From NCBI GenBank assembly GCA_964596875.1, contig CAZQVT010000001.1, positions 42,514 to 106,513 on the forward strand: a stretch of 64,000 nt of DNA. Direction: 5' to 3'. The notes beneath the pieces were generated by a model. That model was not told the DNA's origin and did not search any database. It saw nothing but the letters and a program-made list of their open reading frames with translations. The DNA comes from an uncultured Candidatus Saccharibacteria bacterium. Its GTDB lineage: Bacteria; Patescibacteriota; Minisyncoccia; Phycocordibacterales; DATDWN01. Below, in pieces: positions 1 to 64,000 of the stretch. The translations under genes and the position numbers were made by a program. Numbering within the stretch: the first letter of the stretch is position 1; every line of letters begins with the position of its first letter.

Positions 1-882
1 AAATACGATACTGTTTATAAAACTTGGAAGCATGATGTAAAAGTAGAAGGCGGAAACTTGGTGATAGACGGCAGAACAGTAAAGTTTGTTTCTGAAAAAG
101 AACCTACAAAACTTCCTTGGGGAGAGTTGGGTGTAGATGTAGTTGTAGAGTCTACTGGACTTTTTACAGACTTTGAAAAGGCAGCAGTGCATATGCAGGC
201 TGGTGCGAAAAAAGTTGTTATCTCTGCTCCGGCAAAGGGGGGTGAAGGCAAGGGGGAGACAATCCTAATGGGAGTAAACGAAGAAAAGTTTGGAACATGT
301 GATGTTACTTCAAACGCATCTTGTACTACAAATGCTGCATCGCCTCTCATTGCAATCCTTGATGAAAACTTTGGTATTGAAAAAGCAATTCTAAACACTG
401 TGCATGGTTATACTGCATCACAGGCTCTAGTTGATGGCCCTTCTAAAAAGGATTTGAGAGAGGGACGTGCAGCAGCACAAAACATTGTGCCTTCATCTAC
501 AGGTGCTGCTATAGCGGTAACAAAAGCATTTACAAAACTAGAGGGACTTTTCGATGGTATTTCTATTCGCGTTCCAGTTCCAGCAGGTTCTATAGTAGAT
601 GTAACTTTTATTTCTAAAAAACCTACGACTGCAGAGGAGGTAAACAGTGTGTTGCGAGAGCAAGCAAAACAAGACAGATGGAAGAAGATTTTTAGTGCTA
701 CAGATGAAGAACTAGTTTCATCAGATATTTTAGGAAGTGAGTATGGTTCTATTGCGGACTTGAAGATGACTCGTGTTGTTGGAGGAAACTTGGTAAAGGT
801 TATGGCTTGGTATGACAATGAGGCGGGGTATACACATATGCTGATCGACCACGTAGTAAAGACCGGCGGAACTATTAAGTAA
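1..882 (+). CDS. gap: glyceraldehyde-3-phosphate dehydrogenase, C-terminal ~290 codons (5' end lies outside window)
   Basis: Frame is open from nt 1 (KYDTVYKTWKHDVKVEGGNLVIDG...). Catalytic-domain signature SNASCTTN and C-terminal WYDNEAGY are typical GAPDH. Confidence 0.85.
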   Translation, partial: KYDTVYKTWKHDVKVEGGNLVIDGRTVKFVSEKEPTKLPWGELGVDVVVESTGLFTDFEKAAVHMQAGAKKVVISAPAKGGEGKGETILMGVNEEKFGTCDVTSNASCTTNAASPLIAILDENFGIEKAILNTVHGYTASQALVDGPSKKDLREGRAAAQNIVPSSTGAAIAVTKAFTKLEGLFDGISIRVPVPAGSIVDVTFISKKPTTAEEVNSVLREQAKQDRWKKIFSATDEELVSSDILGSEYGSIADLKMTRVVGGNLVKVMAWYDNEAGYTHMLIDHVVKTGGTIK

Positions 883-1016
883 ACTTCCAGATTTGGGTAA
901 ATTCTCGTTCCCAAATTAAAAATGTGCGTCACCTTATATCAAATAAGGCTCCTTACATTTTTAATTTCTCCCGTCGAATTTCCTCCAAATCTGAAAGTTA
1001 GTGGTATAATTAACAT

Positions 1017-1262
1017 ATGAAAAAGGCAATTAAATTTTTATGGTACTCATTTATTATTTTGTTAATTTCTGAAATAGTTTTTGGTTTGGATTTTGAATCT
1101 GTGCTCCCAAAAAATCTACGTTTTAGCCCTATTGTGAACTTTTTAGAAGACGCATCTTTTACAATAATTCCATTTCTTTTGCTCCTTGTTATGGCGACGA
1201 TGATTGTATTGCTTGTCGTTCAAGTGATAATTAATAAACGCAACAGTAATAAAGTTATATGA
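1017..1262 (+). CDS. small hydrophobic membrane protein, hypothetical
   Basis: 81-aa ORF with two hydrophobic helices; 4-nt overlap with next ORF (operon-like). Confidence 0.4.
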   Translation: MKKAIKFLWYSFIILLISEIVFGLDFESVLPKNLRFSPIVNFLEDASFTIIPFLLLLVMATMIVLLVVQVIINKRNSNKVI

Positions 1263-1531
1263 GTAAGAGAAATACATTAATTGCACTACTATTCCCGCTA
1301 CTCGTTATTTTTTGGATTTCATTTGGAAAAACAATCCCATATAATTTCACCATCTTATTTGTTCCATTTGTTATTTTTATAACAGGTTTGCCACAATTAT
1401 TATCATGGTTTATTTTTTCAATGATTTTTGGAATCTCAGAGCCGGCTGGTATTTGGTTTAATACACTGACAGTAATACTAAGTTTTCCGTATGGCATGTT
1501 GGTGACTAATTTTATTTTTAAAAATAAATAA
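1259..1531 (+). CDS. small hydrophobic membrane protein, hypothetical
   Basis: 90-aa ORF, strongly hydrophobic, abuts rpiB start. Confidence 0.4.
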   Translation: MSKRNTLIALLFPLLVIFWISFGKTIPYNFTILFVPFVIFITGLPQLLSWFIFSMIFGISEPAGIWFNTLTVILSFPYGMLVTNFIFKNK

Positions 1532-1978
1532 ATGAAAATTTATATTGGATCAGATCACGCTGGGTTTGCAACAAAGGGGGAACTTATTGAGTATCTAAAG
1601 ACATTGTCTGTAGAAGCCTTTGATTGTGGTCCACACGAATACAATCACGAGGATGACTATCCTGACTACATTTCTATAGTTGCAAAACAAGTTTCAGAAG
1701 ATCCAGATGCAAAAGGGATTGTTTTAGGTTTTTCTGGACAAGGAGAAGCGATAGTTGCAAATAGGTTTCCAAACGTGCGTTGTGCAGTGTTTTATGGCGG
1801 CACAAAGCATATACTTACACTGTCTCGTGAACACAACGATGCAAACATGCTTTCTATCGGCGCACATTTTGTGACAACACAGGAGGCAAAACAAGCAGTA
1901 GAACTATGGCTTCATACAAATTTTACAAACGAAGAGCGTCATGTAAGACGAATTAAGAAGATAGACCAAATAAAATAA
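1532..1978 (+). CDS. rpiB: ribose-5-phosphate isomerase B (RpiB/LacAB family)
   Basis: N-terminus MKIYIGSDHAGF is the RpiB signature; ~148 aa. Confidence 0.85.
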   Translation: MKIYIGSDHAGFATKGELIEYLKTLSVEAFDCGPHEYNHEDDYPDYISIVAKQVSEDPDAKGIVLGFSGQGEAIVANRFPNVRCAVFYGGTKHILTLSREHNDANMLSIGAHFVTTQEAKQAVELWLHTNFTNEERHVRRIKKIDQIK

Positions 1979-1982
1979 CAGC

Positions 1983-2657
1983 ATGACTAAAGTACTTCCA
2001 GCAATAATACCAGTAAATAAAAAACAACTAGAAGAAGAAGTTTCTATGGTCGCACATTTTGCAGATACAGTTCAGGTAGATATTTCTGATGGTGTTTTTA
2101 CAAACACTAGAACGTGGCCATACAACGGACAGGATAGAGATTATTTTGAAAACTTAAAAACAGAGGCCGAAGGTTGGCCAAAATGGGAAGATGTAGATAT
2201 CGAACTTCACCTCATGGTCGCAAAACCAGAAAATATTTTGGAAGACTGGATTTCTACGGGAGTTTCTAGTGTTGTTGCACACATAGAAGCCACAGACGAC
2301 TTTCAAGAGGTTATAGATATTTGTAAAGAAAAAAATATTTCTGTTGGTGTTGCTATAAAACCGAGTACTGATATAGAAAAAATAAAAGATTTTGTTCCTC
2401 AAGTAGATTTTATTCAGGTAATGGGTTCTGACAATTTAGGAAAACATGGAGTAGAGTTGGAAGAAAAAAGTTTAGAGGTGATAAAATCATTGCGAGCAAA
2501 GTTTTCAAATAGTATAATTGCTATTGATATTGGTGTAACAGAAGAAAATGCAGAAACTCTTGTAGGTGCCGGTGTAAACAAACTAATTTCCGGAGGAGCA
2601 ATACTGAATTCGGATAGTCCAAAAGAAGTGTACAATTATTTCGAGTCTCTGAATTAA
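1983..2657 (+). CDS. rpe: ribulose-phosphate 3-epimerase-like TIM-barrel protein (divergent)
   Basis: VQVDISDGVF resembles the Rpe HVDVMDGHFVPN motif; ~224 aa fits size; context in pentose-phosphate cluster. Confidence 0.55.
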   Translation: MTKVLPAIIPVNKKQLEEEVSMVAHFADTVQVDISDGVFTNTRTWPYNGQDRDYFENLKTEAEGWPKWEDVDIELHLMVAKPENILEDWISTGVSSVVAHIEATDDFQEVIDICKEKNISVGVAIKPSTDIEKIKDFVPQVDFIQVMGSDNLGKHGVELEEKSLEVIKSLRAKFSNSIIAIDIGVTEENAETLVGAGVNKLISGGAILNSDSPKEVYNYFESLN

Positions 2658-2861
2658 CATTATATGAAACATATAATTTTTAGAGACTGCGGAGATAATT
2701 AGCAATTTAAGACGAAGATAAAACAAGCCTGAAGCACTGTTTGAGCGCACGTAATCGTGGCGAGTTTGCGAGAAGGCTGTGTATCTAGGATATAAATTGC
2801 TTGATTGTCGAGCGAGAGCAAAATTTTAGTAAAAATTTATGCGTGCTCTAAAAAATATATG

Positions 2862-3758
2862 TTGAATAACTTAACAGACGAAAAAATAGAGTTCCTCACA
2901 AAAAAAGCAAATGAAATCAGGATCTCTATTATAGAGATGCTAGTTTCTGCTGGTTCGGGACACTCTGCGGGACCTTTGGGAATGGCAGATATTTTTACAG
3001 CATTATATTTTTATATACTTCGCCACAACCCAGAGGAGCCTTTTTGGGAAGATAGAGACAGACTTATACTTTCAAATGGTCACATAAACCCAGTTTTGTA
3101 TGCAACACTCGCCCATGTTGGATATTTTCCTGTAAATGAACTTTTAACACTTAGAAAATTTGAGTCACGTTTGCAGGGGCACCCACACAGAGAATTTTTA
3201 CCTATTTTGGAAACTAGTTCTGGTCCACTTGGTTCAGGACTTTCACAGGCGGTGGGTATGGCGATAGCAGACAGGATGGATAAGGGTAAAACTTCAGACA
3301 GATTTTTCTATTGTTTGCTTGGCGACGGGGAACTTAATGAGGGTCAAAACTGGGAAGCAATAATGCTTGCTGGAAAAGAAAGACTTGGAAATCTTATCGC
3401 GATAGTAGACAGAAACAATATTCAAATAGACGGATATACAGAAGATGTGATGCCACTGGACTCACTCACACATAAATTTGAAGCCTTTGGCTGGCATGCA
3501 GAAGAAATAGATGGTCACAACTTTTCATCTATTGTAGAGGCGGTAGGTCGCGCCCAAGCTGTTTTTGATGGACCAAGTGTTATTGTTGCAAGAACTATTC
3601 CTGGAAAGGGAGTTTCATTTATGGAGCGAGACTTCAAGTGGCACGGCAACCCTCCTGGAACAGAAATGGCTGGCGAACCACCAAAAGATAAACAGGCAGA
3701 GATCGCTTTGCATGATCTGAGAACATTGGGAGGACAGATAAGAAGTGAGCACGAATAA
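2862..3758 (+). CDS. transketolase, N-terminal (TPP-binding) subunit of a split transketolase
   Basis: GSGHSAGPLGMADIF, GDGELNEGQNWEA motifs. ORF track starts at TTG 2805; ATG 2862 lies downstream of a TATAAAT -10 at ~2785 and is preferred. 14-nt overlap with C-terminal subunit gene. Confidence 0.8.
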   Translation: MNNLTDEKIEFLTKKANEIRISIIEMLVSAGSGHSAGPLGMADIFTALYFYILRHNPEEPFWEDRDRLILSNGHINPVLYATLAHVGYFPVNELLTLRKFESRLQGHPHREFLPILETSSGPLGSGLSQAVGMAIADRMDKGKTSDRFFYCLLGDGELNEGQNWEAIMLAGKERLGNLIAIVDRNNIQIDGYTEDVMPLDSLTHKFEAFGWHAEEIDGHNFSSIVEAVGRAQAVFDGPSVIVARTIPGKGVSFMERDFKWHGNPPGTEMAGEPPKDKQAEIALHDLRTLGGQIRSEHE

Positions 3759-4761
3759 ATTTATGATTAATTCTAATTCAAAACTAAATCCAAAAATTTT
3801 TGATAAAAAGGTGGAGCAGGTGCCAATCCGAAATGGTTTTGGCGAAGGACTTTTGGAAGCCGGAGAAAAAGATAAAAATGTAGTTGGTCTTTGTGCGGAT
3901 CTAAAAGAGTCTACAAAAATGAACCTTTTTGCCGATGAGTTTCCAGATAGATTTGTAGAGATTGGGGTCGCTGAACAAAACTTAGCATCGGTTGCGTCAG
4001 GTATGGCTGCTATGGGCAAAATTCCTTTTATCTCAAGTTATGCAATGTTTTCTCCTGGTAGAAACTGGGAACAGATCAGAACAACGATATGTTACAACGA
4101 CAGACCAGTTATAATAGTTGGAAGTCATGCTGGAGTTTCTGTGGGTCCCGATGGTGGAACACACCAAGCTATAGAGGACATGGCGATAACTCGTGTAATA
4201 CCAAACATGGTAGTGTTTTCACCTTGTGACCACATAGAAGCAAAAAAAGTAACTCTGGCTTCCGCAAAACTTGGTAAGCCTGCATACATAAGACTTGCCC
4301 GAGAGAAAACTCCTGTTATCACAACGGCAGACACTCCTTTTGAAGTAGGTAAGGCACAACTTTTCTACGGAGATGAAAAAGAAAATGCTGATGTGGGGAT
4401 TATTGCAACAGGAGCTTTGGTTCACAGAGCACTAAAAGTTGCAGAAGATCTCGCAAAAGAAAAAATAAATGCAAAAGTTTTAAATATTTCTACAATAAAA
4501 CCTTTGGATAATGAGGCAGTTATAAATATTGCAAAAACTTGTGGTGCAGTAGTTACAGTTGAGGAACATCAGGTGGCTGGGGGACTTGGTTCAGCGGTTG
4601 CAGAGTGTCTGTCGCAAAACCTCCCAACTCCACAAGAGTTTATTGGTGTAAAAGATAAGTTTGGTCAGTCTGGTAAACAAGACGAACTCATAAAACACTA
4701 CGAGATGGACGAAGAGGCGATAACAAAAGCATGCAAGAAGGTCGTGCAAAGAAAGAAATAA
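3745..4761 (+). CDS. transketolase, C-terminal (pyrimidine-binding + C-terminal domain) subunit
   Basis: FVEIGVAEQN, GSHAGVSVGPDGGTHQAIED motifs; split Tkt as in archaea/CPR. Confidence 0.85.
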   Translation: MSTNKFMINSNSKLNPKIFDKKVEQVPIRNGFGEGLLEAGEKDKNVVGLCADLKESTKMNLFADEFPDRFVEIGVAEQNLASVASGMAAMGKIPFISSYAMFSPGRNWEQIRTTICYNDRPVIIVGSHAGVSVGPDGGTHQAIEDMAITRVIPNMVVFSPCDHIEAKKVTLASAKLGKPAYIRLAREKTPVITTADTPFEVGKAQLFYGDEKENADVGIIATGALVHRALKVAEDLAKEKINAKVLNISTIKPLDNEAVINIAKTCGAVVTVEEHQVAGGLGSAVAECLSQNLPTPQEFIGVKDKFGQSGKQDELIKHYEMDEEAITKACKKVVQRKK

Positions 4762-4793
4762 TTTAAAAACTGCCTTTCGGCAGTTTTTAAATT

Positions 4794-5798
4794 CTAATCC
4801 AACTTTTTTAGTTTGTATTCTGCTGGGGCATTGTTTAGATATTCCTCCAATTTTTCTCGAGTAAGGAGTCCCTTTTGCGCGCCGACTTGTTGTACAACTG
4901 ACATTGAGTTTATTGGTGCCCATGAAAGTGCCTCATGAAGAGTTTTACCTAGTATTAGTGCGGACACAACAGTAGAAGCAAAAGCATCTCCGGCCCCAGT
5001 TGCTTCACTAGGTGTGTGTGGGTATACAGGCATAAAGTAAGCCTCGTTTGTAGCTGGGTCGTATGAATATGCTCCTTCAAAACCGTCAGTCATTACAACT
5101 TTTTTCGGTCCAAGGTTTGCTAGACCTTTCATCAACACTTTTACATCTCGACTTGTTTCTCCAAGTATTCTCTGTGCTTCTTCTACGTTACAGAAAAATA
5201 TTTCCGTGCTTTTATATATTCTATCAAGAACCTCTTTGCCCATTTTCATTTGGAAAGTTCCAGGTTGGAAAGCAAGTTTAGTTTCAGGATGCTTTTCAAC
5301 AAAATCTACGATTTGCATTTGGAAATCTATAGTGTTATCTGCGAGAGAAGTAAGATAGATCCACTTTGGAGCAGTGTCCATTTTGAAATCGTACTTGTAG
5401 TGCTCGTGCTTTACTAAAATAGTTCGGTTTGCTTCGTACCATAGTACATAGTGATAGTTTGTTTTGTTATCAGGGTCTACGTGCATATATGTAGTATCCA
5501 CGCCGTCTTTTTGAAGTGAAGCAAGACAGTCTTCACCATCTCTGTCTTTTCCTACATACGAGTATAGTGCTGAGTGTAGTCCAAGTCGTGATGCAGACAC
5601 GGCTGCGTTAGCACTGTTTCCAACCGCATAACATATCTCTACTGATTCAAAAGGAACCTTGTCTCCATATCGAACACACAACTCACACTCCTCGTCGTTT
5701 ATTTTGCAGTGAGTTGCCGCGTCTTTAATTTTAATAAAAGCATCTACAACTGTATCTCCTACGGCTAGTAAATCTACCTGTTTATTTTCTGTATTCAT
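4794..5798 (-). CDS. PfkB/ribokinase-family carbohydrate kinase
   Basis: N-terminal LLAVGDTVVD and C-terminal GAGDAFAS motif of ribokinase-like kinases; 334 aa. Confidence 0.7.
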   Translation of the reverse strand: MNTENKQVDLLAVGDTVVDAFIKIKDAATHCKINDEECELCVRYGDKVPFESVEICYAVGNSANAAVSASRLGLHSALYSYVGKDRDGEDCLASLQKDGVDTTYMHVDPDNKTNYHYVLWYEANRTILVKHEHYKYDFKMDTAPKWIYLTSLADNTIDFQMQIVDFVEKHPETKLAFQPGTFQMKMGKEVLDRIYKSTEIFFCNVEEAQRILGETSRDVKVLMKGLANLGPKKVVMTDGFEGAYSYDPATNEAYFMPVYPHTPSEATGAGDAFASTVVSALILGKTLHEALSWAPINSMSVVQQVGAQKGLLTREKLEEYLNNAPAEYKLKKLD

Positions 5799-5845
5799 AT
5801 GGAAAAGTATACCACAGGGAAAGTCCCCTATGGTATACTTTTGTT

Positions 5846-6712
5846 ATGAAAACATTAAAACAAACAGTACTCGAAGCACGAGAGAAAAAGGTTGCAGTCG
5901 GACATTTTAACATTTCTAACTTAGAGGCTTTGTGGGGGATTTTCAAGGCAGCACAAAGTCTAAACGTTCCAGTAATTATCGGAGTTTCAGAAGGCGAAAG
6001 AGATTTTATTGGAGTAAAACAAGTTGTGGCACTGGTGAAAAGTATTCGTGAGGAATACGACTATCCTATATATCTAAATGCTGATCATACTTATTCTTTT
6101 GATAAAGTTAAAGAAGCCATAGATGCTGGTTTTGATTCTGTTATTGTAGACGGCGCAAAACTTTCTTTTGAAGAAAATGTAAAAATGACAAAACAGTGCG
6201 TGGAGTATGCGCGCGCTTGTGGTAGAGAAGTTTTGGTAGAAGCAGAACTTGGTTACATCGGTCAGTCATCAAAAGTTTTAGATGAAATCCCGGAAGGTGT
6301 AATGCTCGACGAAACATCTCTTACAGATCCAGCAAAAGCAAAAGAGTTTGTAGATGCTACAGGTATAGATATGCTCGCTCCTGCAGTAGGGAACTTTCAC
6401 GGCATGCTTCGCTCTGGTGTTGACCCGAAACTAAATATAGAAAGAGTAAAACAAATCGCCGACATAACAGGGATTCCTCTAGTTCTTCATGGTGGTTCAG
6501 GAAACTCTGGAGATGACTTCAAACAGTCTATTGCAAATGGTATCGCTATAGTTCATATAAATACAGAAATTCGTTTAGCATTTAGAGATGGAGTGAAAAA
6601 GTTTCTACAGGAAAACCCAGACGAAGTTGCACCTTACAAATTCCTAAAACCAGGAATGCAGGCAGTACAGGAAGTGGTAACAAATAAGTTGCGACAGTTC
6701 AATAATTTGTAG
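5846..6712 (+). CDS. fba: class II fructose-bisphosphate aldolase
   Basis: VAVGHFNISNLE...LHGGSG...class II FBA/tagatose-bisphosphate aldolase signature; 288 aa. Confidence 0.85.
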   Translation: MKTLKQTVLEAREKKVAVGHFNISNLEALWGIFKAAQSLNVPVIIGVSEGERDFIGVKQVVALVKSIREEYDYPIYLNADHTYSFDKVKEAIDAGFDSVIVDGAKLSFEENVKMTKQCVEYARACGREVLVEAELGYIGQSSKVLDEIPEGVMLDETSLTDPAKAKEFVDATGIDMLAPAVGNFHGMLRSGVDPKLNIERVKQIADITGIPLVLHGGSGNSGDDFKQSIANGIAIVHINTEIRLAFRDGVKKFLQENPDEVAPYKFLKPGMQAVQEVVTNKLRQFNNL

Positions 6713-6731
6713 ACCTCATTCGTTAATAATA

Positions 6732-6846
6732 TTTTTCAGACCACTCACTCTCTCCTGCGGAGAGTTCGCTTATCCTCGGCATCCAACCGTCAAGAACGGG
6801 GTGCCTTGACGGAGCCAAGCTTGGAAGTCTGCGGAGTCTGAAAAAT
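6732..6846. repeat. 115-nt intergenic repeat, copy A (TTTTCAGACC...TCCGTCAAG-aacggggtgc-CTTGACGGA...GCGGAGTC); family R1
   Basis: Near-identical core shared with 22527..22641, including the 9-bp-stem hairpin CCGTCAAGAACGGGGTGCCTTGACGG. Flanked by direct repeat CTCATTCGTTA (6717-6727 / 6856-6866). Confidence 0.7.
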
Positions 6847-6896
6847 ATTACTAACTCATTCGTTACTAAACTCATATTTTAAGAGCGGATTTTAAT

Positions 6897-6925
6897 ATTG
6901 ACATATGTAGTATAATGTGCTATAC
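6897..6925 (+). promoter_or_regulatory. sigma-70-type promoter TTGACA-17-TGcTATACT driving micro-island 1
   Basis: ttgacatatgtagtataatgtgctatact; same architecture as promoters of other islands and of housekeeping genes. Confidence 0.55.
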
Positions 6926-6939
6926 TTATACAAGTTAAA

Positions 6940-6987
6940 TTGTTCCAAGAAAGTGCTTATTTTGAGCCATTTCTTGGAACAATTTCG
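6940..6987 (+). promoter_or_regulatory. perfect 15-bp-stem hairpin in the predicted 5' UTR of island gene 7021..7335
   Basis: AATTGTTCCAAGAAA-gtgcttattttgagccat-TTTCTTGGAACAATT, immediately after predicted TSS and before AGGAGG RBS. Confidence 0.5.
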
Positions 6988-7020
6988 TTAACCGTTCCTT
7001 TCACCGCCCTAGGAGGCAGC

Positions 7021-7335
7021 ATGCAGAACTTCATGGTCAACGTCGTCACCTCGTCGGTTCAGTATCCCGTCGAGAATCCGAGGCTCGATCCGATCTTCGA
7101 CATGAACCAGACCATCCTCCTCCAGTTCGGGCCCTGCTCGAAGGCGGAGGGTGACGCTGTCGCGGACCGCATCAACGCATGGGTTCGTGGTGGCGAAGGT
7201 CGTGGTGCGGCTGAAGCCTTCCGTATTCTGGGACTGGATCAGAGAACGAAAGACGTCTGGGCATCCTGCGACGAAATCCCAACCGCGGGCATCTCGGAAC
7301 TCATCAAAAAGTTCCAGGTGGAAATCCCCGTTTGA
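7021..7335 (+). CDS. hypothetical protein, high-GC island gene (104 aa)
   Basis: AGGAGG RBS 7 nt upstream; GC3-rich codons (gtc/acc/tcg/ggc) unlike host; ORF track 6940..7335 extends upstream but ATG 7021 has the RBS. Confidence 0.5.
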   Translation: MQNFMVNVVTSSVQYPVENPRLDPIFDMNQTILLQFGPCSKAEGDAVADRINAWVRGGEGRGAAEAFRILGLDQRTKDVWASCDEIPTAGISELIKKFQVEIPV

Positions 7336-7526
7336 TCCACGTAACGATCCGTCTCTGGCGCGTCAGCCCAGTATCGTCCGAGGAAGTCATATATTCCTCG
7401 GACTTCCTTCAGAGAATTTAATTCTTAATTAAATGTTCTGAAGGAACGAACAGTTCCATCAAAGTAATTAAACTTTTGATTTCTTTGATGGGACAATTCC
7501 GTCCCTGTTCTTTTAGGAGGTTACCG

Positions 7527-7715
7527 ATGAAAGTTTACATCGTCATGCAGCAGGACCCACACGGAGAGGGTTCGCAGATCATGGGGGTGTACTTGGATAA
7601 GGCGAAAGCCGATGCCGAGGCCGCTGCCATGGTTCACACCATTGCCGTGGACGACGAGGGGCAGGATGTGGAGGTGTGCACTGGAGGTGTGGTAGAGCAT
7701 GAGGTAATCGAGTAA
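7527..7715 (+). CDS. hypothetical small acidic protein, high-GC island gene (62 aa)
   Basis: TTTTAGGAGGttaccgATG RBS; GC3-rich codons; MKVYIVMQQDPHGEG... Confidence 0.45.
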   Translation: MKVYIVMQQDPHGEGSQIMGVYLDKAKADAEAAAMVHTIAVDDEGQDVEVCTGGVVEHEVIE

Positions 7716-7911
7716 GGTAAGTCGTCAGTCTCATTAGGTAACTGACGTAAAAGGGAGTTAAGCTACCCGCCTGCCATGGCAAAGTGCTGATGACCTGAAT
7801 CGGGCGCTCGGAGAGATCCAGCGCCTTTTCGTTTGTAAGAAATACTACTAACAAAATTTTGTTGAGCCATAATTTTTATGGAACATCGCGGAGTGAGTGA
7901 ATAGTGAGTGA

Positions 7912-7978
7912 GAAATGACGCGTATCATTTCGCAAGACCTTGAGCACGAAGTAGCGAAAGGTGTACAGAGTCTGTAAG
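7912..7978 (+). repeat. repeat family R2/R3 copy a: hairpin GAAATGAcgcgtaTCATTTC + GCAAGACCTT ... AAGGTGTACAGAGTCTGTAAG
   Basis: hairpin+GCAAGACCTT shared with 33436.., 43550.., 29685..(rc); AAGGTGTAC...CTGTAAG shared with 33505.., 43618.., 60253.. Confidence 0.55.
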
Positions 7979-8077
7979 ACTCGAAGAAAATTTCTAGCGA
8001 GAAATTATTCTGTTTCCAGAAAAGTTATGGCGAGAAAGAAATTTTGTGTCGCAGATTTAGTTTGATACAATTAAGCA

Positions 8078-9730
8078 ATGAAATATTCACATTCAGAGTT
8101 ACTTGATAAAATAAAAGAAATTTTTCAGGGTGAAGTAAACTCTGACGTAAAAACACTAGATACATATAGTCGTGATGCTAGTTTGCTCGAGGTAAAACCG
8201 GAACTAGTTTTGTTTCCAAAAGATTCAGAAGATATTCAAAAGTTAGTTAAGTTTGTTTCCGAAAACAAGTCTGATAACCCGACACTTTCTATCACAGCAC
8301 GTTCTGCTGGAACTTGTATGTCAGGAGGCTCATTAAACGAGTCTATTATTCTAGATGTCACCAAACATATGGGTGGTATAAAGCAAGTTTCGTCTGAAGA
8401 GGCAACAGTTTTACCTGGAACTTTTTACAGAGACTTTGAAGTGGAGACTTTGAAACATGATGCGATACTGCCAAGTTATACAGCATCAAAAAACTTAAAC
8501 ACTGTGGGTGGCATGGTGGCAAACAACTCTGCAGGTGAAAAAACTTTGGCATACGGAAAAACAGAAAAATATGTAAAAGAACTAAGAGTTATTTTTGCAG
8601 ATGGTAACGAGTATGTGACAAAACCACTAAACAGAGAAGAGTTAGAAAAAAAGATGGCGCAGGGGGACTACGAGGGAAATATTTATAAAAACCTTTGGAA
8701 TCTTATACAGGAAAATGAACATGCAATAAAATACGCTAAACCAGATGTTTCTAAAAACTCTGCTGGATATTATTTGTGGAATGTTTGGGATGGAGAAACT
8801 TTTGATATCAACAAACTTATAACAGGTTCACAGGGAACACTTTGCATAATAACTGACATCAAGTTCAAACTAGTTCCTATAAAAAAGAAATCAAAATTAT
8901 TTGTTATTTTTTTGCGCAACCTAGATCATTTAAGTGAGTTGGTAAACGAAGTTCTAACAACAAACCCAGAATCTCTAGAGTCATATGACGACAGTACGAT
9001 GAAACTTGCTTTCAAGTTTTTCCCATCCATGCTTAAAACTATGAAAGTTCATAACTTTGTAAAACTAATGTTTGGATTTTTGCCAGAAGCAGGGATGATA
9101 CTAACTGGGGGAATACCAAAACTCATTTTGCTTGTAGAATTTTCTGACAATGACGAAAAAGAGATAGATAAAAAAATGTATGAACTTCAAAGAAAGATTG
9201 CTCATTTTGGTTTGAAGACTCGTATGTCACGTTCTGAAGAAGAATCTAGCAAGTACTGGACTATAAGGCGGGAGAGTTTCAACCTTTTGCGACAACACGT
9301 AAAAGGGGCGCGAACTGCGCCATTTATAGATGATGTGGTAGTAAAACCACAATATCTTCCAGAGTTTCTACCAAAGATGCGAAAAATTTTGGATGAACAC
9401 AAACTCGTTTACACCATTGCAGGGCATGCAGGAAATGGAAACTTTCATATTATCCCTCTTATGAATATGAAAGATCCTAAAAATGCAGAACTTATCCCAA
9501 TAGTTTCCGACAAAATATATAGTCTAGTAAAAGAATACCGAGGTTCTATAGATGCGGAACACAATGACGGTATTATACGTACTCCATATCTAGAGCAAAT
9601 GTTTGGTCATGAAATGGTCCAGATTTTCAAAAAAACTAAAGACATTTTTGACCCACAAAACATCTTTAACCCAGGCAAAAAGGTGGGCGGGACTAAACAA
9701 TACATGATAGACCACATTGTGAAAAACTAA
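8078..9730 (+). CDS. FAD-binding oxidoreductase (FAD-linked oxidase/GlcD-like, PCMH-type FAD domain)
   Basis: N-terminal FAD_binding_4-like region (VLFPKDSEDIQKLVKFVSENK...ARSAGTCMSGGS) and C-terminal FAD-oxidase_C-like HxxNGN..H motifs; 550 aa. Confidence 0.65.
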   Translation: MKYSHSELLDKIKEIFQGEVNSDVKTLDTYSRDASLLEVKPELVLFPKDSEDIQKLVKFVSENKSDNPTLSITARSAGTCMSGGSLNESIILDVTKHMGGIKQVSSEEATVLPGTFYRDFEVETLKHDAILPSYTASKNLNTVGGMVANNSAGEKTLAYGKTEKYVKELRVIFADGNEYVTKPLNREELEKKMAQGDYEGNIYKNLWNLIQENEHAIKYAKPDVSKNSAGYYLWNVWDGETFDINKLITGSQGTLCIITDIKFKLVPIKKKSKLFVIFLRNLDHLSELVNEVLTTNPESLESYDDSTMKLAFKFFPSMLKTMKVHNFVKLMFGFLPEAGMILTGGIPKLILLVEFSDNDEKEIDKKMYELQRKIAHFGLKTRMSRSEEESSKYWTIRRESFNLLRQHVKGARTAPFIDDVVVKPQYLPEFLPKMRKILDEHKLVYTIAGHAGNGNFHIIPLMNMKDPKNAELIPIVSDKIYSLVKEYRGSIDAEHNDGIIRTPYLEQMFGHEMVQIFKKTKDIFDPQNIFNPGKKVGGTKQYMIDHIVKN

Positions 9731-9771
9731 TAAAATCACCCCATCTGCGTTGTTGCTGTTCAATTTTGCTC

Positions 9772-9810
9772 ACTCACCTTACTATTTGTAAGGCTCGTTC
9801 TCAAAATCTC
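9772..9810 (+). repeat. R4 hairpin module CTCACCTTACtattTGTAAGGCTCGTTCTC downstream of FAD oxidoreductase
   Basis: CCTTAC/GTAAGG inverted repeat plus conserved flanks also at 927.., 25286.., 42759.., 46266.. Confidence 0.5.
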
Positions 9811-9894
9811 CAGCGCCTAGCACCTAGGGTAATTTAATTAGTTTTTAGTTTTGGAGGGGTTGATTTTATACAGTATTTAGTCTATACTAGCCGA

Positions 9895-10536
9895 ATGACA
9901 ATTTTAGAAGCTGAAATCAGAGATAAATCAGTAGACAGTGTTGCACTTAGAAACGAGGGCAAAATTCCTGCTGTTTTCTATGGTAAAAAGACAGAATCTA
10001 CTCCTATAACTCTATCTAGAAATGACTTTATTTCTGCGTGGAACAAAGAAGGTGAGTCAGGAGTTGTAACTATTAAAACATCTAAAGGAACTGTAGATAC
10101 TCTTATAAAAGATATAGATATTGACCCAGTATCTGACATGGTGAGACACGTAGATTTTTATGTATTCGAAAAAGGAAAGAAAGTTGAACTAGATGTTCCT
10201 CTAGAATTCGTGGGAGTTTCTCCAGCAGTAAAGGACCTTTCTGGAAACTTAGTTAAGGCTATGCACGAGATCAAGATTTCAGCAGATCCTACAAACATTC
10301 CTCACGAAATCACAGTAGATATTTCTTCACTTGTTGATTTTGATAGTAAAATCGTTGCAGGTGATCTAAAACTTCCTGCAGGAGTTACTCTTATTGAAAA
10401 TGCAGAAGAGGTAGTTGCAGCAGTTGCAAGACAAAAAGAAGAAACAGACGAACCTTCAGCCCCAGTTGATTTGTCTTCAATAGAGGTAGAGAAGAAGGGT
10501 AAGAAAGAGGAAGAAGGAGGAGAATCAGCAGAATAA
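9895..10536 (+). CDS. rplY: 50S ribosomal protein L25/general stress protein Ctc
   Basis: MTILEAEIRDK...LRNEGKIPAVFYGKK is classic bL25; C-terminal E/K-rich tail. Confidence 0.8.
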   Translation: MTILEAEIRDKSVDSVALRNEGKIPAVFYGKKTESTPITLSRNDFISAWNKEGESGVVTIKTSKGTVDTLIKDIDIDPVSDMVRHVDFYVFEKGKKVELDVPLEFVGVSPAVKDLSGNLVKAMHEIKISADPTNIPHEITVDISSLVDFDSKIVAGDLKLPAGVTLIENAEEVVAAVARQKEETDEPSAPVDLSSIEVEKKGKKEEEGGESAE

Positions 10537-10607
10537 TTACAAAAAGTCCCCGCAAGGGGATTTTTTGTAAGTAAGGTTATGAATTCCCGTCTAAAAATAG
10601 TATAATA

Positions 10608-11981
10608 ATGAGCATGCTTAAACGGTTATTTTTCTATGCATTTTTTGTTTTAGTTTGTGTTTTTGGCATGCATACTGTAAAAGTTGCGGCTATTACTCCT
10701 GAAGAACAAGAAGCAATTTGGAAGGCTGAACTGGCGCAGACAGAGGCCGACATAGCTAAATGGCAGGATATTCTAAATGGCACAAAAGCCAATACAAAGT
10801 CTCTTCAAAATGAGGCTGCAATACTGAACGCTAAAATAAAACAAGCTCAGGCAACTATCAAACAAAAAACCATTAATATTGAACAGATAGGTAAACAGAT
10901 AAAAGATAAACAGAAGACAATTTTAAGTTTGGAACAGCGAATAGAAAAAGGTCATGAATCCCTAGCGCAACTAATAAGGAAAACAAATGAGATAGACGAG
11001 TATTCCCTTCCAGAAGTGATACTTGGAAACCAAGATATTTCAGAATTTTTTTCAGATGTAGATTCATTTCAGTCAATAAAAAAAGATTTACAAGTTTTGT
11101 TTAATGAAATACGCGATAATAAAAAAACAACAGAAAAAGAAAAAGAAGCACTAGATAAGGCGCAGGATAAAGAAGAGGATACAAAAGCTGCCGTAGAGTC
11201 ACAAAAAAAAGAAGTAGAGAAAAATGAAAAGGAGAAACAGTATCTAATACAGGTAAATAAAACACAAGAAAAAACATACGAGCAGGTTATATCTGAAAGA
11301 CAAAAGAAAGCCGGGGAAATACGGGCAAAATTGTTTAACTTTGCTGGTGGTGCCGGACCAATACCTTTTGGTGATGCAGTGGCTTATGCACAAGAAGCGT
11401 CTGTTGTAACTGGAGTTAGACCTGCACTAATACTTGCTACTCTGAAGCATGAAACTAATCTAGGTCAAAATATTGGTTCTTGTATTATTACTAATCTTGA
11501 GACTGGTGATGGAATATTTTCAAAAACTCAGAAGCCTGTTAAGGGTATCGTAAAGGCTGACAGAGACATTGCTCCTTTTCTAGATATCACATCTAGACTT
11601 GGTTTAGACTATGCGAAAACTATAGTTTCTTGTCCGATTGCTGGAGGTGGTTGGGGTGGAGGAATGGGACCTTCGCAGTTTCAACCATCTACTTGGATAG
11701 GTATTGAATCCAGAGTCGCAAACATGCTAGGTGTTAGTATTGCTAACCCATTTAGACCAAAAGATGCTATTTTTGCTACGGCACTATTTTTGAAAGATTT
11801 GGGCGCTGGTACCCAGGTGTATTCTGACGAACAAAATGCGGCTTGTAGGTACAACTCTGGAAGAAAATGCGCACAAGCACCGGCATTTAGTAAGGCCTAC
11901 GGTAAAAACATAATGAGTTTGGCATCTGGTATTCAGGCAGATATAGACTACATAGCTCAGTACGGAGTTTCCAGAAGATAA
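10608..11981 (+). CDS. secreted coiled-coil protein with C-terminal lytic-transglycosylase-like (SLT_2/MltB-like) domain
   Basis: N-terminal signal/TM, long heptad-rich region, C-terminal GGGMGPSQFQPSTW resembling the MltB AMGPMQFMP motif. Confidence 0.45.
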   Translation: MSMLKRLFFYAFFVLVCVFGMHTVKVAAITPEEQEAIWKAELAQTEADIAKWQDILNGTKANTKSLQNEAAILNAKIKQAQATIKQKTINIEQIGKQIKDKQKTILSLEQRIEKGHESLAQLIRKTNEIDEYSLPEVILGNQDISEFFSDVDSFQSIKKDLQVLFNEIRDNKKTTEKEKEALDKAQDKEEDTKAAVESQKKEVEKNEKEKQYLIQVNKTQEKTYEQVISERQKKAGEIRAKLFNFAGGAGPIPFGDAVAYAQEASVVTGVRPALILATLKHETNLGQNIGSCIITNLETGDGIFSKTQKPVKGIVKADRDIAPFLDITSRLGLDYAKTIVSCPIAGGGWGGGMGPSQFQPSTWIGIESRVANMLGVSIANPFRPKDAIFATALFLKDLGAGTQVYSDEQNAACRYNSGRKCAQAPAFSKAYGKNIMSLASGIQADIDYIAQYGVSRR

Positions 11982-11986
11982 ACTTT

Positions 11987-13201
11987 GTGTTATTTGTGTT
12001 GGATTTATGTTTAAATATACCTATGGATTTTAGTTTTACTAGTATTTGGTATTATTTTATTATTTTACCGATAATAGTTTTCTTCGCTAAGTTTTTCTAC
12101 GAAAGAGCGCCTTTTTATCAAAAGATATTAAAGGAAGAGGAGAGTGGCAGGTTTTCTAACCTAGATGGTCTTAGAGGTCTGCTCGCAGTCAATGTGTTTT
12201 TTCAGCATGCGATGACTAGTTATTTTTATTTTCAAACTGGAGTTTGGGAAATAGTAACTATTAGATTTTACAGACATTTGGGAGGTGAAGCCGTCATACT
12301 CTTTCTTATTATGACTAGTTTTTTATACTGGTCTAAAATGATTGCTCAGAAAGGTGAAGTAGATGAGGGATATTTGTATAGAAGTAGGTTTTTGCGTTTG
12401 GCACCAATGTATATTTTCTGTGCAGGAATAATAGTTTTTTCTATTTTAATACAGTCGCATTTCAATATTGACTATAAACAAACGTCAAAAGATATTTTGT
12501 CTTGGCTTACTGTTGGTCTCATAACTACTCAGTCGGTAAATAACTTTTCTGTCTTGCCGATAAACGCTGGTATCCACTGGACCCTACACTTTGAGTGGTT
12601 TTTCTATTTGATGTTGCCTATACTTGCAGTTTTCTTGAGAAATAGAAATATGTGGGTGCTTTCTTTGCCACTTGTTTTCTATGCGCTTTCATCTGCAGAT
12701 CGAGGATACTGGGCAATATTTTTCTTTGGGATTATGGCAGCGCATATATATGATAAATGGAAAAGTTTTGATTTTTTCAAAACAAAAATTTCTGGAATAC
12801 TGCCTATTTTGGGAATAGTCGCAATATATTTCCTGGGTTATAAACCATACTCTTTCATACAGTACGGGGTTTCTTTGGGAGTTTTTATGTGTTTTGTATA
12901 CGGTACTGACTTGTTCGGTTTTCTAAATAGTAAAGTGGCTAAATTTTTAGGAACCCTGAGTTACAGCATCTACCTTATTCACGGTATTGTTTTGTTTGGA
13001 GTCTTGAACTCTGTAGATTATTTTGTGCCAATAACAACATTAAATCCGCTTGTATTTTGGTTTATTATTGCGATGGCCGGTCTCTTTACTGTGGTCATTT
13101 CGGCTGTTACATATAGGCACATAGAGTATCCATTTATAAAAATGATCAAACTAGGCAAAAGAGATACAGCAAAGACCGAACTAGCTCAAAAAGTAATGTA
13201 A
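11987..13201 (+). CDS. membrane acyltransferase family 3 (OafA-like)
   Basis: ~10 TM segments; NLDGLRGLLAVNVFFQH matches acyltransferase_3 N-terminal motif; true start may be ATG 12029. Confidence 0.6.
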   Translation: MLFVLDLCLNIPMDFSFTSIWYYFIILPIIVFFAKFFYERAPFYQKILKEEESGRFSNLDGLRGLLAVNVFFQHAMTSYFYFQTGVWEIVTIRFYRHLGGEAVILFLIMTSFLYWSKMIAQKGEVDEGYLYRSRFLRLAPMYIFCAGIIVFSILIQSHFNIDYKQTSKDILSWLTVGLITTQSVNNFSVLPINAGIHWTLHFEWFFYLMLPILAVFLRNRNMWVLSLPLVFYALSSADRGYWAIFFFGIMAAHIYDKWKSFDFFKTKISGILPILGIVAIYFLGYKPYSFIQYGVSLGVFMCFVYGTDLFGFLNSKVAKFLGTLSYSIYLIHGIVLFGVLNSVDYFVPITTLNPLVFWFIIAMAGLFTVVISAVTYRHIEYPFIKMIKLGKRDTAKTELAQKVM

Positions 13202-13241
13202 GGTTGCCAAACGCAGGACTTTTTGGTAAGGTAGTGAGGCA

Positions 13242-13511
13242 ATGAAAAAAGAAATTCACCCACAAAACTATAGACCAGTGCTATTTATCGACAACTCAAA
13301 TGGCGCTGAATTTATCATATCTTCTACTGTAAACTCTACAGAAAAAGGTAAGGCAAAAGACGGAAAGGAATACCCTATATACAGACTTGAAATCTCAAGT
13401 TCTTCACACCCTTTTTATACTGGAAACGAAAAGATCATGGACACTGCTGGAAGAGTGGAAAGATTCAAGAACAAGATGGCGGCATCTAAAGCAAAGAAAG
13501 CTGCAAAATAA
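13242..13511 (+). CDS. rpmE: 50S ribosomal protein L31
   Basis: MKKEIHPQNYRPV...HPFYTG; 89 aa. Confidence 0.8.
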   Translation: MKKEIHPQNYRPVLFIDNSNGAEFIISSTVNSTEKGKAKDGKEYPIYRLEISSSSHPFYTGNEKIMDTAGRVERFKNKMAASKAKKAAK

Positions 13512-13562
13512 CTACTTTACAAAAAGGCGAGTTCTACTCGCTTTTTTGCTATACTAAACATT

Positions 13563-14540
13563 ATGGATTTGGAAAAATTTTTAAACAACCCTAAAACTTC
13601 TTATCTTGCAGATAGTTACAAGAGATTGGAAAAAGAAGAGGAGTCTACTCGCAAAATGATAGAGTCTGACCCTGCTTTGGCAGAACTAGCTACATCTGAA
13701 CTAGAGTCTTTGACCTTGCAGAAAAACGAGATTATGAAGCAGATGGAAGAGATAATAAAAGAGGAGGAAAAAGAAGAAGAGTTCCCAAACGAGATTATTC
13801 TAGAAGTTCGTGCTGGTGCAGGTGGGGAAGAAGCATCTATTTTTGCAGAAGAATTGGCACATATGTATACCAGATATGCCGAAAATAACGGCTGGGGAGT
13901 TACACCTATAGATGAGTCTCTAAGTAGTGTGGGTGGGTATAAAGAAGCTTCTTTTGAAATACGAGGAAAGGATGTTTATAAAAAGCTTCGTTTTGAAACT
14001 GGAGTACACCGAGTCCAAAGAGTTCCTGCTACAGAAAAAATGGGTAGAGTTCATACATCTACTGCAACTGTCGCTGTACTTCCTGTGAGAAAAAAGACAA
14101 CTATAGAAATAAAACCAAGTGACCTTGAAATAGAAACAAGTCGTTCTGGTGGGGCTGGTGGTCAAAACGTTAACAAAGTTGAAACTGCGGTGAGGATTAT
14201 TCACAAACCAACAGGTATCGATGTTCGCTCAACTTCGCAACGAAGTCAGCTTAAAAACCGCGAGGCGGCTATGTCTATTTTGACTGCAAAACTTCAAATG
14301 CTAAAAGACGAAGAGGAGGCAGCAAAATACTCTGCCGACAGAAAGTCTCAGGTGGGTACCGCAGACAGGTCAGAAAAGATCAGAACATATAATATTCTTC
14401 AGGACCGTATTACTGACCACCGTATAAGGCAAAATTGGCACAATATTGAGAAGATTTTGGCTGGGGGAATAGATCCTATAGTTGAAGCCATGGCTAACTT
14501 TGATGGTAATTCTGCGGACGGAGGAGAGGACGAAGAGTAG
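13563..14540 (+). CDS. prfA: peptide chain release factor 1
   Basis: GGQ motif ([18 protein letters not shown]) and PAT tripeptide (RF1-type); 325 aa. Confidence 0.85.
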
Positions 14541-14591
14541 GCCCTAGAGGGTTGCGTAAAGTCGCCCTTTCTGTTAAGATAATCCCCACGT

Positions 14592-15320
14592 ATGACAAAA
14601 ACAAGTAATTCTACAAATACAGGAGAAGGCCTAGTTGAAGGTCTATTTTCTGCAGGTGCGCATTTCGGTTTCATTAAATCTAGAAGACATCCAAGTACAA
14701 AACCTTTTATCTTTGGAGTAAAAAACAATATTGAAATATTTGATCTAGAGAAAACAAAGGATTCTCTAAACGAGGCTCTTTCTTTTGTATCAGAACTTGG
14801 TTCAAAAAGTGCAAATATTCTTTTCATAAGTGGTAAAAGTGAGGCAAAGGCTGCTGTAACTTCTGTTGCAGAGTCTATCAACATGCCTTACGTAGCCGGA
14901 AGATTTATCGGAGGTACTCTTAGTAACTTTCCTGAAATAAAGAAAAGAGTAGACAAACTAGAGTCTTGGGTTTCTCAAAAAGAAAAAGGAGAACTAGTAA
15001 AATACACTAAAAAAGAAAGACTACTTATCGATAGAGAGATTGAAAAACTACGAAACTTCTTTTTCGGTCTTTCAGTTATGAAAAGACTTCCTGACGCAGT
15101 GTTTATAGTAGATAGTAAAAAAGAACACATCGCTCTAAAGGAGGCAAAAACTATGGGTATCCCTGTTATTGCCCTTTGTGGAACAGATAACAACCTAAAT
15201 GATGTAGATTTCCCAATTCCTGGAAATGATTCTTCAAAAACAAGTATTGAATTTTTCCTAAAGAAAGTTGCTGAAAGTTACAAAGAAGGACAGTTGAAAA
15301 AAGGTACTCCTACTGTATAA
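14592..15320 (+). CDS. rpsB: 30S ribosomal protein S2
   Basis: LFSAGAHFGFIKSRRHPSTKPFIFG...classic uS2; promoter ttgcgt-17-taagat upstream. Confidence 0.9.
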   Translation: MTKTSNSTNTGEGLVEGLFSAGAHFGFIKSRRHPSTKPFIFGVKNNIEIFDLEKTKDSLNEALSFVSELGSKSANILFISGKSEAKAAVTSVAESINMPYVAGRFIGGTLSNFPEIKKRVDKLESWVSQKEKGELVKYTKKERLLIDREIEKLRNFFFGLSVMKRLPDAVFIVDSKKEHIALKEAKTMGIPVIALCGTDNNLNDVDFPIPGNDSSKTSIEFFLKKVAESYKEGQLKKGTPTV

Positions 15321-15362
15321 TTATAGGTTGGTGAGGTATTATTCTTTATATTCATTTTTTCT

Positions 15363-15950
15363 ATGCAAATTACAACAGAGTTAGTAAAAGAACTAAGAGA
15401 TAAAACTGGTGTTTCTGTGATGCAATGTAAAAAAGCACTAGAGGAAACTGGTGGTGATATGGAAAAGGCAACAGTTCTACTTTTGAAAAAAAGTGCGGAC
15501 ATTGCTTCTAAAAAGAGTGACAGAACATTGGGAGCTGGTTTTGTTGCTACATATGTACACTCTACTGGAAACGTAGGGGTTATGCTTGAACTACTATGTG
15601 AGACAGATTTCGTTGCTAAAAACGAAGAATTTAAGGCTTTGGCACGAGATATCGCAATGCACGCTACGGCTACAAACCCACAGTTTCTAAAAACTGAAGA
15701 CATAGACCAACACGCAAACGATCTTGCAAAAGAAATGTTTATGAAAGAAGTGGAGGGTAAACCAGAAGATATGAAGGCAAAAATCCTTGAAGGAAAACTT
15801 GCTTCATACTGGAGTGAAAGAGTTTTGCTAGATCAGTCATTTATTAAAAATCCTGACGTTACGATAAAAAACCTTTTGGAGTCTGCAACACAGAAATTCG
15901 GAGAAAAAATCGAGCTATCTCGCTTTGTGAGATACTCTGTTACTCAATAA
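15363..15950 (+). CDS. tsf: elongation factor Ts
   Basis: ITTELVKELRDKTGVSVMQCKKALEETGGDMEKA UBA-like N-terminus of EF-Ts; rpsB-tsf gene order. Confidence 0.85.
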   Translation: MQITTELVKELRDKTGVSVMQCKKALEETGGDMEKATVLLLKKSADIASKKSDRTLGAGFVATYVHSTGNVGVMLELLCETDFVAKNEEFKALARDIAMHATATNPQFLKTEDIDQHANDLAKEMFMKEVEGKPEDMKAKILEGKLASYWSERVLLDQSFIKNPDVTIKNLLESATQKFGEKIELSRFVRYSVTQ

Positions 15951-15959
15951 TTTCTATAT

Positions 15960-16319
15960 ATGGAAACTATATTATTCATAGGTTCTTTTGTGGGGCTAAG
16001 TATTTTGGTTCTACTAAGAGCTGTTGAAAATAAGATCGGAAAAATTGCTTTTCTGGAAAAAGTTTATTTATCATCGGATGTGAAAATAAACTCATTTATA
16101 GATGGAGCAATAATGCGTTATAACTACTACAAAAAAGTAGCGCAGATTTTTGTATTTGATTTTCTACCATCACTTTTATATGAGGTTTTGGTGAAGTCAA
16201 AGGACTACGTTGCAAAGCGATACTACAATGCTGGCAACGAGTTCAGAGGACGAAGACTATTGCGAAATGATGGTTCAGTCTCAAACTTCCTAGAGAGGCT
16301 TTCAGAGGATACTAAATAA
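15960..16319 (+). CDS. hypothetical protein with N-terminal TM segment
   Basis: 119-aa ORF following tsf; no recognizable family. Confidence 0.35.
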   Translation: METILFIGSFVGLSILVLLRAVENKIGKIAFLEKVYLSSDVKINSFIDGAIMRYNYYKKVAQIFVFDFLPSLLYEVLVKSKDYVAKRYYNAGNEFRGRRLLRNDGSVSNFLERLSEDTK

Positions 16320-16321
16320 AA

Positions 16322-16352
16322 AACACCCCAAACTTGGGGTGTTTTTTATTTC
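16322..16352. terminator. bidirectional rho-independent terminator AAAACACCCCAAacttGGGGTGTTTTTTATTT
   Basis: perfect 8-bp GC-rich stem flanked by A-run and T-run. Confidence 0.7.
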
Positions 16353-16473
16353 TTGAGCCACCTTGTCTCCTGGGAAACCCACGGTTTTCCCAATCCTTCC
16401 TCCACGGGAAACTCCCGTTTCCCGACCCCTTCCCTCTGACAGGAAAAAACTCACACTGCGTGTGAGTTTTTTT

Positions 16474-16548
16474 GGAGCCACCTGTCAGGCTTGAACTGAC
16501 GACCTGCTGTTTACAAAACAGCTGCTCTACCAACTGAGCTAAGGTGGC
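16474..16548 (-). tRNA. tRNA-Thr (anticodon UGU)
   Basis: rc reads GCCACCT-TA-GCTC-AGTTGGTA-GAGC-A-GCTGT-TTTGTAA-ACAGC-AGGTC-GTCAG-TTCAAGC-CTGAC-AGGTGGC-TCCA; all four stems pair, encoded CCA. Confidence 0.8.
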
Positions 16549-16611
16549 AAAATTTAACCCTATAAATTTAGCATTATTGGGAATAAATTTCAACTGTAGT
16601 ATCATACCTAT

Positions 16612-17457
16612 ATGAAGATTTATATACTTGGAGCATCGGGTTTTATGGGTACTGGGATGTCTGAATATTTAATAGAAAAAGGACATACAGTTTTTACTGA
16701 AAGGGTAGACATAACAGATATGGCATCTTTGCGAAAAGCATTTTCTGAAACAAAACCTGAGGTCGTAATAAACTTTGCCGGGGTAAGAACAGTGCCGAAT
16801 GTAGACTGGTGTGAAGACAATAAACTTGAGACAGTTCGAGTAAATGTTTCTGGTGCTATAAATGCCATGTCAGCGGCGATAGAGGTGGGGGCATATCCAA
16901 TACAAGTTTCCTCTGGATGTGTTTATTCTGGGGATGAAAGTCATGCTTTTACAGAAGAAGACTCTCCAAACTTTTATGGAAGTTTTTACTCTAGAATGCG
17001 TATTGTTTTGGAAAACTCTCTCAAAGAACTACCTGTTTTGTATTTAAGACTGCGAATGCCGATCTCTTATAAATCGCATCCTAGAAATACGATAAATAAA
17101 ATAATCTCTTATTCAAAAGTCATCTCTGTGCCAAACTCGGTTACTTTGGTAGAGGACATGTATCCAGCGATTGAACATCTAATAAACGTCAAATATTTTG
17201 GGGTCTTAAACCTTACAAATGAAGGATATGTTACACACGGACAAATACTGGAAGCATATAAAAAATACGTAAAACCAGATCACGTTTTTGAGCTTATAAC
17301 GCCTAAAGAACTTGAAGAGAAGGTGACAAAAACAGGTAGAAGTAACTGTGTGCTTTCTACAGAAAAAGCAAAAGGTTTGGGCGTCGTTATGTCTGCGATA
17401 GATGACAAAAAACTAGAACAAATAATGCTTTCAATGAAAACTAATTTGCCTTTGTAG
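16612..17457 (+). CDS. NAD(P)-dependent sugar epimerase/reductase (RmlD/dTDP-4-dehydrorhamnose reductase-like)
   Basis: MKIYILGASGFMG Rossmann N-terminus, ~281 aa, YxxxK-type short-chain fold. Confidence 0.55.
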   Translation: MKIYILGASGFMGTGMSEYLIEKGHTVFTERVDITDMASLRKAFSETKPEVVINFAGVRTVPNVDWCEDNKLETVRVNVSGAINAMSAAIEVGAYPIQVSSGCVYSGDESHAFTEEDSPNFYGSFYSRMRIVLENSLKELPVLYLRLRMPISYKSHPRNTINKIISYSKVISVPNSVTLVEDMYPAIEHLINVKYFGVLNLTNEGYVTHGQILEAYKKYVKPDHVFELITPKELEEKVTKTGRSNCVLSTEKAKGLGVVMSAIDDKKLEQIMLSMKTNLPL

Positions 17458-18130
17458 TAGTTGCTTTTTCTGATTTTGGCTTTAGTTTCGCCAGTTCAGG
17501 AACAACTTTTTCGATATCTTCTATACTCTGGAATCCATAGTATACTTTGTCCTTTATAACAATTGCAGGAAGTTCGTTTTTTACTTTGTTTATAGATATT
17601 AGAGTCTGCACTGCAGATATATCCATGTTGTAGTCAAAAGAGTAAACTCGTAGATCTGGATATGTCTCTCTCAGTTTCGTTAGAACAAAACCTTCTTTCT
17701 GACAGTCTTTGCAACTATCATTGTTTGAATAAAAGTAAATTATTGAAATAGGAGTTTTTTTACATTTCTCACTTATTTTGTTCATCAAAAGGTAGTCTTT
17801 GATTTCTAGTAGGGAGTAGTATCTTTTTAGAGTTTGCACCTCTGGGTCTTCTGTACCTCTCTGGTTTTCTGTGTATGTAAGTTTTGCTTCTAGGTTCCCT
17901 AACTCGTTCGAAAGAGATCCAGAGTCTATGTCTTTACATGAAGATTGCTCAAGAAGAGAAAACTGTGTTTCAGAAGACAAAATGTCTATAGATATTTTGT
18001 CCTGGATGTTTCTTATTTCATCTAGTTTTTTTTCTCCGAAATAATTACTTAGGTAAATAGCCGTAGCAAAAATTATTGCAGTAAGTACAAAAGAAAAGAC
18101 GTATTTTCTGTAGTCTATTTTGTTGTTCAT
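17441..18130 (-). CDS. membrane-anchored thioredoxin-fold protein (CxxC)
   Basis: N-terminal TM helix, CKDC motif followed by thioredoxin-like beta-alpha pattern; 17-nt overlap with convergent upstream gene. Confidence 0.4.
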   Translation of the reverse strand: MNNKIDYRKYVFSFVLTAIIFATAIYLSNYFGEKKLDEIRNIQDKISIDILSSETQFSLLEQSSCKDIDSGSLSNELGNLEAKLTYTENQRGTEDPEVQTLKRYYSLLEIKDYLLMNKISEKCKKTPISIIYFYSNNDSCKDCQKEGFVLTKLRETYPDLRVYSFDYNMDISAVQTLISINKVKNELPAIVIKDKVYYGFQSIEDIEKVVPELAKLKPKSEKATTTKAN

Positions 18131-18262
18131 AAATTTTTTTAAAATTAACTAAATTGCTTCAGATGCTAGGCGGACGAGGAAAATATGACGAGCCTTATTG
18201 GGTATAAGGTGAGGAATATTTTACCGAAGTCCAACAACGCAGATGAGGTGATTTTGTTGATT

Positions 18263-19513
18263 TTACCTCCAGGTAGTTTTGACGCTAAAGATAGCATTCC
18301 AAGCTGCTTTGCCGATCCATAGAGGTGCAATAAACATATATAAAGACAGGTAATAAATCAAGTCTAGGCCAAGGTCAAGTTTGTTCTCTGACATTCTCTT
18401 TGACATTAGTATCATTAGAAATGACCCTATAGCAACAACTAGTCCAACAAGGGCTATTATCTCTGTATTTACGTAAAATAGGTCAAAATTAGGCATTCCT
18501 AGGTGTAGGTTTAGGCCCACAGTTTGGACTCTAACAAACCAGTTTGCTAGGCCATCTATAATAGAGTAAATAGATACGCTAGAAACAAAAAGAACTGAAA
18601 CTATAGAAATACATGCCATCGGAAGTATAAGCATTCCGACATTTCCATATTTTTTATTGAAAATCATGTCTCTAAAATCGTAGGCATTTTTTATAAAACC
18701 ATATGACCAGCGAACTCTCTGTTTCAAAAGTTTTTTAACAGTTTCTGGAGGAACTGTGTATACGATAGCCTCATGCGCATGAGCGATTTTGAAACCATTT
18801 TTTTGCATGCGAAGTGCTATTTGGATATCTTCGGTGTTGTGAGCGTGTTCGTATCCACCCAGTTTTTCAAATACATCTTTTCTAAATATAGAAAATGGTC
18901 CAGGAGTAATGTAGATAGCATCCATGTAGTGGTACATTTTTCTAGTGAAAATACCGAAGCCGTACTCTACTTTCTGAAGCAGTTGCAAAATGTTTCTTGG
19001 TTGCCAAAGTTTGATAGAAGGTGCAACCGCCATAACTTCTCTGTCTTCAAAGTAAAGAGCGATTTTTTTCATGCTGTCCTTGTGTACATAAGAGTCGGCA
19101 TCAAGGCATCCAACAAGGTCTGTAGTTAGTTTTGAAATACCATAGTTTAGTGCGGTGTATTTACCACCGTTTTCTTTTGTGTGAAGTTCTATTTGTTTAT
19201 TATTTCTAAACTTCTGCACCACATTCCATGTACTGTCTGTACTACCGTCGTCCACTACCATGATTTTCAGTTTGTCTTTCGGGTAGTCTAGGTTCAGTAG
19301 AGAGTGAATAGTTTTTGAAACTGTTTTTTCTTCATTCCAGCAAGGTACGATAATAGTAACAGAAGGGTATTTTTTCAGTTTTACATTTGCTTGGGCTTTT
19401 GACTCGGCTTTGATTTCTTTGCGGTTTTCAAAGTAAGTTATGAGCAAAAAGATCTCAAAATTTAGAGAAATGAACAGAAAGAAATATGTTACGTAGTTGT
19501 TTATATCACTCAT
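18263..19513 (-). CDS. processive family-2 glycosyltransferase (cellulose/chitin-synthase-like, membrane)
   Basis: VDDGSTD (DxD region), QRVRW (QxxRW) motif, flanking TM helices; 416 aa. Confidence 0.75.
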   Translation of the reverse strand: MSDINNYVTYFFLFISLNFEIFLLITYFENRKEIKAESKAQANVKLKKYPSVTIIVPCWNEEKTVSKTIHSLLNLDYPKDKLKIMVVDDGSTDSTWNVVQKFRNNKQIELHTKENGGKYTALNYGISKLTTDLVGCLDADSYVHKDSMKKIALYFEDREVMAVAPSIKLWQPRNILQLLQKVEYGFGIFTRKMYHYMDAIYITPGPFSIFRKDVFEKLGGYEHAHNTEDIQIALRMQKNGFKIAHAHEAIVYTVPPETVKKLLKQRVRWSYGFIKNAYDFRDMIFNKKYGNVGMLILPMACISIVSVLFVSSVSIYSIIDGLANWFVRVQTVGLNLHLGMPNFDLFYVNTEIIALVGLVVAIGSFLMILMSKRMSENKLDLGLDLIYYLSLYMFIAPLWIGKAAWNAIFSVKTTWR

Positions 19514-19601
19514 AATAAAACCTAGACTGATTTAGTCATTTGTTGTTGTATAATAGCCTTTTTCTGGATGTTTTTCAACCTTTAGGCTACAATGAACCAA
19601 T

Positions 19602-20342
19602 ATGGAAAAGGAAGGTAAACAAGACCCGCACATCCACCCTTTGACTCTTATTTTGCAGGACGTAAACAGAATCTTTACAGAGATGGGTTTTACTGTAGCC
19701 GATGGTCCTGAAGTTGAAACAGAGTTCTACAACTTTGATACGCTAAACATACCAGAACATCATCCAGCACGAGACATGTGGGACACATTTTGGCTTAAAC
19801 CATTAAATGCGAGAAAATTACTCCGAACACATACATCACCTGTGCAGGTTCGTTTCATGGAGGCTAATAAACCACCCATAAAAATCATTGCTCCAGGTAA
19901 GGTGTTTCGACATGAAGCCACAGATGCTACTCACGAAGCACAGTTTTACCAGTTAGAAGGTCTAGTTGTGGGTGAAAATGTTTCTTTGGCAAACTTGAAA
20001 TGGACACTGGAAGAGTTTTTCGAAAAACTATTTGGTAAAAAAACTGGAGTTCGACTTCGACCAAGTTATTTTCCTTTCGTAGAGCCTGGCGTTGAGATAG
20101 ATATGCAGTGTTTCAAATGCGGTGGCGCAGGTTGTAATGTTTGTAAGGGAACAGGCTACATAGAAATAATGGGGGCGGGTCTAGTGCACCCAAAAGTTCT
20201 GGAAAGTGCTGGTATCGACAGTAAAAAATACTCTGGTTTTGCATTTGGTTGTGGAGTAGACAGGTTGGTGATGCTTAAATACGGAGTAGATGATGTGAGA
20301 CTTTTGTATCAGGGGGATCTTCGCTTAATTAACCAATTCTAA
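19602..20342 (+). CDS. pheS: phenylalanine--tRNA ligase alpha subunit (N-terminally short form)
   Basis: [30 protein letters not shown] class II motifs; 246 aa. Confidence 0.85.
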
Positions 20343-20344
20343 TT

Positions 20345-20566
20345 ATGATAAATCCAGGAATATATAAACATTCTAAAAAAGGAAATCAATACAAGGTTCA
20401 CTTTGTTGCAAAACACTCTGAAACTCTTGAGGATTTTGTAGTCTATGAGTCTTTGTATGAAAATGAAACTTCAAAATTTTGGGTAAGACCTCTTTCAATG
20501 TTTGAAGAAATAGTAGAAGTTGAAGGTCAAAAAGTCCCAAGATTTGTTTTAGTAAAAGAAAATTAA
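20345..20566 (+). CDS. DUF1653-like small protein
   Basis: GIYKHSKKGNQYKV...WVRP pattern resembles DUF1653; wedged between pheS and pheT. Confidence 0.4.
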   Translation: MINPGIYKHSKKGNQYKVHFVAKHSETLEDFVVYESLYENETSKFWVRPLSMFEEIVEVEGQKVPRFVLVKEN

Positions 20567-20567
20567 T

Positions 20568-22508
20568 ATGAAAATCTCATATAACTGGTTACAAGAATAT
20601 ATAGAAGATAGGTTGCCTGCAGTGGAAACTGTGGTAGATGCTTTGACTATGCATTCTTTTGAAATAGAGGGAGTTGAGGATTTTGGTGATGACAAAATCC
20701 TAGATGTAAAAATTTTACCGAACCGTGCACATGACTGTCTTTCTCACTACGGTATCGCTTCAGAAGTCGCAAGTGTATTAAATTTAAAAAGAAAAGACTT
20801 GTTACCTTCTGTTGTTTTGGCAAATACAGACAAAATAAACTTAAGTATTAATACTAAAAATTGCAGTAGGCAAATATTTGTTCTAGTTACAGGAGTAAAT
20901 GTAAAAGAAAGTCCACAATGGCTAAAAGATAAACTGGCTACGCAGGGGTCACGTTCTATAAACGCGATAGTAGATATGACAAACTATTTAACCTTTGCTT
21001 TTGGACAACCAATGCACGCATTCGATGCTGCAAAAGTTTCTGTAGATAGAAAGGGAAGATATGAGTTCAATATAAGAGATGCTGGAAAGGGTGAGAAAAT
21101 CACATTGCTAGATGGCAAAGAATACACCCTAGATGTTTCAAACTCAGTTATTGCTGATGGCTCTAGACCACTGGACGTCGCTGGTGTTATGGGAGGACAG
21201 GATAGTGGGGTAAGTAGTACAACCAAAGATATTATTCTTTCATTTTCTTCTTTTGACCCAGTAAGTGTTCGAAAGACTGCAAAAAGTTTGGGTGTGAGAA
21301 CAGATGCGTCATATAGGTTTGAAAATGAAATTTCTCAGAGTTTGATAGATAGAGTTTTGCCGTATGCTTTGAAAAATATTGTGGAACTTTCAGGTGGAAT
21401 TGTTGTGGGACAAGTTGAACTAAACAAAAATCCAGAAAAACAAAAAGAAGTTTCTGTTTCACTAGATAAGGTTTCTAAAATGCTGGGAGTTTCTGTGGCA
21501 GGCGACGAAGCTTTGAAACTTTTGGCAAGACAAAACATACAAGCGACTGTAGAGAGTGACAAAATAAAAGTAGTGGCTCCAAAAGAAAGACTAGATATAA
21601 AAATAGAGGAAGATGTTGTAGAAGAAATAGGAAGACTATTTGGTTATGAAAATGTGTCACCAAAAAAACTAGAAGTAGAGGCCAAGGTTTCTGTAAACCA
21701 GGAGATTTATATTGCCGACAAAACTAGACAGATTTTAAACAGTTTGGGTTTTGTAGAAATATATACATACGCAATGACACAAAGTGGAGAAGTAGAAATA
21801 GAAAACCCGCTTTCAGGAGATAAAAAGTTTTTGCGAAGCCACTTAAGTGGCGCTATGGAGGAATCTTTAGAGAGAAACTCAAAATATTTAGACTTGCTAG
21901 GTGAAAATGAAGTAAAACTTTTTGAAATCGGAAAAGTTTTCAAAACAAAAGGCGAAGAGTCTCACTTGTGTTTGGGTGTAAAGTTTCCAAAAAACTACAA
22001 CCGCGCGAAGCCGAGCAGCGGTCGTATGACCGAAAAGATAAATGTAGACGAAGAGATAGCGAAAACTATTCAAGGACTAGAAGAAGGTCTTGGGGTTTCT
22101 GTCGGGGATGTGTCTGTAGTTGGCGGTGTCGCAGAGTTTCAGATAAGCAGAATAGTAAAAGAACTAGATAGGGTAGAGGAATACCCACAGGACTTGTGGA
22201 GTAAAAAAGAAAAAGATTTTACATTCAAACCTATTTCAGTTTTTCCTTTTGCTGTGCGAGATGTGGCGGTGTTTGTTCCGAACGAAATAGGTGTAGAGCA
22301 GGTAGAAAACTTGATAAAACAACATTTGAACCAAAATGTAGTTCGTTTCAGTATGTTTGATAAGTTTACTAAGGGCGATAAAACTTCTCATGGTTTTAGA
22401 CTTGTGTTTCAGTCAAACGAAAAAACTTTAACTGATGAAGATATAAATGCTGTGATGAATCCAATCTATGACGCATTAAAATCACAGACCGGATTCGAAA
22501 TTAGATAA
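20568..22508 (+). CDS. pheT: phenylalanine--tRNA ligase beta subunit
   Basis: MKISYNWLQEYI start, B3/4 and B5 and C-terminal FDX-ACB-like regions; 646 aa. Confidence 0.85.
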   Translation: MKISYNWLQEYIEDRLPAVETVVDALTMHSFEIEGVEDFGDDKILDVKILPNRAHDCLSHYGIASEVASVLNLKRKDLLPSVVLANTDKINLSINTKNCSRQIFVLVTGVNVKESPQWLKDKLATQGSRSINAIVDMTNYLTFAFGQPMHAFDAAKVSVDRKGRYEFNIRDAGKGEKITLLDGKEYTLDVSNSVIADGSRPLDVAGVMGGQDSGVSSTTKDIILSFSSFDPVSVRKTAKSLGVRTDASYRFENEISQSLIDRVLPYALKNIVELSGGIVVGQVELNKNPEKQKEVSVSLDKVSKMLGVSVAGDEALKLLARQNIQATVESDKIKVVAPKERLDIKIEEDVVEEIGRLFGYENVSPKKLEVEAKVSVNQEIYIADKTRQILNSLGFVEIYTYAMTQSGEVEIENPLSGDKKFLRSHLSGAMEESLERNSKYLDLLGENEVKLFEIGKVFKTKGEESHLCLGVKFPKNYNRAKPSSGRMTEKINVDEEIAKTIQGLEEGLGVSVGDVSVVGGVAEFQISRIVKELDRVEEYPQDLWSKKEKDFTFKPISVFPFAVRDVAVFVPNEIGVEQVENLIKQHLNQNVVRFSMFDKFTKGDKTSHGFRLVFQSNEKTLTDEDINAVMNPIYDALKSQTGFEIR

Positions 22509-22526
22509 GGGCTTTTTCACTAAAAA

Positions 22527-22641
22527 TTTTTTCAGACCGCTCGTTCCGCCTGCGCTTCACTCACTTTGTCCTCAACCCAAATCCGTCAAGAACGGGGTGC
22601 CTTGACGGAACCAAGCTTTGGGTTTGCGGAGTCATCAAAAA
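22527..22641. repeat. 115-nt intergenic repeat, copy B (family R1)
   Basis: TTTTTCAGACCgctc...ATCCGTCAAGAACGGGGTGCCTTGACGGAACCAAGCTTTGGGTTTGCGGAGTC; aligns along full length with 6732..6846. Confidence 0.7.
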
Positions 22642-22742
22642 GTTTTAGTTCAACGCAACACAAATACAATAATTTTTTTACATACAAAAACCCCTGACCT
22701 GGCCCCACATATTGCGTGGGGCTCCTGGCCGGGGCGCGCGAG

Positions 22743-23012
22743 TTAGTTACTCGCATGGTATGAGGTGTAGAGTGGTGGGTTTCTGCAGATCTCGAACCTC
22801 ATCTCGAGATCCTGGTACTTCTTGTTCAGGTTGTTATACTTTCCTCCGATGTCTTCAAGGATGCCTCGTTGCTGGTCCAGCACCACACTAAGTGCTTCTG
22901 AGCTTTGCTTGAGCTCCTTGATCTCTTCGAGGTTGGGGTACGACCACGCAGTGACACTTACTCCCACTGCGATTCCGAGACTGAACACGAGGCCTACTGC
23001 GAGGTATCTCAT
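22743..23012 (-). CDS. small secreted/membrane-anchored coiled-coil protein, GC-enriched island gene (89 aa)
   Basis: GGAGaaagtgtccATG RBS; signal-like MRYLAVGLVFSLGIAVGV; own TTGACA promoter at ~23045-23075 (minus) and hairpin terminator 22700-22725; ORF track extends to 23060 but internal start has the RBS. Confidence 0.45.
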   Translation of the reverse strand: MRYLAVGLVFSLGIAVGVSVTAWSYPNLEEIKELKQSSEALSVVLDQQRGILEDIGGKYNNLNKKYQDLEMRFEICRNPPLYTSYHASN

Positions 23013-23144
23013 GGACACTTTCTCCATGCAATACTGTAATGTATTTTGTGTAATTGTCAATATGGTATTGTACTAAATTTGCTTGTTTGTACCCTTAAAA
23101 TTTGCTATAATTTGCAAGTAAAATTAACTAAAAATACTTTAAAT

Positions 23145-25241
23145 ATGGCCAAGGAAACAGGGAAGAAAAAAGATAGTTACGGAGCGGATGCGATACAGAT
23201 TCTAGAGGGTCTTGAGCCTGTTAGAAAGCGTCCTGGAATGTACATTGGTACAACTGGTCTAGATGGTTTACATCACCTTATTTGGGAAATTTTTGACAAC
23301 TCTCGTGACGAAGCCATGGGAGGTTTTGCAAATGATATCGAAGTTACTCTTCTCCCAGGAAACAGAATCCGAGTTACCGACAACGGACGAGGTATTCCTG
23401 TAGATATTCACAAACAAACAAAAGTTTCAGCACTTGAAACTATCATGACAACACTTCACGCTGGAGGAAAGTTCGGAGGTGAAGACGGAGGTTACAAAGT
23501 TTCTGGAGGACTCCACGGTGTGGGTGCATCTGTAGTAAACGCACTTTCTATTTACTGTAAAGTAACAGTTCACAAAACTGGTGATGGTATATACATGCAA
23601 GAGTATTCACAAGGAAAGAAAAAAGCTTCTGTAAAAAAAGTTGGTTTAACAAAGAAAAATGGAACTATTGTAGTGTTTGAACCAGATCCTGCTATTTTCC
23701 CAATCATAGATTTTTCATTCAAAAGAGTTGTAGACCATTTGCGACAACAAGCATACCTTGTAAAAGGTCTACGCATTACTGTAAACGATGCTTCTGAATA
23801 TGAGGGTAAAATAAAAGAAGATGAAGTTTTCAAAATCTCTGAACTTGGACTAGAAATACCTTCAATGTCTTTCTATTTCGAAGGAGGACTTTTGTCTTTG
23901 GTTAAGTTTATAAACCACGACCAGAAACCTATTCACAAAAATGTTTTCTATGTAGAGAAGAAAACAAACGAATACGAGTCAGTAGAGGTGTCACTACAGT
24001 ATGTAGACGACATCGCTTGTAGACTTTCTGCTTTTGCAAACAACATATACAACCCAGAAGGTGGAACACACGTGACTGGTTTCAAAACTGCGCTTACTCG
24101 TATCCTAAACTCATACGGAAGAAAAAATAACCTAATAAAAGAATCAGAGGATAACTTTACTGGTGACGACGTGCTAGAAGGTCTAACAGCAGTTATCTCT
24201 GTAAAACTTCGAGAAGTTCAGTTCGAAGGTCAGACAAAGGCAAAACTTGGAACAGTAGAAGCACAGTCTTCTGTAAACACTATTTTCTCTGAAGCATTTG
24301 GTACTTTCCTAGAAGAAAACCCAGATGATGCAAAAGCAATCATAAACAAAGTTGTTTTGGCACTAAAGGCACGAAAAGCTGCAAAGGCTGCAAAAGATTC
24401 TGTACTTAGAAAAGGTGCTCTAGAAGGTATGACACTTCCAGGAAAACTTGCAGACTGTCAGTCAAAGTCTGCAGAAGATTCTGAACTGTTCATTGTGGAG
24501 GGAGACTCTGCGGGAGGTACGGCAAAAACTGGTCGTGACAGACGAACACAGGCGATACTTCCTTTGCGAGGTAAAATCCTAAACATTGAAAGAGCAAGAC
24601 TAGACCGACTACTAGAGTCAGAACAAATCAAAAACCTTGTTATTGCGCTAGGAACTGCTATTGGAGATACGTTTGATATTTCTAAACTGCGATACCACAA
24701 AGTTATTATTGCAACCGATGCCGACGTGGACGGTGCTCACATCCGAACTCTTATTTTAACTTTGTTATACAGATATTTCCGACCACTTATTGACGGAGGA
24801 TTTATCTACATCGCTCAACCACCTCTATACAAAATAAAGAAAGGTAAAGAAGTTTTCTATGCATATTCTGACGAAGACAAAGACAAGATTGTTGGCAAAG
24901 CAGATATTTCTGAAATCTCAGAAGTAGAAAGTATGTCAGATGATGAAGAAGAGGAGGATGAGGATTCCGCCGGAGGCAATAAGGCCGGTGAGGCGAAAGC
25001 TTCGAATGCAAAGCCGAAGACAGCGAAAATAAATATTCAAAGATACAAAGGTCTTGGAGAAATGAACTCAGAGGAGTTGTGGGAAACAACCATGGATCCT
25101 GCAAGAAGAATCCTAAAACAAGTTACTGTAGACAGTAGTGTTTCTGCAGACAAAGTATTTGATGTCCTTATGGGTACGGATGTTCCAGCGAGAAAATCAT
25201 TTATTCAGTCTAACGCTACAAAAGCAAACCTGGATATATAA
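23145..25241 (+). CDS. gyrB: DNA gyrase subunit B
   Basis: SYGADAIQILEGLEPVRKRPGMYIG, GHKL ATPase, TOPRIM EGDSAGG, C-terminal acidic insertion; promoter TTGTTT-17-tgcTATAAT upstream. Confidence 0.9.
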   Translation: MAKETGKKKDSYGADAIQILEGLEPVRKRPGMYIGTTGLDGLHHLIWEIFDNSRDEAMGGFANDIEVTLLPGNRIRVTDNGRGIPVDIHKQTKVSALETIMTTLHAGGKFGGEDGGYKVSGGLHGVGASVVNALSIYCKVTVHKTGDGIYMQEYSQGKKKASVKKVGLTKKNGTIVVFEPDPAIFPIIDFSFKRVVDHLRQQAYLVKGLRITVNDASEYEGKIKEDEVFKISELGLEIPSMSFYFEGGLLSLVKFINHDQKPIHKNVFYVEKKTNEYESVEVSLQYVDDIACRLSAFANNIYNPEGGTHVTGFKTALTRILNSYGRKNNLIKESEDNFTGDDVLEGLTAVISVKLREVQFEGQTKAKLGTVEAQSSVNTIFSEAFGTFLEENPDDAKAIINKVVLALKARKAAKAAKDSVLRKGALEGMTLPGKLADCQSKSAEDSELFIVEGDSAGGTAKTGRDRRTQAILPLRGKILNIERARLDRLLESEQIKNLVIALGTAIGDTFDISKLRYHKVIIATDADVDGAHIRTLILTLLYRYFRPLIDGGFIYIAQPPLYKIKKGKEVFYAYSDEDKDKIVGKADISEISEVESMSDDEEEEDEDSAGGNKAGEAKASNAKPKTAKINIQRYKGLGEMNSEELWETTMDPARRILKQVTVDSSVSADKVFDVLMGTDVPARKSFIQSNATKANLDI

Positions 25242-25285
25242 CTTCCAAATTTAGCGAACTCCTCGTTCTCGAGTTTCAAAATGTT

Positions 25286-25320
25286 CGTCACCTTACTACC
25301 TGTAAGGCTTCTCACATTTT
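25286..25320 (+). repeat. R4 hairpin module TCGTCACCTTACtaccTGTAAGGCTTCTCACATTTT downstream of gyrB
   Basis: shares GCGAACTCCT upstream and TCGGATTTCATCTAAAT downstream boxes with copy at 42730-42830. Confidence 0.5.
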
Positions 25321-25372
25321 AAAACTCTCAACATCGGATTTCATCTAAATTTGAAAGTTGTTAAAAAATAAA

Positions 25373-25924
25373 ATGGAAAATAAAAAACTAACTACCTTTG
25401 CGCAGGACTATGCCAGAAAAGCACATGTGCATATTTCCAAAACCACAGTTTCTGGAATTAACATTCCACAAATTGTTCATATACAGGAAGTCGCAGATTT
25501 GGTTTGGGCATCTGGTGGTACAGATGATGAAATCGTTGCTGCATGGTTACATGACATAGTAGAAGATACCGATATAACTTTACAAGATATTGAGGAAGTT
25601 TTTGGTAAGGATATTGCGGAAATTGTAGAGGGACTAACTGATCCTTTAGATTTTAAAGGTTTGCCAATTGAGGAAAGAAAACAAAAACAAGTAGAAAGAC
25701 TTTTGAATAAAAGCAATAGTGTTAAAAGGATAAAAATGGCTGACCAGACTTCAAATGTAAAGTATTTAGCAGTTGACCCATCTGTTTCTTGGGCAGAAGA
25801 TAGGGCGCTGGGATATATTGAAGGAGCAAAAAAGATTATTAACGCATGTAGTGGAGTTAGTGAATTACTTGATAGTTTATTTGAGGATGTTTATAGAAAA
25901 GCGATTAAAAGATACAATGTATAA
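25373..25924 (+). CDS. HD-domain phosphohydrolase (RelA/SpoT-type HD, small alarmone hydrolase-like)
   Basis: AAWLHDIVEDT HD signature; 184 aa; ORF track start 25358 is TTG. Confidence 0.55.
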   Translation: MENKKLTTFAQDYARKAHVHISKTTVSGINIPQIVHIQEVADLVWASGGTDDEIVAAWLHDIVEDTDITLQDIEEVFGKDIAEIVEGLTDPLDFKGLPIEERKQKQVERLLNKSNSVKRIKMADQTSNVKYLAVDPSVSWAEDRALGYIEGAKKIINACSGVSELLDSLFEDVYRKAIKRYNV

Positions 25925-26408
25925 AAAAATTTTAATTATTGGGGCTTCTGGAAGAGGTAAAACTACTTTTGCTAAAAAGTTGTCCGAAAAATTATCGATC
26001 TCTTATTATGAAACTGATGATTTTTTCTGGAAAATAAAATATTCAGAGCCAAACGATAAGGAGCAAAGTATTAGAGATATCGGTAAAATATATGACTTAG
26101 ATACGTGGATTGTTGAAGGTTCTACAAGGCATTTAATGAAAGGTGGATTGGATAAGGCTGAAATTATTTTTTATTTCAAATTCAGTAATTTTTTAATTCA
26201 ATACTTCCACATTATCAAAAGGGCATATAAAAGAGGGGACAACATTTGGCATTTATTTGAACTTTTACGTCACTTAACTAAAAAGAAGTACAGTATAAAA
26301 TATAATGGTGATAAGGAGACAACTGAGGAACTAGTTATGCCGTACAAACATAAAGTAGTTTACTTCCATAGCTTTAAAGAAATAAATAATTATTTAGATT
26401 GTATATAA
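25917..26408 (+). CDS. P-loop NTPase (adenylate-kinase-like / topology-modulation-protein family)
   Basis: MYKKILIIGASGRGKTTFAKKL Walker A; 163 aa; 8-nt overlap with upstream gene. Confidence 0.55.
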   Translation: MYKKILIIGASGRGKTTFAKKLSEKLSISYYETDDFFWKIKYSEPNDKEQSIRDIGKIYDLDTWIVEGSTRHLMKGGLDKAEIIFYFKFSNFLIQYFHIIKRAYKRGDNIWHLFELLRHLTKKKYSIKYNGDKETTEELVMPYKHKVVYFHSFKEINNYLDCI

Positions 26409-26412
26409 CAGT

Positions 26413-27348
26413 ATGGCAAAATATTTAGTTACAGGTGGGGCGGGGTTTATCGGTTCAAATATTGTGAAAAGACTTGTAGAAGAGGGTCAGACTGTTCGTG
26501 TACTAGATAACCTTTCTACTGGAAGAAAAAACAATATAGAAGATTTTTTAAATAAAATAGAGTTTATAGAAGGGGATTTTACTGACATAGATATCGCAAA
26601 AAAAGCAGTAGATGGTGTCGACTATGTTATTCATACTGGAGCAATACCATCTGTGCCACGTTCAGTGGATGACCCTCTTAAAACAAACGACGCAAACATT
26701 ACTGGTACATTAAACATGCTTATTGCTTCTCGTGATGCAAAAGTAAAAAGGTTTGTGTATTCTGCATCTTCTTCGGCATACGGTGACTCAAAAGTAATGC
26801 CAAAAGAAGAGTCTATGCCGACTGCGCCAAAGTCTCCATATGCCATACAGAAACTTGTGGGGGAAATGTACTGTCAGAATTTTTATAAAATATATGGACT
26901 AGAAACTGTCTGCTTGCGATACTTTAATGTGTTTGGTCCAAACCAAGATCCAAACTCTACATACTCTGCAGTGATACCTTTGTTTGTAAAGAAAATACTA
27001 AATGATGAGTCTCCTGTTATAAATGGCGACGGAAAAACTTCTAGAGACTTCACTTTTGTAGAAAACAATGTAGATGCAAACCTAAAGGCTTGTGTTGCCC
27101 CCAAAGAATGCGCTGGTGAAGTTATAAATATTGCCTGTGGTTACGAGATATCACTGCTAGACCTCTTAGAAAAAATAAATGCAGAGCTTGGTAAAAATGT
27201 TACCCCAATTTTTAAAGATGAAAGAGTGGGGGATGTAAAACACTCTTTGGCAGATATAACAAAAGCGGAAAAACTACTTGGTTACAAACCACTGGTAAAC
27301 TTTGATGAAGGCCTAAAAAGAACAATAGAGTTTTATAAAAATAACTAA
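26413..27348 (+). CDS. NAD-dependent nucleotide-sugar epimerase/dehydratase (UDP-hexose 4-epimerase-like)
   Basis: LVTGGAGFIGSN, YSASSSAYGD, YAIQK (YxxxK); 311 aa. Confidence 0.75.
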   Translation: MAKYLVTGGAGFIGSNIVKRLVEEGQTVRVLDNLSTGRKNNIEDFLNKIEFIEGDFTDIDIAKKAVDGVDYVIHTGAIPSVPRSVDDPLKTNDANITGTLNMLIASRDAKVKRFVYSASSSAYGDSKVMPKEESMPTAPKSPYAIQKLVGEMYCQNFYKIYGLETVCLRYFNVFGPNQDPNSTYSAVIPLFVKKILNDESPVINGDGKTSRDFTFVENNVDANLKACVAPKECAGEVINIACGYEISLLDLLEKINAELGKNVTPIFKDERVGDVKHSLADITKAEKLLGYKPLVNFDEGLKRTIEFYKNN

Positions 27349-27351
27349 ACT

Positions 27352-27378
27352 AAAACCGCCAGATGGCGGTTTTAGTTT
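27352..27378. terminator. bidirectional terminator AAAACCGCCAGATGGCGGTTTTAG between convergent genes
   Basis: perfect GC stem CCGCCA/TGGCGG with A-run and T-run. Confidence 0.7.
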
Positions 27379-27631
27379 AGTCTTGTTTTGGTTTTTCTTC
27401 TGTTTTCTCTTCGTGCTTTTCTGTGTGATTCATGTGGACCGAAGGGTTTTTTGTCGGCACGATTATTGCTGCAATAATGTATCCAATAATAGCAGGGAAT
27501 ACTCCCGTCATTATTGTAAATACTACATACCCTAGTCTAAGTATTGTCGGGTCAACATTGTAGTATTCTCCTAGTCCACCCAAAACACCGGATAGAACGA
27601 AATTTGTGTTTGATTTGTATAGTGTTTTCAC
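27377..27631 (-). CDS. PspC-domain membrane protein
   Basis: LYKSNTNFVLSGVLGGLGEYYNVDPTILRL matches PspC domain; TM helix; 84 aa. Confidence 0.6.
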   Translation of the reverse strand: MKTLYKSNTNFVLSGVLGGLGEYYNVDPTILRLGYVVFTIMTGVFPAIIGYIIAAIIVPTKNPSVHMNHTEKHEEKTEEKPKQD

Positions 27632-27632
27632 G

Positions 27633-28883
27633 TTATTTTTTTAATTTAATCTCTTCTTGTAATTTAAATACAAGTTCTTCTGGTGTTAGTTCAAACTTTT
27701 CTCCAGATCTAGACTCTAGAGTTACAACTCCTTTTTCTATCTCCTTATCTCCTATTACAATCCAGTAAGGCAATTTATTTGTTTTTGCCTCGCGAACCTT
27801 TGTTCCTAGGTTCTGGTCAGCGTTGTCTAGGTCTGTGCGAAGTCCAGCATTTACCAAAGCCTTGTTTATTTCCTCAGCTTTTTCGTTATGGTTTTCACGA
27901 ACGGGGATAACTTTTACTTGAACTGGTGAAAGCCAAAGAGGCAAGTTTCCTTCAAAGTGTTCAAGTAAAACTGCAGTACATCTTTCTAGTGAGCCTGTTA
28001 TCGCAGAGTGGATCATAACGATTCTTTCTTTTTCACCTTTTTCATTTACGCAAGAAAGGTCAAATCTTTCTGGAAGGTTCATGTCTAGTTGTATTGTTGC
28101 AACTTGCCACTCTCTACCTGCAGAGTTTTTTGCCATGAAGTCTAGTTTTGGTCCGTATAGTGCGGCTTCACCCGGTCCTTCAAAATAGTCTGCTCCACGT
28201 TCCTCTGCGATACTTCTAAGTTCTCCTTCGGCCATATCCCAGATTTCTTTTGTGCCCAAATATTTCTGAGGTTCGCTCATATCTCGGAAAGAAAGTCTTA
28301 CGCGAAGTGTAAACCCGAATGCTTTGTAGAATGTATCAACAATATCCCAGATTTTTAGAAACTCATCTTTGATCTGGTTTGTTCTACAGAAAACGTGCGA
28401 GTCATCTTGTGTAATAGAAAGTACACGAGTAAGTCCGCCTAGTTCACCAGACTGTTCGTCTCTGTAAACCATTGTTGTCTCTGCATATCTTTGTGGCATT
28501 TCTCGGTAAGAGTGAGGTTTTCGAGCAAAAATCTGAGTGTGGTGCGGACAGTTCATTGGCTTCATTGCGTATTCTTTTCCTTCTCGAGAAGTTATTCGGA
28601 AAAGTTCTTCAGAAAATTTATCCCAGTGTCCTGAAGTCTGGTAAAGTTCTTTTTTTGTTATGTGGGGGATAGTTACTCGGCTGTAATTGTGTTTTGAACG
28701 AAGTGACCAAACAAATTTATCTAGCTCTTCACGAATAATACTTCCTTTTGGGGTCCATAAAGGTAGTCCAGGACCAACTAGTTCTGAAAATGTAAATAAG
28801 TCTAGTTCTCTTCCTATGACTCGGTGGTCATTTTTGTCCAAACCAACTTCGTTATTTTTTTCTTCTTTCATATTTATTAGCAT
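27633..28883 (-). CDS. thrS: threonine--tRNA ligase, catalytic + anticodon-binding domains only (no N-terminal editing domain)
   Basis: MNCPHH zinc site, class II motifs, C-terminal anticodon-binding fold; 416 aa. Confidence 0.8.
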   Translation of the reverse strand: MLINMKEEKNNEVGLDKNDHRVIGRELDLFTFSELVGPGLPLWTPKGSIIREELDKFVWSLRSKHNYSRVTIPHITKKELYQTSGHWDKFSEELFRITSREGKEYAMKPMNCPHHTQIFARKPHSYREMPQRYAETTMVYRDEQSGELGGLTRVLSITQDDSHVFCRTNQIKDEFLKIWDIVDTFYKAFGFTLRVRLSFRDMSEPQKYLGTKEIWDMAEGELRSIAEERGADYFEGPGEAALYGPKLDFMAKNSAGREWQVATIQLDMNLPERFDLSCVNEKGEKERIVMIHSAITGSLERCTAVLLEHFEGNLPLWLSPVQVKVIPVRENHNEKAEEINKALVNAGLRTDLDNADQNLGTKVREAKTNKLPYWIVIGDKEIEKGVVTLESRSGEKFELTPEELVFKLQEEIKLKK

Positions 28884-28956
28884 AGCACAACACTAGGCTT
28901 TTCTGCGATACATTGACATAATCCATAAATGGTTTATTGTGTTTTAGGGGGGGCGC

Positions 28957-37286: not shown

Positions 37287-39542
37287 ATGTATCTAAAGTC
37301 TATTGAACTAAATGGTTTCAAATCTTTCGCTAAAAAAAGCGAACTATCTTTCAATACAAAAGTTTCTGCGATAGTTGGCCCAAATGGTTCGGGCAAGTCA
37401 AATGTTGCCGAAGCCTTTCGTTTTGTTTTGGGTGAACAGTCTATAAAAAGTTTGCGTGGTAAAAAAGGTGAGGACCTTATTTTTAATGGAGCAGGTGACC
37501 TGCCTAGAGCAAACAGGGCTTCGGTAAAAGTAGTTTTCGACAACTCCACAAAGTTTTTACCTGTGGACTTTGAAACTGTCACAGTAGAACGTGTGGTGCA
37601 CCGGGATTCTGTAAACGAGTACCTCATAAACGGCTCCCAGGTCAGACTAAAAGACGTTGTAGAACTTTTGGCATCTGCACATATTGGCTCTAGTGGTCAC
37701 CATATTATTTCCCAGGGTGAGGCAGACAGAATACTGAACGTTAGTCCAAAAGAAAGAAAAAATATGATAGAGGATGCGCTCGGCCTAAAAATGTATCAGT
37801 ACAAAAAAATAGAAAGTCAGAAGAAACTTTTGAAAACAAAAGAAAATATTGAAAAAGTAGAATCTCTTCGCAGAGAAATAATGCCTCATATAAAGTTTCT
37901 CAAAAAGCAGGTAGAAAAAGTAGAAAAGGCTATTCAAATGAAAGAGGAGTTGCAGAAAGAGGCTTTAGAGTATTGTAAGCGTGAAGACGACTACATAAAG
38001 AAAACAGAACAAAAACTGACTACAGAAAAGACACCTCTAACTCATAAACAAAAAGAGTTGGATGATGAACTTTCTCATGCAAAAAGTATTCTAGAGAATG
38101 CAAAAAACAAAGACGGCCTGTCTGACAGACTTATAACTTTGGAAAAAGACTTGCACAGAGCCAGAGATGAAAAAGACGAACTTTTCAGAAACTTTGGAAG
38201 ACTAGATGGAGAAATAAACTCTCTGGTAAAGATGGTCAGAAAACAAGAAGAAGTCGCTCGTTCCATGGAACACAAAACTGTGACCCTGGTTTCTGTGGAG
38301 GAGCTTTCTGTAAAAATAGAAGACAAAATAAAAAAAGCAAAAGAGACAAATGATGTTGGGGTTCTAAGTAGCGCTCTGGATGAAGTGTTTGGACTACTTA
38401 CTGACTTTATCGACTACAACAAAGACAAAGTTGAAAACACCCTTATTGCAGACGTGCAAAAAGATATAGAGCATCTACAAGTTTCTAAAAAAGAACTAGA
38501 AGTAAAACTAGAGAAGGTAAACAACGAAGAAAAAGAACTTTCTGCAGAGTACAGTAAACTTAAAAACGAAATAGAAAAAGAGAAAGATTCAAACCGAGAT
38601 GCGGAAAAGGCCGTGTTTAGAATCATGGCAGAGTCTGGCGAGATACGTTCAAAACTTCATGACATTGCTTTGCACGAGGAAAACCTGAAACTAGTGAAGG
38701 AGGATTTTAAAAGAGAACTTACGGAACTTGGGGTTCTTTTGGGCACACATGTTTTGCAGTTTGGAAACGTAGAGATAGAGAACCTAGACGAAGACAGACA
38801 TTTGCAGGAAGAAAGAAGAAAAAGAATAGAAAAAATAAAAATACGACTAGAGGACTCTGGAGGAGTGCTTGGTACAGAGATACTAAAAGAATACACAGAT
38901 GCCACAGAGCGTGATGCATTTTTGGAAAAAGAACTAGCAGATCTAGAAAACTCGGCTACATCTCTGGGAGTACTCATAAGTGACTTGGATGTAAAACTTG
39001 GTACAGAGTTTAAAAATGGTGTAGAAAAAATCAACAACCAGTTCAAGGAATACTTTGCGATGATGTTTGGTGGAGGTGAAGCAAAACTAGAAGTAGCGGT
39101 TCCAGTAAAAAAGAAAAAAGATACAGATATTGTTTTGGAAGATAGTGAAGGCGAAGAGAATTATGAAGCAGAGGAAACAGAAAGTAGTGAGGGTATAGAC
39201 ATAGAAGTTTCTTTGCCAAAGAAAAAAGTTCGAGGACTTATGATGCTTTCTGGTGGTGAAAGAGCACTGACTTCTATTGCACTTTTGTTTGCTATTTCTC
39301 AGGTAAACCCACCACCGTTTATTATTCTAGACGAAACAGACGCAGCGCTGGATGAAGCAAACTCTAAAAAGTATGCAGATATGATAGAGAATCTTTCGAA
39401 GTATTCTCAGCTTATTGTGATAACTCATAACAGAGAAACAATGTCGCGTGCAGGAATACTTTACGGAGTGACTATGGGTGCGGGCGGGGGGTCAAAACTA
39501 CTTAGTGTTGCCTTTGAGGATGCCGTTGCCGTAGCAAAGTAA
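37287..39542 (+). CDS. smc: chromosome partition protein SMC (short form, ~751 aa)
   Basis: MYLKSIELNGFKSFAKK...GPNGSGKSN Walker A, long coiled coils, C-terminal LSGGERALTSIALLFAI signature + Walker B ILDETDAALD. Confidence 0.8.
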   Translation: MYLKSIELNGFKSFAKKSELSFNTKVSAIVGPNGSGKSNVAEAFRFVLGEQSIKSLRGKKGEDLIFNGAGDLPRANRASVKVVFDNSTKFLPVDFETVTVERVVHRDSVNEYLINGSQVRLKDVVELLASAHIGSSGHHIISQGEADRILNVSPKERKNMIEDALGLKMYQYKKIESQKKLLKTKENIEKVESLRREIMPHIKFLKKQVEKVEKAIQMKEELQKEALEYCKREDDYIKKTEQKLTTEKTPLTHKQKELDDELSHAKSILENAKNKDGLSDRLITLEKDLHRARDEKDELFRNFGRLDGEINSLVKMVRKQEEVARSMEHKTVTLVSVEELSVKIEDKIKKAKETNDVGVLSSALDEVFGLLTDFIDYNKDKVENTLIADVQKDIEHLQVSKKELEVKLEKVNNEEKELSAEYSKLKNEIEKEKDSNRDAEKAVFRIMAESGEIRSKLHDIALHEENLKLVKEDFKRELTELGVLLGTHVLQFGNVEIENLDEDRHLQEERRKRIEKIKIRLEDSGGVLGTEILKEYTDATERDAFLEKELADLENSATSLGVLISDLDVKLGTEFKNGVEKINNQFKEYFAMMFGGGEAKLEVAVPVKKKKDTDIVLEDSEGEENYEAEETESSEGIDIEVSLPKKKVRGLMMLSGGERALTSIALLFAISQVNPPPFIILDETDAALDEANSKKYADMIENLSKYSQLIVITHNRETMSRAGILYGVTMGAGGGSKLLSVAFEDAVAVAK

Positions 39543-39561
39543 AAAGTTTTATAATTTTGAG

Positions 39562-39598
39562 TTGCAAAAAGGGCGGTCGCTGTTGCGCCGCCCTTCTG
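39562..39598 (-). terminator. rho-independent terminator (minus strand) for island gene 39619..39864
   Basis: rc GAAGGGCGGCGCAACAGCGACCGCCCTTTTTGCAAC. Confidence 0.6.
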
Positions 39599-39618
39599 GC
39601 TGTGTGAGCTCGCCACGT

Positions 39619-39864
39619 TCAGTGGGCGAGTGACAGTCGGAAGATCCGAACGGGGAAGAGCATCGGCTCGGTGTCACTTCTCATGACTGCCGGGCCGAAG
39701 GGTGTTCTTGAGATGACGACGCTATCGCCACACTGATCTCGCACGACTGCGCGTACGAACAGGCATCTGTCCGCCCCACAGACGATCTCGACCGCTCCGA
39801 AGGGGTGAATCTGATTGACTACATCCCCCGGTGACAGTGTTACCGCTCCTTCGGGCATGCTCAC
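39619..39864 (-). CDS. hypothetical protein, high-GC island gene (81 aa; GTG start)
   Basis: TTGGAGGcccaatGTG RBS; GC3-rich; TTGCAA-17-TGcATAAT promoter at 39870-39905 (minus). Confidence 0.4.
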   Translation of the reverse strand: MSMPEGAVTLSPGDVVNQIHPFGAVEIVCGADRCLFVRAVVRDQCGDSVVISRTPFGPAVMRSDTEPMLFPVRIFRLSLAH

Positions 39865-39916
39865 ATTGGGCCTCCAACGAAGTATTATGCAATAGTATCA
39901 AATATATTGCAAGTAA

Positions 39917-41854
39917 CTATTTATCTTCAGAAACTATCGCGTAATCCAGAACTCTCTTTTCCATGTCTGCACCAACAACTTTGAATTTTATTTTGTCACC
40001 GAGTGTAAACTTCTTGCCAGTCTTTTCGCCTTTTATTGTGTAGTTCTTTTCATCTAGAGTATAGAAGTCGTCACCTAGGTCTCGGATTTTTATCATTCCT
40101 TCACATTTTGTATCTACTTCTTCTATATATATGCCCCACTCGACAACACCTGTTATAGAACCTTCAAACTCTTCGCCTATGTGGTTTAGCATGTACTCAA
40201 CTTGTTTGTATTTTATACTTGCTCTTTCTGCTTCGGATGCTTTTTTCTCCAGTTCAGAAGATGCCAAACAGATTCTTTCAAACTTTGTGTATTCATCTAC
40301 TTCTATTTTTCCACCCTTTAGTTCTCGTTCTAGAAAACGGTGTACCAAAACATCTGGGTATCTACGGATAGGGGAAGTAAAGTGTGTGTAGTAAGCAAAT
40401 GCTAGTGAAAAGTGCCCAATATTTTTTGTAGAGTATGTTGCTTTTGCCATACTTCGGATAACCGCTGTGTTTATGAGTTCCTCGTTTGGAGTTCCTTTTA
40501 CTTCTGCCAAAAGTTTATTTAGGTCACGAGAAGTTACTGCACCTTCGTTGTTGTTTAGTTCAAAACCCATCGCTTTTAGAAATATTGCTAGGTTTTGTAT
40601 GCGGTCTTTGTCTGGAGTAGGGTGGATACGATACACAGACTGTGAACCTTTTTTCTTTATGTCCTGAGTTTGTGACATGAAAATATGTTTTGCTACAGCA
40701 CGGTTTGCAAGCAGCATGTATTCCTCTACGAGCTTGTGTGTATCAAGTCTGCTTTTCTTGTAAACACTTATTGGTTTACCTTTTTCATCCAAAACAAACT
40801 TTACTTCTTCGGTTTCAAAAACCATTGCGCCGTTTGCAGTTTTCTTCTTTTCAAGTTTTTTTGCAATTTCGTTTAGTTTGCGAAGTTCAGGCTGGTATGG
40901 TCCGTCCTGTTTTCCAAGTATCACATCGTTTGCGTCTTCGTATGTAAATCTTTTGTTGCTGTGTATCACAGTTCTACCAAACCACTCTTCTAGAACTTCT
41001 CCACTTCCATTTAGTTTAAACACTGCAGAGAAAGTAAACTTGTCTTCGTTCGGGTTTAGGGAACATAGGTCATTTGAAAGTATTTCAGGAAGCATTGGAA
41101 TAGTTCGGTCTACGAGGTAAACAGAGAGTCCTCTTTTTTCTGACTCTCGGTCTAGTTCTGTTCCTGGTGTTACAAAGTGCGACACATCCGCGATGTGAAC
41201 GCCTATCTCGAAAGTATCGTTTCCAAGGTCTACAAAAGATATAGCATCGTCAAAGTCTTTGGCATCAAAAGGGTCGATAGTCATGGTAGTGACGTCTCGC
41301 ATGTCCCGTCTGTTTTTTATCTCATCCTCAAATCCGTTTTTGTATTCTCGCTTTATTTTCTCTGCTTCTTGTTCAACAGCAGGAGGGAACTCGATTCTAA
41401 AACCTTTTTCCAAAACGATTGCTTCCATTTCGGTATTGTTTTCACCTTTTTGACCGATAATTTTCAAAACTTCTCCGGTAAGTGTGTCCCAGTCTACTAT
41501 TTTTACGAGAACTTTTTCGTTGTCATCTACTTTTGTAGTTTCTGGTAGGAAAATATCTACATATAGTCTTTGGTCGTCAGGCATTACAAAAGTCTTGCCG
41601 TCTTTTCTTTTTACGACACCAACAAACTCTTCTTTTGCGCGTTGTATAACTTTTACAACCTTACCTTGAACACGATTTTTGATTTTCTCACCAGTTAGTT
41701 CTATTTCTACCGTGTCGCCGTGCAGTGCTCGGTTCACATCTTTTGGTTGGATTTCAATATTGTTCTCGCGGTTCTTTTCTTCTGGGTTAGGATCGAAAAA
41801 ACCAACACCTTTTGTGTTTATGCTGATCGGTCCTATTAAGGAGTCCTTTTTCAT
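39917..41854 (-). CDS. rnr: ribonuclease R (RNB family 3'-5' exoribonuclease with C-terminal S1 domain)
   Basis: RRDMRDVTTMTIDPFDAKDFDDAISF RNB motif, N-terminal cold-shock/OB domains, C-terminal S1; 645 aa. Confidence 0.8.
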   Translation of the reverse strand: MKKDSLIGPISINTKGVGFFDPNPEEKNRENNIEIQPKDVNRALHGDTVEIELTGEKIKNRVQGKVVKVIQRAKEEFVGVVKRKDGKTFVMPDDQRLYVDIFLPETTKVDDNEKVLVKIVDWDTLTGEVLKIIGQKGENNTEMEAIVLEKGFRIEFPPAVEQEAEKIKREYKNGFEDEIKNRRDMRDVTTMTIDPFDAKDFDDAISFVDLGNDTFEIGVHIADVSHFVTPGTELDRESEKRGLSVYLVDRTIPMLPEILSNDLCSLNPNEDKFTFSAVFKLNGSGEVLEEWFGRTVIHSNKRFTYEDANDVILGKQDGPYQPELRKLNEIAKKLEKKKTANGAMVFETEEVKFVLDEKGKPISVYKKSRLDTHKLVEEYMLLANRAVAKHIFMSQTQDIKKKGSQSVYRIHPTPDKDRIQNLAIFLKAMGFELNNNEGAVTSRDLNKLLAEVKGTPNEELINTAVIRSMAKATYSTKNIGHFSLAFAYYTHFTSPIRRYPDVLVHRFLERELKGGKIEVDEYTKFERICLASSELEKKASEAERASIKYKQVEYMLNHIGEEFEGSITGVVEWGIYIEEVDTKCEGMIKIRDLGDDFYTLDEKNYTIKGEKTGKKFTLGDKIKFKVVGADMEKRVLDYAIVSEDK

Positions 41855-41922
41855 AAGTAGCCATATACTAGCAAATCCTTTTGTATTTGACCATTTTGAC
41901 CTATTCTGTTAGTATATAGCCC

Positions 41923-42315
41923 ATGTTAAAAATACGATTACAACGAGTAGGAAGAAAGCACGAACCATCATTTCGTCTAGTTCTTACTGACTCAAAAAAC
42001 TCAACAAAAAGTGGTAGATACCTAGAAACACTAGGAAACTATGATGCAAGAAGAGGCGAGAAGTCAGAATTCAAAAATGACAGAATCACTTACTGGGTTT
42101 CAAAGGGAGCACAACTTTCAGGAACAGTTCACAACTTACTAATAGACAAAAAAGTAGTTTCAGGAAAGAAAATAAACGTTCTTCCTCTTAAAAAGGCAAT
42201 CGTAAAAGACGCCCCAGCAGAAGCACCAGTAGCAGAGGCCCCAGCACCTGCGGCAGAAGTAGTAGCAGAAGCACCAGCTGAAGCTCCAGCAGTCGAAGAA
42301 ACTCCAGCACAATAG
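41923..42315 (+). CDS. rpsP: 30S ribosomal protein S16 with Ala/Pro/Glu-rich C-terminal extension
   Basis: MLKIRLQRVGRKHEPSFRLVLTDS classic bS16. Confidence 0.8.
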   Translation: MLKIRLQRVGRKHEPSFRLVLTDSKNSTKSGRYLETLGNYDARRGEKSEFKNDRITYWVSKGAQLSGTVHNLLIDKKVVSGKKINVLPLKKAIVKDAPAEAPVAEAPAPAAEVVAEAPAEAPAVEETPAQ

Positions 42316-42404
42316 TCATTTTGGTCTAACAACTTGTTTGACCGACCTCTATATAGATTATAGAATTATTACTGTAGGACTTTAAAATTAACTGAATTGA
42401 ACAT

Positions 42405-42722
42405 ATGGAAACTGACGTAAAATTTTTGGAATTTGTAGTAAAAGCGCTAGTTGAAAAGCCAGAAGACGTAAAGATAAATAGAACAGTAGACGAAATGGGA
42501 GTTCTCATGACTCTAGATGTAAACAAGGACGATATGGGTAAAATCATCGGCCGAGAGGGAAACACAGCAAAGGCCATCAGAACACTTTTGCGAGTAGTAG
42601 GAATGAAAAACAACGCTCGAGTAAACCTAAAGATAAACGAGCCAGCAGATATGATGGGGGAGGCGAAAAGTACGAGTTCATCTAAATCTCTAGACGAGGC
42701 GATGAACGATCTAAACCTTTAA
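42405..42722 (+). CDS. KH-domain RNA-binding protein (KhpA/YlqC-like)
   Basis: KIIGREGNTAKAIRTLLRVVG KH GxxG-type motif; follows rpsP as in many bacteria. Confidence 0.7.
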   Translation: METDVKFLEFVVKALVEKPEDVKINRTVDEMGVLMTLDVNKDDMGKIIGREGNTAKAIRTLLRVVGMKNNARVNLKINEPADMMGEAKSTSSSKSLDEAMNDLNL

Positions 42723-42758
42723 TTTAAGCGAACTCCTTTGTTAAAACAAAAAAATACT

Positions 42759-42800
42759 TCTCACCTTACTAGTATGTAAGGCTCGAAGTATTTTTTTTGT
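42759..42800 (+). repeat. R4 hairpin module CTCACCTTACtagtaTGTAAGGCTCGAAGTATTTTTTTT
   Basis: same module as 25286..25320 with conserved flanking boxes. Confidence 0.5.
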
Positions 42801-42878
42801 TTTGCCTCGGATTTCATCTTAAATAAAAGGTTTAGATTTACATTTTACTAAATAGTATTTTTATGTTATAAAAATGCT

Positions 42879-43529
42879 ATGAATTTCCATATAATCAGTT
42901 TGTTCCCAAACGCCTTTGACTCATACCTAAATGAGTCTATTATTTCGCGGGCGATAGAAGACAAGAAAATAAAAGTTTCATTCTATAACCCTAGGGACTT
43001 TTCTGACGACAAATGGAAAAGAGTAGACCAGAAACCATACAGTGGAGGACCAGGCATGGTTATCCAAGCATTGCCAACTATAAAAGCGATAGCAAAATCT
43101 ATTTCTAAAATAAAAAATAAAAAAGCGAAAATAAAAATCGTTTGGTTTACTCCTGGAGGAAAACAGTTCGATACCGCGTATGCAAAAAAGGTTTCTAAAA
43201 CATATACAGATATTATTTTTGTGTGTGGTAGATACGAGGGGATAGATAGTCGAGTGAAAAAAGTTTTTAAGGTGGATGAAGTTTCTGTTGGCCCTTTTGT
43301 TTTAACTGGTGGGGAGTTGCCGGCTATGATTATGCTCGACTGCGTTGCGCGACAAGTGAAGGGGGTATTGGGGAACTTTGATTCGCTAGAAGAGTCTAGG
43401 GTATCGAGCCATGATGTGTATACTCGTCCAGAAGTTTTTGAATACAAAAATAAAAAATACAAAGTACCACGTGTGTTACTTTCAGGTAATCACGCTGAAA
43501 TTGAAAAGTGGAAGAAGAGTAGATCATAA
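42879..43529 (+). CDS. trmD: tRNA (guanine37-N1)-methyltransferase
   Basis: MNFHIISLFPNAFDSYLNESIISRA, SPOUT knot motifs; 216 aa. Confidence 0.85.
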   Translation: MNFHIISLFPNAFDSYLNESIISRAIEDKKIKVSFYNPRDFSDDKWKRVDQKPYSGGPGMVIQALPTIKAIAKSISKIKNKKAKIKIVWFTPGGKQFDTAYAKKVSKTYTDIIFVCGRYEGIDSRVKKVFKVDEVSVGPFVLTGGELPAMIMLDCVARQVKGVLGNFDSLEESRVSSHDVYTRPEVFEYKNKKYKVPRVLLSGNHAEIEKWKKSRS

Positions 43530-43549
43530 AAAGTTTTGTTTTCCGGTGA

Positions 43550-43639
43550 GAAGTGATGTTATCACTTCGCAAGACCTTGCCAAATTTTTCTAGAACGAAG
43601 TGATTAGAAAAATAGACAAGGTGTACTGTTCCTGTAAGG
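43550..43639 (+). repeat. repeat family R2/R3 copy c: GAAGTGATgttaTCACTTC-GCAAGACCTT ... AAGGTGTACTGTTCCTGTAAGG
   Basis: shared modules with copies a,b,d,e. Confidence 0.6.
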
Positions 43640-43732
43640 AAATCATAAAAAAATAGAGGAGTGGAAACTAGGTAAAGGCAAAAAATAACTCCTACAGAAA
43701 AACCCGCGAGTGCGACAGAGTTTCTCTGCCGC

Positions 43733-43912
43733 CTACGCGGGCTGGAGCTCGTTGACCTTTCTGGTCTTGAGCCGTGCTTTTGCTTGTTTTCTTTTGACCT
43801 CACTCATCATCCTTTCTTGCTGTATCTCTGCGATGATTGCGTCGAGTCTGCCGAGCATTCGTGCTCCCCAGAGTCTTTCGCGGATGATCTGCTCTTTTGC
43901 TTGTCGAGTCAT
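43733..43912 (-). CDS. small highly basic coiled-coil protein, high-GC island gene (59 aa; below ORF-track threshold)
   Basis: AAGGAGGccatATG RBS, TTGACA-17-TATATT promoter 43925-43960 (minus), hairpin terminator 43700-43735; MTRQAKEQIIRERLWGARMLGRLDAIIAEIQQERMMSEVKRKQAKARLKTRKVNELQPA. Confidence 0.45.
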   Translation of the reverse strand: MTRQAKEQIIRERLWGARMLGRLDAIIAEIQQERMMSEVKRKQAKARLKTRKVNELQPA

Positions 43913-44037
43913 ATGGCCTCCTTATCCACCTGCAATTAATATACAGTAAATACTGTATATTGTCAAATTTGAGAAAGGCCGCGCTCCTCTCGGTTCGCGG
44001 CCTTGTTCGGGTGGGGGACTTTCTCGTCCCCGCCGGT

Positions 44038-44421
44038 TTACTTCTTTCGCTTCTTCCTCGCTTTCTGCTTGCGCGCACTTCCGATAGTAGTGCTGCTACC
44101 CAGCCACCGTTTGGGACTGAGTTTGGCGAGTTCCATCACGCACATGAAGGCGTAGATGGTGACATCGCCCACATGCTTGAACGAGTCGAGGTCCCAACAC
44201 TTGACCGCCTTGGCCATCGCCCCGACTGTCTTGTACTGGGAGTAGTGTCTCTTCACCACCTTGTTCAGGCGGGTGACGGCGGAGGTGTGTCCGCACTCGA
44301 GCTTCTGGTTCACCTGCCGGCGAGTCAGTTTGAACTCTCCGATGGTTAGAACCACCGCGTTCTGTCTGTCGGCGTAGGCCTTGCTTACCGGATGTCTGAA
44401 ACCCTCACTCTTCCTCGGCAT
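44038..44421 (-). CDS. hypothetical basic protein with KKRKK C-terminus, high-GC island gene (127 aa)
   Basis: CGGAGGGcatcaacgaATG RBS; consensus promoter TTGACA-aatatgttgtatgtgc-TATAAT at 44430-44480 (minus); GC3-rich. Confidence 0.45.
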   Translation of the reverse strand: MPRKSEGFRHPVSKAYADRQNAVVLTIGEFKLTRRQVNQKLECGHTSAVTRLNKVVKRHYSQYKTVGAMAKAVKCWDLDSFKHVGDVTIYAFMCVMELAKLSPKRWLGSSTTIGSARKQKARKKRKK

Positions 44422-44524
44422 TCGTTGATGCCCTCCGATTAGTATTATAGCACATACAACATATTTGTCAAGTATAAAATATAACAAATTGTTTTGAATT
44501 TTTTATATCTGTTACAATGTTTCA

Positions 44525-46219
44525 ATGCTTCAGTCACAGGCTTTAGATATATTAAAAATGGGTAAAAATGTTTTTCTAACTGGCCCTGCCGGTTCAGGAA
44601 AAACTTTTGTTATAAACGAGTATGTAAAATATTTGCGTGAACACGCTGTGGATGTTGCCGTGACTGCATCTACTGGTATCGCTGCCACACATATCGGTGG
44701 TATGACTATACACTCGTGGTCTGGTCTTGGAATACGCGACACTTTGACTGACTATGACATAGACGACCTCATGGAGCGACAATATTTGTATAAAAGATTT
44801 AACAAGACAAAAGTTTTGATTATTGACGAGGTTTCAATGCTACACAACTTTCGTTTAGACCTTATTGAGTGGATCTGTCGACAGATGAAGCATAGCGAAA
44901 AACCTTTTGGTGGTATGCAGATTATTTTGTGTGGAGATTTTTTTCAGTTGCCACCAGTAACTCGTAGTGGAAACGTAAGATTTACAGACGAACCTTTTGG
45001 ACAAACAGTAGAGTCTGAGTTTGCATACAAGTCACAGAGTTTTCTTTCATCGCAGTTTGTTGTTTGTTATCTAGAGGAACAGCACAGACAAAAAGACAAT
45101 ACATATTTGGGTATCCTAAACCAGATTCGTGAAAACAGAGTTTCGTCTCGAACAATGGAACTTTTGAAATCTAGAATAAACGTCGCAACCGATGTTTCTG
45201 GAAACGCGACTAGGCTCTATACCCACAATATAGATGTAGATGCTGTAAACAAAAAACATCTAGATCTAATTTCTGCAACATCAAAAAAGTTTTATATGAA
45301 AAGTCATGGCTCTGGAGGTTTGGCAGAAACTTTGAAAAAAAGTTGTCTGTCGCCAGAAGAGTTGGAACTAAAAGTCGGCGCGAAAGTAATGTTTACAAAA
45401 AACCATCCCGAAGGTTTGTATGTAAATGGAACTTTGGGTGTTGTAAAAGAGTTCAACTCTTTTGGTGAGCCTGTAGTGGTTACGACAGGTGGTATGGAAA
45501 TATCTGTGGTTGAACAGTCTTGGAAAATAGAAGAAGAAGGAAAAGTAAAAGCAGAAATCTCCCAGTATCCTTTGCGTTTGGCGTGGGCGATAACAGTTCA
45601 CAAAAGTCAGGGAATGTCACTCGACAGTATGGAAGTAGATCTTTCAAAATCTTTTGTAAAAGGTATGGGCTATGTGGCATTGTCTCGTGTTCGTTCACTA
45701 GAAGGCATGAAACTTTTAGGTTTCAACGAAATGTCGCTTTTGGTAGACCCTGAAGTTTTGGATATGGATAAAAAGTTCAGAGACCTTTCGGTAGACGCTG
45801 TAAACGACTTGAAAGATTTAAGTAAAAAACAAATAGTGGAAGCACAGAGTGCGTGGCTTAAAAAAATCGAACCAGAAGAAAAAGTAAAAATAAAAAAGAA
45901 AGAAAAAGAACTGAAAAAAAGTACTCACGAGATAACTTTAGAAATGCTAGAAAATGAAACTCCTTTGTCGCAGATAGCAAAAGCTCGTGGTGTAAAGGAG
46001 GAAACCATAGTTTCACATATAGAAGACTTGAAGGCAGAAAACAAATGTCCAGATGTGAACTATCTAAAAAGGGAACTAAAGCGTGGGGAACTAGACGACA
46101 TTTTGGATGCTTTTCATGACTGCAACACAACTACTCTTGCTCCCGTTTACAACTACCTAATTCGCAAAAAGAAGAAGCCGAATTATCTAAAGATACGTAT
46201 AGCCCGCCTATTCCTGTAA
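44525..46219 (+). CDS. PIF1/RecD-family ATP-dependent DNA helicase with C-terminal HTH-like domain
   Basis: GKNVFLTGPAGSGKTF Walker A, IIDEVSMLH Walker B, ITVHKSQGMSLD motif typical of PIF1/RecD2 helicases; 564 aa. Confidence 0.75.
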   Translation: MLQSQALDILKMGKNVFLTGPAGSGKTFVINEYVKYLREHAVDVAVTASTGIAATHIGGMTIHSWSGLGIRDTLTDYDIDDLMERQYLYKRFNKTKVLIIDEVSMLHNFRLDLIEWICRQMKHSEKPFGGMQIILCGDFFQLPPVTRSGNVRFTDEPFGQTVESEFAYKSQSFLSSQFVVCYLEEQHRQKDNTYLGILNQIRENRVSSRTMELLKSRINVATDVSGNATRLYTHNIDVDAVNKKHLDLISATSKKFYMKSHGSGGLAETLKKSCLSPEELELKVGAKVMFTKNHPEGLYVNGTLGVVKEFNSFGEPVVVTTGGMEISVVEQSWKIEEEGKVKAEISQYPLRLAWAITVHKSQGMSLDSMEVDLSKSFVKGMGYVALSRVRSLEGMKLLGFNEMSLLVDPEVLDMDKKFRDLSVDAVNDLKDLSKKQIVEAQSAWLKKIEPEEKVKIKKKEKELKKSTHEITLEMLENETPLSQIAKARGVKEETIVSHIEDLKAENKCPDVNYLKRELKRGELDDILDAFHDCNTTTLAPVYNYLIRKKKKPNYLKIRIARLFL

Positions 46220-46265
46220 AAACTCCAAATTTGGCTAATCTCATCGTCTAAATTTTACAAATCTT

Positions 46266-46292
46266 CCTCACCTTACTATCTGTAAGGCTTGT
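46266..46292 (+). repeat. R4 hairpin module CCTCACCTTACtatcTGTAAGGCTTG downstream of helicase
   Basis: CCTTAC/GTAAGG inverted repeat; downstream ATACGCGACCTT box also at 34885. Confidence 0.5.
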
Positions 46293-46376
46293 CATATTTG
46301 TAAAATTTATACGCGACCTTATCTCAAATTTTTAGTTTTTTAAGAACGATATTCGATAGTGTGGTAAAATTGTATT

Positions 46377-47342
46377 ATGAAAAAGGTATACCTTCTCCCT
46401 CTACTTTTACTTTTTGTATATGGTGTGGTTTCTGAACCACTACACTTTGATAAGTATTTTGAAAAAAGTTACCCGAGTGTTTTAAACTTTGGTGATGTTA
46501 TGTTTGACCGGGGTGTGAGAAACATAATAGAGAACCGAGGTCGCGACCCTTTTGAATACATTAAAAAAGACTTGGGACAATTTTCCGACTACGATATAAA
46601 AATAGTAAACCTCGAAGGTCCAATAGTTACTATGGACCGGGCGCTATGTCAGCAAAAAGCATACAACTTTCAGTTTGCAGACGACGCGACGGACAGACTA
46701 AAAAGTATTGGTATAAACATGGTAAACATAGCCAACAACCATAGCTACGACTGTTACGAACAAGGTTTTGAAAATACAAAAAAAGTTTTGGCGAAGGTGG
46801 GGATAGACTACATGGGCGATAGTGTTTTGGAAAAAAGTTTTGTAGTAAAAGTAGTAGATGGTAAAGAAATTGCCTTTGTTGGGATAGATGAAACTGTTGC
46901 GCGAGTTCCTGTGTCAGAGTTTTACTCTCTTGTGAAAAAATTAAAATCCGAAAATGATTTGGTGGTGGTAGATATACACTGGGGTACAGAATACATTTTG
47001 ACATCAAACCAAAACCAAAAAGACATTGCACACATACTAGTAGAAAGTGGTGCAGATGTTATTTTTGGTCACCACCCACATGTAGTAGAGGAACTGGAAG
47101 TGTACAAAGGCAAGGCAATATTTTATTCACTTGGGAACTTTGTTTTTGACCAAAACTTTGGCGACACTATGGTGGGCCTAGGTGTTGGCGCGCAGTTTAA
47201 GGAAGACAAAACTGTTTTCACTTTGTACCCGTTCAATATAAAAGTATTTGCTCCTGATTTAATGAAAGAAGAAGAAAAAGAAAGTTTTTGTAAAAAGTTT
47301 CTGGCAGGGTTTAATGCTCATGGTTGCAGTTTAACTATTTGA
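46377..47342 (+). CDS. CapA/PGA_cap-family metallophosphatase-like protein (poly-gamma-glutamate capsule synthesis family)
   Basis: signal/TM N-terminus, NFGDVMFDRG, ANNHSYD, HWGTEY, GHHPHV motifs; 321 aa. Confidence 0.65.
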   Translation: MKKVYLLPLLLLFVYGVVSEPLHFDKYFEKSYPSVLNFGDVMFDRGVRNIIENRGRDPFEYIKKDLGQFSDYDIKIVNLEGPIVTMDRALCQQKAYNFQFADDATDRLKSIGINMVNIANNHSYDCYEQGFENTKKVLAKVGIDYMGDSVLEKSFVVKVVDGKEIAFVGIDETVARVPVSEFYSLVKKLKSENDLVVVDIHWGTEYILTSNQNQKDIAHILVESGADVIFGHHPHVVEELEVYKGKAIFYSLGNFVFDQNFGDTMVGLGVGAQFKEDKTVFTLYPFNIKVFAPDLMKEEEKESFCKKFLAGFNAHGCSLTI

Positions 47343-47425
47343 TAAAATATATAAAGTGTGTTATTGTAACTCTCGCTACTTTTACGACATAAAGTCGATA
47401 CTTGCTAGCATGGAGTTCTTTCTCA

Positions 47426-48295
47426 ATGATGAAGCGTCTGCTCCTCCCCGTCTTCACCGCGATCCTCATGATGCCGTCGCTCGGCTTCGCTCAGGGCACC
47501 GTCGTCTTCTCGAACCTGCCGTCGCCCACGCCGGGCAACATCCCGTCCTTGGGCTACCAGTGCTGCTCGGTCTCCGAGTTCGGCGACCGCGTGCACCTCG
47601 AGGCCGACACGCCCCGGCGTGCCAGCAGCGCGACGGTTCTGATGTCGTCGTGGTCGCTCCACTCGAACTACCCGACGATGTCCGCGGCCGGCTACAAGCA
47701 CCCGATCACGCTCGCGGTCTACGCGAACGACGCGGCGGCCCTGGCGCATTCGCCCTTGGCAACCGTGACCCAGATGATGGACATCCCGTGGCGGCCCGAG
47801 GCCGACCCGACCTGTCCCGGCGGGACGGCATGGCGCGCAACGAACGGCCAGTGCTACAACGGCATGGCCTTCACGCTCACGTTCGACCTGCGCAGTCTGA
47901 ACCTCACGCTCCCGGACGAGTTCGTCTGGGGTGTGGCGTACAACACGCAGACCTGGGGCTACAACCCGCTCGGCGTCGCCGGCCCGTACGAGTCGCTCAA
48001 CGTCGGCACGACCGCTTCGGCGCCGTCAGTCGGCGTCGATGTGGATCCGGACGTGGCGTACGTCAACTACGCCGTGGCGGGGTTCTACTCCGACCTCGGC
48101 GCGGGTGGCACGAACACCTTCCGCGCCGATACGGCATGGACGGGATTCGCTCCCTCGGCGGAGTTCACCACGGTTGCCGTTCCGGCGACCACCGGTGAGT
48201 GCAAGAACGGAGCCTGGCAGAACCTGGTCCGGCGTGACTTCACGCCGTTCAAGAACCAGGGAGCCTGCGTCTCCTACGTCAACACCGGCAAGTAG
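47426..48295 (+). CDS. secreted hypothetical protein, very high-GC island gene (~65% GC, 289 aa)
   Basis: signal peptide MMKRLLLPVFTAILMMPSLGFAQG; extreme GC3 bias (ccg/ggc/acg/gtc); followed by CGGCGGTCCtcagGGACCGCCGCTTTTTTAT terminator. Confidence 0.5.
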   Translation: MMKRLLLPVFTAILMMPSLGFAQGTVVFSNLPSPTPGNIPSLGYQCCSVSEFGDRVHLEADTPRRASSATVLMSSWSLHSNYPTMSAAGYKHPITLAVYANDAAALAHSPLATVTQMMDIPWRPEADPTCPGGTAWRATNGQCYNGMAFTLTFDLRSLNLTLPDEFVWGVAYNTQTWGYNPLGVAGPYESLNVGTTASAPSVGVDVDPDVAYVNYAVAGFYSDLGAGGTNTFRADTAWTGFAPSAEFTTVAVPATTGECKNGAWQNLVRRDFTPFKNQGACVSYVNTGK

Positions 48296-48321
48296 CCGGC
48301 AACAACACCAGTCATCGGGAA

Positions 48322-48357
48322 GATGTCCGGCGGTCCTCAGGGACCGCCGCTTTTTTA
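48322..48357 (+). terminator. rho-independent terminator
   Basis: GTCCGGCGGTCCTCAGGGACCGCCGCTTTTTTATAAA. Confidence 0.7.
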
Positions 48358-48401
48358 TAAAATAGGAAATGAATTTGTGTTGTATTTATTATATAGAACC
48401 C

Positions 48402-48430
48402 ATAGTGTCAAAGAGTCTCTTTGACACTAT
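48402..48430. repeat. perfect 29-nt palindrome ATAGTGTCAAAGAGtcTCTTTGACACTAT (REP-like) at 3' end of transposase gene
   Basis: self-complementary; second copy of core at 49041..49063. Confidence 0.8.
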
Positions 48431-49031
48431 AGTTCAAGGTTTCATGCTTAAAATCATTAATATTTTTAAATTTATTAAGAACAAAATCAGTTGTTATGAA
48501 TGAAAGGTTTCTGTTTTTTAAATAATCATTGTAACTACTCCAAATATATTTATAAGGGTTATCAGTAATTTTATCTTTTACTGGATTCATATGAATATAT
48601 GCAGTTGTCCATAAGAGTTGCGAGTCACTTTCAATCATTGTTGCTTTAAAACAGTCCTGAAATAGATGCCCAATTTTTTTGTATTTTTGATTTATGTACT
48701 TTGAATAACTCGTACAGACTTTCGAAACCAATTTTGAAATGGGCACGTCACTTAACTGTTCTATTAATAAATGAAAATGATTTGGCATTAGACAAAATGC
48801 GTGAATCTGAAATTGATTCTTGGCACCATAAATCCTAATTCTTGAAAATGGAACCGTAGTTAGATTATTTTTATTTAATTCTTTTGAATCTATTCCGAGA
48901 GCGAGCCCAAGTCTATATAGAAATGCTCTATAATCTTGTGGGTCTAAAAATATTCTTTCTTTATTATTTCCTCTATTGTAAATATGAGCTACTATACCCT
49001 GATCAAAATTTTTATAGTCCCTTTTGTTCAT
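48408..49031 (-). mobile_element. IS200/IS605-family Y1 (HuH) transposase, REP-associated tyrosine transposase (RAYT)-like
   Basis: HuH motif LMPNHFHLLIE and catalytic-Tyr motif TAYIHMNPV (RAYT YIHxNPV); 207 aa; flanked by palindromes at both ends. Confidence 0.7.
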
Positions 49032-49040
49032 GAAATGAGT

Positions 49041-49063
49041 ATGTCAAAGAGTCTCTTTGACAT
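49041..49063. repeat. 23-nt palindrome ATGTCAAAGAGtcTCTTTGACAT (REP-like) 10 nt upstream of transposase start
   Basis: same core TGTCAAAGAGTCTCTTTGACA as 48405..48427. Confidence 0.8.
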
Positions 49064-49162
49064 CAAGTTAGATAAAAATTGGGAAATGAAATAATTAAAT
49101 GTAAAGTGTACCTTTTGGGAAATAAGAGTAGTATACCGGCTAATACTAATTAACATAAATAC

Positions 49163-51988
49163 ATGAAGAATCTTCGAATCGCGATGTTTCTTTCAGTGGT
49201 TTCTTTGTCTGCTTATTTCTATTTTTACAATACAGTTTCAGCAGCTATAGTGTTTGACCAATCACCAACAGATCTTACAGGTCAAACTTTAAGTGACGCA
49301 GTATTGAACAATGGATACTTAACTAGTTTTACATGTACCGGCAGTTTAAGTTGTGGAGTATCTGGTCAAACTATTTATAATGTTGGTGTTTGGATAAAAA
49401 AGGTTGGTAATCCAGACGATGTTCGTTTGCAAGTTGGTGGAAGTTATAACGATCGAGACTTTGGTACTACCACTTTATCTAATATTGTTCCGGCGAGTTC
49501 TATTTCTGATACAGAGTATAATTTTAAATGGTTTTATTTTCCGGAAGGTGTTGTAATAGGAAATCGTTTTGATTTAGATCAGTTCTTCTTTTTTAAGTAT
49601 GCAAATAGTATAGATATAGACAGGGTCACTGACTACTACATGGTTTTAAAAAATGATGTAAATAATTATTCAGCTCAAGCACAGTGGTGTAGAAAATATC
49701 AGGGTTGCTACTCATCAGTATTTTTCTGGAAAATGGATGATTCTAGCATTGATCTATCTACGACCACTCCTCCAATTTGCACATTAAATTGTAGTTCGAG
49801 TGTGATGTTTTTCCCAGGAGTTATGGGTAGTAAACTTTATGATGCAAATGGAGAGTTGTGGGTTTCAAGATCTGGAACAGAACAAGCAAAACTTTTACTG
49901 GATTCTGGTGGCAAAAGTGTAAATACTGTTTTTACAAAAGATGATACTCAAAATATAAGTATCAACGAATCAGAGACTGGTTTAGTTGATGAAGTTTTTG
50001 GATCAAATATTTATAACTCTTTTATTGATAGTCTTAGAGGTTGGAAACAAGATGGAACAGTCTCAGATTATGCTTTTATACCTTATGACTGGAGACTTTC
50101 GCTAGATAATATTATAACTAACGGAGCATCTACAACTGCCGGGGATTTATCATATACTAACAGCCAGAATTTTTCTGAAAGTTATATTTTGAAAAAGTTG
50201 GAAGAACTACAGAAAAATTCTGAGTCAGGAAAAGTTACACTTATTGGGCATTCTAATGGAGGTTTGGTTATAAAAGCACTGGTTCAAAAACTAAAAGATA
50301 CAAATAACCCCCTGTATAACAAGATAGATAAAATAATTTTAGTTGCTGTGCCACAGGTTGGAACTCCAGATGCAGTGGCGAGTTTGCTACATGGAACAAG
50401 TCTTGGAAAAGGTTTTGTTATGAGAAATGAAAGACTACGTGATCTGGCAAAAAACATGCCAACGATGTATAACCTGTTGCCGTCAGATGGGTATTTTTCA
50501 ATGATAGACCCAAATGTGCCAAACGATAAGATAGTTTCATTCCAAAATGATCCGGCATTTTCTGCTCAACTAAATCAATACGGAGTTTATGTGTCTAATC
50601 CACTTGAATTCAAAAACTATATTTTAGGAAGTGATGGCAGAAGTGTCCCGTCGTATTCTGATACAGATAAGCCAATTATAGGAAACTCAATTTTATACGA
50701 TAATGCGAAAACGGTGCACAGCGTTTTGGATAACTGGTCGCCAGCATCTACAACAAAAGTTATTCAAGTTGCTGGTTGGGGAAGCGAAACAATATCTGGG
50801 ATTAGTTATAAAAAATGTTACGACATGAGCATCGAGGGTTACCATAAATGTCCAAAAATAAATAACGTTGTTGATGGCGACGGTACAGTCGTTGTTCCAA
50901 GTGCACTATGGATGCCTGTTTCTAATTCAAATATTGAAAGATGGTGGGTAGATTTGGCAAGTTACGACACCATATCAAATGTTGAAAGAGAGCATAGAGA
51001 TATTTTAGAAGTTAAAAATCTAAGGGATTTTATTAAATCTGAAATTAAAAATGAAGTCTGGAATGATTCGAACGAAATAGTTGTGGGTAACACATCTACA
51101 CTTGTTCCAGACGGAGAATATTTACACTATACATTGCATTCACCACTTTCACTTGGTGTTTACGATAACCTTGGAAGATATACAGGACTAGACCAGGTAA
51201 CTGGAGATATTGTAGAAGACATACCAAATTCAAAATATGTAGTTATTGGAGATACTCAGTTTGTATCTGTTCCGGAAAGTATTTCAGGACAAGTTAGACT
51301 TCGAGGTGTTAGTGATGGTGTGTTTACTCTAGACATTGAGAAACAAACTGGTAATACAGTTGTAGATGCTGTAACTATAGGTGGAGTGCCAAGTTTGACT
51401 CAAACAGTTGCGTATCTAGATATAAACTCAAATCTTGCAAGTACAACTCTAAATATAGATAAAAACGGTGATGGAGTATTTGAAAAGCAAATAAATACAA
51501 ATGGTAAAAGTGAAGTGTTGTATGACGATGTGCCACCAGAAATTTCTGTATCATATTCAACAACTACAAAAAATATTATTTTTGGAGGCATAGATAAAAA
51601 TTTGGCTGGAGTTACTGTTTCTACTAGTACAGTTACTGCTTACGATGAGCAGGGCAATAAAACAACACTCTATTTCTCTGGTCTGAAAAATGAGAAAAGT
51701 GAATCAAAAGTGGTATTAAGGAAAATATCTAGAAATGGCAAGGAGGAGTCACTAAAAAATATTGAAATAAAGTTCGAGGTAGATATGAAAAAAAACGGAA
51801 TAATAGCCGAATTTAAATCAGAAGTTGAAGCTGGTGACAGTGAGTTATTTAGTTTGAAGTATGAACAAGAAAAGGGTGTAACTAAGATAAGGGAAAAAAC
51901 ATCAACTGGAATAGTTAGTGTTAGTAGGCCAGGACTTGTAATAGAAAAAATTATAACCATTGGAACGGGATTCAGGTTTGAATACTAG
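49163..51988 (+). CDS. large secreted/membrane-anchored protein with alpha/beta-hydrolase (lipase/esterase GHSxG) domain
   Basis: N-terminal TM anchor; LIGHSNGGLVIKALV nucleophile-elbow motif; 941 aa. Confidence 0.5.
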   Translation: MKNLRIAMFLSVVSLSAYFYFYNTVSAAIVFDQSPTDLTGQTLSDAVLNNGYLTSFTCTGSLSCGVSGQTIYNVGVWIKKVGNPDDVRLQVGGSYNDRDFGTTTLSNIVPASSISDTEYNFKWFYFPEGVVIGNRFDLDQFFFFKYANSIDIDRVTDYYMVLKNDVNNYSAQAQWCRKYQGCYSSVFFWKMDDSSIDLSTTTPPICTLNCSSSVMFFPGVMGSKLYDANGELWVSRSGTEQAKLLLDSGGKSVNTVFTKDDTQNISINESETGLVDEVFGSNIYNSFIDSLRGWKQDGTVSDYAFIPYDWRLSLDNIITNGASTTAGDLSYTNSQNFSESYILKKLEELQKNSESGKVTLIGHSNGGLVIKALVQKLKDTNNPLYNKIDKIILVAVPQVGTPDAVASLLHGTSLGKGFVMRNERLRDLAKNMPTMYNLLPSDGYFSMIDPNVPNDKIVSFQNDPAFSAQLNQYGVYVSNPLEFKNYILGSDGRSVPSYSDTDKPIIGNSILYDNAKTVHSVLDNWSPASTTKVIQVAGWGSETISGISYKKCYDMSIEGYHKCPKINNVVDGDGTVVVPSALWMPVSNSNIERWWVDLASYDTISNVEREHRDILEVKNLRDFIKSEIKNEVWNDSNEIVVGNTSTLVPDGEYLHYTLHSPLSLGVYDNLGRYTGLDQVTGDIVEDIPNSKYVVIGDTQFVSVPESISGQVRLRGVSDGVFTLDIEKQTGNTVVDAVTIGGVPSLTQTVAYLDINSNLASTTLNIDKNGDGVFEKQINTNGKSEVLYDDVPPEISVSYSTTTKNIIFGGIDKNLAGVTVSTSTVTAYDEQGNKTTLYFSGLKNEKSESKVVLRKISRNGKEESLKNIEIKFEVDMKKNGIIAEFKSEVEAGDSELFSLKYEQEKGVTKIREKTSTGIVSVSRPGLVIEKIITIGTGFRFEY

Positions 51989-52010
51989 TTTAGGGTGGTA
52001 TAATTAATAT

Positions 52011-52379
52011 ATGAAAACAAATAGATTAAAATACTCATTTATTTTTTTATTAGTCATCGCTATTTCTTATTATATAAATATTGAAACGAACACAAGACTT
52101 TTAAGAAAACTTAGCGAATTCACATTCTGGATGAGTTTTTCAGTTTTTGTCATTTCAGTTATATCTGTCTTTATAAAAGAAAACGCATATCTTGCCTGGA
52201 AAAAGTTTACAAATTATTATCTAGCATTTGCAGTCCTAGTTATACTAATAACTCCTACATCAACTCATGGTATGGATTTCTTTCCGATAGTTAAAGAAAC
52301 AGTCACTGTAGCATTGTCTATTTTGTATGCTGGAATTTCACTTCCTCTTATCGTTTACAAATCATTCAAAATGGACTAG
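52011..52379 (+). CDS. hypothetical membrane protein (3-4 TM)
   Basis: 122-aa hydrophobic ORF. Confidence 0.4.
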   Translation: MKTNRLKYSFIFLLVIAISYYINIETNTRLLRKLSEFTFWMSFSVFVISVISVFIKENAYLAWKKFTNYYLAFAVLVILITPTSTHGMDFFPIVKETVTVALSILYAGISLPLIVYKSFKMD

Positions 52380-52389
52380 GGTTAGATTG

Positions 52390-53019
52390 ATGAAGGATTT
52401 TGATGCAAAAACATATAAGGATTCGAAGGGTGGTTTTAATAATGAAGATGAGAATCTTTTGATTTTATTGTTGAGTGAAAATGAAGACAAGAAAACTATT
52501 TTGGATGTTGGTTGTGGAGATGGTTTGCTAACACAAAAGATAAAAAATAATTTCCCGGGTTCAGATATAGTCGGTATAGATAATTCTGTAGAGCAAATAG
52601 ATATGGCGAAAAGTTCTGGAGCCAGTGTTGTTTTTGAAGTTGCGGATATTTCTGAATACAGGCCAGATAAAAAATTTGACGCAGTCTACTCTTTTTATGC
52701 ATTTCCACATATGCCTAAAAGCAAAATATCAAAGGCACTTGCTAATGTAAAAAGCTTACTAAAAGAGGGTGGGAAGTTTTACCTTTTTACAAACATATGC
52801 CTTTTTGATACATCTATTGCAACACCAGAAGACCAGGAGGCGTGTGATGTTGTCTTTTTAGAAAATTGGCCATCTCAAATAAACCTTACTTCTGTGGAAG
52901 AAATGAGAGAACTGCTTAAGATAAATAGTTTAAGTATTGTTTCTGAAAAGCGTTTACAAACTGGTGCAAAAGTGAAAGATTATGGAGATATGGTTTCTTG
53001 GCTTTTTATTCTAAATTAA
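52390..53019 (+). CDS. class I SAM-dependent methyltransferase
   Basis: ILDVGCGDGLLT motif I, acidic motif II; ORF track starts 52327 inside previous gene, ATG 52390 preferred. Confidence 0.6.
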   Translation: MKDFDAKTYKDSKGGFNNEDENLLILLLSENEDKKTILDVGCGDGLLTQKIKNNFPGSDIVGIDNSVEQIDMAKSSGASVVFEVADISEYRPDKKFDAVYSFYAFPHMPKSKISKALANVKSLLKEGGKFYLFTNICLFDTSIATPEDQEACDVVFLENWPSQINLTSVEEMRELLKINSLSIVSEKRLQTGAKVKDYGDMVSWLFILN

Positions 53020-53023
53020 AGAT

Positions 53024-53470
53024 ATGAACAATTCTGAAAATAAAGTGTTTTTCTATGAAAGAGAGTTTTACCCTTTTTCAAACTTCTCATCATTTGCTTT
53101 AGAGTGGAAGGGGTATTTATATATGACTTCAGAGCATGCTTACCAAACAGAAAAGTTTTTAGATGTAGAAATAATTAAGGAGATAAGAGAAACAAAGTCC
53201 GCTCATGAAGTTTTTGTGCTTTCTAGAAAATACGAAGACAAGGTCCGACCAGACTGGATGGATATTAGAGTTTCGGTAATGGAGGAAATACTAAGAGAAA
53301 AAATAAGACAGCATGAGTATGTTAGGCAGAAACTTCTAGAAACCGGAGATAGGGAAATAATAGAGGATTCTCACAGAGATGACTTTTGGGGTTGGGGACC
53401 AAATAAAGATGGTCAAAATAATTTAGGAAAAATCTGGATGAAGTTGCGGGGAGAACTAAAGAATAAATAA
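53024..53470 (+). CDS. NADAR-domain protein (YbiA/DUF1768 family)
   Basis: FYPFSNFS...EWKGYLYMTSEHAYQTEKF...DFWGWG matches the NADAR fold signature; 148 aa. Confidence 0.65.
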   Translation: MNNSENKVFFYEREFYPFSNFSSFALEWKGYLYMTSEHAYQTEKFLDVEIIKEIRETKSAHEVFVLSRKYEDKVRPDWMDIRVSVMEEILREKIRQHEYVRQKLLETGDREIIEDSHRDDFWGWGPNKDGQNNLGKIWMKLRGELKNK

Positions 53471-53471
53471 T

Positions 53472-53837
53472 ATGAAAAAGGGAAACCTGAATACCCAGCT
53501 GGCGGGGTCAAAAAGAAATGGTTCAATTATAAACAAACTTGGTAGACTTGGTGATAGTCATAACCCAATTTTTAATACAAAAAATATTCCTCCAATAGAG
53601 GTGCGATGGATTAGGTTAAATAAGGGTGATGAAAAAACCATCCCGCATAAACATGAAGAAATACAAACACTCATTACCTTGATCCGTGGCAGGCACGATA
53701 TAACAATAAATAAAAAGACAAAAGTAATCTTACAAAAAGAAGGCGACTACGTTTTTATTGAGCCGGGTGATTTGCATTGCTGGAAAACAAAGAAAAATAC
53801 TTTACTTCTGGTCGTGAGATGGAAAGTCAAAAAATAA
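53472..53837 (+). CDS. small cupin-like beta-barrel protein
   Basis: HKHEE...GDYVFIEPGDLHCW pattern consistent with cupin motifs; 121 aa. Confidence 0.35.
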   Translation: MKKGNLNTQLAGSKRNGSIINKLGRLGDSHNPIFNTKNIPPIEVRWIRLNKGDEKTIPHKHEEIQTLITLIRGRHDITINKKTKVILQKEGDYVFIEPGDLHCWKTKKNTLLLVVRWKVKK

Positions 53838-53838
53838 A

Positions 53839-54453
53839 ATGAAAATTGAAAAGAGAAGTATTGCGGAAAATATCTACTTGCTGAGGTTTGAAAATCAGAC
53901 GGAACTTGCCTCTACTTTTTTGCGGTTTCAGGAACACTACGAGTCGCCAGAGTTTCGGGGAAAGTTTTTTACATTAGACGAATACAAAAAATGGTACACA
54001 CAAGCTAGGGGAGACTTTACCTACTATAGCGACTGGTCTGGTTTCAATATTCCTTCACATATCCTAAAGCCTTTTCTGGAAGGAAAGTTTGACCCACTTA
54101 CGGACAAGGAGAAAATTTTCCTAGAATATTTTACCGACGTGCCTCACCCTTTTTATATTATTGGACTTTCGGGGGATACGGATACTGAAAAAACAAAACT
54201 AACTCTAGATCATGAAACAGCGCATGGGATGTACTACACCAAACCAGAATACAGAAAAAAAGTAGATGAGGTTTTGAAAAAATATGACCTTTCAAAAATA
54301 AAAGAATGGCTACGTTCAATGAGCGGTTACCATGAGTCTGTTTTGGACGACGAGTCGCATGCCTATACCCTTTTTGGTTTTGAAAAGATAATAGAAAAAA
54401 TCCCCGAAGGTATGAAGGAGGAACTAGACGCCATTTTCCAGGAGTTTAAATAG
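53839..54453 (+). CDS. hypothetical protein with HExxH (DHETAHGMYY) putative metallopeptidase motif
   Basis: 204 aa; 1-nt spacing from upstream gene (operon). Confidence 0.3.
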   Translation: MKIEKRSIAENIYLLRFENQTELASTFLRFQEHYESPEFRGKFFTLDEYKKWYTQARGDFTYYSDWSGFNIPSHILKPFLEGKFDPLTDKEKIFLEYFTDVPHPFYIIGLSGDTDTEKTKLTLDHETAHGMYYTKPEYRKKVDEVLKKYDLSKIKEWLRSMSGYHESVLDDESHAYTLFGFEKIIEKIPEGMKEELDAIFQEFK

Positions 54454-54502
54454 GTTTGATTTTGGGGAAGTTTTGTGGGTAAATACTGTGTGGGGAGGTG
54501 GC

Positions 54503-54721
54503 ATGGGGCTCATCGCTAATCTCGTTTCGTGGTCTGAGGCTGTGTCGTGGGTGTGGCAGGTGTTGCCCGGATGGGCACAGAAGTACCTGATCTTCCACAT
54601 CTGCTGTGTGGCGGCGTGTACCATCTGGGTCTGTAACAGCTACCGAACGACTCGCAGGTTGCCTCAGAACTACAAAGTTCTGGGTGACCCGTACAAGGTG
54701 CAGCTTCCGAACGTGAAGTAG
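54503..54721 (+). CDS. small hydrophobic protein, high-GC island gene (72 aa)
   Basis: GGGGAGGtggcATG RBS; ORF track start 54473 lacks RBS; GC-rich versus flanks. Confidence 0.4.
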   Translation: MGLIANLVSWSEAVSWVWQVLPGWAQKYLIFHICCVAACTIWVCNSYRTTRRLPQNYKVLGDPYKVQLPNVK

Positions 54722-55005
54722 TCTCGGCCTCGACTGTTGTTGTGCAAAAGGTGTGTGTCGTTACGGCACCGCCTTTTTGTTATACAAAAATAAAAAGTGA
54801 TATAATCTAGATATGACAAACAGAACAACAAAAAATAGTTTTACTACATTAAACACAGGTAGCAAAAAAAGTGGAAAGAGTATGAGTATAAAACCGAAAA
54901 TGAAAGGTAAGGCACCACGACCAAGCAGAACTAACGGATAAAATAAAAACTTGTGATATAATATTTTGTATAAATTATTAAAATTATTATTTAACTAAAT
55001 AAAAT

Positions 55006-55335
55006 ATGGTAGAAAAAAATATGTGTGAAGTTTGCGGTTCTGGAGATGGACGATGCGGTAGTTGTGGGAACATGTGTGGTTACCGAGGAAACCATATGTT
55101 GCGATGGTTACTAGGTATTATTATCATCACTTGGATCTTCTGTATTGGAATGAAGTTCGGTGAGTTCAAGGCGCAGGTATACGGTGGTGGATATGGAAAC
55201 CATATGTATTTCAAGGCTTCTGGAATGCCTATGATGGGCACAACAGGATGGGGAAATGTAGACTATACTGTTTCTACTCAAGCAGTGCCATCTATGATGA
55301 CAACTGGTGCTGTAAAGGTAATAAAAGCACAATAG
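55006..55335 (+). CDS. Cys-rich N-terminus + single TM small protein, hypothetical
   Basis: MCEVCGSGDGRCGSCGNMCGY (7 Cys in 21 aa) then TM helix; TGaTATAAT promoter at 54952-54960. Confidence 0.4.
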   Translation: MVEKNMCEVCGSGDGRCGSCGNMCGYRGNHMLRWLLGIIIITWIFCIGMKFGEFKAQVYGGGYGNHMYFKASGMPMMGTTGWGNVDYTVSTQAVPSMMTTGAVKVIKAQ

Positions 55336-55560
55336 AACAAGTAAAATTGACCAAACGAGCATAATTGGCTTAGGTGCTAGGCGTCAGAAATTTTATGAGC
55401 GAGGCGTACAAATAGTACGGTGAGTGAATAAAATTGAATGACAACAACGCAGATGAGTCAATTATGCTCGTTTGTAATGAAAGGTCCGTACTGGCGTCTC
55501 AAAAGTCAGTACGGATTTTTCTGTACTAATCGGGGTTCAATTAAAAATAATCAAAAAATA

Positions 55561-56820
55561 ATGAAAACAAATAGATTAGTATTTTCTAAAATTTCTGCAG
55601 GGGCTTTGGTTTCAGCAATGGCACTTTCAGCACTTATATATGGTACTGCTTTTGCGGCAACTACGCCTTCAGTAAATGTGTCTATAAACAACGAAAGTAA
55701 TGCAAATGTAACTTCTGTTCCAGTGGGAACTGTGGTTCATTTGAACACATCTGTTTCTTCATCTACTGGTCCGGTGGCTACTGGAACTATAGATTTTAGT
55801 TCATACGCAAACACGACATGTTCTGGTACTGCAACAGTACAAACTGGTGTGGCACTTGTAAACGGTGGTGCAAATTCTGCAACAACAACTGTTGGCTCAA
55901 ATGGGCTTTCATACAAAGCTTCATATGTTGCAACAGGTGATGTGTACTCATCTACAACAAGTTCATGTGTTTCAGTGCAGGCAGTTTCAACTGGTGTAAC
56001 TTTGAACACAACACTTTCTACTACAACAGTAGTTCAAGGAACAAGTGTTTCTCAAAGTTCTGCGCTAAATGGTGCCACAGCAAACGCAACAGGTACTGTT
56101 AGTTATGGTTTTTACACAAACAACTCATGTTCAGCTAACAGAGTTTTAGCAGGTGTAAAAAATGTTTCAAGCGCAGTTGTGCCACAATCTGACTTAGTTC
56201 AGTTCAACACAGTGGGAACTTTTTACTGGCGAGCAGACTATAGTGGAGACCAGTTCAATAATGCAGTAAATGGTCCATGCCAAACATTGTCAGTGCTTTC
56301 AAGTTCAACACCAGTTACTCCAACTCCGGTTGGTCCAGGTTCACTTTCAGGAACTGCATACAATGACCTGAACAAAAACAGAACAAGAGACAATGGGGAA
56401 GCGGGAATTTCAGGATTCACTATAAAACTTTACGGAGGAACATTTTGGTGGAACTGGGGTAAACCAAAAGCAGTTGCTACAACAACTACTGATGCAAATG
56501 GAAATTATTCATTTACAGGTCTGCAAGATGGTTTGTACAGAATAGAAGAAATAAAACTTAATGGTTGGAACCAAATCTCAAGTGACTATAGATGGGTGCT
56601 CCTAATAAATGGAAAAAGTCTAACTGGTCTAGATTTTGCAAATACTGCAAAAGTAAATGCATCTAGTACGGCGACAACTACACCACCTAGAAAAGATGAC
56701 GATCATAAAAACAAGGGACAAGAAAAGAAAGAGGAACAAAGAGAAAAAAAGATAAACAAACTTTTTGAGAAGATAAACAAAATAGAAAACAAGGGAAAGG
56801 GAAATGGTAAGAATCATTAA
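55561..56820 (+). CDS. secreted Thr/Ser-rich protein with Ig-like repeats and SdrD-B/CnaB-type (prealbumin-like) domain; K/E-rich C-terminal tail
   Basis: signal peptide at internal ATG 55561; SGFTIKLYGG...DANGNYSFTGLQDGLYRIEE matches CnaB/SdrD B-type fold motif. Confidence 0.5.
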   Translation: MKTNRLVFSKISAGALVSAMALSALIYGTAFAATTPSVNVSINNESNANVTSVPVGTVVHLNTSVSSSTGPVATGTIDFSSYANTTCSGTATVQTGVALVNGGANSATTTVGSNGLSYKASYVATGDVYSSTTSSCVSVQAVSTGVTLNTTLSTTTVVQGTSVSQSSALNGATANATGTVSYGFYTNNSCSANRVLAGVKNVSSAVVPQSDLVQFNTVGTFYWRADYSGDQFNNAVNGPCQTLSVLSSSTPVTPTPVGPGSLSGTAYNDLNKNRTRDNGEAGISGFTIKLYGGTFWWNWGKPKAVATTTTDANGNYSFTGLQDGLYRIEEIKLNGWNQISSDYRWVLLINGKSLTGLDFANTAKVNASSTATTTPPRKDDDHKNKGQEKKEEQREKKINKLFEKINKIENKGKGNGKNH

Positions 56821-56831
56821 AATCTAAAACA

Positions 56832-56864
56832 AAAACCTCGCAGATATGCGAGGTTTTTGTTTGC
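56832..56864. terminator. bidirectional terminator AAAAACCTCGCAGATATGCGAGGTTTTTG
   Basis: perfect stem CCTCGCA/TGCGAGG with A and T runs. Confidence 0.7.
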
Positions 56865-56936
56865 AAAATTTTGTATAAAGAAAAAGCCGGCGGTCCCCAA
56901 CGAATGGGGACCCCGACTTGTGCGCTTGTTGCCGAC

Positions 56937-57143
56937 CTACTGGCTCGCCTCGACCTTGTACTCGGCCGTCAGGCCACGGACGTAGCCGAGCTGGGCCGAG
57001 ACGGCGTTGAGGCGGGGGACGCTCGGGTCCTTCCACGGCTCGTTGCCGAACATCGGCGGCTCGACGGCCCCCATGGCGACGATCGCGGGATCGACGATGG
57101 CGGGCATTCCGAAGTGCAACTGACGGCTCTGCTGCTTTGACAT
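56937..57143 (-). CDS. hypothetical protein, high-GC island gene (68 aa), divergent from lexA promoter
   Basis: AAGGAGtgacaccgcATG RBS; promoter TTGACA-gatgcagtatagtgtgc-TAAGAT at 57165-57195 (minus); hairpin terminator 56880-56915. Confidence 0.45.
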   Translation of the reverse strand: MSKQQSRQLHFGMPAIVDPAIVAMGAVEPPMFGNEPWKDPSVPRLNAVSAQLGYVRGLTAEYKVEASQ

Positions 57144-57257
57144 GCGGTGTCACTCCTTAACGTACATCTTAGCACACTATACTGCATCTGTCAAGTATAA
57201 AATAAAGAGAAAATTTTATGAAATGAAACTTTTCCACAGTTTTATTTTGCTGTTTAT

Positions 57258-57290
57258 TGACCGGTGAACTATAGTTCACTACAATACAAA
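57258..57290 (+). promoter_or_regulatory. sigma-70 promoter TTGACC-17-TACAAT with embedded LexA (Cheo-type) operator GAACTATAGTTC
   Basis: ttgaccggtGAACTATAGTTCactacaat; perfect GAAC-N4-GTTC palindrome inside the spacer, 250 nt upstream of lexA. Confidence 0.65.
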
Positions 57291-57348
57291 TATAACAAAA
57301 CCAGGGTTTGAAAAATTATAAAAATTATAAAGATAACAAATAAAAAAC

Positions 57349-57540
57349 ATGACACAATTAAATTTGGAAAGATCATTGCGAGCACAACTAGAGACACTAA
57401 ATGATATAATAGACAGGAAAATAGTTAGAGGAGTTTCATACGCACGAGAGGCACGTGAACACAAACAAATTTTAACAAGACTTTCAAATCTAAAAAGAAA
57501 CAGATCTTTGTGGTCATTTAGATCTCTATCACTAGCATAA
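57349..57540 (+). CDS. small ORF (63 aa) between LexA box and lexA; putative SOS-regulated leader/peptide
   Basis: first ORF downstream of the operator-containing promoter; weak RBS; K/R-rich. Confidence 0.3.
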   Translation: MTQLNLERSLRAQLETLNDIIDRKIVRGVSYAREAREHKQILTRLSNLKRNRSLWSFRSLSLA

Positions 57541-57542
57541 AT

Positions 57543-58124
57543 ATGTCTACAGAAAAATATTCATCATATCGCGACAAAATACTTTCTTTCTATCGTACTA
57601 ACAGACGCATGCCTGGGTATAACGAGATCATGCAGATGGTTGGCTTCAAATCCAAGAATGCGGTTTATAAACTCATCAACAAACTAGTTGATGACGAAGT
57701 TTTGGAAAAGGACAGTAACGGAAAACTAACTCCTCTTAAAATTTTTGGAGAAACTCCACTACTTGGTTTGGTAGAGGCTGGTATCCCAACTACAGTAGAC
57801 CAGGACAACACAGAGTCACTAAACCTGGATGAGTATCTTATAGGTCGCAATAAAAATTCTACATATCTTTTAGAAGTAAAAGGCGACTCTATGATAGATG
57901 AAGGTATTCGTGAAGGTGACTTGGTTTTGGTAGAACGCAGAGGCGACCCAAAGGATGGCGACATAGTTATTGCCGAAGTAGATGGTGGTTGGACAATGAA
58001 GTATTTCAAAAAGAAAGGGAATACTGTTTACCTAAAACCTGCAAACAAAAACTATGCGCCCATTTATCCAGCATATGATTTGAAAATTGCGGCAATTGTT
58101 CGCGGAGTAATAAGGAAATATTAA
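57543..58124 (+). CDS. lexA: LexA repressor (S24 peptidase)
   Basis: N-terminal wHTH, C-terminal VKGDSMIDEGIREGDLVLV (Ser nucleophile) and TMKYF (Lys general base); 193 aa. Confidence 0.75.
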   Translation: MSTEKYSSYRDKILSFYRTNRRMPGYNEIMQMVGFKSKNAVYKLINKLVDDEVLEKDSNGKLTPLKIFGETPLLGLVEAGIPTTVDQDNTESLNLDEYLIGRNKNSTYLLEVKGDSMIDEGIREGDLVLVERRGDPKDGDIVIAEVDGGWTMKYFKKKGNTVYLKPANKNYAPIYPAYDLKIAAIVRGVIRKY

Positions 58125-58264
58125 ATCTCTTTTTCCTCATAACTTTTTTGTAAACAGAATAAATTTCTGCTGAAATTTTTCTTCGCGCTCATCTCTACAC
58201 GGGTTCCGCGATGTTCCAAAAAAATTATGACTCAATGAGATTTAATTTGTGTTAAAATTGTTTA

Positions 58265-58882
58265 ATGAAAAAAAAGTTTTTATACATCGGAGGTCTAGTT
58301 CTTTTACTTCTAGCATATTTTTTCTTTTTTAGTGAAAATAAACAAATAAAGAACTATCCATCTTCTGGTACAGATATCGTTGCCTTTGGTGATAGTCTTA
58401 TACAGGGAGTAGGTGCTACTAGTGAAAACACTAACCTTGTTTCGGTTTTATCTAGACGTATAGGTAAACCAATAGTAAACCTTGGAGTTTCTGGAAACAC
58501 TACAGAGGACGGTTTAAAAAGGTCGGGGGAACTAGATAAATACAATCCAAAAGTAGTTATTGTTCTACTCGGTGGTAACGACTATTTGAGAAAAGTTCCA
58601 ATAGACGACACATTTAAAAATCTTGAAAAAATTATAAAAAATATTCAAAGTCGCGGTGCGGTGGTTCTGCTTCTCGGTGTTCGTGGAGGAATAGTGACAG
58701 ATAAGTTTGATGAAAGGTTTGAGGACTTAGCGGAGAAAACTGGTTCGGCTTTTGTTTCAAATGTTTTAGACGGTTTAATAACCAAAGAAGAGTTCATGTC
58801 TGACCCAATACATCCAAACGATACTGGTTATGCAAAAATTGCTATAAGAGTTTACCCTGTGCTGTATAAGTTAGTTAAATAA
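58265..58882 (+). CDS. SGNH/GDSL-family hydrolase (arylesterase/lipase-like)
   Basis: signal/TM then IVAFGDSLIQG (GDSL block I), GGNDY block III, C-terminal DxxH; 205 aa. Confidence 0.7.
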   Translation: MKKKFLYIGGLVLLLLAYFFFFSENKQIKNYPSSGTDIVAFGDSLIQGVGATSENTNLVSVLSRRIGKPIVNLGVSGNTTEDGLKRSGELDKYNPKVVIVLLGGNDYLRKVPIDDTFKNLEKIIKNIQSRGAVVLLLGVRGGIVTDKFDERFEDLAEKTGSAFVSNVLDGLITKEEFMSDPIHPNDTGYAKIAIRVYPVLYKLVK

Positions 58883-59172
58883 TGAAACAGACTTACAAAT
58901 TTAAAGCTAAAGTTTGGCCGTGGGGAGATGTGGGTTCCTGGTGGTTTGTAAATGTTCCAGAAAAAATCTGTAAGGAAATAAGAAGTAAGTATCCAAAAGG
59001 AATGGTCAGAATAAATGTGAGTTTGGGTAAGTCAAAGTATGACAGCGCCTTGTTTCCAAACAAAAACTCTAAGGGAGAGTTTGGTTACCTTTTGTCCATA
59101 AGGAAAAAAGTTAGGCAAAAAGAAGAAATTCTTGAAAATGATACAATTACAGTGTCTTTTGTAATAGTATGA
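58882..59172 (+). CDS. DUF1905-like small protein
   Basis: FKAKVWPWGDVGSWWFVNVP pattern; 96 aa; overlaps neighbours by 1-4 nt (operon). Confidence 0.35.
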   Translation: MKQTYKFKAKVWPWGDVGSWWFVNVPEKICKEIRSKYPKGMVRINVSLGKSKYDSALFPNKNSKGEFGYLLSIRKKVRQKEEILENDTITVSFVIV

Positions 59173-59423
59173 AAATTCAGGTAAAAGTAAAACCAAACAG
59201 TAAGAAAGCGACAGTGGAAAGAGTTAGCCAACCAACTTTGGACTTGGGTTTGAAAAAAGAAATAGATGTATACAAAGTTTCTGTAAAAGAGCCTCCGGTA
59301 GATGGAAAGGCAAACAAGGCTGTGCTAAAAGCCTTGGCAGAATACTTTGAGGTATCGCAGTCGCAAGTAGGTCTGGTTTCCGGTTCTACAAGTAAAAATA
59401 AAATTTTTGAAATACTAAAATGA
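59169..59423 (+). CDS. DUF167/YggU-family protein
   Basis: VKVKPNSKK...VKEPPVDGKANKAVLKALAEYF...VSGSTSKNK matches YggU family pattern. Confidence 0.5.
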   Translation: MKIQVKVKPNSKKATVERVSQPTLDLGLKKEIDVYKVSVKEPPVDGKANKAVLKALAEYFEVSQSQVGLVSGSTSKNKIFEILK

Positions 59424-59923
59424 AAAAAGTAACTGTTAAAAACAAAATGCAGAAGGGCTACACATACGAACTGCAAGAGCCAGTGGGTAAAAACTTTCAC
59501 AAAGATTTTCAACCAGAACTTACTCCAAAACAAATGTTGGAACTTGGAGTTTTTGGTGGTAAATACATGAATGATGTTTCAGAAACAGACGAGTATCCAA
59601 AAGACTGGTGGAAAAATGCAAAACTTTCTTTGAAAAGAGACCCGAAACTAAATTTGTTTGGAGTAAATGCTAGTCAGCCACTTTCTGTATGGAGAAAGAA
59701 AGGTTGGATAAATGAACAAGACCCACGGGGTTGGTTTGAATGGTACTGTAGATATTATATGGGAAGAAGAACCTTGGACGATGCACGACAAATAAAACGA
59801 TGGAAGGCAATAACTCGTCATATAGCGCAGATTGGGAAAAATTGTAGAGTGGGAGACTTTGCATGCCATACAAAACAAAGACAAGCGGTGCTACACTGGG
59901 CATACGACAGTAGAAAGATGTAA
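59420..59923 (+). CDS. hypothetical protein (167 aa, Trp-rich)
   Basis: ORF in operon-like array; no recognizable motif. Confidence 0.35.
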   Translation: MKKVTVKNKMQKGYTYELQEPVGKNFHKDFQPELTPKQMLELGVFGGKYMNDVSETDEYPKDWWKNAKLSLKRDPKLNLFGVNASQPLSVWRKKGWINEQDPRGWFEWYCRYYMGRRTLDDARQIKRWKAITRHIAQIGKNCRVGDFACHTKQRQAVLHWAYDSRKM

Positions 59924-59924
59924 T

Positions 59925-60194
59925 ATGAAAAAAGAAATTAAAACATTTACTGAAAAAGTTAAGGACGTGGTAAGAAAAATACCCCGTGGAAAAACTATGA
60001 CTTATGCAGAAGTGGCCAAAAAAGCAGGTAGTCCTGGAGCATCCCGTGCTGTGGGAAGTATTATGAAAGCGAACTTCGACCCAAAGATTCCGTGTCACAG
60101 AGTCATCCGTTCGGATGGAAAAGTTGGGGAGTACAACAGAGGTGGAAGCTCAAAAAAACTCGCTCTACTCAAAAAGGAAGGTTGGAAACAGTAG
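59925..60194 (+). CDS. ogt: methylated-DNA-protein-cysteine methyltransferase, short DNA-binding/active-site domain only (Ogt/MGMT C-terminal domain)
   Basis: IPCHRVI (PCHR active site) and preceding helix-turn-helix; 89 aa from internal ATG. Confidence 0.6.
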   Translation: MKKEIKTFTEKVKDVVRKIPRGKTMTYAEVAKKAGSPGASRAVGSIMKANFDPKIPCHRVIRSDGKVGEYNRGGSSKKLALLKKEGWKQ

Positions 60195-60206
60195 GAACTA
60201 TTTCCA

Positions 60207-60274
60207 AAAGCTTTTCAGATATTTTATGAGTCTGGCGAAGTAAAATATCGAAAAGGTGTACTGCTCCTGTAAGG
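60207..60274 (+). repeat. repeat family R3 copy d: TTTTCAGATATTTTATGAG...CGAAGTAAAATATCG-AAAAGGTGTACTGCTCCTGTAAGG
   Basis: ~90% identical over ~70 nt to 33467..33526. Confidence 0.6.
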
Positions 60275-60349
60275 AGGGGGCTATGAGCTACTTTTATTAA
60301 ATAATAGGCGATAGTATAATAAAGTACATTATAAATAGTCTTAAAAAAT

Positions 60350-60898
60350 ATGAGTAATAAAGTTATTGCAGTTGTGGTGGGAGTGGTTGTAGTTCTGGGC
60401 GGAGCATATTATGCAATGAGAGGAACTTCTACAGAAGTTCCAAATACAAACTCTATTGCAGTGGGTGAACCAAATCCTAGTACACCAAGTGAAAATACTT
60501 CAGGAAAGAAAATGTCATTTGATGCATTTCTAAAACAAGGAGGTTCATATGTCTGTACAGTTAACCAGTCTGTAGAGGGAATCGACAGTAAAGGTACAGT
60601 ATACGTAAATGCTGGAAATGTTCGTGGAGATTTTTCTACGACAGTTTCAGGTATGAATATTTCTACAATGTTTTTGGTGAAGGATGGTTTTTCTTACACT
60701 TGGTCAAACATGATGCAGGGCAAGGGTTACAAAGTACCAGTAAATGCATCTGGTAGTGGAAATACTTCCGCTGGAACATCTGGTCAGTATAGTTGGAATG
60801 CAGAACAAATAGGTGATTATGATTGCAAGCCTTGGAGCGCGGACGCATCAAAGTTTGCAATGCCTAGTAGTGTAGTTTTTACTGAGGTTAAAAATTAA
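60350..60898 (+). CDS. secreted hypothetical protein (N-terminal TM anchor)
   Basis: 182-aa ORF with signal-anchor and Ser/Thr/Gly-rich mature part. Confidence 0.4.
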   Translation: MSNKVIAVVVGVVVVLGGAYYAMRGTSTEVPNTNSIAVGEPNPSTPSENTSGKKMSFDAFLKQGGSYVCTVNQSVEGIDSKGTVYVNAGNVRGDFSTTVSGMNISTMFLVKDGFSYTWSNMMQGKGYKVPVNASGSGNTSAGTSGQYSWNAEQIGDYDCKPWSADASKFAMPSSVVFTEVKN

Positions 60899-60915
60899 AA
60901 AATTAATTTAAAAAA

Positions 60916-61314
60916 ATGATAACAATTCTTATCGCAGCGGTAGCAGCATTTGTTTTCGGAGCATTTTGGTTCACAGTGCTTTTTGGTAAGGAGTGGGCAA
61001 GACTTAACGACTTTAATCCTGCTAGTGACGAAAGAGCAAAACAACTAGGCATGGCAAAGCCTTTGTTTGCAAACTTTCTTTCAAATGTGCTAGTGGCTAC
61101 AGTTTTCTACTACATGATAGACCAGATGTTGGTTTACTCATATGCAGGACTACTACGAGTAGTGTTTATTGTGTGGCTTGGCTTTAGTTTTCCAATATTT
61201 GCCAATGCAGCAATATGGGAAAGAAAGAGCTGGAAACTGGTTGCAATTAACTCTGCGCAAAACCTATTGGCGCTGGCTATTATTTCTGGAATCATTTTCA
61301 AAATGCATTACTAG
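60916..61314 (+). CDS. hypothetical membrane protein (4 TM)
   Basis: 132-aa hydrophobic ORF. Confidence 0.4.
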   Translation: MITILIAAVAAFVFGAFWFTVLFGKEWARLNDFNPASDERAKQLGMAKPLFANFLSNVLVATVFYYMIDQMLVYSYAGLLRVVFIVWLGFSFPIFANAAIWERKSWKLVAINSAQNLLALAIISGIIFKMHY

Positions 61315-61393
61315 GTCCCAGACTATATACTATATATAAGCAGAGCCGCCCCGAAGTCCTTGCTAGGACCTCGGGGCGTGTTCGTTGGGGGAC

Positions 61394-61588
61394 TCAGATC
61401 CTCCCCATCAGGATATCGCGTTGAATGAAGGCGTGCCGCACAGCGGTATTCAGGTTCCTTCCGAAACCGATGACAACTCGGTCCATCTTGTCGGTGAACC
61501 TGAAGTACCACCGCATGTTAGGTCCCTGGGGAGAGTTTCCCAGGTACCCGTAGTCACTCTTGGCTATCACTTCTTTGTTTACAACCAC
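61394..61588 (-). CDS. hypothetical protein, high-GC island gene (64 aa; GTG start)
   Basis: CTGGAGGGAGGtgagGTG RBS; GC-rich versus flanks; promoter-like TTGACT-17-TAGTCT at 61600-61640 (minus). Confidence 0.35.
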   Translation of the reverse strand: MVVNKEVIAKSDYGYLGNSPQGPNMRWYFRFTDKMDRVVIGFGRNLNTAVRHAFIQRDILMGRI

Positions 61589-61968
61589 CTCACCTCCCTC
61601 CAGCGCTCTGTAAAAAAGACTACCTATTTAAGGGCGGGGAGTCAAACCCGACTTTTTGGCCAGAAGTCAAACACAGTGTTAATAGTATGTGGATAAGTTT
61701 GTTGACTTTTGTTGACAAAAGTTAACCCTTGACATATACTCTTAGTTGCTTCACATGATTGAGTTTTGGCAGGGGCAAGATAGAATCTAGGGTTTATTCG
61801 GGGTTTAATAGTTCTATACTATTTTGCAGTTCAATCGCTAACAGTTTAAGAGTTTCAAAATAGCCATCCAATGCGGGGATGGTTCGTTTTGTTTGTCTTA
61901 AACTGAGGGTGACTGAAAGCACCTCGAGGTTTTCTTTTATTAATAGTAGGTGGGGTAAATATTATTTT

Positions 61969-64000
61969 TATGCAAAAAACAAAAACTGCGCGTCCACAAA
62001 AGTTTTTCAGTCGTTTCAAAGAACCTCTAATCCCTACACCAAACTTCGTTGAACCACAACTGGAGTCTTTTAAGGCACTTATAGAAAAGGGCCTAAAAGA
62101 GGTGTTTGAAGAGTTTTCTTCTATAAAAGATTTCTCTGGAAAGAAGTTCACACTAGATTTTACAGGTTTTGAACTGTCAGAACCAAAATATGATGAGTAC
62201 TACGCAAAAGACAACAAGCTTTCATACGAAGCTCCTTTGAAAGCAAGAGTTAGACTAAAGAATCACATACTAGGTACTGAAAAAGAACAAGAGATCTTCA
62301 TGGCGGATTTTCCACTTATGACATCTCACGGAACTTTCATAATATCTGGTATTGAAAGAATCATCGTGCCTCAACTTGCAAGATCATACGGAGTATTTTT
62401 CACTGCTACAGAAATCAAGGGACGAAAGTTTTTTGGAGCAAAGATTATTCCATCTAGAGGCGCTTGGGTTGAGATCGAGTCAGACAGTGAAGGTGTGCTT
62501 TCAGTAAGAATCGACCGAAAGAGAAAGTTTGCTGCAACTACACTACTTAGAGTATTGGGTGCAGAAACTGATGAAGACATCAAAGCCCTGTTTAAGGGAG
62601 ACGAGTTTGCCCGAAACTCAATCGAAAAAACACTACTTAAAGACCACACAAAGTCTATTGATGAAGCATATATAGATATTCACAAGAGACTACGTGATGG
62701 TGACCTTGCTACAGCAGAAAACGCAAAAGAGTTTGTCAATTCTATCTTTGACGCAGAAAGATATGACCTTTCACCTGTAGGACGACACCGATTCAACAAA
62801 AGATTTGGTCTAGACATGGGCGATAAGGAACTAAAGAGAAAAACTATCTCAGTTGCAGATGTTGCAGTTATAGTTTCTCATGTTGCAGCACTAAACAACA
62901 CTCCAAACGCAGTGGAGGACGATATTGACCACCTAGGCTCAAGAAGAGTTCGATTTGTTGGTGAACTATTCCAGCAAAATATTCGAAAGGGTATTGCACA
63001 AATAAAGAGAAACATCCAAAACAAAATGTCTACTATAGAGACAGATGTTACTTTGCCTGTACAGTTTGTTGCCCCAAGACCTCTACAAGCAAGAATCAAG
63101 GAATTTTTCACAACAAACCAACTTTCACAGTTCATGTTGCAAGAAAACCCAGTTGCAGAAATCGAGCACCTACGAACATTGTCTGCTCTTGGTCCAGGAG
63201 GACTAAACCGAACACGAGCAGGTTTCGAAGTTCGTGATGTTCACACATCTCACTACGGAAGAATCTGTCCTATCCATACACCAGAAGGACCAAACATTGG
63301 TCTAGTGTTGCGTCTTGCTATTTATGCAAGAATCAACAGTTTTGGAATGATCGAAACTCCATATGCAAAAGTTAAAAACGGAAAAGTTACAAACGAAATC
63401 GTATATCTAAATGCGTCAGAAGAAGAGTCATATGCTATCGCACACGCAGCAACTCCTATCGATGATAGTGGAAAGATTTTGGCTGACGAAGTTGAAGTAC
63501 GTGTAGAAGGTGAGCCTGCTACTGTAGATAGAGACAGAGTAGACTATATAGATGTTGCTACAAACCAAGCATTTTCTATTGCTACATCTATGATTCCTTT
63601 CCTAAACCACAACGAGGCTTCTCGAGCACTGATGGCATCTAACATGCAGAAACAAGCAACACCTTGTATTGTTCCAGAAGTTCCACTAGTTGCAACAGGT
63701 ATGGAAGCAGATGGTATCAAAGACGCCGGAAGACTACTTATCGCAAGTGAAGACGGAACAGTTACGGTTGCAGATGGAAACAAAATCGTAGTTAAAAACA
63801 GTAAGGGTAAAGAAACAGAACACAATCTTGTAAAGTTTTCTCGAACAAACGGTTTTACTGCTTTCCACCAGAGACCATCTGTTGATGTTGGTGACAAAGT
63901 AAAGAAAGGTGACGTTCTAGCAGATACTTCTTCAAGTAAAGACGGACAAGCGGCTATTGGTCAAAACATGCTAGTTGCTTTCATGTCATGGAGTGGTTCA
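61969..64000 (+). CDS. rpoB: DNA-directed RNA polymerase beta subunit, N-terminal ~677 codons (3' end outside window)
   Basis: open frame to window end; GAKIIPSRGAWVEIE, RFGLDMGDKELKR, rifampicin-cluster region GPGGLNRTRAGFEVRDVHTSHYGRICPIHTPEGPNIGL are rpoB hallmarks; promoter TTGACA-17-TATACT at 61712-61740. Confidence 0.9.

Follow-up and report, generated by a model that had tools for sequence, protein, structure and literature searches.

Between trmD and the gene of a PIF1-type helicase with HTH_40, the genome of a Candidatus Saccharibacteria bacterium (~39% GC) carries a short GC-rich segment, and the locus raises the question of whether this segment holds real genes, how they came to lie there and what their products may do. 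The window (the whole 64-kb stretch of DNA that was analysed) has a GC content of 39.0%, against 52.5% for the island at 43656-44468, and the flanking genes encode S16, a KH protein, TrmD, the helicase, a PGA_cap protein and RNase R. A preliminary description, made from the letters of the window, had proposed a high-GC island of two genes at this position, and a discrete GC-rich insertion is indeed present between trmD and the helicase. Both proposed ORFs, referred to here as gene A and gene B, were found at the coordinates given in Table 1, and both are rich in GC at third codon positions, as had been claimed (GC3 is 0.77 in A, 0.58 in B and 0.23-0.41 in the flanking genes).

Table 1. Features of the island and its borders in the window, and inserts found at the same junction in other loci
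Feature	Position	Strand	Description
Gene A	44038..44421	-	127 aa, net charge +21; predicted beta-hairpin and helix at the N-terminus, (HhH)2 core like that of alpha-CTD, polybasic helix at the C-terminus
Gene B	43733..43912	-	59 aa; predicted single long alpha-helix, residues 3-56
Promoter P1 (gene A)	44471..44444	-	TTGACA-16 nt-TGcTATAAT; 12/12 consensus, TG extended -10
Promoter P2 (gene B)	43966..43938	-	TTGACA-17-TATATT; 11/12 consensus
Shine-Dalgarno, gene A	44431-44437	-	CGGAGGG, 9 nt upstream of ATG; invariant in relatives
Shine-Dalgarno, gene B	43917-43923	-	AAGGAGG; invariant in relatives
Gene A terminator	43972-44031	-	double hairpin GGGGAC..GUCCCC, then GGCCGCG..CGCGGCC and UUUCU
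Gene B intrinsic terminator	43698-43741	-	hairpin, then UUUUU; overlaps the last codons (..QPA and stop), faces the old trmD stop
Host helicase -10 element	44510..44518	+	TGTTACAAT; right border of the insertion site, kept in the window
Relic of earlier trmD 3' end	43644-43688	+	45 nt, reads HKKIEEWKLGKGKK and stop; left border of the insertion site in its original form
Structured intergenic repeat (R2/R3)	43545..43641	+	~100 nt, flanked by the live trmD stop on one side and the relic on the other, outside the island proper; other copies at 33428-33535, 7898-7990, 29630-29725(-) and 60195-60285
L019 insert		-	gene of ~100 aa
L023 insert		-	gene of 73 aa
L020 insert		-	97-aa lipoprotein-like gene
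L039 insert		-	175-aa hydrophobic protein, membrane-like N-terminus
L041 insert		-	217 aa, HD-like histidine/aspartate motif by eye; GC3 0.71
L045 insert		-	107-aa gene
Cassette C		-	68-90 aa; in L018, L015 and L002

The promoters, ribosome-binding sites (RBS) and terminators of the two genes were all recovered in place, with a P1 spacer of 16 nt, as in the promoter string originally written out. P1 is kept in L015, L016 and L017, and the hexamers of P2 are kept in relatives. The P2 spacer contains a perfect 8-bp palindrome in this genome only, which was rejected as an operator because it is not conserved in relatives. The distance between RBS and ATG in gene B is only 4 nt, which is at the short end. 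In folding calculations the double hairpin behind gene A reached -37.5 kcal/mol (z -4.83) and the terminator hairpin of gene B -31.3 kcal/mol (z -5.02), and both structures are kept in relatives. Six promoter-like sites were observed in the island region, compared with 1.2 +/- 1.1 in shuffled sequences; over the entire 64-kb window and both strands, five sites matched the consensus at 11/12 positions or better, P1 and P2 among them. Both promoters are of a near-consensus sigma-70 type, and by its sequence anatomy (promoter, RBS, ORF and terminator) each of the two genes is an autonomous transcription unit on the minus strand.

The ORFs might be artefacts, either of a chimeric assembly or of a GC-rich non-coding element with chance reading frames, given that long chance ORFs arise in GC-rich DNA and that one of 150 aa (43897-44349, plus strand) lies antisense to A. 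This explanation is contradicted by the presence of the same A-B arrangement between trmD and the helicase in at least nine independent public records from different samples, which include GCA_964608465, GCA_020049755, GCA_020047435, GCA_013565675, further metagenome contigs and records from Logan, ENA and JGI, one Logan contig being identical to the window across the 1.1 kb compared. The preliminary description had held that a lack of homologues and restriction of the DNA to a single assembly would count against the two genes; homologues exist, and the DNA is present in several assemblies. Ratios of dN/dS, calculated according to Nei-Gojobori, were 0.15-0.20 for A and 0.26-0.31 for B, well below 1, compared with 0.02-0.10 for most core genes and 0.08-0.14 for the flanking PGA_cap gene. 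Protein identity among the three lineages compared was 67-72% for A and 60-71% for B (down to 46% for B in wider comparisons), with 85-96% for most core proteins of the same genomes and values down to 69-78% for TrmD and PGA_cap. All length differences among the orthologues of A and B are in-frame indels (B orthologues have 52-60 aa), start codons and RBS of both genes are invariant in relatives, and the reading frame antisense to A is interrupted in L002 and L015, for which reason it was rejected as a gene.

On this comparative evidence, that is the dN/dS ratios, the in-frame indels, the invariant starts and RBS and the broken antisense frame, A and B are real protein-coding genes under purifying selection, with a constraint weaker than that on core genes. 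As A moreover has about 50 distant protein homologues, the artefact explanation is already refuted by the comparative data, and we give it a negligible probability. The 59-codon ORF of gene B, which falls below usual gene-calling cut-offs and had been put forward as a gene, is confirmed as a real, selected one, conserved and kept in frame by purifying selection across independent assemblies. An Rfam scan over the island, at gathering as well as E-value thresholds, gave only a chance-level sRNA match.

The junction was compared across 47 loci obtained from a metagenome scan with the helicase, a comparison that had also been recommended in the preliminary description, and trmD and the helicase proved to be nearly adjacent in at least eight relatives and separated by inserts in others. 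In eight loci without insert (L021, L022, L026, L031, L034, L043, L055 and L057), with helicases of 67-77% identity, a gap of only 19-52 nt follows trmD, and it contains just the helicase -10 element, TGnTAcAAT. Such a short junction presumably represents the empty, ancestral site, and since it is found in these eight more distant relatives, the island is an insertion. Genes A and B are confined to loci with a helicase of 87% or more identity to that of the window. Other minus-strand inserts were found at exactly the same point in L018, L019, L020, L023, L039, L041 and L045, with the contents listed in Table 1. Judged from these loci, the trmD-helicase junction is an insertion and recombination hot spot for small cassettes, a natural landing site at which accessory-gene turnover in Saccharibacteria can be read from metagenomes.

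Rearrangement of the site has left another trace at the left border of the insertion, where the relic of an earlier trmD 3' end and the intergenic repeat are located. The live trmD of the window stops at 43527-43529, and the relic beyond it agrees almost completely with the 3' end of the live gene in L006 and L002. The first hairpin of the repeat shows compensatory changes. A copy of this repeat had been described as abutting the left edge of the island, which has to be corrected, as the trmD relic intervenes. The phylogenies of trmD and of the helicase are discordant, which is only a weak sign of a recombination breakpoint, the TrmD identities being noisy across all pairs. No phage genes were called within ~10 kb of the island in any relative.

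The age of the island was assessed from synonymous divergence. Unchanged synonymous third positions in all three lineages amounted to 47% in A, 50% in B and 44-53% in the flanking genes, and dS was 0.7-1.4 for the island and 0.8-1.8 for most flanking genes, values near saturation that give a rough age. Within its subclade the island thus looks as old as its flanks, and it appears to have persisted since the common ancestor of the genus-level subclade.

The coding body of A has a different history in part of the loci. L016 and L062 share with the other genomes a homologous P1, RBS, first codons, basic tail, terminators, P2 and gene B. The coding body of A in L016 is 45-47% identical to the others at the nucleotide level, and the regulatory flanks are 65-84% identical. 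The protein encoded in L016 and L062, referred to as A', has 20-29% amino acid identity to A and still belongs to the same protein family; in L062 it is found at the same trmD-helicase junction. Within the family, A and A' mutually rank about 31st of 52 and are not nearest relatives, which is weak evidence at such identity. The B proteins of L015 and L062 are 100% identical, and their A proteins are 26% identical. As a divergent A lies within shared regulatory DNA and an identical B accompanies unlike A proteins, cassettes are exchanged among related strains: the alignments show the coding body of A to have been swapped for a divergent family member inside one regulatory frame, with B alleles that reassort independently. 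The deep dimorphism of A and A' in one regulatory frame poses a testable population-genetic puzzle. The preliminary description had missed that each gene is an autonomous transcription unit, that the junction is a hot spot for cassettes and that two very divergent alleles of A occupy one regulatory frame.

Accessory DNA is usually reported to be less GC-rich than the core, and the reverse is seen here. In every lineage A has a GC3 of 0.72-0.79, compared with ~0.33 for the flanks, although synonymous sites have undergone about one substitution each. Of the synonymous changes in A that were polarised by parsimony, 13 were GC>AT and 8 AT>GC, and within these small counts there appears to be no marked decay from GC to AT; a simple ancient acquisition does not explain the retained GC3. 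Boundaries between AT-rich promoters and GC-rich coding bodies are sharp. Eight further GC-rich islands are present in the window (nine in total), several of which share the layout of promoter, ORF and terminator, and similar GC-rich islands occur in relatives. Promoter-like sites with at least 10/12 consensus positions were found in or near islands in nine of 22 cases, the islands making up 13.5% of the window. It is conceivable, if a long shot, that the clade keeps a genome-wide stock of small monocistronic cassettes, rich in GC and with strong promoters, at hot spots between genes. Their GC-richness would then be actively maintained and not be the fading mark of a foreign source, and A would be a rapidly exchanged, DNA-coating factor with two allelic forms and an immunity-like function towards phage or other DNA that enters the cell. 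Stable GC-rich coding in an AT-rich genome is a puzzle that can be tested.

In order to place gene A, an exhaustive HMM search was performed, which gave 65 proteins at E<=1e-3, of which about 50 have 110-160 aa and the same layout. The remaining matches were long RCC1-type repeat proteins and were excluded as short-motif false positives (two were inspected). In the family alignment of 53 sequences, G28, L52, G85 and W106 are nearly invariant and most members end in a K/R-rich tail; the net charge of A is +16 to +21 in all alleles. The A protein of the window matched none of the Pfam families at E<=1, and neither A nor B gave a usable match in Pfam, PHROGs, NCBIfam or PADLOC. When all 53 members were scanned, one marginal PHROG match was obtained, together with weak Pfam matches to HHH_5 (PF14520) in four members, HHH (PF00633) in four and RNA_pol_A_CTD (PF03118) in two, the best at 5.9e-5. 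Searched against the PDB, the family profile matched the helix-hairpin-helix (HhH) repeats of Topoisomerase V (E 5.6e-4) and the Thermus alpha-CTD (E 0.058), with ComEA also listed.

The AlphaFold2 model of A (pLDDT 87.9, pTM 0.76) consists, in this order, of a helix, a beta-hairpin, a helix, a four-helix (HhH)2-like core and a basic C-terminal helix. Two helix-hairpin-helix units are packed in the model as in alpha-CTD, with a glycine hairpin. The best structural matches of the core are alpha-CTDs, over ~55 residues and with modest Z; a Foldseek search with the whole model against BFVD and the PDB gave nothing significant. The DNA contacts of alpha-CTD in Escherichia coli, known as the '265 determinant', are made by R265, N268, G296, K298 and S299. 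By hhalign, only residues 66-103 of A align to alpha-CTD 278-314, with hairpin residue G85 paired with G296, and the positions of K298 and S299 are V and T in A and are not conserved. The binding of HhH modules to DNA is directed at the backbone and independent of sequence. A is probably a small, non-specific binder of double-stranded DNA, in which a generic (HhH)2 core is combined with a polybasic tail, and it does not belong to the alpha-CTD family. Nucleic-acid binding had been proposed from the charge of the proteins; in the case of A it is now backed by the alpha-CTD-like (HhH)2 core, seen in both profile and predicted fold, and by the family-wide polybasic tail, and we consider DNA binding by A rather likely. 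The family is a new, unannotated one of about 50 small (HhH)2 proteins common to ultra-small CPR bacteria and phage-like elements, and it is tractable for a binding assay.

Gene B was modelled from its single sequence as one helix spanning residues 3-56 (AlphaFold2 pLDDT 91.7), and it is probably a single-helix protein forming a coiled coil. It had been called extremely basic, which holds for the B of the window (net charge +8) and not across its orthologues, where the net charge ranges from 0 to +8 and the property is not conserved. The proposal of nucleic-acid binding by B from its charge is likewise unsupported, as the charge falls to 0 in orthologues and the predicted structure amounts to one bare helix. 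A word-indexed search for homologues of B returned only itself, and a profile of five B orthologues found nothing beyond the island-bearing genomes, small ORFs beside A-like genes in phage-like contigs included; as far as these searches reach, B is an orphan restricted to island-bearing genomes.

Among 185,579 species representatives, only one has a close relative of A, and no paralogue was found elsewhere in the window. The closer members of the family (E ~1e-16 to 1e-13) occur in chromosomal contexts resembling reduced (CPR-type) genomes, each as a stand-alone gene with its own promoter and terminator. Distant members are located on contigs of 61-64% GC that are crowded with small unannotated ORFs and carry RecT, tyrosine integrases, repressor/Cro-type HTH pairs and some PHROG matches, and these contigs look like phage or other mobile-element DNA. 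As the family is common to CPR chromosomes and high-GC phage-like elements, it is plausible that A was acquired from a mobile element. No match was obtained when A and a phage-context relative were compared by tblastn with 50,697 phage genomes, and scans of IMG/VR with the A alignment and with P0074 gave no relatives; a mobile-element origin therefore rests on the distant homologues.

On balance we favour the explanation, somewhat better than evenly supported as a whole, that an accessory island at ~43690-44475 consists of moron-like cassettes inserted at the trmD-helicase hot spot, with A as a DNA binder derived from a mobile element and with a role in conflict. The lineage-restricted island lies between the stop codon of trmD and the promoter of the helicase. 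A, which also has the polybasic C-terminal helix, would contact the DNA backbone or minor groove with its (HhH)2 core and might serve to coat or occlude DNA. That the genes take part in a conflict with phages or with other mobile DNA is suggested by the strong constitutive promoters, the location in a hot spot, the evolution of the genes at a rate several-fold faster than core and the deep allelic dimorphism; taken by itself this role is speculative, a guess that we consider possible and still unlikely. A housekeeping role for A is less likely. It would be the case if A were a nucleoid-associated protein of the lineage, its GC-richness and variability being incidental, and a small, very basic protein of DNA-binding type with a consensus promoter suited to high expression would fit such a function, as would the occurrence of family members in ordinary chromosomal contexts of other CPR genomes. 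We think this quite improbable, because A is absent from relatives with a helicase 67-83% identical, some of which have an empty site, evolves several-fold faster than core proteins, is replaced in sister genomes by a homologue of 20-29% identity and, as described above, has a close relative in a single species representative.

Two further explanations start from the fold of A and from the pairing of the genes. A might modulate transcription as a mimic or competitor of alpha-CTD; by binding to AT-rich DNA of the UP-element type, or to the surfaces of activators, it would redirect host transcription, with B as an accessory partner. The structural matches to alpha-CTDs, and the appearance of alpha-CTD in the PDB profile search, are in line with this, and in phage-like contigs family members are placed just downstream of a repressor/Cro-like switch. 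Among the DNA-contact residues of alpha-CTD, however, only the hairpin glycine aligns and the equivalents of K298 and S299 are not conserved, and Topoisomerase V HhH outscores alpha-CTD by sequence, so that the likeness may be that of the generic (HhH)2 fold; we regard this modulator function as unlikely. We would assign a similarly small chance to A and B acting together as a two-component module, either regulator and target or toxin-antitoxin-like. B is present with A or A' in every island-bearing genome, and an A-like gene adjoins an ORF of 58-76 aa in two of the three phage-like contigs read, which have small ORFs of no detectable similarity to B. The separation of A and B by a strong terminator and a separate promoter speaks against joint action, as does the occurrence of the same B with two A proteins of 26% identity, and no toxin, antitoxin or defence domains were found with Pfam or PADLOC. 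The 8-bp palindrome in the P2 spacer of this genome would fit such a module but is not conserved.

Among known systems, the cassettes are most readily compared with phage morons, for which the definition from HK97/HK022-type phages was used (PMC3594210). They have in common with morons their own promoter, their own terminator, a deviant GC content, a location between two genes that are neighbours in related genomes, and horizontal spread. They differ in lying between bacterial housekeeping genes and not in a phage or prophage, and in that two or three cassettes can be stacked at the site, with other lineages holding other cassettes. The cassettes therefore agree with phage morons in every sequence criterion, residence in a phage excepted. 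Chromosomal hot spots at which variable or defence genes collect between conserved core genes are a general concept known from bacteria. The present site shares with them a fixed core pair, alternative cargo, some empty sites and recombination in the flanks, and differs in that its cassettes are very small and monocistronic, that recognisable defence genes are missing and that neither an integrase nor a transposase lies close by; a scan of A, B, A' and the gene of cassette C against PADLOC-DB 2.0 gave 0 families at E<=1. Integron cassettes were considered and rejected, since these genes have their own promoters, their terminators carry no shared attC-like repeat and no integrase was called in the flanks of relatives. 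A type II toxin-antitoxin system was likewise rejected, on account of the terminator and promoter between the genes, the missing Pfam or PADLOC domain and the reassortment of alleles.

At the level of the protein, A differs from the RNAP alpha-CTD (PF03118) as a stand-alone protein of 127 aa with an extra N-terminal beta-hairpin and helix, a polybasic tail and scores below Pfam thresholds. With generic HhH binders (Topoisomerase V repeats, ComEA and RuvA domain II) the family shares weak profile matches, whereas only four of its 53 members have weak Pfam HhH scores and the architecture of A as a whole is without a structural match. Horizontal transfer and genomic islands in Patescibacteria have already been documented (PMC12455944), and the finding of the island overturns no current view. 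It is an instance of accessory-gene turnover at a chromosomal hot spot, joined to a new protein family built on a known DNA-binding fold, and not a new kind of system.

Besides the two-gene insert between trmD and the PIF1-type helicase, seven more small GC-rich islands (48-55% GC) were found in the window; they hold short ORFs with high GC3, in several cases with a strong promoter and a terminator of their own. The GC maximum among the window's islands (63-68%) is reached in another one, which carries a 289-aa ORF with a signal peptide-like N-terminus and its own terminator at ~48350. This island seems to have been acquired recently, from an organism of high GC.

Positions of islands, repeats and related features in the window and in relatives' loci (L numbers)
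Feature	Sequence	Position	Strand	Details
Small island 1	window	6942-7841		promoter 6898(+); ORFs 7021-7335 and 7488-7715; terminator 7825
Small islands 2-4	window	28905-29785, 36621-37265, 39442-39921		
Small island 5	window	54402-54793		
Small island 6	window	56821-57216		promoter 57194(-); ORF 56937-57143, GC3 0.93; terminator 56886
Small island 7	window	61286-61675		
GC-richest island	window	47352-48393		
289-aa ORF	window	47426-48295	+	GC3 0.91
Structured repeat, copies	window	43545-43641(+), 33428-33535(+), 7898-7990(+), 29630-29725(-)		
Structured repeat, partial copy	window	60195-60285	+	
trmD 3' end relic	window	43644-43688	+	reads HKKIEEWKLGKGKK, then stop
150-aa ORF antisense to gene A	window	43897-44349	+	
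Short hairpin motif	window, intergenic	9773-9798, 25287-25312, 46267-46292		
Cassette C	L002	6110-6379		
Cassette C	L001	10757-11155 region		
Cassette C	L015	2798-3070	-	
Cassette C	L018	3707-3913	-	
Downstream-junction insert	L006	1277-2629		
Downstream-junction inserts	L015, L026, L029, L039, L041, L043	~5700-6900		

At the trmD-helicase junction of relatives, a third cassette, C, encodes 68-90 aa and has its own promoter and terminator. It occupies the interval between gene B (the 59-aa gene of the insert) and trmD in some relatives, is the sole cassette at the junction in L018, and is missing from the window. Many relatives also have GC-rich inserts one junction further downstream, between the helicase and either PGA_cap or the gene that follows, as exemplified by a 441-aa ORF of 57% GC in L006, and this junction may be a second hot spot.

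The promoter of gene B (43937-43966) is ~80% identical to a promoter-like sequence at 9860-9889, directly upstream of an ORF at 9895, and the island genes therefore appear, from this likeness, to use AT-rich promoters of the host type. In L002 and L015 the ORF antisense to gene A (the 127-aa gene) does not stay open; it is thus no gene but a by-product of GC-rich sense codons. The hairpin motif CACCTTAC-n5-GTAAGGCT, short and conserved, is repeated across intergenic regions, with one copy directly downstream of the helicase.

The window contains a relic of a trmD 3' end that hardly differs from the live one in L006 and L002. It lies ~115 nt downstream of the stop of the window's functional trmD (43527-43529), whose C-terminus, NHAEIEKWKKSRS, is different from that of the relic. 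Between the two lies a copy of a structured intergenic repeat, several copies of which are situated at GC-rich island edges. The repeat consists of a first hairpin (GUGAGAAGU..ACUUCGC), AAGACCUUG, a variable hairpin, GAAAGGUGUAC and a last hairpin, and comparison of the copies revealed compensatory changes in three of the nine pairs of the first hairpin. No match to the repeat was found in Rfam; possible identities are an unclassified cis-regulatory RNA and a repeat of the REP/MITE type.

What the first reader, a model, noticed from the sequence alone, without database searches (positions are those of the whole stretch)
47400..48360. ~65% GC gene for a 289-aa secreted protein embedded in ~35% GC surroundings
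Seen directly: 47426..48295 has a clear signal peptide (MMKRLLLPVFTAILMMPSLGFAQG) and almost exclusively G/C-ending codons. It is followed by a strong terminator (CGGCGGTCCtcagGGACCGCCG-CTTTTTT). The mature protein is Gly/Thr/Ala/Pro-rich with paired Cys (QCCSVSEF, PTCPGG, QCYNG, GECKNG...GACVSY). The preceding promoter-like sequence (TTGATA...agtgtgTTATTGT) is AT-rich like the host. This is the largest and most compositionally extreme of the micro-islands. A secreted disulfide-bonded protein acquired from a high-GC organism could be a surface/host-interaction factor.
Basis: partly seen in the sequence, partly recalled or inferred. Interest (0 to 1): 0.55.

Follow-up and report, generated by a model that had tools for sequence, protein, structure and literature searches.

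The report
GC-rich secreted-protein cassette in Parcubacteria
A low-GC, ultra-small groundwater bacterium (Parcubacteria) carries a gene for a secreted binding-type protein that came long ago from high-GC soil bacteria, and the gene has kept its foreign, GC-rich codons even though its silent sites have turned over as much as those of its neighbours.

Summary
Window 47426..48295 (+) encodes a 289-aa protein with 67% GC and 91% G/C-ending codons. The other 40 large ORFs in the window have GC3 of 0.21-0.41. The gene has a Sec-type signal peptide, six cysteines, a promoter-like site and a strong terminator.

It is a promoter-ORF-terminator cassette in a Parcubacteria chromosome. The protein belongs to an unannotated family of about 600 members, mainly from Acidobacteriota, Gemmatimonadota, Chloroflexota and Actinomycetota. 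The AlphaFold model (pLDDT 91) is a jelly-roll beta-sandwich resembling lectin, CBM and phage receptor-binding modules, followed by a small disulfide-closed C-terminal domain.

The transfer is not recent. Five Parcubacteria lineages carry the same cassette, and where flanks are known it sits in the same slot. These copies share an AT-rich promoter, 5'UTR and terminator, and they group together (NJ bootstrap 89%). Five close relatives lack the gene, so it is accessory.

Between the window and its relative C7867-003, silent sites are as scrambled as in 14 flanking genes. Even so, GC at four-fold sites stays at 0.91 and 0.84, where neutral decay predicts 0.54 or less. Two unrelated cassettes in the clade behave the same way. 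The function (probably surface or host binding) and the force that keeps the GC high are both inferred.

The parts
47339..47367 (+). Sigma-70-type promoter-like site: -35 TTGATA, 17-nt spacer, TG-extended -10 TATTGT. The -35 box overlaps the TGA stop codon of the upstream PGA_cap gene.
   Evidence: Consensus scan. The homologous TTGATTT...TGTGTTAGAGT sequence lies upstream of the copies in L083, L084, L087 and L001. Promoter activity was not tested.
47368..47425 (+). 5'UTR of about 40% GC, with the Shine-Dalgarno GGAG at 47412-47415 inside the conserved motif TGGAGTTCTTTC.
   Evidence: Conserved in four Parcubacteria copies but absent upstream of the high-GC homologues L086 and L002. A weak hairpin with a few covarying pairs is predicted from only four sequences. 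No Rfam family matches.
47426..48295 (+). Coding sequence for the 289-aa protein, stop codon included. GC 0.67, GC3 0.91.
   Evidence: There are 604 homologues. dN/dS among the Parcubacteria copies is 0.15-0.27.
47426..47491 (+). Sec-type signal peptide, residues 1-22 (MMKRLLLPVFTAILMMPSLGFA). Cleavage is predicted after GFA.
   Evidence: Read from the sequence. N-terminal hydrophobic leaders ending in A-x-A/Q-G occur throughout alignment A1, and some homologues have lipoprotein-type leaders. This stretch has low pLDDT in the model. No signal-peptide predictor was available.
47495..48175 (+). Core jelly-roll beta-sandwich domain, residues about 24-250. It contains the conserved motifs SEFGD and GPYESLNVG and the invariant pair C130/C143.
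48191..48292 (+). C-terminal mini-domain, residues about 256-289: CKNGAWQNLVRRDFTPFKNQGACVSYVNTGK. The cysteines C259 and C281 are invariant.
   Evidence: Alignment A1. The model predicts short helices here. The same motif ends an unrelated 194-aa secreted protein on contig L137.
48296..48358 (+). GC-rich 3'UTR and intrinsic terminator. The hairpin is at 48328-48349 (9 bp, 8 of them G-C) and is followed by CTTTTTT.
   Evidence: Terminator scan. A hairpin at the same position, with changes that keep the pairing, is present in L001, L083, L084 and L087.
46377..47342 (+). Upstream host gene for a PGA_cap (CapA-like) protein. It marks the left side of the insertion slot. GC 0.375.
   Evidence: Pfam PF09587, E = 1.8e-56. 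It is syntenic in L001, L083 and many relatives.
48400..49031 (-). IS200-like Y1 transposase gene (48408..49031) with a hairpin of 15-bp stem at 48400-48432. It opens a window-specific block of about 6.1 kb (to about 54453) that separates the cassette from the next conserved gene.
   Evidence: Pfam PF01797, E = 1.6e-12. Hairpin. In L001, L084 and L090 the orthologue of window gene 55006..55335 follows the slot directly. This element is not part of the conserved cassette.

Best explanation
The feature is an accessory gene cassette (host-type promoter, 5'UTR, ORF, GC-rich intrinsic terminator) in the chromosome of a ~39% GC Parcubacterium related to 'Parcubacteria bacterium C7867-003'.

Origin. 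The ORF was captured once, long ago, from a high-GC soil or groundwater bacterium, most likely of the Acidobacteriota. It came under a Parcubacterial promoter. Since then it has been inherited or exchanged only within this Parcubacteria clade, where it is kept in some lineages and lost or replaced in others.

Product. The protein is exported by the Sec pathway and its leader is cleaved after GFA. It folds into a jelly-roll beta-sandwich of about 225 aa stabilised by the C130-C143 disulfide, followed by a small C259-C281-closed C-terminal domain. Most likely it acts outside the cell as a binding module, for a glycan or a surface ligand on a partner cell or matrix, rather than as an enzyme.

Composition. 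The G/C-ending codons are not a leftover of recent transfer. They are actively maintained in the window lineage. The best-fitting cause is selection acting on the coding region itself, meaning selection on codon choice or on mRNA properties.

Shown here: foreign origin, single origin of the cassette, accessory status, purifying selection, the fold, and the lack of amelioration. Inferred: the donor phylum, secretion, the binding function, and the force that keeps GC high.
For: Composition and anatomy.

Family. There are 604 homologues of about 290 aa and none has a Pfam domain. A scan of species-representative genomes found 449 relatives. The top four hits (61-65% identity) are Acidobacteriota, and the gene has the native GC of its surroundings there.

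Single origin. The copies in the window, L001, L083, L084 and L087 all lie in AT-rich flanks. They share an AT-rich promoter, 5'UTR, 3'UTR and terminator that the high-GC homologues lack. They are monophyletic in 89 of 100 NJ bootstraps. Synteny with RNB-S16-KH-TrmD-PIF1-PGA_cap is shown. The gene-tree order (window, L001) then L083 matches the PIF1 tree.

Accessory status. The slot lacks the gene in L090, L093, L094, L140 and L141.

Functional constraint. dN/dS is 0.15-0.27.

No amelioration. The 1084 four-fold sites in the 14 flanking orthologues show identity 0.463 (normalised 0.18), GC4 of 0.17 and 0.21, and S/W class retention of 0.08. The 146 four-fold sites in the target show identity 0.507 (normalised 0.19) and GC4 of 0.91 and 0.84. 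Neutral relaxation predicts at most 0.42-0.54. On the window branch the polarised changes are S>W 4-6, W>S 4-7 and S<>S 18-19. The window copy's GC3 of 0.91 exceeds that of every sampled high-GC homologue (0.75-0.83). The GC shift coincides with the start codon and the terminator.
Against: No experiment or predictor supports secretion or binding. Foldseek finds no solved structure at E below 1e-3, with TM-scores of about 0.2-0.3, so the fold match is only at the level of architecture.

The many conserved polar residues (E51, D54, R64, H92, R123, D127, N192) could equally belong to an active site.

The phylogeny is neighbour-joining only, and the nearest high-GC sequences are unnamed metagenome proteins. 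The donor phylum is therefore approximate.

Only three lineages have both the gene and a species-tree marker, so the congruence of the two trees is weak evidence.

Another cassette in the same region, cassette A, moved between lineages recently. Lateral spread of this cassette is therefore plausible too.

The L083 copy is decaying (GC4 of about 0.6; S>W 19, W>S 0), and L001 shows mild decay. Maintenance of GC is therefore not uniform across lineages.

Family members with GC3 of 0.24-0.37 exist in other low-GC genomes. The protein itself therefore does not require GC-rich coding.
Confidence: 0.6

Rival explanations
1. Recent horizontal transfer. The gene arrived from a high-GC donor so recently that it has not yet had time to take on the host's composition.
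For: The compositional contrast is extreme and the boundaries are sharp. The gene is absent from several close relatives. Other GC-rich inserts in this genome are lineage-specific.
Against: The best match anywhere is another Parcubacterium at 87% identity, and the next best hits are 73% or lower. Five Parcubacteria copies share a host-type promoter, UTRs and terminator and are monophyletic. Four-fold sites between the window and L001 copies are as saturated as in flanking genes, with dS of about 0.9 by NG86.
Confidence: 0.05
2. GC-rich reservoir or repeated replacement. The cassette spends most of its evolutionary time in a GC-rich replicon, either the donor or host bacterium or an unknown GC-rich mobile element. 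It is repeatedly re-delivered into the same slot, or it gene-converts the resident copy. Chromosomal copies therefore always look fresh.
For: The region is an exchange hot spot. Cassette A (445 aa) in L083 and L092 has normalised four-fold identity of 0.65, while the adjacent PIF1 has 0.01, and the similar block runs exactly from promoter to terminator. Different GC-rich cassettes occupy the same slots in different lineages. The target's distribution is patchy. Patescibacteria commonly carry DNA-uptake genes (PMC12455944).
Against: All five copies carry the same AT-rich promoter and 5'UTR, which a GC-rich replicon would not be expected to preserve. No high-GC sequence closer than 69% identity was found among 5.8 billion proteins. 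The core domain has no hits in viral contigs. The 127-aa cassette at 44038..44421 shows the same GC persistence but has homologues only inside this Parcubacteria clade.
Confidence: 0.17
3. GC-biased gene conversion at a recombination hot spot. Frequent heteroduplex formation in the slot drives third positions toward G or C without any selection on the gene.
For: There is evidence of recombination or exchange in these slots. The substitutions conserve GC: S<>S changes are common and S>W and W>S changes are balanced on the window branch. Three unrelated cassettes behave the same way.
Against: The composition switches within about 30 bp at the start codon and after the terminator. The 5'UTR is about 40% GC and the adjacent gene ends stay AT-rich, whereas conversion tracts should blur such edges. 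A GC4 of 0.9 against 0.2 in flanking genes is far beyond the effects usually attributed to biased conversion in bacteria (my own knowledge of that literature, not checked here).
Confidence: 0.1
4. Functional rival. The protein is a secreted enzyme, for example a glycan-cleaving or glycan-modifying jelly-roll enzyme, rather than a passive binding module.
For: Many polar residues are invariant or nearly so: E51, D54, R64, H92, R123, D127, N173, E189, N192 and D205. Some relatives are fused to right-handed beta-helix domains typical of polysaccharide-active proteins.
Against: The top structural neighbours are non-catalytic modules: the Cwp84 lectin-like domain, PHR domains, CBMs and phage receptor-binding parts. 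No catalytic family matches in Pfam, NCBIfam or PDB sequences. The conserved acidic and Asn motifs would also fit a structural Ca2+ site of the kind seen in CBMs (my inference).
Confidence: 0.2
5. Assembly chimera or bin contamination. A fragment from a high-GC genome was joined into a low-GC contig.
For: Only the compositional jump itself.
Against: The same junctions occur in independent assemblies: NCBI GCA_001189085.1, Logan SRR28423919, SRR31968662/3, ENA ERZ4216102, and SRR12486993/SRR12487046. The GC-rich ORF is driven by an AT-rich promoter that is conserved with it.
Confidence: 0.01

Closest known systems
Horizontally acquired genomic islets or single-gene cassettes in Patescibacteria (CPR), as surveyed in PMC12455944
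   Same: A foreign gene sits in a streamlined, low-GC CPR genome. It is accessory, lies in a variable region next to conserved housekeeping genes, and probably arrived through DNA uptake.
   Different: That survey expects old transfers to become invisible through amelioration. This cassette is old, because its silent sites are saturated, yet it is still 67% GC. It also has a precise promoter-to-terminator structure that re-uses the same intergenic slot.
Phage 'morons': an extra gene with its own promoter and terminator and atypical composition, inserted between conserved genes (concept recalled from the phage literature, not checked here)
   Same: The architecture is the same: promoter, single ORF and terminator, inserted exactly between two conserved genes. 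Base composition differs from the surroundings, and presence among relatives is patchy.
   Different: The host replicon is a bacterial chromosome segment with ribosomal-protein S16, TrmD, RNase R-type (RNB) and PIF1-type helicase genes. It is not a prophage. The protein has no significant PHROG match and the core domain has no viral-contig relative.
Carbohydrate-binding modules and lectin-like jelly-roll domains (CBM32/35/6, the Cwp84 lectin-like domain 4ci7, PHR domains) and phage receptor-binding jelly-rolls
   Different: Sequence identity is 10% or less and no Pfam, NCBIfam or PDB sequence matches. Foldseek E-values are above 1e-3 against PDB. At about 225 aa the domain is larger than typical CBMs, and its ligand is unknown.
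Proposed selection or biased conversion favouring G+C at synonymous sites in bacteria (a long-standing debate; recalled from the literature, not checked here)
   Same: Synonymous sites are held G/C-rich against an AT-biased background.
   Different: The effect here is confined to individual accessory cassettes inside a genome whose native genes have GC4 of about 0.2. It is a within-genome contrast of 0.7, not a genome-wide shift.

Membership tests
Horizontally transferred gene | Base composition and codon usage unlike the recipient genome | tested here: met
   GC is 0.67 and GC3 is 0.91, against GC3 of 0.21-0.41 in the 40 other large ORFs.
Horizontally transferred gene | Phylogenetic nesting inside a foreign clade, with homologues at native composition there | tested here: met
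   The best species-representative hits are Acidobacteriota and the gene's GC equals the flank GC there. The Parcubacteria copies form one clade (bootstrap 89%) inside the family. The tree is neighbour-joining only.
Horizontally transferred gene | Patchy presence among close relatives of the recipient | tested here: met
   Present in the window, L001, L083, L084 and L087. Absent from the same slot in L090, L093, L094, L140 and L141.
Recently transferred, ameliorating gene | Silent-site divergence between recipient lineages much lower than for native genes, or composition decaying at the native rate | tested here: not met
   Normalised four-fold identity is 0.19 against 0.18 for flanking genes. 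GC4 is 0.91 and 0.84 against a prediction of 0.54 or less. Decay is seen only in L083.
Phage moron | Own promoter and terminator flanking a single ORF inserted between conserved genes | tested here: met
   Consensus scan plus conservation of both elements in five lineages. Activity was not tested.
Phage moron | Located in a phage or prophage genome | tested here: not met
   The neighbours are S16, KH, TrmD, RNB, PIF1 and PGA_cap. There is no PHROG hit below E = 0.01 and no viral-contig relative of the core domain.
Integron gene cassette | attC recombination site at the 3' end and an IntI integrase with attI nearby, with cassettes arranged in an array | not tested
   No integrase search was run. 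The cassettes lie singly in separate intergenic slots, carry their own promoters and end in plain GC hairpins followed by a T-run. This does not resemble an integron array.
Fibronectin type III domain protein (the name given to P0001 in NCBI) | Match to an fn3 profile, or a seven-strand Ig-like domain of about 90 aa | tested here: not met
Carbohydrate-binding module / galactose-binding-domain-like fold | Jelly-roll beta-sandwich architecture | tested here: met
Carbohydrate-binding module / galactose-binding-domain-like fold | Sequence membership in a described CBM or lectin family | tested here: not met
   No matches in Pfam, NCBIfam or a PDB profile search. Foldseek against PDB gives E above 1e-3.
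Carbohydrate-binding module / galactose-binding-domain-like fold | Demonstrated sugar binding or a conserved sugar- or Ca2+-binding site | not testable with these tools
Sec-secreted protein (signal peptidase I substrate) | Positively charged n-region, hydrophobic h-region and a small-x-small cleavage motif | tested here: met
   The leader is MMKR / LLLPVFTAILMMPSL / GFA|QG. Equivalent leaders occur across alignment A1. This rests on inspection only, without a predictor.

The most novel reading that the evidence does not exclude
This Parcubacteria clade keeps a whole class of accessory cassettes at a GC-rich compositional equilibrium (GC4 of 0.7-0.9) inside genomes whose native genes sit at GC4 of about 0.2. 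Examples are this secreted protein, a DGQHR-like 318-aa gene, and a clade-restricted 127-aa gene at 44038..44421.

If that is right, some force acts on the coding regions of the cassettes themselves. One possibility is selection for codons that are rare in the host, which would give conditional or slowed translation. Another is selection for GC-rich, stable mRNA. The boldest reading is that the genes are tuned for expression in, or exchange with, a GC-rich partner organism.

Either way, these would be natural long-term experiments on what sets GC content in bacteria.
Probability: 0.3. Interest if true: 0.75.

Novelty: new variant of a known kind. Interest (0 to 1): 0.55.

Why it matters
Gene transfer into CPR/Patescibacteria is known, and a single foreign secreted protein would be routine. 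Three things make this case more useful.

1. The protein founds an unannotated but large and well-conserved extracellular family. It has about 600 members across soil phyla and was taken up independently by several CPR lineages. It is therefore a candidate surface or partner-recognition factor for organisms whose hosts are mostly unknown. The Acidobacteriota-like origin gives a testable hint about who those partners are.

2. The cassette is old, yet it has not drifted toward the host's composition. This contradicts the standard amelioration expectation, and the same is seen in two unrelated cassettes. It offers a clean within-genome system for the long-running question of whether selection or biased conversion acts on G+C content.

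3. The same intergenic slots hold different promoter-to-terminator cassettes in different lineages, and one of them was exchanged recently. This points to a cassette-exchange mechanism in CPR genomes that has not been described.

Tried and rejected
- Sequence annotation led nowhere. Pfam, NCBIfam, PHROGs and a PDB profile search gave no usable name for the protein.
- Foldseek against PDB gave no significant match. Foldseek against BFVD gave only weak hits to large phage structural proteins, with TM of 0.39 or less.
- The AFDB libraries were not available.
- Rfam found nothing in or around the gene, either at gathering thresholds or at E up to 1. tRNA scanning shows that the micro-islands are not tRNA genes.
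- Exact-sequence look-ups of the target and of the window's PIF1 found no record, so the window's own source genome is not in the collection. Only a 2.7-kb Logan contig is identical to part of the window.
- Cluster look-ups gave no organism names for the nearest NCBI-derived homologues.
- Viral-contig scans for the target core, cassette A and the 127-aa island protein found nothing relevant. Cassette B has one 38%-identical viral relative.
- I rejected the idea that an overlapping reading frame constrains third positions. The long alternative-frame ORFs are expected in any GC-rich sequence. An overlap would conserve specific bases, whereas G<>C turnover is what is seen.
- I rejected the idea that the protein needs GC-rich coding, because relatives with GC3 of 0.24-0.37 exist.
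Full report
**1. The observation**

The region reads exactly as described. An ORF at 47426..48295 (+) encodes 289 aa. It is 67% GC, with GC1/2/3 of 0.57/0.53/0.91, and 263 of its 289 codons end in G or C. The genes on either side have GC of 0.29-0.39 and GC3 of 0.24-0.35.

Of 41 non-overlapping ORFs of at least 180 aa in the window, 40 have GC3 of 0.21-0.41. This one has 0.90. It is the longest and most GC-rich of the 17 GC-rich stretches in the window. Composition flips within about 30 bp at the start codon and just after the terminator.

A TG-extended sigma-70-like promoter (TTGATA-17-TATTGT, 47339-47367) and a 9-bp GC hairpin followed by a T-run (48328-48349) are found by the consensus scan. 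The N-terminus has the n/h/c layout of a Sec signal peptide with a GFA|QG site. There are six cysteines.

**2. Whose genome this is**

The flanking genes are RNB-family RNase, ribosomal protein S16, a KH protein, TrmD, a PIF1-type helicase and a PGA_cap protein. They are syntenic with contig LFCM01000018 of 'Parcubacteria bacterium C7867-003', a 38% GC groundwater MAG (PMC4508563), at 56-93% protein identity.

A 2.7-kb contig assembled independently from SRR12712864 is 100% identical to window 42300-44600.

**3. The protein family**

No Pfam, NCBIfam or PHROG family matches, and no PDB sequence matches. The protein nevertheless has 604 homologues of about 290 aa.

In one genome per species, 449 relatives were found. 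They come mostly from Acidobacteriota (Vicinamibacterales, Pyrinomonadaceae, Bryobacterales, Thermoanaerobaculia), Gemmatimonadota, Chloroflexota and Actinomycetota, plus some Burkholderiales and several CPR lineages. The four best species-representative hits (61-65% identity) are Acidobacteriota. In those genomes the gene has the same GC as its surroundings.

Sixty aligned members show strongly conserved motifs (SEFGD, IPWRPEADP, GPYESLNVG). C130/C143 and C259/C281 are invariant, while the vicinal C46-C47 pair is optional.

**4. Structure**

AlphaFold2, run on that alignment, gives a confident model (mean pLDDT 90.9, pTM 0.85). It shows a beta-sandwich spanning residues about 25-250 and a short helical C-terminal piece.

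The NCBI name of the closest homologue, 'fibronectin type III domain protein', is not supported.

In other organisms the core module is one domain of larger secreted proteins. Its partners there are PKD/Big_9 repeats, right-handed beta-helices, LysM, thrombospondin-type repeats or collagen-like repeats. The C-terminal motif CKNGxW...FKNQGxC(V/I)S(Y/F)V also closes an unrelated secreted protein.

Taken together, this points to an extracellular binding module. That is an inference.

**5. One cassette, one origin**

The closest homologue (87% identity) is in C7867-003, at the same place downstream of PGA_cap, and is itself 63% GC in 35% GC surroundings. Three further lineages carry the gene in AT-rich flanks: L083, L084/85 and L087-89.

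All these copies share an AT-rich promoter (TTGATTT...TGTGTTAGAGT), a 5'UTR ending in TGGAGTTCTTTCAC-ATG, a related 3'UTR and a terminator hairpin that keeps its pairing through sequence changes. In L001 only part of this upstream region remains. High-GC homologues have unrelated flanks.

The five copies are monophyletic in 89 of 100 NJ bootstraps. dN/dS is 0.15-0.27.

The C7867-003 copy has a deletion that fuses the promoter directly to about codon 15. This removes the 5'UTR, the start codon and most of the signal peptide.

**6. It is accessory**

Forty-seven metagenome loci carrying the orthologous PIF1 gene were retrieved, and none contains the gene. In L090, L093, L094, L140 and L141 the slot is covered and holds something else or nothing.

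In the PIF1 tree these lineages interleave with the carriers. L090 is 93% identical to L001, and L094 is 91% identical to L083. Either the cassette was lost several times, or it moves laterally within the clade.

**7. The unexpected part: no amelioration**

Between the window and C7867-003, 1084 four-fold sites in 14 flanking orthologues are 46.3% identical, against 34.5% expected from composition (normalised 0.18). Their G/C-versus-A/T state is almost fully randomised, with a retention of 0.08 (CI 0.02-0.15). GC4 is 0.17 and 0.21.

The cassette's 146 four-fold sites are just as scrambled: identity 50.7% against 38.8% by chance, normalised 0.19, class retention 0.10. Yet GC4 is 0.91 and 0.84.

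Under the flank regime, even a 100%-GC ancestor should now be at 0.42-0.54. Of the 72 differences between the two copies, 43 are G<>C.

Polarised changes differ by lineage:

| Branch | S>W | W>S | S<>S |
|---|---|---|---|
| Window | 4-6 | 4-7 | 18-19 |
| L001 | 8-12 | 1-2 | 12-20 |
| L083 | 19 | 0 | 10 |

The window branch is balanced, L001 shows mild decay, and L083 shows clear decay (GC4 of about 0.6).

The window copy's GC3 exceeds that of every high-GC homologue sampled, and its amino-acid composition has not shifted. Low-GC versions of the family exist elsewhere, so the protein does not demand GC-rich codons.

**8. The pattern is not unique to this gene**

- A 318-aa DGQHR-like cassette in the PIF1|PGA_cap slot of L093 and L118 has GC4 of 0.71 and 0.76, saturated silent sites and a highly conserved leader.
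- A 127-aa gene at window 44038..44421 (-), in the TrmD|PIF1 slot, is also present in L090, L092, L140 and L141. Where measured (window, L090, L092) its GC3 is 0.73-0.79 and its silent sites are saturated. It has only three homologue clusters among 5.8 billion proteins, all in this clade.
- A 445-aa cassette shared by L083 and L092 is 74% identical at four-fold sites, while the adjacent PIF1 is at chance level. The similar block runs exactly from promoter to terminator. This shows recent exchange of a whole cassette into the same slot.

**9. Interpretation**

The best-supported account is a single old capture of an Acidobacteriota-type gene under a Parcubacterial promoter. The gene was then kept as an accessory, functional, secreted binding protein. 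Some force holds its coding region G/C-rich.

The sharp edges at the start codon and terminator, together with the roughly 40% GC 5'UTR, fit selection on the coding region or mRNA better than biased gene conversion. A GC-rich reservoir replicon cannot be excluded. It is hard to reconcile with the conserved AT-rich promoter and with the clade-restricted 127-aa cassette.

Misassembly and recent transfer are effectively excluded.

**10. Limits**

- No signal-peptide predictor, maximum-likelihood phylogeny or population data were available.
- Model coordinates could not be inspected.
- Only three carrier lineages have species-tree markers.
- The silent-site model is a simple stationary one.
- The function and the GC-maintaining force are inferences.

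Noticed in passing
window 44038-44421 (-), island 43951-44444: A 127-aa basic protein gene (GC3 0.77 over the 127-aa CDS) lies in the TrmD|PIF1 slot. It is also present in L090, L092, L140 and L141 at 66-72% identity. GC3 is 0.73-0.79 and silent sites are saturated where measured (window, L090, L092). Only three homologue clusters exist among 5.8 billion proteins, all from this Parcubacteria clade. It is a second case of a persistently GC-rich cassette, and this one has no visible high-GC donor.
   Followed up: yes
L083 4640-6150 and L092 7480-9000 (PIF1|PGA_cap slot): A 445-aa GC-rich cassette is 88% identical in protein and 74% identical at four-fold sites between two lineages whose adjacent PIF1 genes are at chance level. 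The similar block runs exactly from an AT-rich TTGACT..TATAAT promoter to the terminator. This indicates recent lateral exchange of a whole cassette into the same slot.
   Followed up: partly
L093 7301-8257 and L118 8805-9800: A 318-331-aa GC-rich cassette carries a DGQHR-like 'NGQHT' motif (my reading of the sequence). A leader of about 70 nt containing a hairpin is nearly identical between the two lineages, although the silent sites of the gene are saturated. One 38%-identical relative lies on a viral contig.
   Followed up: partly
window 6732-6848 and 22529-22650: A GC-rich element of about 120 nt is present twice (77% identity over 126 nt, with a near-identical core CCGTCAAGAACGGGGTGCCTTGACGGA). 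The first copy is closed by the inverted repeat AATATTTTTCAGAC/GTCTGAAAAATATT and flanked by the direct repeat CTCATTCGTTA. It folds strongly (-44.6 kcal/mol, z = -4.4). No Rfam family matches. It could be a small RNA or a miniature mobile element.
   Followed up: partly
window 6984-7826, 28931-29755, 36653-37237, 39548-39892, 54461-54780, 56866-57180, 61310-61611: Other intergenic GC-rich micro-islands (50-61% GC) carry small ORFs with GC3 of 0.6-0.93, and some have visible AT-rich promoter-like sequences, SD sites and terminators. Identified products are a DUF7336/phrog_3002 protein (7528-7715) and an HTH_17-like DNA-binding protein (28957-29160). The 68-aa ORF at 56937-57143 (-) has GC3 of 0.93 and a single known homologue. 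Apart from short matches at island edges (54461-54780 to L087; 56866-57180 and 61310-61611 to L001), none is found in the L001, L083, L084 or L087 loci held.
   Followed up: partly
L001 9997-10060 (C7867-003 copy of the gene): The promoter is fused directly to about codon 15 of the ORF, so the 5'UTR, start codon and most of the signal peptide are missing. The annotated TTG start is the promoter's -35 box. This is either a recent inactivating deletion or an assembly error.
   Followed up: partly
window 48360-54453: A block of about 6.1 kb with host-like GC lies between the cassette's terminator and the next conserved gene. It contains the IS200-like Y1 transposase with its 15-bp-stem hairpin at 48400-48432, a 941-aa LCAT-like alpha/beta hydrolase with a signal peptide, and five further ORFs. 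In L001, L084 and L090 that conserved gene follows the slot directly.
   Followed up: partly
L001 9735-9945: A further small GC-rich ORF of about 70 aa, with its own terminator, sits immediately upstream of the C7867-003 copy. It follows a NUDIX gene that the window lacks.
   Followed up: no
L010, L014, L032, L042, L047, L056: Other CPR lineages (Patescibacteria AMAZON01, a Minisyncoccia MAG, Saccharibacteria, WWE3) hold more distant members of the same protein family (38-51% identity). None of the window's flanking genes was detected next to them in the 4-7 kb held. In Saccharibacteria the domain is fused to LysM and a membrane anchor. Their GC is near or moderately above that of the flanks. 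This suggests repeated uptake of the module by CPR bacteria.
   Followed up: partly
window 47339-47344 / 47340-47342: The -35 box of the cassette promoter overlaps the TGA stop codon of the upstream PGA_cap gene. In the window, therefore, no spacer remains between the host gene and the cassette. L001 and L083 have extra genes there.
   Followed up: no

Follow-up and report, generated by a model that had tools for sequence, protein, structure and literature searches.

The locus described here raises the question of whether a small transposase-like gene, lying between two perfect palindromes in the window (the whole 64-kb stretch of DNA that was analyzed), is part of a mobile insertion sequence (IS) or encodes a resident enzyme that lives with its own repeats, and whether the palindromes are the DNA on which this enzyme acts or signals for the expression of its gene. 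The locus consists of the following features:

48402 to 48430, no strand assigned: palindrome at the 3′-flank of the gene, perfect over 29 nt, with the core 21-mer at 48406-48426; it contains the stop codon and encodes SVKETL*.
48408 to 49031, minus strand: gene for a predicted RAYT-like Y1/HUH single-strand DNA endonuclease/ligase of 207 aa, based on the ORF, Pfam and the fold.
48582 to 48599, minus strand: catalytic Tyr motif Y145-IHMNP, with Y145, H147 and N149 invariant; aligned with YIYINP of 4ER8.
48771 to 48782, minus strand: HUH motif N84-H85-F86-H87, translating as NHFH, invariant in 40 homologues; aligned with PEHMH of 4ER8.
49041 to 49063, no strand assigned: palindrome ATGTCAAAGAGTCTCTTTGACAT at the 5′-flank of the gene, perfect over 23 nt, with the core 21-mer at 49042-49062, 9 nt from the ATG.

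The initial annotation had described a 207-aa minus-strand ORF with a HuH and a Tyr motif, and translation of the ORF confirmed both (NHFH and YIHMNP). A Pfam scan of the protein (E<=1) returned Y1_Tnp (PF01797) alone, at 48 bits with a cut-off of 23 (E 1.6e-12), and no C-terminal HTH domain. The best-scoring curated model was NCBIfam REP_Tyr_transpos (NF047646) with 63.4 bits, which is below its cut-off of 80, while the NCBIfam IS200 model reached 19.8 bits and thus stayed under its cut-off of 55. Searching the PDB by phmmer with the single sequence gave noise only. For detection a profile of 40 homologous sequences was needed, and its sole sequence match was TnpA_REP from E. coli (4ER8), with PNHFH aligned to PEHMH and YIHMNPVK aligned to YIYINPVK. 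The AF2 model of the protein (pLDDT 87.6), in which the C-terminal 40 residues form three short helices, yielded 4er8_A (TnpA_REP) as the top Foldseek match in the PDB (E 6.5e-7, TM 0.71), followed by the TnpA proteins of ISDra2, IS608, and IS200 (2xm3, 2a6m, and 2vjv are among the matches). A different fold without aligned HuH and Tyr residues, named in the initial annotation as the outcome that would speak against its proposal, was therefore not found: both motifs align to 4ER8 and the AF2 fold matches TnpA_REP. Its assignment to the RAYT/IS200-related Y1 transposases agrees with the Y1_Tnp match, the best curated model and the best fold alike. In all 40 homologues, the residues N84, H85, F86, H87, Y145, H147, and N149 are unchanged and, since these include the catalytic residues, catalysis is presumably retained. 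The form Y---NP of the Tyr motif is the signature of class 2, i.e., of TnpA_REP-type enzymes (PMC6006769). These sequence and fold comparisons support a Y1/HUH enzyme, with the HUH motif and one catalytic Tyr on the helix after it in the TnpA fold, that is nearer to the RAYTs than to IS200.

Homologues of the protein form more than 5000 clusters at 90% identity, and a 50%-cluster library contained 9204 representatives at E<=1e-10. The best homologues are 58-66% identical and nearly all 207-208 aa long, the closest non-self homologue being 66% identical, and the best-scoring ones with a named source all come from Patescibacteria. Most clusters are known from one or few contigs.

Both flanking palindromes were found with the coordinates and sequences that had been reported for them. 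The left one is built of two 14-nt arms, 100% complementary to each other, around one central base, and the final codons of the gene, SVKETL* at 48408-48428 (minus strand), are indeed read through it. The core 21-mer common to both flanks is TGTCAAAGAG-T-CTCTTTGACA, present in exact copies; a search pattern with a 2-nt centre, as proposed earlier, has no match in the window, the true centre being 1 nt. From palindrome core to palindrome core the whole unit measures 657 bp (48406-49062). With up to three mismatches allowed, the 21-mer TGTCAAAGAGTCTCTTTGACA occurs exactly twice in the 64-kb window, so that there are no further palindrome copies beyond the two flanks. The chance expectation is 0.01 copies, and none of 100 shuffles contained two. 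A half-site search of the window gave an extra exact TGTCAAAGAG at 18396-18405 without partner arm, with a total count equal to chance.

When folded as single-stranded DNA, the left site reaches -12.8/-14.0 kcal/mol (z = -7) and the right site -8.3 kcal/mol (z = -4), with hairpin stems of 13 and 10 bp, respectively, that are stable on either strand. On the coding strand, the left palindrome was marked as terminator-like, but its tail (GTTCTATATA) is T-poor. Rfam at gathering scores recognized one tRNA in the window and gave no match at the palindromes, and a sigma-70 scan of the window found promoter-like sites to be no commoner than in shuffles. An 18-nt imperfect direct repeat (48356-48373/49073-49090, 83%) was considered as a target duplication and rejected as probable chance. 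The DNA is AT-rich, and other matches of 17-18 nt at about 80% are present.

The association of gene and palindromes recurs in the family. For 80 metagenome loci that were fetched, the best palindrome at each gene end was determined in a sequence-blind manner and turned out to be TGTCAA[A/G]G-N5-C[T/C]TTGACA in nearly all of them. Counts with a motif probe, which cover 84 loci with proteins 53-67% identical, place this motif upstream of the gene in 77 loci (at a distance to the ATG of 9-25 nt), at the 3′-end in 70, and at both ends in 66, with a start-to-start spacing between the flanking motifs of 624-687 nt. The arms are nearly constant: of the positions that the probe did not specify, the outer-end T and A are each present in 145 of 147 copies and G8/C14 in 143. 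The single variable position of the arm, pair 4, shows perfect covariation, with 98 copies having A-T, 49 having G-C, and none a mismatch or wobble (0/147). The base before the palindrome foot TGTC/GACA varies (A in 85, C in 26, G in 23, and T in 13 of the 147). The 5-nt centre differs between genomes, with extra copies in one locus mostly sharing the centre of that locus, and the two flanking copies are oriented at random to each other (inverted in 30, direct in 28). When only the stop codon served as anchor, the motif was found in the exact register of the window copy in 38 of 75 distinct homologue loci. The C-termini encoded through the palindrome in about half of the family read VKETL*, VKGHL*, VKDGL*, VKESL*, VKDAL*, and VKDAP*. 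Because about half of the family has the VKxxL* register in common, the palindrome-encoded C-terminus can be regarded as a family trait.

Five loci contain a second RAYT-like gene with about 30% identity. Four such paralogues were examined, and each is flanked by its own, different palindrome pair (CACTTGGCG...CGCCAAGTG; AAAACGGAAGC...GCTTCCGTTTT; TAGGTGT-N3-ACACCTA). One enzyme with its own repeat is a hallmark of RAYT systems (PMC6006769). The recurrence at both gene ends and the separate pairs of the paralogues support the earlier claim that the palindromes are cognate to the RAYT-like gene.

Dispersed copies of the palindrome had been offered as a possibility. The window contains none, as stated above, but relatives carry a few per genome. 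A scan of one genome per species (596 Gb) for the 19-mer GTCAAAGAGNCTCTTTGAC gave exact matches at 46 genome loci, about 33 of them in Patescibacteria MAGs, mostly Nomurabacteria/Paceibacterota, and the RAYT gene adjoins only three of the 46. Several contigs of one MAG were matched in some cases (MFUU01 four times, DATDWZ01 three times), related MAGs contain 2-4 exact palindrome copies on separate contigs, and about 10 distant copies were found across the 80 metagenome loci. By a rough estimate, about 9 matches to the 19-mer would be expected in 596 Gb under uniform chance, which fits the scattered matches outside the CPR. Prevotella has a look-alike palindrome family of its own.

Long ORFs contain about half of the solo copies, which are in frame and are read as MSK[S/R]LFD or CQR[D/V]SLT. 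According to Pfam, the hosts of these intragenic 21-nt inserts are ArgRS, MurC, AsnB, Dus, PurD, and a reverse transcriptase; a further host, IleRS, was recognized by visual inspection. In ileS, two species with flanks about 66% identical to each other have the copy at a shared position, and an extended 37-nt stem at this copy carries a compensatory change from A/T to G/C between the two species. The copy in the reverse-transcriptase gene also lies at an orthologously conserved position. As judged from the alignment of both species, the ileS copies show long-term retention rather than turnover. A doublet, i.e., two palindromes 31 nt apart (about 52 nt), is found in-frame in Dus (L002) and in PurD (L047) of different MAGs, with unrelated flanks; aligned PurD orthologues are without this insert, and several have other inserts at the same loop. 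The presence of the same doublet in two unrelated genes argues for mobility. On the evidence of these genome comparisons, palindrome dispersal in related genomes is real but low-copy, and the palindromic element has moved, but rarely, with copies that persist. The initial annotation had held that a palindrome confined to one locus would argue for a simple terminator; such confinement was seen within the 64-kb window and is overturned by the related genomes.

The RAYT-like gene itself is present in one copy in the 64-kb window. Of 39 related loci with enough flank, 30 contain gyrA within 1 kb downstream and 24 the same 174-aa methyltransferase upstream, the order methyltransferase - RAYT - gyrA being kept in about three quarters of relatives. 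Neighbour clustering places this methyltransferase directly upstream, proteins of 429 and 139 aa further up, and gyrA convergent downstream; the 3′-palindrome is situated between convergent genes in relatives. The slot between RAYT and gyrA holds one variable gene in relatives, bracketed by a third palindrome, and slot genes code for a methyltransferase or for NUDIX-, HIT-, cupin- or dehydrogenase-like proteins. In nearly all loci the RAYT ORF is 8-10 GC points below its surroundings. A phage collection gave one weak match and a plasmid collection 21 weak matches to the RAYT-like family, and a motif scan of IMG/VR 13 single matches, which by estimate is roughly chance level; the family is thereby all but missing from these collections, and an association with phages or plasmids of any meaning is not apparent. 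Since the window has one copy of the gene and about three quarters of relatives keep it in synteny, it behaves as domesticated and not IS-like: it looks domesticated rather than mobile, and the same two traits point to its vertical inheritance.

The copy in the window has other surroundings. Its 64 kb contain none of the canonical neighbours (methyltransferase, gyrA), and the gene lies beside an LCAT-like hydrolase and a secreted protein without Pfam match; no TnpB gene was found adjoining it. Downstream of the gene, 50 nt past the 3′-palindrome, the GC content is about 66% over an island with sharp borders (~47,420-48,350), which contains one secreted 289-aa protein and its terminator. Relatives of this protein are 53-63% identical, with Vicinamibacterales, Gemmatimonadaceae, and Pyrinomonadaceae as named sources, most matches being without source name; the homologues outside the CPR belong to Acidobacteriota and Gemmatimonadota. 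The closest relative (87%) is found in Parcubacteria bacterium C7867-003, which carries the gene at the same PIF1-PGA_cap locus. For this reason a chimeric assembly was rejected as the origin of the GC-rich neighbour, and the gene can be taken as an old horizontal acquisition. In comparison to C7867-003, the window contains an extra 6.6 kb (~48,307-54,941) that starts just upstream of the RAYT 3′-palindrome. No palindrome was found at the far end of this 6.6-kb segment, and its genes (methyltransferase, NADAR, cupin, and others) have no homologues in related loci, including the canonical slot. As a single case, this is suggestive of a palindrome-associated rearrangement at the window copy.

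Among the known systems with which the locus can be compared is the E. coli RayT/YafM REPtron, which Nunvar in 2010 and Ton-Hoang and Messing in 2012 are said to have described. The locus shares with E. coli TnpA_REP and its REPtron the Y1/HUH fold with HUH and Y---NP motifs (4ER8; PMC3479197, PMC6006769), a chromosomal gene in one copy with a palindrome at either flank, the palindromes lying elsewhere in the genome as well (here in related MAGs), a separate repeat family for each paralogue, and apparent vertical inheritance. It differs in that the protein is about 15% identical to 4ER8 and scores below the NCBIfam cut-off. Compared to canonical REPs, the palindrome is a perfect, symmetric 21-mer without 5′ GT[AG]G tag or bulges and occurs, in relatives, a handful of times per genome, whereas canonical REPs number hundreds. 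In contrast to the E. coli REPtron, the flanking copies are randomly oriented, and the arms are conserved across many Patescibacteria species with diverged proteins rather than being species-specific.

Subclass 2.1 of TnpA_Y1, which Quentin 2018 (PMC6006769) equated with the TIRYTs of Di Nocera 2013 (PMC3733652), is characterized by the motifs NH[YF]H, FQ or W[EQ], and Y[IV]HLNP and a median length of 238 aa, and no REP-like hairpins were reported for it (PMC6006769). By inspection against Table 1 of that study, NHFH, GHLFQD, and YIHMNP are nearest to this subclass. As in TIRtrons, the gene lies between inverted repeats, some of which there are self-complementary and some of which reach into the ORF at its 5′- or 3′-end, and the repeat families are small or absent. 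Differences concern the length (207 aa compared to the median of 238), the C-terminus, for which Pfam shows no HTH-like domain of the Bac_DnaA_C, HTH_23 or HTH_28 kind, and the repeat, which is TGTCAARG-N5-CYTTGACA here and GGGGWSAS there. Unlike in subclass 2.1, each flank is a complete hairpin-forming palindrome. With the TnpA enzymes of the IS200/IS605 family (IS608, ISDra2, IS200), the protein has the fold and the catalytic residues in common, and the locus resembles these elements in being a unit of about 0.7 kb with a subterminal hairpin at either end and, as in IS200, in having a stem close to the start codon. However, the Tyr motif is Y---NP and not Y---Q, the unit is not multi-copy in the window, has no TnpB gene beside it and appears syntenic and vertically inherited, and its ends are identical and symmetric, whereas IS200/IS605 elements have a distinct LE and RE on one strand.

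Rickettsia palindromic elements (RPE) were reportedly described by Ogata in 2000. Like RPE and intragenic REPs (PMC3733652), the palindromes are found in-frame in housekeeping genes and are kept at orthologous positions; unlike RPE, the element has a length of just 21 nt (7 codons) and a dedicated Y1 enzyme gene associated with it. The unit as a whole would work like RAYT/REP and TIRYT/TIR systems, yet departs from each in two defining traits, namely from canonical RAYTs in the curated score and the GTAG tag, and from TIRYTs in the HTH tail and the GGGGWSAS repeat.

With a probability of roughly 0.7, we therefore read the locus as a REPtron/TIRtron-type unit, in which a vertically inherited, single-copy Y1/HUH enzyme gene is bounded by two palindromes that the enzyme recognizes. 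The observations behind this reading are the fold, the catalytic motifs, the association of gene and palindromes, the sharing of centres within loci, and the doublet in two unrelated genes; binding, the hairpin form, cleavage, and strand transfer we infer from IS608 TnpA and E. coli TnpA_REP. By this analogy, palindromes exposed in single-stranded DNA, e.g., in the lagging-strand template, would form hairpins of 9-10 bp, which the RAYT-like enzyme would bind. A metal held by the HUH motif together with Tyr145 would then nick and rejoin the strand via a 5′-phosphotyrosine intermediate, and either strand could present the site as the palindrome arms are symmetric. Over evolution, this activity may have seeded the few identical 21-nt palindromes as singlets and doublets, between genes and in-frame within them, whereas the enzyme gene itself would have stayed in place, its own flanks representing the ancestral ends. 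Against this reading stand the absence of extra palindromes in the 64 kb, the score of 63 instead of 80 bits, the missing GT[AG]G tag, the long retention of the ileS copies, and the position of the window copy off the canonical syntenic site. Moreover, invariant arms, a free centre, random orientation, and zero G-T wobble fit double-stranded half-site recognition at least as well as they fit the recognition of hairpins, and all four features would be explained equally well by a dimer that reads two half-sites in duplex DNA.

This fit to duplex half-sites, helped by the variable one-gene slot, is why a further explanation is kept, although we consider it improbable: the RAYT-derived protein would act on a few conserved chromosomal palindromes for the benefit of the cell, possibly at a recombination or gene-cassette docking site beside gyrA or at a chromosome-organising site bound as double-stranded DNA. 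It would account for 8-nt arms that are invariant across proteins 55-65% identical, with fixed N5 spacing and no wobble, as well as for the low copy number, the orthologously conserved positions in ileS and the reverse-transcriptase gene, and the fixed locus beside gyrA. The bracketing of the slot gene by a further palindrome, and the 66% GC foreign gene and the 6.6-kb lineage-specific segment that abut the 3′-palindrome of the window, have led us to include a version in which the palindromes would be more than transposon relics and would serve as docking sites where a domesticated HUH recombinase swaps cassettes of one gene each, integron-like, but with a Y1 enzyme and hairpin sites. We give this version an equally small chance, and it is just as doubtful that the RAYT gene itself would count as one such cassette, able to relocate. 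The slot genes are mostly singletons, so movement is not evident, and the commonest of them (the 174-aa methyltransferase, 8 loci) may simply be ancestral; the missing palindrome at the far end of the window island and the lack of homologues of its genes in related loci also speak against an exchange of this kind.

Slightly less probable still is that the palindromes are expression signals only, the 5′-copy acting as an operator or as a stem that occludes the RBS, the 3′-copy as a terminator or as a stem that stabilises the mRNA, and are not the DNA substrate of the enzyme. The short, fixed distance of 9-25 nt from the ATG and the position of the 3′-copy at the stop codon, in relatives between convergent genes, would suit such signals, as would the terminator-like flag on the left palindrome, and effects of REPs on mRNA stability and termination are known (PMC3733652). 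On the other hand, the 21-mer lies in-frame in ileS, argS, murC, asnB, dus, and purD, where a terminator would harm, doublets are inserted in unrelated genes, most copies are not followed by a T-run, and each paralogue has its own palindrome, as expected of enzyme-substrate pairs. A regulatory role of the palindromes and their role as enzyme substrate are not mutually exclusive.

Least probable is an autonomous minimal IS200-like IS, in which the 657-bp unit transposes whole, with one palindrome as its left end and the other as its right end, the window copy being a recent insertion: the two repeats that tightly bound the gene, the location of the window copy, which is away from the canonical gyrA locus and coincides with a break in synteny to Parcubacteria C7867-003, the low GC content of the ORF, and the fold common to IS200/IS605 TnpA are outweighed by the single copy in the window, the lack of near-identical copies in the database (best non-self 66%), the synteny kept in about three quarters of loci, the NCBIfam IS200 score of 20 bits at a cut-off of 55 with Y---NP in place of the Y---Q of IS200, the symmetric, randomly oriented ends unlike the distinct LE and RE of IS200/IS605, the missing adjacent TnpB, and the rarity of the family on plasmids and phages.

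Units of the RAYT/REP and TIRYT/TIR type, to which we assign the locus, are already known. RAYT/REP systems have been described mostly in Proteobacteria, Cyanobacteria, and Bacteroidetes and serve as the textbook case of a transposase that has become domesticated and coexists with a repeat family belonging to it, and full-text literature searches yielded no paper linking RAYTs or REPs to Patescibacteria. Judged from the loci compared here, the unit of gene and palindromes is conserved in many of the ultra-small bacteria among the Patescibacteria and is real and recognisably RAYT/REP-like. For the annotation and alignment of CPR proteins, the 21-nt in-frame inserts in housekeeping genes matter. 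A pair as simple as a 207-aa enzyme and a 21-bp perfect palindrome would also make a tractable system for RAYT function. Despite their extreme reduction, the genomes of Patescibacteria retain at least one RAYT-like enzyme. That such reduced genomes keep it at a fixed locus by gyrA, with palindrome arms frozen across enzymes that are 53-67% identical, argues that the RAYT-palindrome pair does something the cell needs.

The open reading frame of the RAYT gene (48408-49031, minus strand), which encodes the predicted RAYT-like Y1/HUH enzyme, is poorer in GC than its surroundings. Its GC content lies approximately 8-10 points below the locus average in nearly every genome examined, with fractions of 0.24-0.39 versus 0.28-0.49 in the 80 metagenome loci carrying RAYT homologues and of 0.29 versus 0.39 in the window. 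At the end of each arm of the flanking palindromes stands TTGACA, which is the -35 consensus of sigma-70 and points outwards on both strands:

48406-48411, minus strand: TTGACA, left arm of the 3′ palindrome
48421-48426, plus strand: TTGACA, right arm of the 3′ palindrome
49042-49047, minus strand: TTGACA, left arm of the 5′ palindrome
49057-49062, plus strand: TTGACA, right arm of the 5′ palindrome

A -10 element at the proper spacing from any of these hexamers was not found in the window.

Beside the 3′ palindrome lies a sharply bordered GC-rich island (47,420-48,350; about 66% GC versus 39% for the window), which comprises a single gene and also contains a GC-rich terminator. The gene product is a secreted protein of 289-297 aa for which no Pfam match was found. 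Its named homologues, sharing 53-63% identity, belong to Vicinamibacterales, Gemmatimonadaceae and Pyrinomonadaceae, and an 87% relative is present at the same PIF1-PGA_cap locus in Parcubacteria bacterium C7867-003. The island gene has the look of an ancient transfer from another phylum into CPR bacteria. A Logan contig of 7433 bp, assembled independently from the same run (SRR12712864), stops 68 nt beyond the RAYT stop codon, in the hairpin of the GC-rich gene's terminator. The AT/GC junction next to the RAYT gene is thereby confirmed, although the contig breaks at this junction.

Compared with Parcubacteria bacterium C7867-003 (6,880-6,952 of its locus), the window contains an additional 6.6 kb (48,307-54,941), which begins immediately upstream of the 3′ palindrome of RAYT and comprises the RAYT unit, an LCAT-like protein of 941 aa, a 122-aa ORF, a methyltransferase, a NADAR gene, a cupin gene and a 204-aa ORF. 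Since a 120-nt piece of the window (54,830-54,951) matches a segment of the Parcubacteria locus that is located on the opposite side of the GC-rich gene, the region around this gene and the additional 6.6 kb is a rearrangement hot spot.

Two further stretches of the window are enriched in GC, namely 28,950-29,750 (56%), whose neighbours are ORFs resembling thrS and dnaE, and 7,001-7,750 (53%). Neither contains a convincing protein ORF, and searches of both against Rfam gave no match even at E≤0.1. They may represent unannotated structured RNAs.

In 12 of the related loci, a single convergent gene occupies the slot that separates the 3′ palindrome of RAYT from gyrA, at 1-1000 nt downstream of RAYT, and its kind varies; assigned by eye, the products are methyltransferases of 170-180 aa and NUDIX-like, HIT-like, cupin-like or dehydrogenase-like proteins. 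In these relatives, a third palindrome, identical in its centre, closely brackets the slot gene. In two loci (L068 and L112) the GC content of the slot exceeds that of the RAYT gene, yet is near the locus average.

The 21-nt palindrome leaves two of the three reading frames open in either orientation, and at ten genome loci it is found in frame, as seven codons, within coding sequences, comprising the housekeeping genes asnB, ileS, argS, murC, dus and purD as well as genes for a reverse transcriptase and, probably, a methyltransferase. In an alignment of PurD orthologues, several species of Patescibacteria carry other, unrelated inserts in the loop that holds the palindrome insert (columns ~425-460). 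Such inserts, for example SPLEEYPLGGGG...TPSRKRATPQEGN in the sequences P0248, P0280, P0310 and P0328, resemble the translated copies of a different repeat family that is rich in GC. A look-alike palindrome, GTCAAAGAG[G/C]CTCTTTGAC, is present in multiple copies in Prevotella MAGs (eight loci), where it adjoins GTCAAAGGGCC-type repeats and occurs five times in one genome.

Four metagenome loci harbour a second RAYT-like paralogue, located 5-8 kb from the first RAYT gene and sharing about 30% identity with it:

L053, 6582-7127: second RAYT-like gene
L075, 15033-15584: second RAYT-like gene
L078, 7659-8219: second RAYT-like gene
L084, 17545-18093: second RAYT-like gene, C-terminus again encoded by the 3′ palindrome copy

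Each of them is flanked by its own, differing palindrome pair. Additionally, two contigs, Ga0209541_10002754 (L083/L092) and Ga0265292_1000181 (L102/L127), each carry two copies of the RAYT subfamily found in the window. On both contigs the palindrome centres differ between the two copies, and therefore two or more gene-palindrome pairs of one RAYT subfamily coexist in some genomes.

Follow-up and report, generated by a model that had tools for sequence, protein, structure and literature searches.

Why should a lexA gene stand second in its operon, behind a much shorter gene, and which of the elements crowded around this pair take part in its control? The genes in question lie in the window, that is, the whole 64-kb stretch of DNA that was analysed, which belongs to a Parcubacteria bacterium with a tiny genome. 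On the forward strand a promoter is followed by a 63-residue open reading frame and then by lexA; a GC-rich gene points the other way. Taken as a whole, we read this arrangement as probably a two-gene SOS operon, encoding a small alpha-hairpin protein and LexA and receiving an input from DnaA, a reading that draws on comparison of sequences. The comparison set comprised 61 Parcubacteria-type loci from relatives, in which LexA is 52–94% identical and each flank extends to at most 10 kb.

What drives the operon? Inspection of the sequence and a promoter scan identify a near-consensus promoter with a −35 hexamer, TTGACC (57257–57262, forward strand), and a −10 hexamer, TACAAT (57280–57285, forward strand). 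The 17-nt spacer between them, ggtGAACTATAGTTCac, is filled by a LexA operator, GTGAAC-TATA-GTTCAC (57264–57279, forward strand), a perfect 16-bp palindrome with its GAAC-N4-GTTC core at 57266–57277. Transcription would start near 57292, which would leave a 5′ untranslated region of about 57 nt. The initial annotation had already recognized a promoter with 17-nt spacing and a palindrome in its spacer, and both of these stand; its coordinates for the promoter (57258–57290) have to be replaced by 57257–57285, and the length that it reported for the palindrome by the full 16 bp.

How well is this operator conserved? In all 61 related loci it sits between the −35 and the −10 hexamers, its arms invariant and the four central positions free to vary. 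There is one perfect 16-mer per locus in a total of 946 kb. The −35 sequence TTGAC is kept in most of these loci, and the −10, as TATAAT or TATACT, is found at the same offset. More distant lexA genes have the same promoter design, with TAGAAC-N4-GTTCTA as the operator. This phylogenetic footprint, with invariant arms around a free N4 in 61 of 61 loci, bears out the original proposal that GAAC-N4-GTTC acts as an autoregulatory operator within the promoter.

The significance of the operator derives from this conservation and not from the number of such sites in the window. The bare 12-mer GAAC-N4-GTTC is not enriched there: three were found where 1.1 were expected, and at least three occurred in 13 of 100 shuffles. 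Nor is the 16-mer enriched in the window when up to two mismatches are allowed. The window's two further GAAC-N4-GTTC sites (27794 and 55727) are both inside coding regions. A second operator was found neither in the 64-kb window nor in the flanks of related loci, about 0.9 Mb in all, stretches that also contain no recA, uvrA or dinB. The operon of lexA itself might be all that this LexA controls.

Is there a second conserved signal at this promoter? Eighteen nucleotides 5′ of the −35 hexamer lies a DnaA-box-like 9-mer, TTTTCCACA (57230–57238, forward strand). It differs at one position from TTATCCACA and fits the DnaA-box consensus TT(A/T)TNCACA (PMC6015884). The TTATCCACA motif occurs, always on one strand, in all 61 related loci, perfectly in 39 and with one mismatch in 22. 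Random 70-nt windows contain it perfectly in 0.5%, with one mismatch in 1.9% and with at most one mismatch in 2.4%. It lies 6–27 nt 5′ of the operator, at distances that fall into three classes: 6–8 nt (7 loci), 13–17 nt (39 loci) and 24–27 nt (15 loci). The motif was recovered also in loci retrieved by way of the small ORF; outgroup lexA promoters lack it. A relaxed form of the 9-mer occurs ten times in the window, and there is no dnaA gene within those 64 kb. The initial annotation had overlooked both the conserved DnaA-box motif beside the −35 and the conservation of the small ORF.

Does DnaA bind the 9-mer? We lean towards thinking so, on the strength of the motif and its conservation. The 9-mer might instead be bound by some other regulator specific to the clade, or belong to the promoter as an upstream element. 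Most loci carry a single box, although pairs or arrays are often what DnaA prefers, and successive spacing classes differ by about 9 bp and not 10.5, both of which would suit such a view. Against it stands the sequence itself, the near-universal DnaA-box consensus, which 39 of the 61 loci match exactly and the others with a single deviating base. Some loci (L040, L062 and L024) have the motif in two or three copies, tandem or inverted, and DnaA has been placed at LexA-controlled promoters before: in Escherichia coli, DnaA and LexA co-regulate those of uvrB, recN and dinJ (PMC6015884). A regulator other than DnaA, or a promoter element, is on this evidence rather unlikely. The promoter described here resembles those E. 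coli promoters in bringing both boxes, and thus a replication-initiator input and a damage input, to one SOS promoter. It differs in that the promoter with the dual input is that of lexA itself, and in that the two boxes are adjacent and non-overlapping, in an arrangement that is fixed across the clade.

What, then, is the small gene that comes between this promoter and lexA? The first cistron (57349–57540, forward strand) encodes a basic, 63-residue alpha-hairpin protein of an uncharacterised family, as judged from its homologues, its dN/dS ratio and an AlphaFold2 model. Its stop codon is separated from the lexA start by 2 nt, and in the 52 loci compared this gap is mostly between −4 and +14 nt. 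Wherever the small ORF was found (about 53 loci), it lies immediately 5′ of lexA, also in loci whose other neighbours are different. It has no recognisable Shine–Dalgarno site. Neither has lexA, and this absence together with the 2-nt gap suggests that lexA is probably translationally coupled to the small ORF.

The small ORF evolves as a protein-coding gene. Its dN/dS is 0.14, compared with 0.15 for a flanking gene; its changes are distributed over the three codon positions as 6/2/16; and in about 55 loci no frameshift or stop was seen. The database holds 8 close homologues and 374 that are reached by profile, and a profile search of 1.84 billion proteins returned 357 cluster representatives. 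Members are 63–78 residues long. Seven residues (N18, I21, D22, I25, G28, Y31 and H38) are invariant even where identity falls to 25–30%. The AlphaFold2 model has a pLDDT of 88 and two helices, residues 3–27 and 32–61. The family has no match in Pfam, NCBIfam, PHROGs or the PDB sequences, none of the 52 members examined has a Pfam match, and Foldseek, searched with the model, returned only generic hairpins at E values above 1. The ORF had been called uncharacterized, which holds for every family database searched; the further suggestion that it is co-transcribed with lexA is upheld by the purifying selection, the conserved pairing and the short gap. We are highly confident that the small ORF encodes a genuine protein, expressed together with LexA.

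What might such a protein do? It is fairly likely to act within the circuit for SOS and replication stress. A conserved polar patch near the tip of the hairpin (N18, D22, Y31, E34, H38 and K39) and a hydrophobic C-terminal tail of some 10–12 residues, seen in the alignment, suggest that it works by binding a partner. The role that we prefer, tentatively, is accessory to the SOS switch, with the protein acting on LexA or RecA.

A close second candidate is a short-lived checkpoint effector on division or replication. The small protein would then be no modulator of LexA or RecA; it would be an SOS-induced inhibitor of division or replication, a functional analogue of SulA, YneA, SosA or SidA. No product but LexA and this one is placed directly under the operator; the protein is small and confined to the clade, and the hydrophobic tail at its C-terminus might serve as a degron or as a helix that targets the membrane. 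Operons of lexA and sulA, moreover, exist in Pseudomonas. However, the alignment contains no hydrophobic segment of transmembrane length, and the protein matches no known inhibitor family; Pfam, NCBIfam and the alignment give no SulA domain, transmembrane segment or LysM segment. In addition, it would be co-translated with LexA even at the basal, autoregulated level of expression, which makes a toxic inhibitor awkward unless it is very unstable. We regard an inhibitor as possible, if somewhat unlikely, and continue to prefer an accessory factor acting on LexA or RecA.

Two known proteins invite comparison with the small family. YnzC of Bacillus (DUF896/UPF0291; solved structures 2HEP and 3BHP) is likewise a small, helical, LexA-controlled protein of unknown function that is syntenic with lexA. 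It differs in being located in the divergent yneA operon, whereas the small protein here is on the lexA transcript. Identity with YnzC/DUF896 was rejected: hhalign gives a probability of 0.1%, and there is no DUF896 Pfam match among the 52 members. The second protein is ribosomal protein bS20. The motif ID-K-x3-G-L-x-Y/H-x2-x-A-R-H-K-x-L of the small protein is locally like the C-terminal helix–turn–helix of bS20. PDB profile matches between the two have E values of about 0.6, E. coli S20 matches one member of the small family at E 0.0066, and hhalign gives a probability of 17% over 30 columns, which is far below significance. The profile search of 1.84 billion proteins did not pull in bS20 and retrieved small proteins only. 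The small protein furthermore differs from bS20 in having no S20 N-terminal helix and no Pfam S20 match. A less likely variant makes the small protein a nucleic-acid binder of the bS20 type, truncated and induced upon DNA damage.

Does the gene on the other strand belong to the same unit? The initial annotation had described a divergent high-GC ORF with a TTGACA-17-TAAGAT promoter, and so it proved. A gene for a protein of 68 residues and of unknown family occupies 56937–57143 on the reverse strand; its GC content by codon position is 0.65/0.43/0.93, and it has an orthologue in one relative (L002). Its promoter, TTGACA-17 nt-TAAGAT with a TG extension, was found by the promoter scan at 57166–57194 (reverse strand), the −35 and the spacing being kept in L002, and a Shine–Dalgarno site, AAGGAG, is present at 57158–57153 (reverse strand). 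An intrinsic terminator follows at 56880–56915 (reverse strand), a GC-rich hairpin GGGGTCCCCA/TGGGGACC and then a T-run, which is kept in L002 and L003. Beyond it, at 56827–56862, a hairpin with a 16-bp stem between A and T runs forms a bidirectional terminator, kept in L002, that closes the upstream gene for an SdrD_B-domain protein (55438–56820) and backs up the terminator of the island gene. Local GC in the island is 0.60–0.69, against a window mean of 0.39.

Could the high-GC gene be the SOS effector of this locus? In Gram-positive bacteria yneA, sosA and chiZ are divergent to lexA. The geometry here is similar, with the island and lexA-operon promoters head-to-head and their −35 hexamers about 60 nt apart, and the island gene is small and evolves fast. 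Yet its promoter contains no LexA operator; the only one present is more than 100 nt 5′ of the inferred start of the island gene. The slot that the gene occupies is also variable. In close relatives it contains unrelated small genes or none, unrelated genes being found even where LexA is 86–94% identical, and most of the clade has nothing comparable. The dN/dS of the island gene is 0.85, which counts further against an effector. We consider an effector very improbable. The initial annotation had placed the island gene within the lexA locus; the variable slot and the operator-free promoter speak against that placement, and the gene is best read as a separate, laterally mobile cargo outside the SOS unit, bringing its own promoter and terminator.

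Where the island gene has relatives, they are few. The orthologue in L002 is 68% identical, the database holds one homologue, and the alignment of the family (family A) is loose. No family match was found in Pfam, NCBIfam or PHROG, and no phage or plasmid matches to the island; a first scan of metagenomes gave no relatives and a second gave one chance match. Three other accounts of the island were considered and set aside. A structured RNA is disfavoured, Rfam giving nothing above noise and the fold z-score being only −3.15; the GC3 of 0.93, the Shine–Dalgarno site and the conserved ORF length favour coding instead, and the low dS may reflect some constraint at the level of RNA. An assembly chimera is contradicted by an independent Logan assembly, which is identical base for base over the stretch that includes the island, and by syntenic islands in several relatives. 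That the islands are copies of one mobile element was rejected.

Is the second cistron truly a cellular LexA? The gene (57543–58124, forward strand) encodes 193 residues, and its identification as lexA by the initial annotation, from an S24 domain with its Ser and Lys, finds agreement among the S24 match, the TIGR00498 score and the alignment to known LexA proteins. Residues 72–184 are a Peptidase_S24 domain (Pfam PF00717, 1.4e-28), and the TIGR00498 lexA equivalog model matches residues 18–192 with 116.7 bits against a cut-off of 110.95, a modest margin. Alignment to E. coli and Thermotoga LexA places the cleavage site at Ala79–Gly80, within E78-A79-G80, and the catalytic dyad at Ser116 (in G114-D-S116-M) and Lys153 (in M152-K153); these correspond to the E. 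coli motifs VAAG, GMSM and VKRL. A check of the catalytic Ser and Lys on an alignment had been set beforehand, and both are there.

Might the S24 protein instead be the repressor of a prophage or mobile element? At the N-terminus the Pfam match is weak (LexA_DNA_bind, PF01726, 12.7 bits against a cut-off of 23.7), and in one relative HTH_36 was matched. Residues 15–70, however, can be aligned to the N-terminal domains of LexA proteins of solved structure and are covered by the TIGR00498 match, and the protein exceeds the cut-off of the LexA equivalog. In dozens of species the gene keeps a stable chromosomal setting among housekeeping neighbours and without phage genes, and its small partner has no PHROG links. 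A prophage or mobile-element repressor is very improbable. That the protein is LexA, and that it regulates itself through the palindromic operator, we take to be very probable from sequence conservation.

A LexA in this lineage is no rarity. It had been remarked that very reduced genomes seldom retain an intact SOS regulator, which fails for this lineage, where LexA is common in the clade: 561 LexA relatives were confirmed in a genome scan, and Parcubacteria/Paceibacteria species account for dozens of the best 80. No clear terminator was found 3′ of lexA in the promoter and terminator scan of the window, so read-through from lexA into the downstream genes is possible.

Weakest of all is the notion that the 63-residue ORF arose by chance, or is a leader peptide whose amino-acid sequence is irrelevant: the ORF is short and has neither a Shine–Dalgarno site nor a family annotation, but the low dN/dS, the distribution of changes over codon positions, the seven invariant residues, the many cluster representatives and the confident fold already contradict this.

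How might the parts work together? We propose that a strong promoter of the sigma-70 type drives the operon, and that a LexA dimer bound to the spacer palindrome would exclude RNA polymerase, giving negative autoregulation. The small protein would be translated first and the coupled lexA next, such that both products are made together. After DNA damage, as expected of a member of the LexA family, RecA filaments would stimulate the self-cleavage of LexA at Ala79–Gly80 by means of Ser116 and Lys153, and the operon would be derepressed. The DnaA box most likely would let DnaA modulate the promoter, coupling the output of the operon to replication status.

How does this operon compare with systems already described? 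DinR/LexA of Bacillus subtilis is the Gram-positive-type LexA, with the Cheo box CGAAC-N4-GTTCG. The two share the GAAC-N4-GTTC core, autoregulation through an operator in the promoter of lexA itself, and membership of the S24 family of self-cleaving repressors with a Ser/Lys dyad and an Ala–Gly site. They differ in that the operator flanks here are fixed as GTGAAC/GTTCAC, that lexA is the second cistron behind a small gene, and that a DnaA box accompanies the promoter. Closer in phylogeny is a comparative-genomics study of the SOS network of the Patescibacteria (Sanchez-Osuna, Barbe & Erill 2017, Environ Microbiol 19:3465), which, as cited in PMC7739468 and PMC8565304, deals with the same superphylum and the same regulator; by that account the literature already covers LexA, and a LexA motif of some form, in CPR bacteria. 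The full-text literature searched, to which the text of the 2017 study does not belong, gave no instance of an operator of the form GTGAAC-N4-GTTCAC, of the small gene ahead of lexA or of the DnaA box at its promoter.

Part of this locus is ordinary: that LexA regulates itself through GAAC-N4-GTTC is textbook knowledge, and publications on LexA in CPR bacteria exist. What is not ordinary is that throughout this large clade of uncultivated, ultra-small bacteria lexA stands second, wherever the pair was found, behind a conserved protein of 63–78 residues without known relatives, and that the promoter of the operon carries a DnaA-box motif in every one of the 61 loci. A module so fixed, in genomes of about 0.6–1 Mb in which regulators are scarce, suggests that signals of replication and of damage are integrated in one compact circuit. 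The high-GC cargo genes dispersed over this AT-rich genome are a separate puzzle, that of gene flow into CPR genomes. The locus consists of defined and readily synthesised parts, two proteins and an 80-bp promoter, which permits its study in vitro without cultivation of the organism. We suggest, tentatively, that the small protein is a hitherto unrecognised part of the SOS switch throughout the clade, made from one transcript with LexA and binding LexA or RecA, or possibly DnaA or the replisome, in a module of DnaA box, LexA box and protein. If this is true, replication-initiation status and DNA damage would be wired into a single, three-part module.

Is the 193-codon reading frame at 57543–58124 (+) a genuine lexA? 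The protein carries a Peptidase_S24 domain (1.4e-28) and exceeds the cut-off of the NCBI LexA equivalog model (116.7 bits against 110.95, covering residues 18–192); the Pfam model for the N-terminal domain remains sub-threshold at 12.7 bits. Its alignment with the LexA structures of E. coli and Thermotoga begins at residue 15–22 and continues to the end. By alignment the cleavage site falls at Ala79–Gly80, and the catalytic Ser/Lys pair that the initial annotation had named as a check is present as Ser116 and Lys153. The identification as LexA thus stands. The same annotation considered an intact SOS regulator uncommon in very reduced genomes. For this lineage that view is wrong: a scan of a genome collection with LexA returned 561 confirmed relatives, and the best matches (the best 80 of the 561 were kept) belong to the Parcubacteria/Paceibacteria (Zambryskibacteria, Taylorbacteria and others). 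In the same scan, several contigs bearing the Parcubacteria-type module were deposited as Nitrospira sp., Bacteroidales, Gammaproteobacteria and Candidatus Saccharibacteria. Such unrelated names suggest mis-binned or mislabelled MAG contigs.

The promoter of the lexA operon was located by reading of positions 56700–58400 and by consensus scan. A −35 element, TTGACC (57257–57262, +), and a −10 element, TACAAT (57280–57285, +), are separated by a 17-nt spacer, within which lies the operator, GTGAAC-TATA-GTTCAC (57264–57279). These elements had been described before, at positions a few bases off; likewise, the GAAC-N4-GTTC 12-mer had been seen, while the perfect palindrome extends to 16 bp. Counts of GAAC-N4-GTTC within the window do not reach significance (3 against 1.1 expected); the evidence for the operator comes from comparison. 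We assembled comparative loci (L-numbered, with local coordinates) by two routes, from homologues of the small ORF that precedes lexA and from the LexA scan. In a non-redundant set of 61 loci, whose LexA proteins are 52–94% identical, the arms GTGAAC and GTTCAC do not vary and the central four bases vary greatly. The operator is always flanked by a TTGAC-type −35 and by TATAAT or TATACT as −10, and the perfect box occurs exactly once per locus (61 loci, 946 kb). Such a pattern is a clean phylogenetic footprint and marks the box as an autoregulatory operator. GAAC-N4-GTTC is an established LexA-box class, and from membership of that class we infer that LexA is the protein that binds here. In lexA genes farther removed (Syntrophales and a Chloroflexota MAG), TAGAAC-N4-GTTCTA takes the same position in the spacer. 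Since the position is shared, the operator-in-spacer is an old design, of which the window's lineage has its own flank variant. Conservation across loci extends to about the first 13 nt following the −10 (57286–57300), which read, among other forms, AAAAACATAACAA or N5-(C/T)ATA(A/C)(C/A)A; this stretch may be the context of the start site or another regulatory element.

What is the small ORF? It comprises 63 codons (57349–57540, +) and ends 2 nt before lexA. Compared with its L002 orthologue, substitutions fall 6/2/16 by codon position and dN/dS is 0.14, close to the 0.15 of a flanking gene; it is a real gene. In 52 species-level loci the protein is 62–78 residues long, with M1, N18, I21, D22, I25, Y31 and H38 invariant and G28, E34, A35 and K39 nearly so; G28 is invariant in a deeper alignment of 117 sequences. 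In most loci the small ORF and lexA are separated by −4 to +14 nt. Distant members (33% identity) with quite different neighbours again have an S24 gene immediately 3′ and keep the same promoter architecture. The 2-nt gap and the persistence of the pair in distant loci bear out the proposal that the small gene is co-transcribed with lexA. Short insertions occur in this operon without disrupting it: in L002 about 110 nt stand within the 5′ leader (about 241–345), and in L022 the small ORF and lexA are separated by a MITE-like, long-inverted-repeat element of 147 nt (about 5854–6000). An end sequence resembling that of the latter (...GTGTGCGGATAAA) lies upstream of the L024 promoter.

A profile search of a collection of 5.8 billion proteins returned 374 clusters of the small protein, all annotated 'hypothetical', the named sources being Patescibacteria. 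Searched exhaustively with an HMM, 1.84 billion representatives yielded no more than 357 proteins at E ≤1e-3, nearly all of 48–110 residues. There is no Pfam, NCBIfam or PHROG match. AlphaFold2, given 117 sequences, confidently predicts a hairpin of two helices, 3–27 and 32–61 (pLDDT 88); the C-terminal tail, hydrophobic or aromatic in the majority of members, is less certain. Foldseek with this model returned generic hairpins only (E >1). The protein shares a local ID-K..G-L..-A-R-H-K motif with ribosomal protein bS20 (hhalign probability 17%, 30 columns). Because the family profile did not reach S20 in the exhaustive 1.84-billion search, we keep this as an unproven resemblance. YnzC, a small helical member of the Bacillus SOS regulon whose gene adjoins lexA, bears no relationship to it (hhalign probability 0.1%).

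The aligned promoters contain a further conserved block, overlooked in the initial annotation. Upstream of the −35 stands the DnaA-box consensus TTATCCACA, perfect in 39 loci and with one mismatch in 22; in random 70-nt windows of the same loci the corresponding frequencies are 0.5% and 1.9%. The motif is always on the operon strand, its 3′ end 6–27 nt from the operator, in three distance classes: 6–8 nt (7 loci), 13–17 nt (39) and 24–27 nt (15). A few loci (L040, L062, L024) have two or three copies. The window's 9-mer, TTTTCCACA (57230–57238, operon strand), fits the form TT(A/T)TNCACA quoted in PMC6015884. The motif is absent from the outgroup lexA promoters examined. We infer from the motif that DnaA may bind at this putative box. 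Such dual control has a precedent, since E. coli uvrB, recN and dinJ are repressed jointly by DnaA and LexA (PMC6015884). A clade-wide fixed DnaA box at lexA's own promoter was not found in the literature searched.

Does the operator govern other genes? The window also encodes DnaE, GyrB, SMC, a Pif1-like helicase, PheT, RNase R, sugar-metabolism enzymes and others; across the 64 kb the operator stands at none of them, and the two other GAAC-N4-GTTC 12-mers lie within coding regions. The related flanks (701 kb) hold nine other 12-mers, none in a promoter-like setting; the sequence scanned, window and flanks together, contains no recA, uvrA or dinB gene. In close relatives (window 58265–60194; L001, L003, L004, L007) a conserved run of same-strand genes follows lexA: a GDSL hydrolase, DUF1905, DUF167/YggU, a 167-residue unknown protein and a methylguanine-methyltransferase-type DNA_binding_1 protein, joined in L007 by a purine DNA glycosylase. 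More distant relatives have different downstream neighbours. The consensus scan found no clear terminator after lexA; were there read-through, the alkylation-repair genes would come under the operator.

Does the divergent island gene, a 68-codon ORF of high GC content (57143–56937, −), belong to this locus? It has its own promoter, TTGACA-17-TAAGAT (57194–57166, −), an AAGGAG-N9-ATG start and a 3′ GC-rich hairpin with T-run (56915–56880, −); past this hairpin an SdrD_B-domain gene has its terminator (56862–56827). GC content is 0.60–0.69 over the island; the whole window averages 0.39. An assembly chimera is ruled out, because a Logan contig from an independent assembly agrees base for base over 5,589 bases, island included. 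GC by codon position is 0.65/0.43/0.93, the signature of a true coding sequence that uses high-GC codons; overlapping alternative frames lack it. The L002 orthologue is 68% identical, with Shine–Dalgarno site, start codon and terminator hairpin conserved. Its evolution sets the gene apart from its neighbours: substitutions are even over codon positions (15/11/14), dN/dS is 0.85, and dS is 0.26 against 0.45 and 1.06 for the flanks; GC3 near 0.9 persists with this low synonymous divergence.

What lies between the SdrD-like gene and the promoter of lexA differs among relatives. A loosely related family A (motifs GFQT and PW-DP-VP-L) occupies this slot in the window, L002, L003, L005 and L010, perhaps also in L014 and L028; L007 has an unrelated family B there, and so does L009, whose LexA is 94% identical to the window's; L011, L012, L021 and L023 have other small ORFs; most of the clade has nothing comparable. 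The island promoter lacks the operator, and searches for a family of the gene, or for a donor among phages, plasmids and metagenomes, gave no match. We read it as cargo that varies and is exchanged laterally, of a foreign origin high in GC, adjoining the lexA operon by chance: a real gene with its own promoter, as first described, but no part of the lexA locus. In L065, a relative without the small ORF, a gene for a 227-residue protein (about 5930, −; N-terminal MCGR...) diverges from the lexA operator; by the look of its sequence we take the product to be SRAP/YedK-like.

About a dozen further GC-rich patches (0.51–0.58, in a 0.39-GC genome) are found in the window, often between long genes, among them 6732–7825, 22529–23030, 28931–29754, 34197–34566, 36653–37236, 39548–39891, 43677–44443, 54461–54779 and 61310–61610. 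Compared with one another they are not mutual copies or repeats. The strongest island (47402–48295, +; 48408–49031, −; GC 0.65, GC3 0.90) contains a 297-residue ORF with a signal-peptide-like N-terminus, its own GC-rich terminator and no Pfam family, adjoined by an IS200-like Y1 transposase gene. An element of about 45–60 nt that contains a hairpin (CCGTCAAGAACGGGGTGCCTTGACGGA.CCAAGCTT...GCGGAGTC) occurs twice, at about 6787–6830 and about 22583–22626, both inside GC-rich patches (97% identity over 36 nt), without an Rfam match at the gathering threshold.

On the sequence evidence, then, the locus appears to be a classical autoregulated lexA set in a clade-specific module of putative DnaA box, LexA box and uncharacterised small protein. 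The initial annotation's observation is upheld as to LexA, operator and co-transcribed small gene; it erred on the rarity of LexA, over-read the island gene and missed the DnaA box. The locus does not overturn SOS biology. Its conserved partner protein and the proposed DnaA input are concrete features that can be tested and have apparently not been described.
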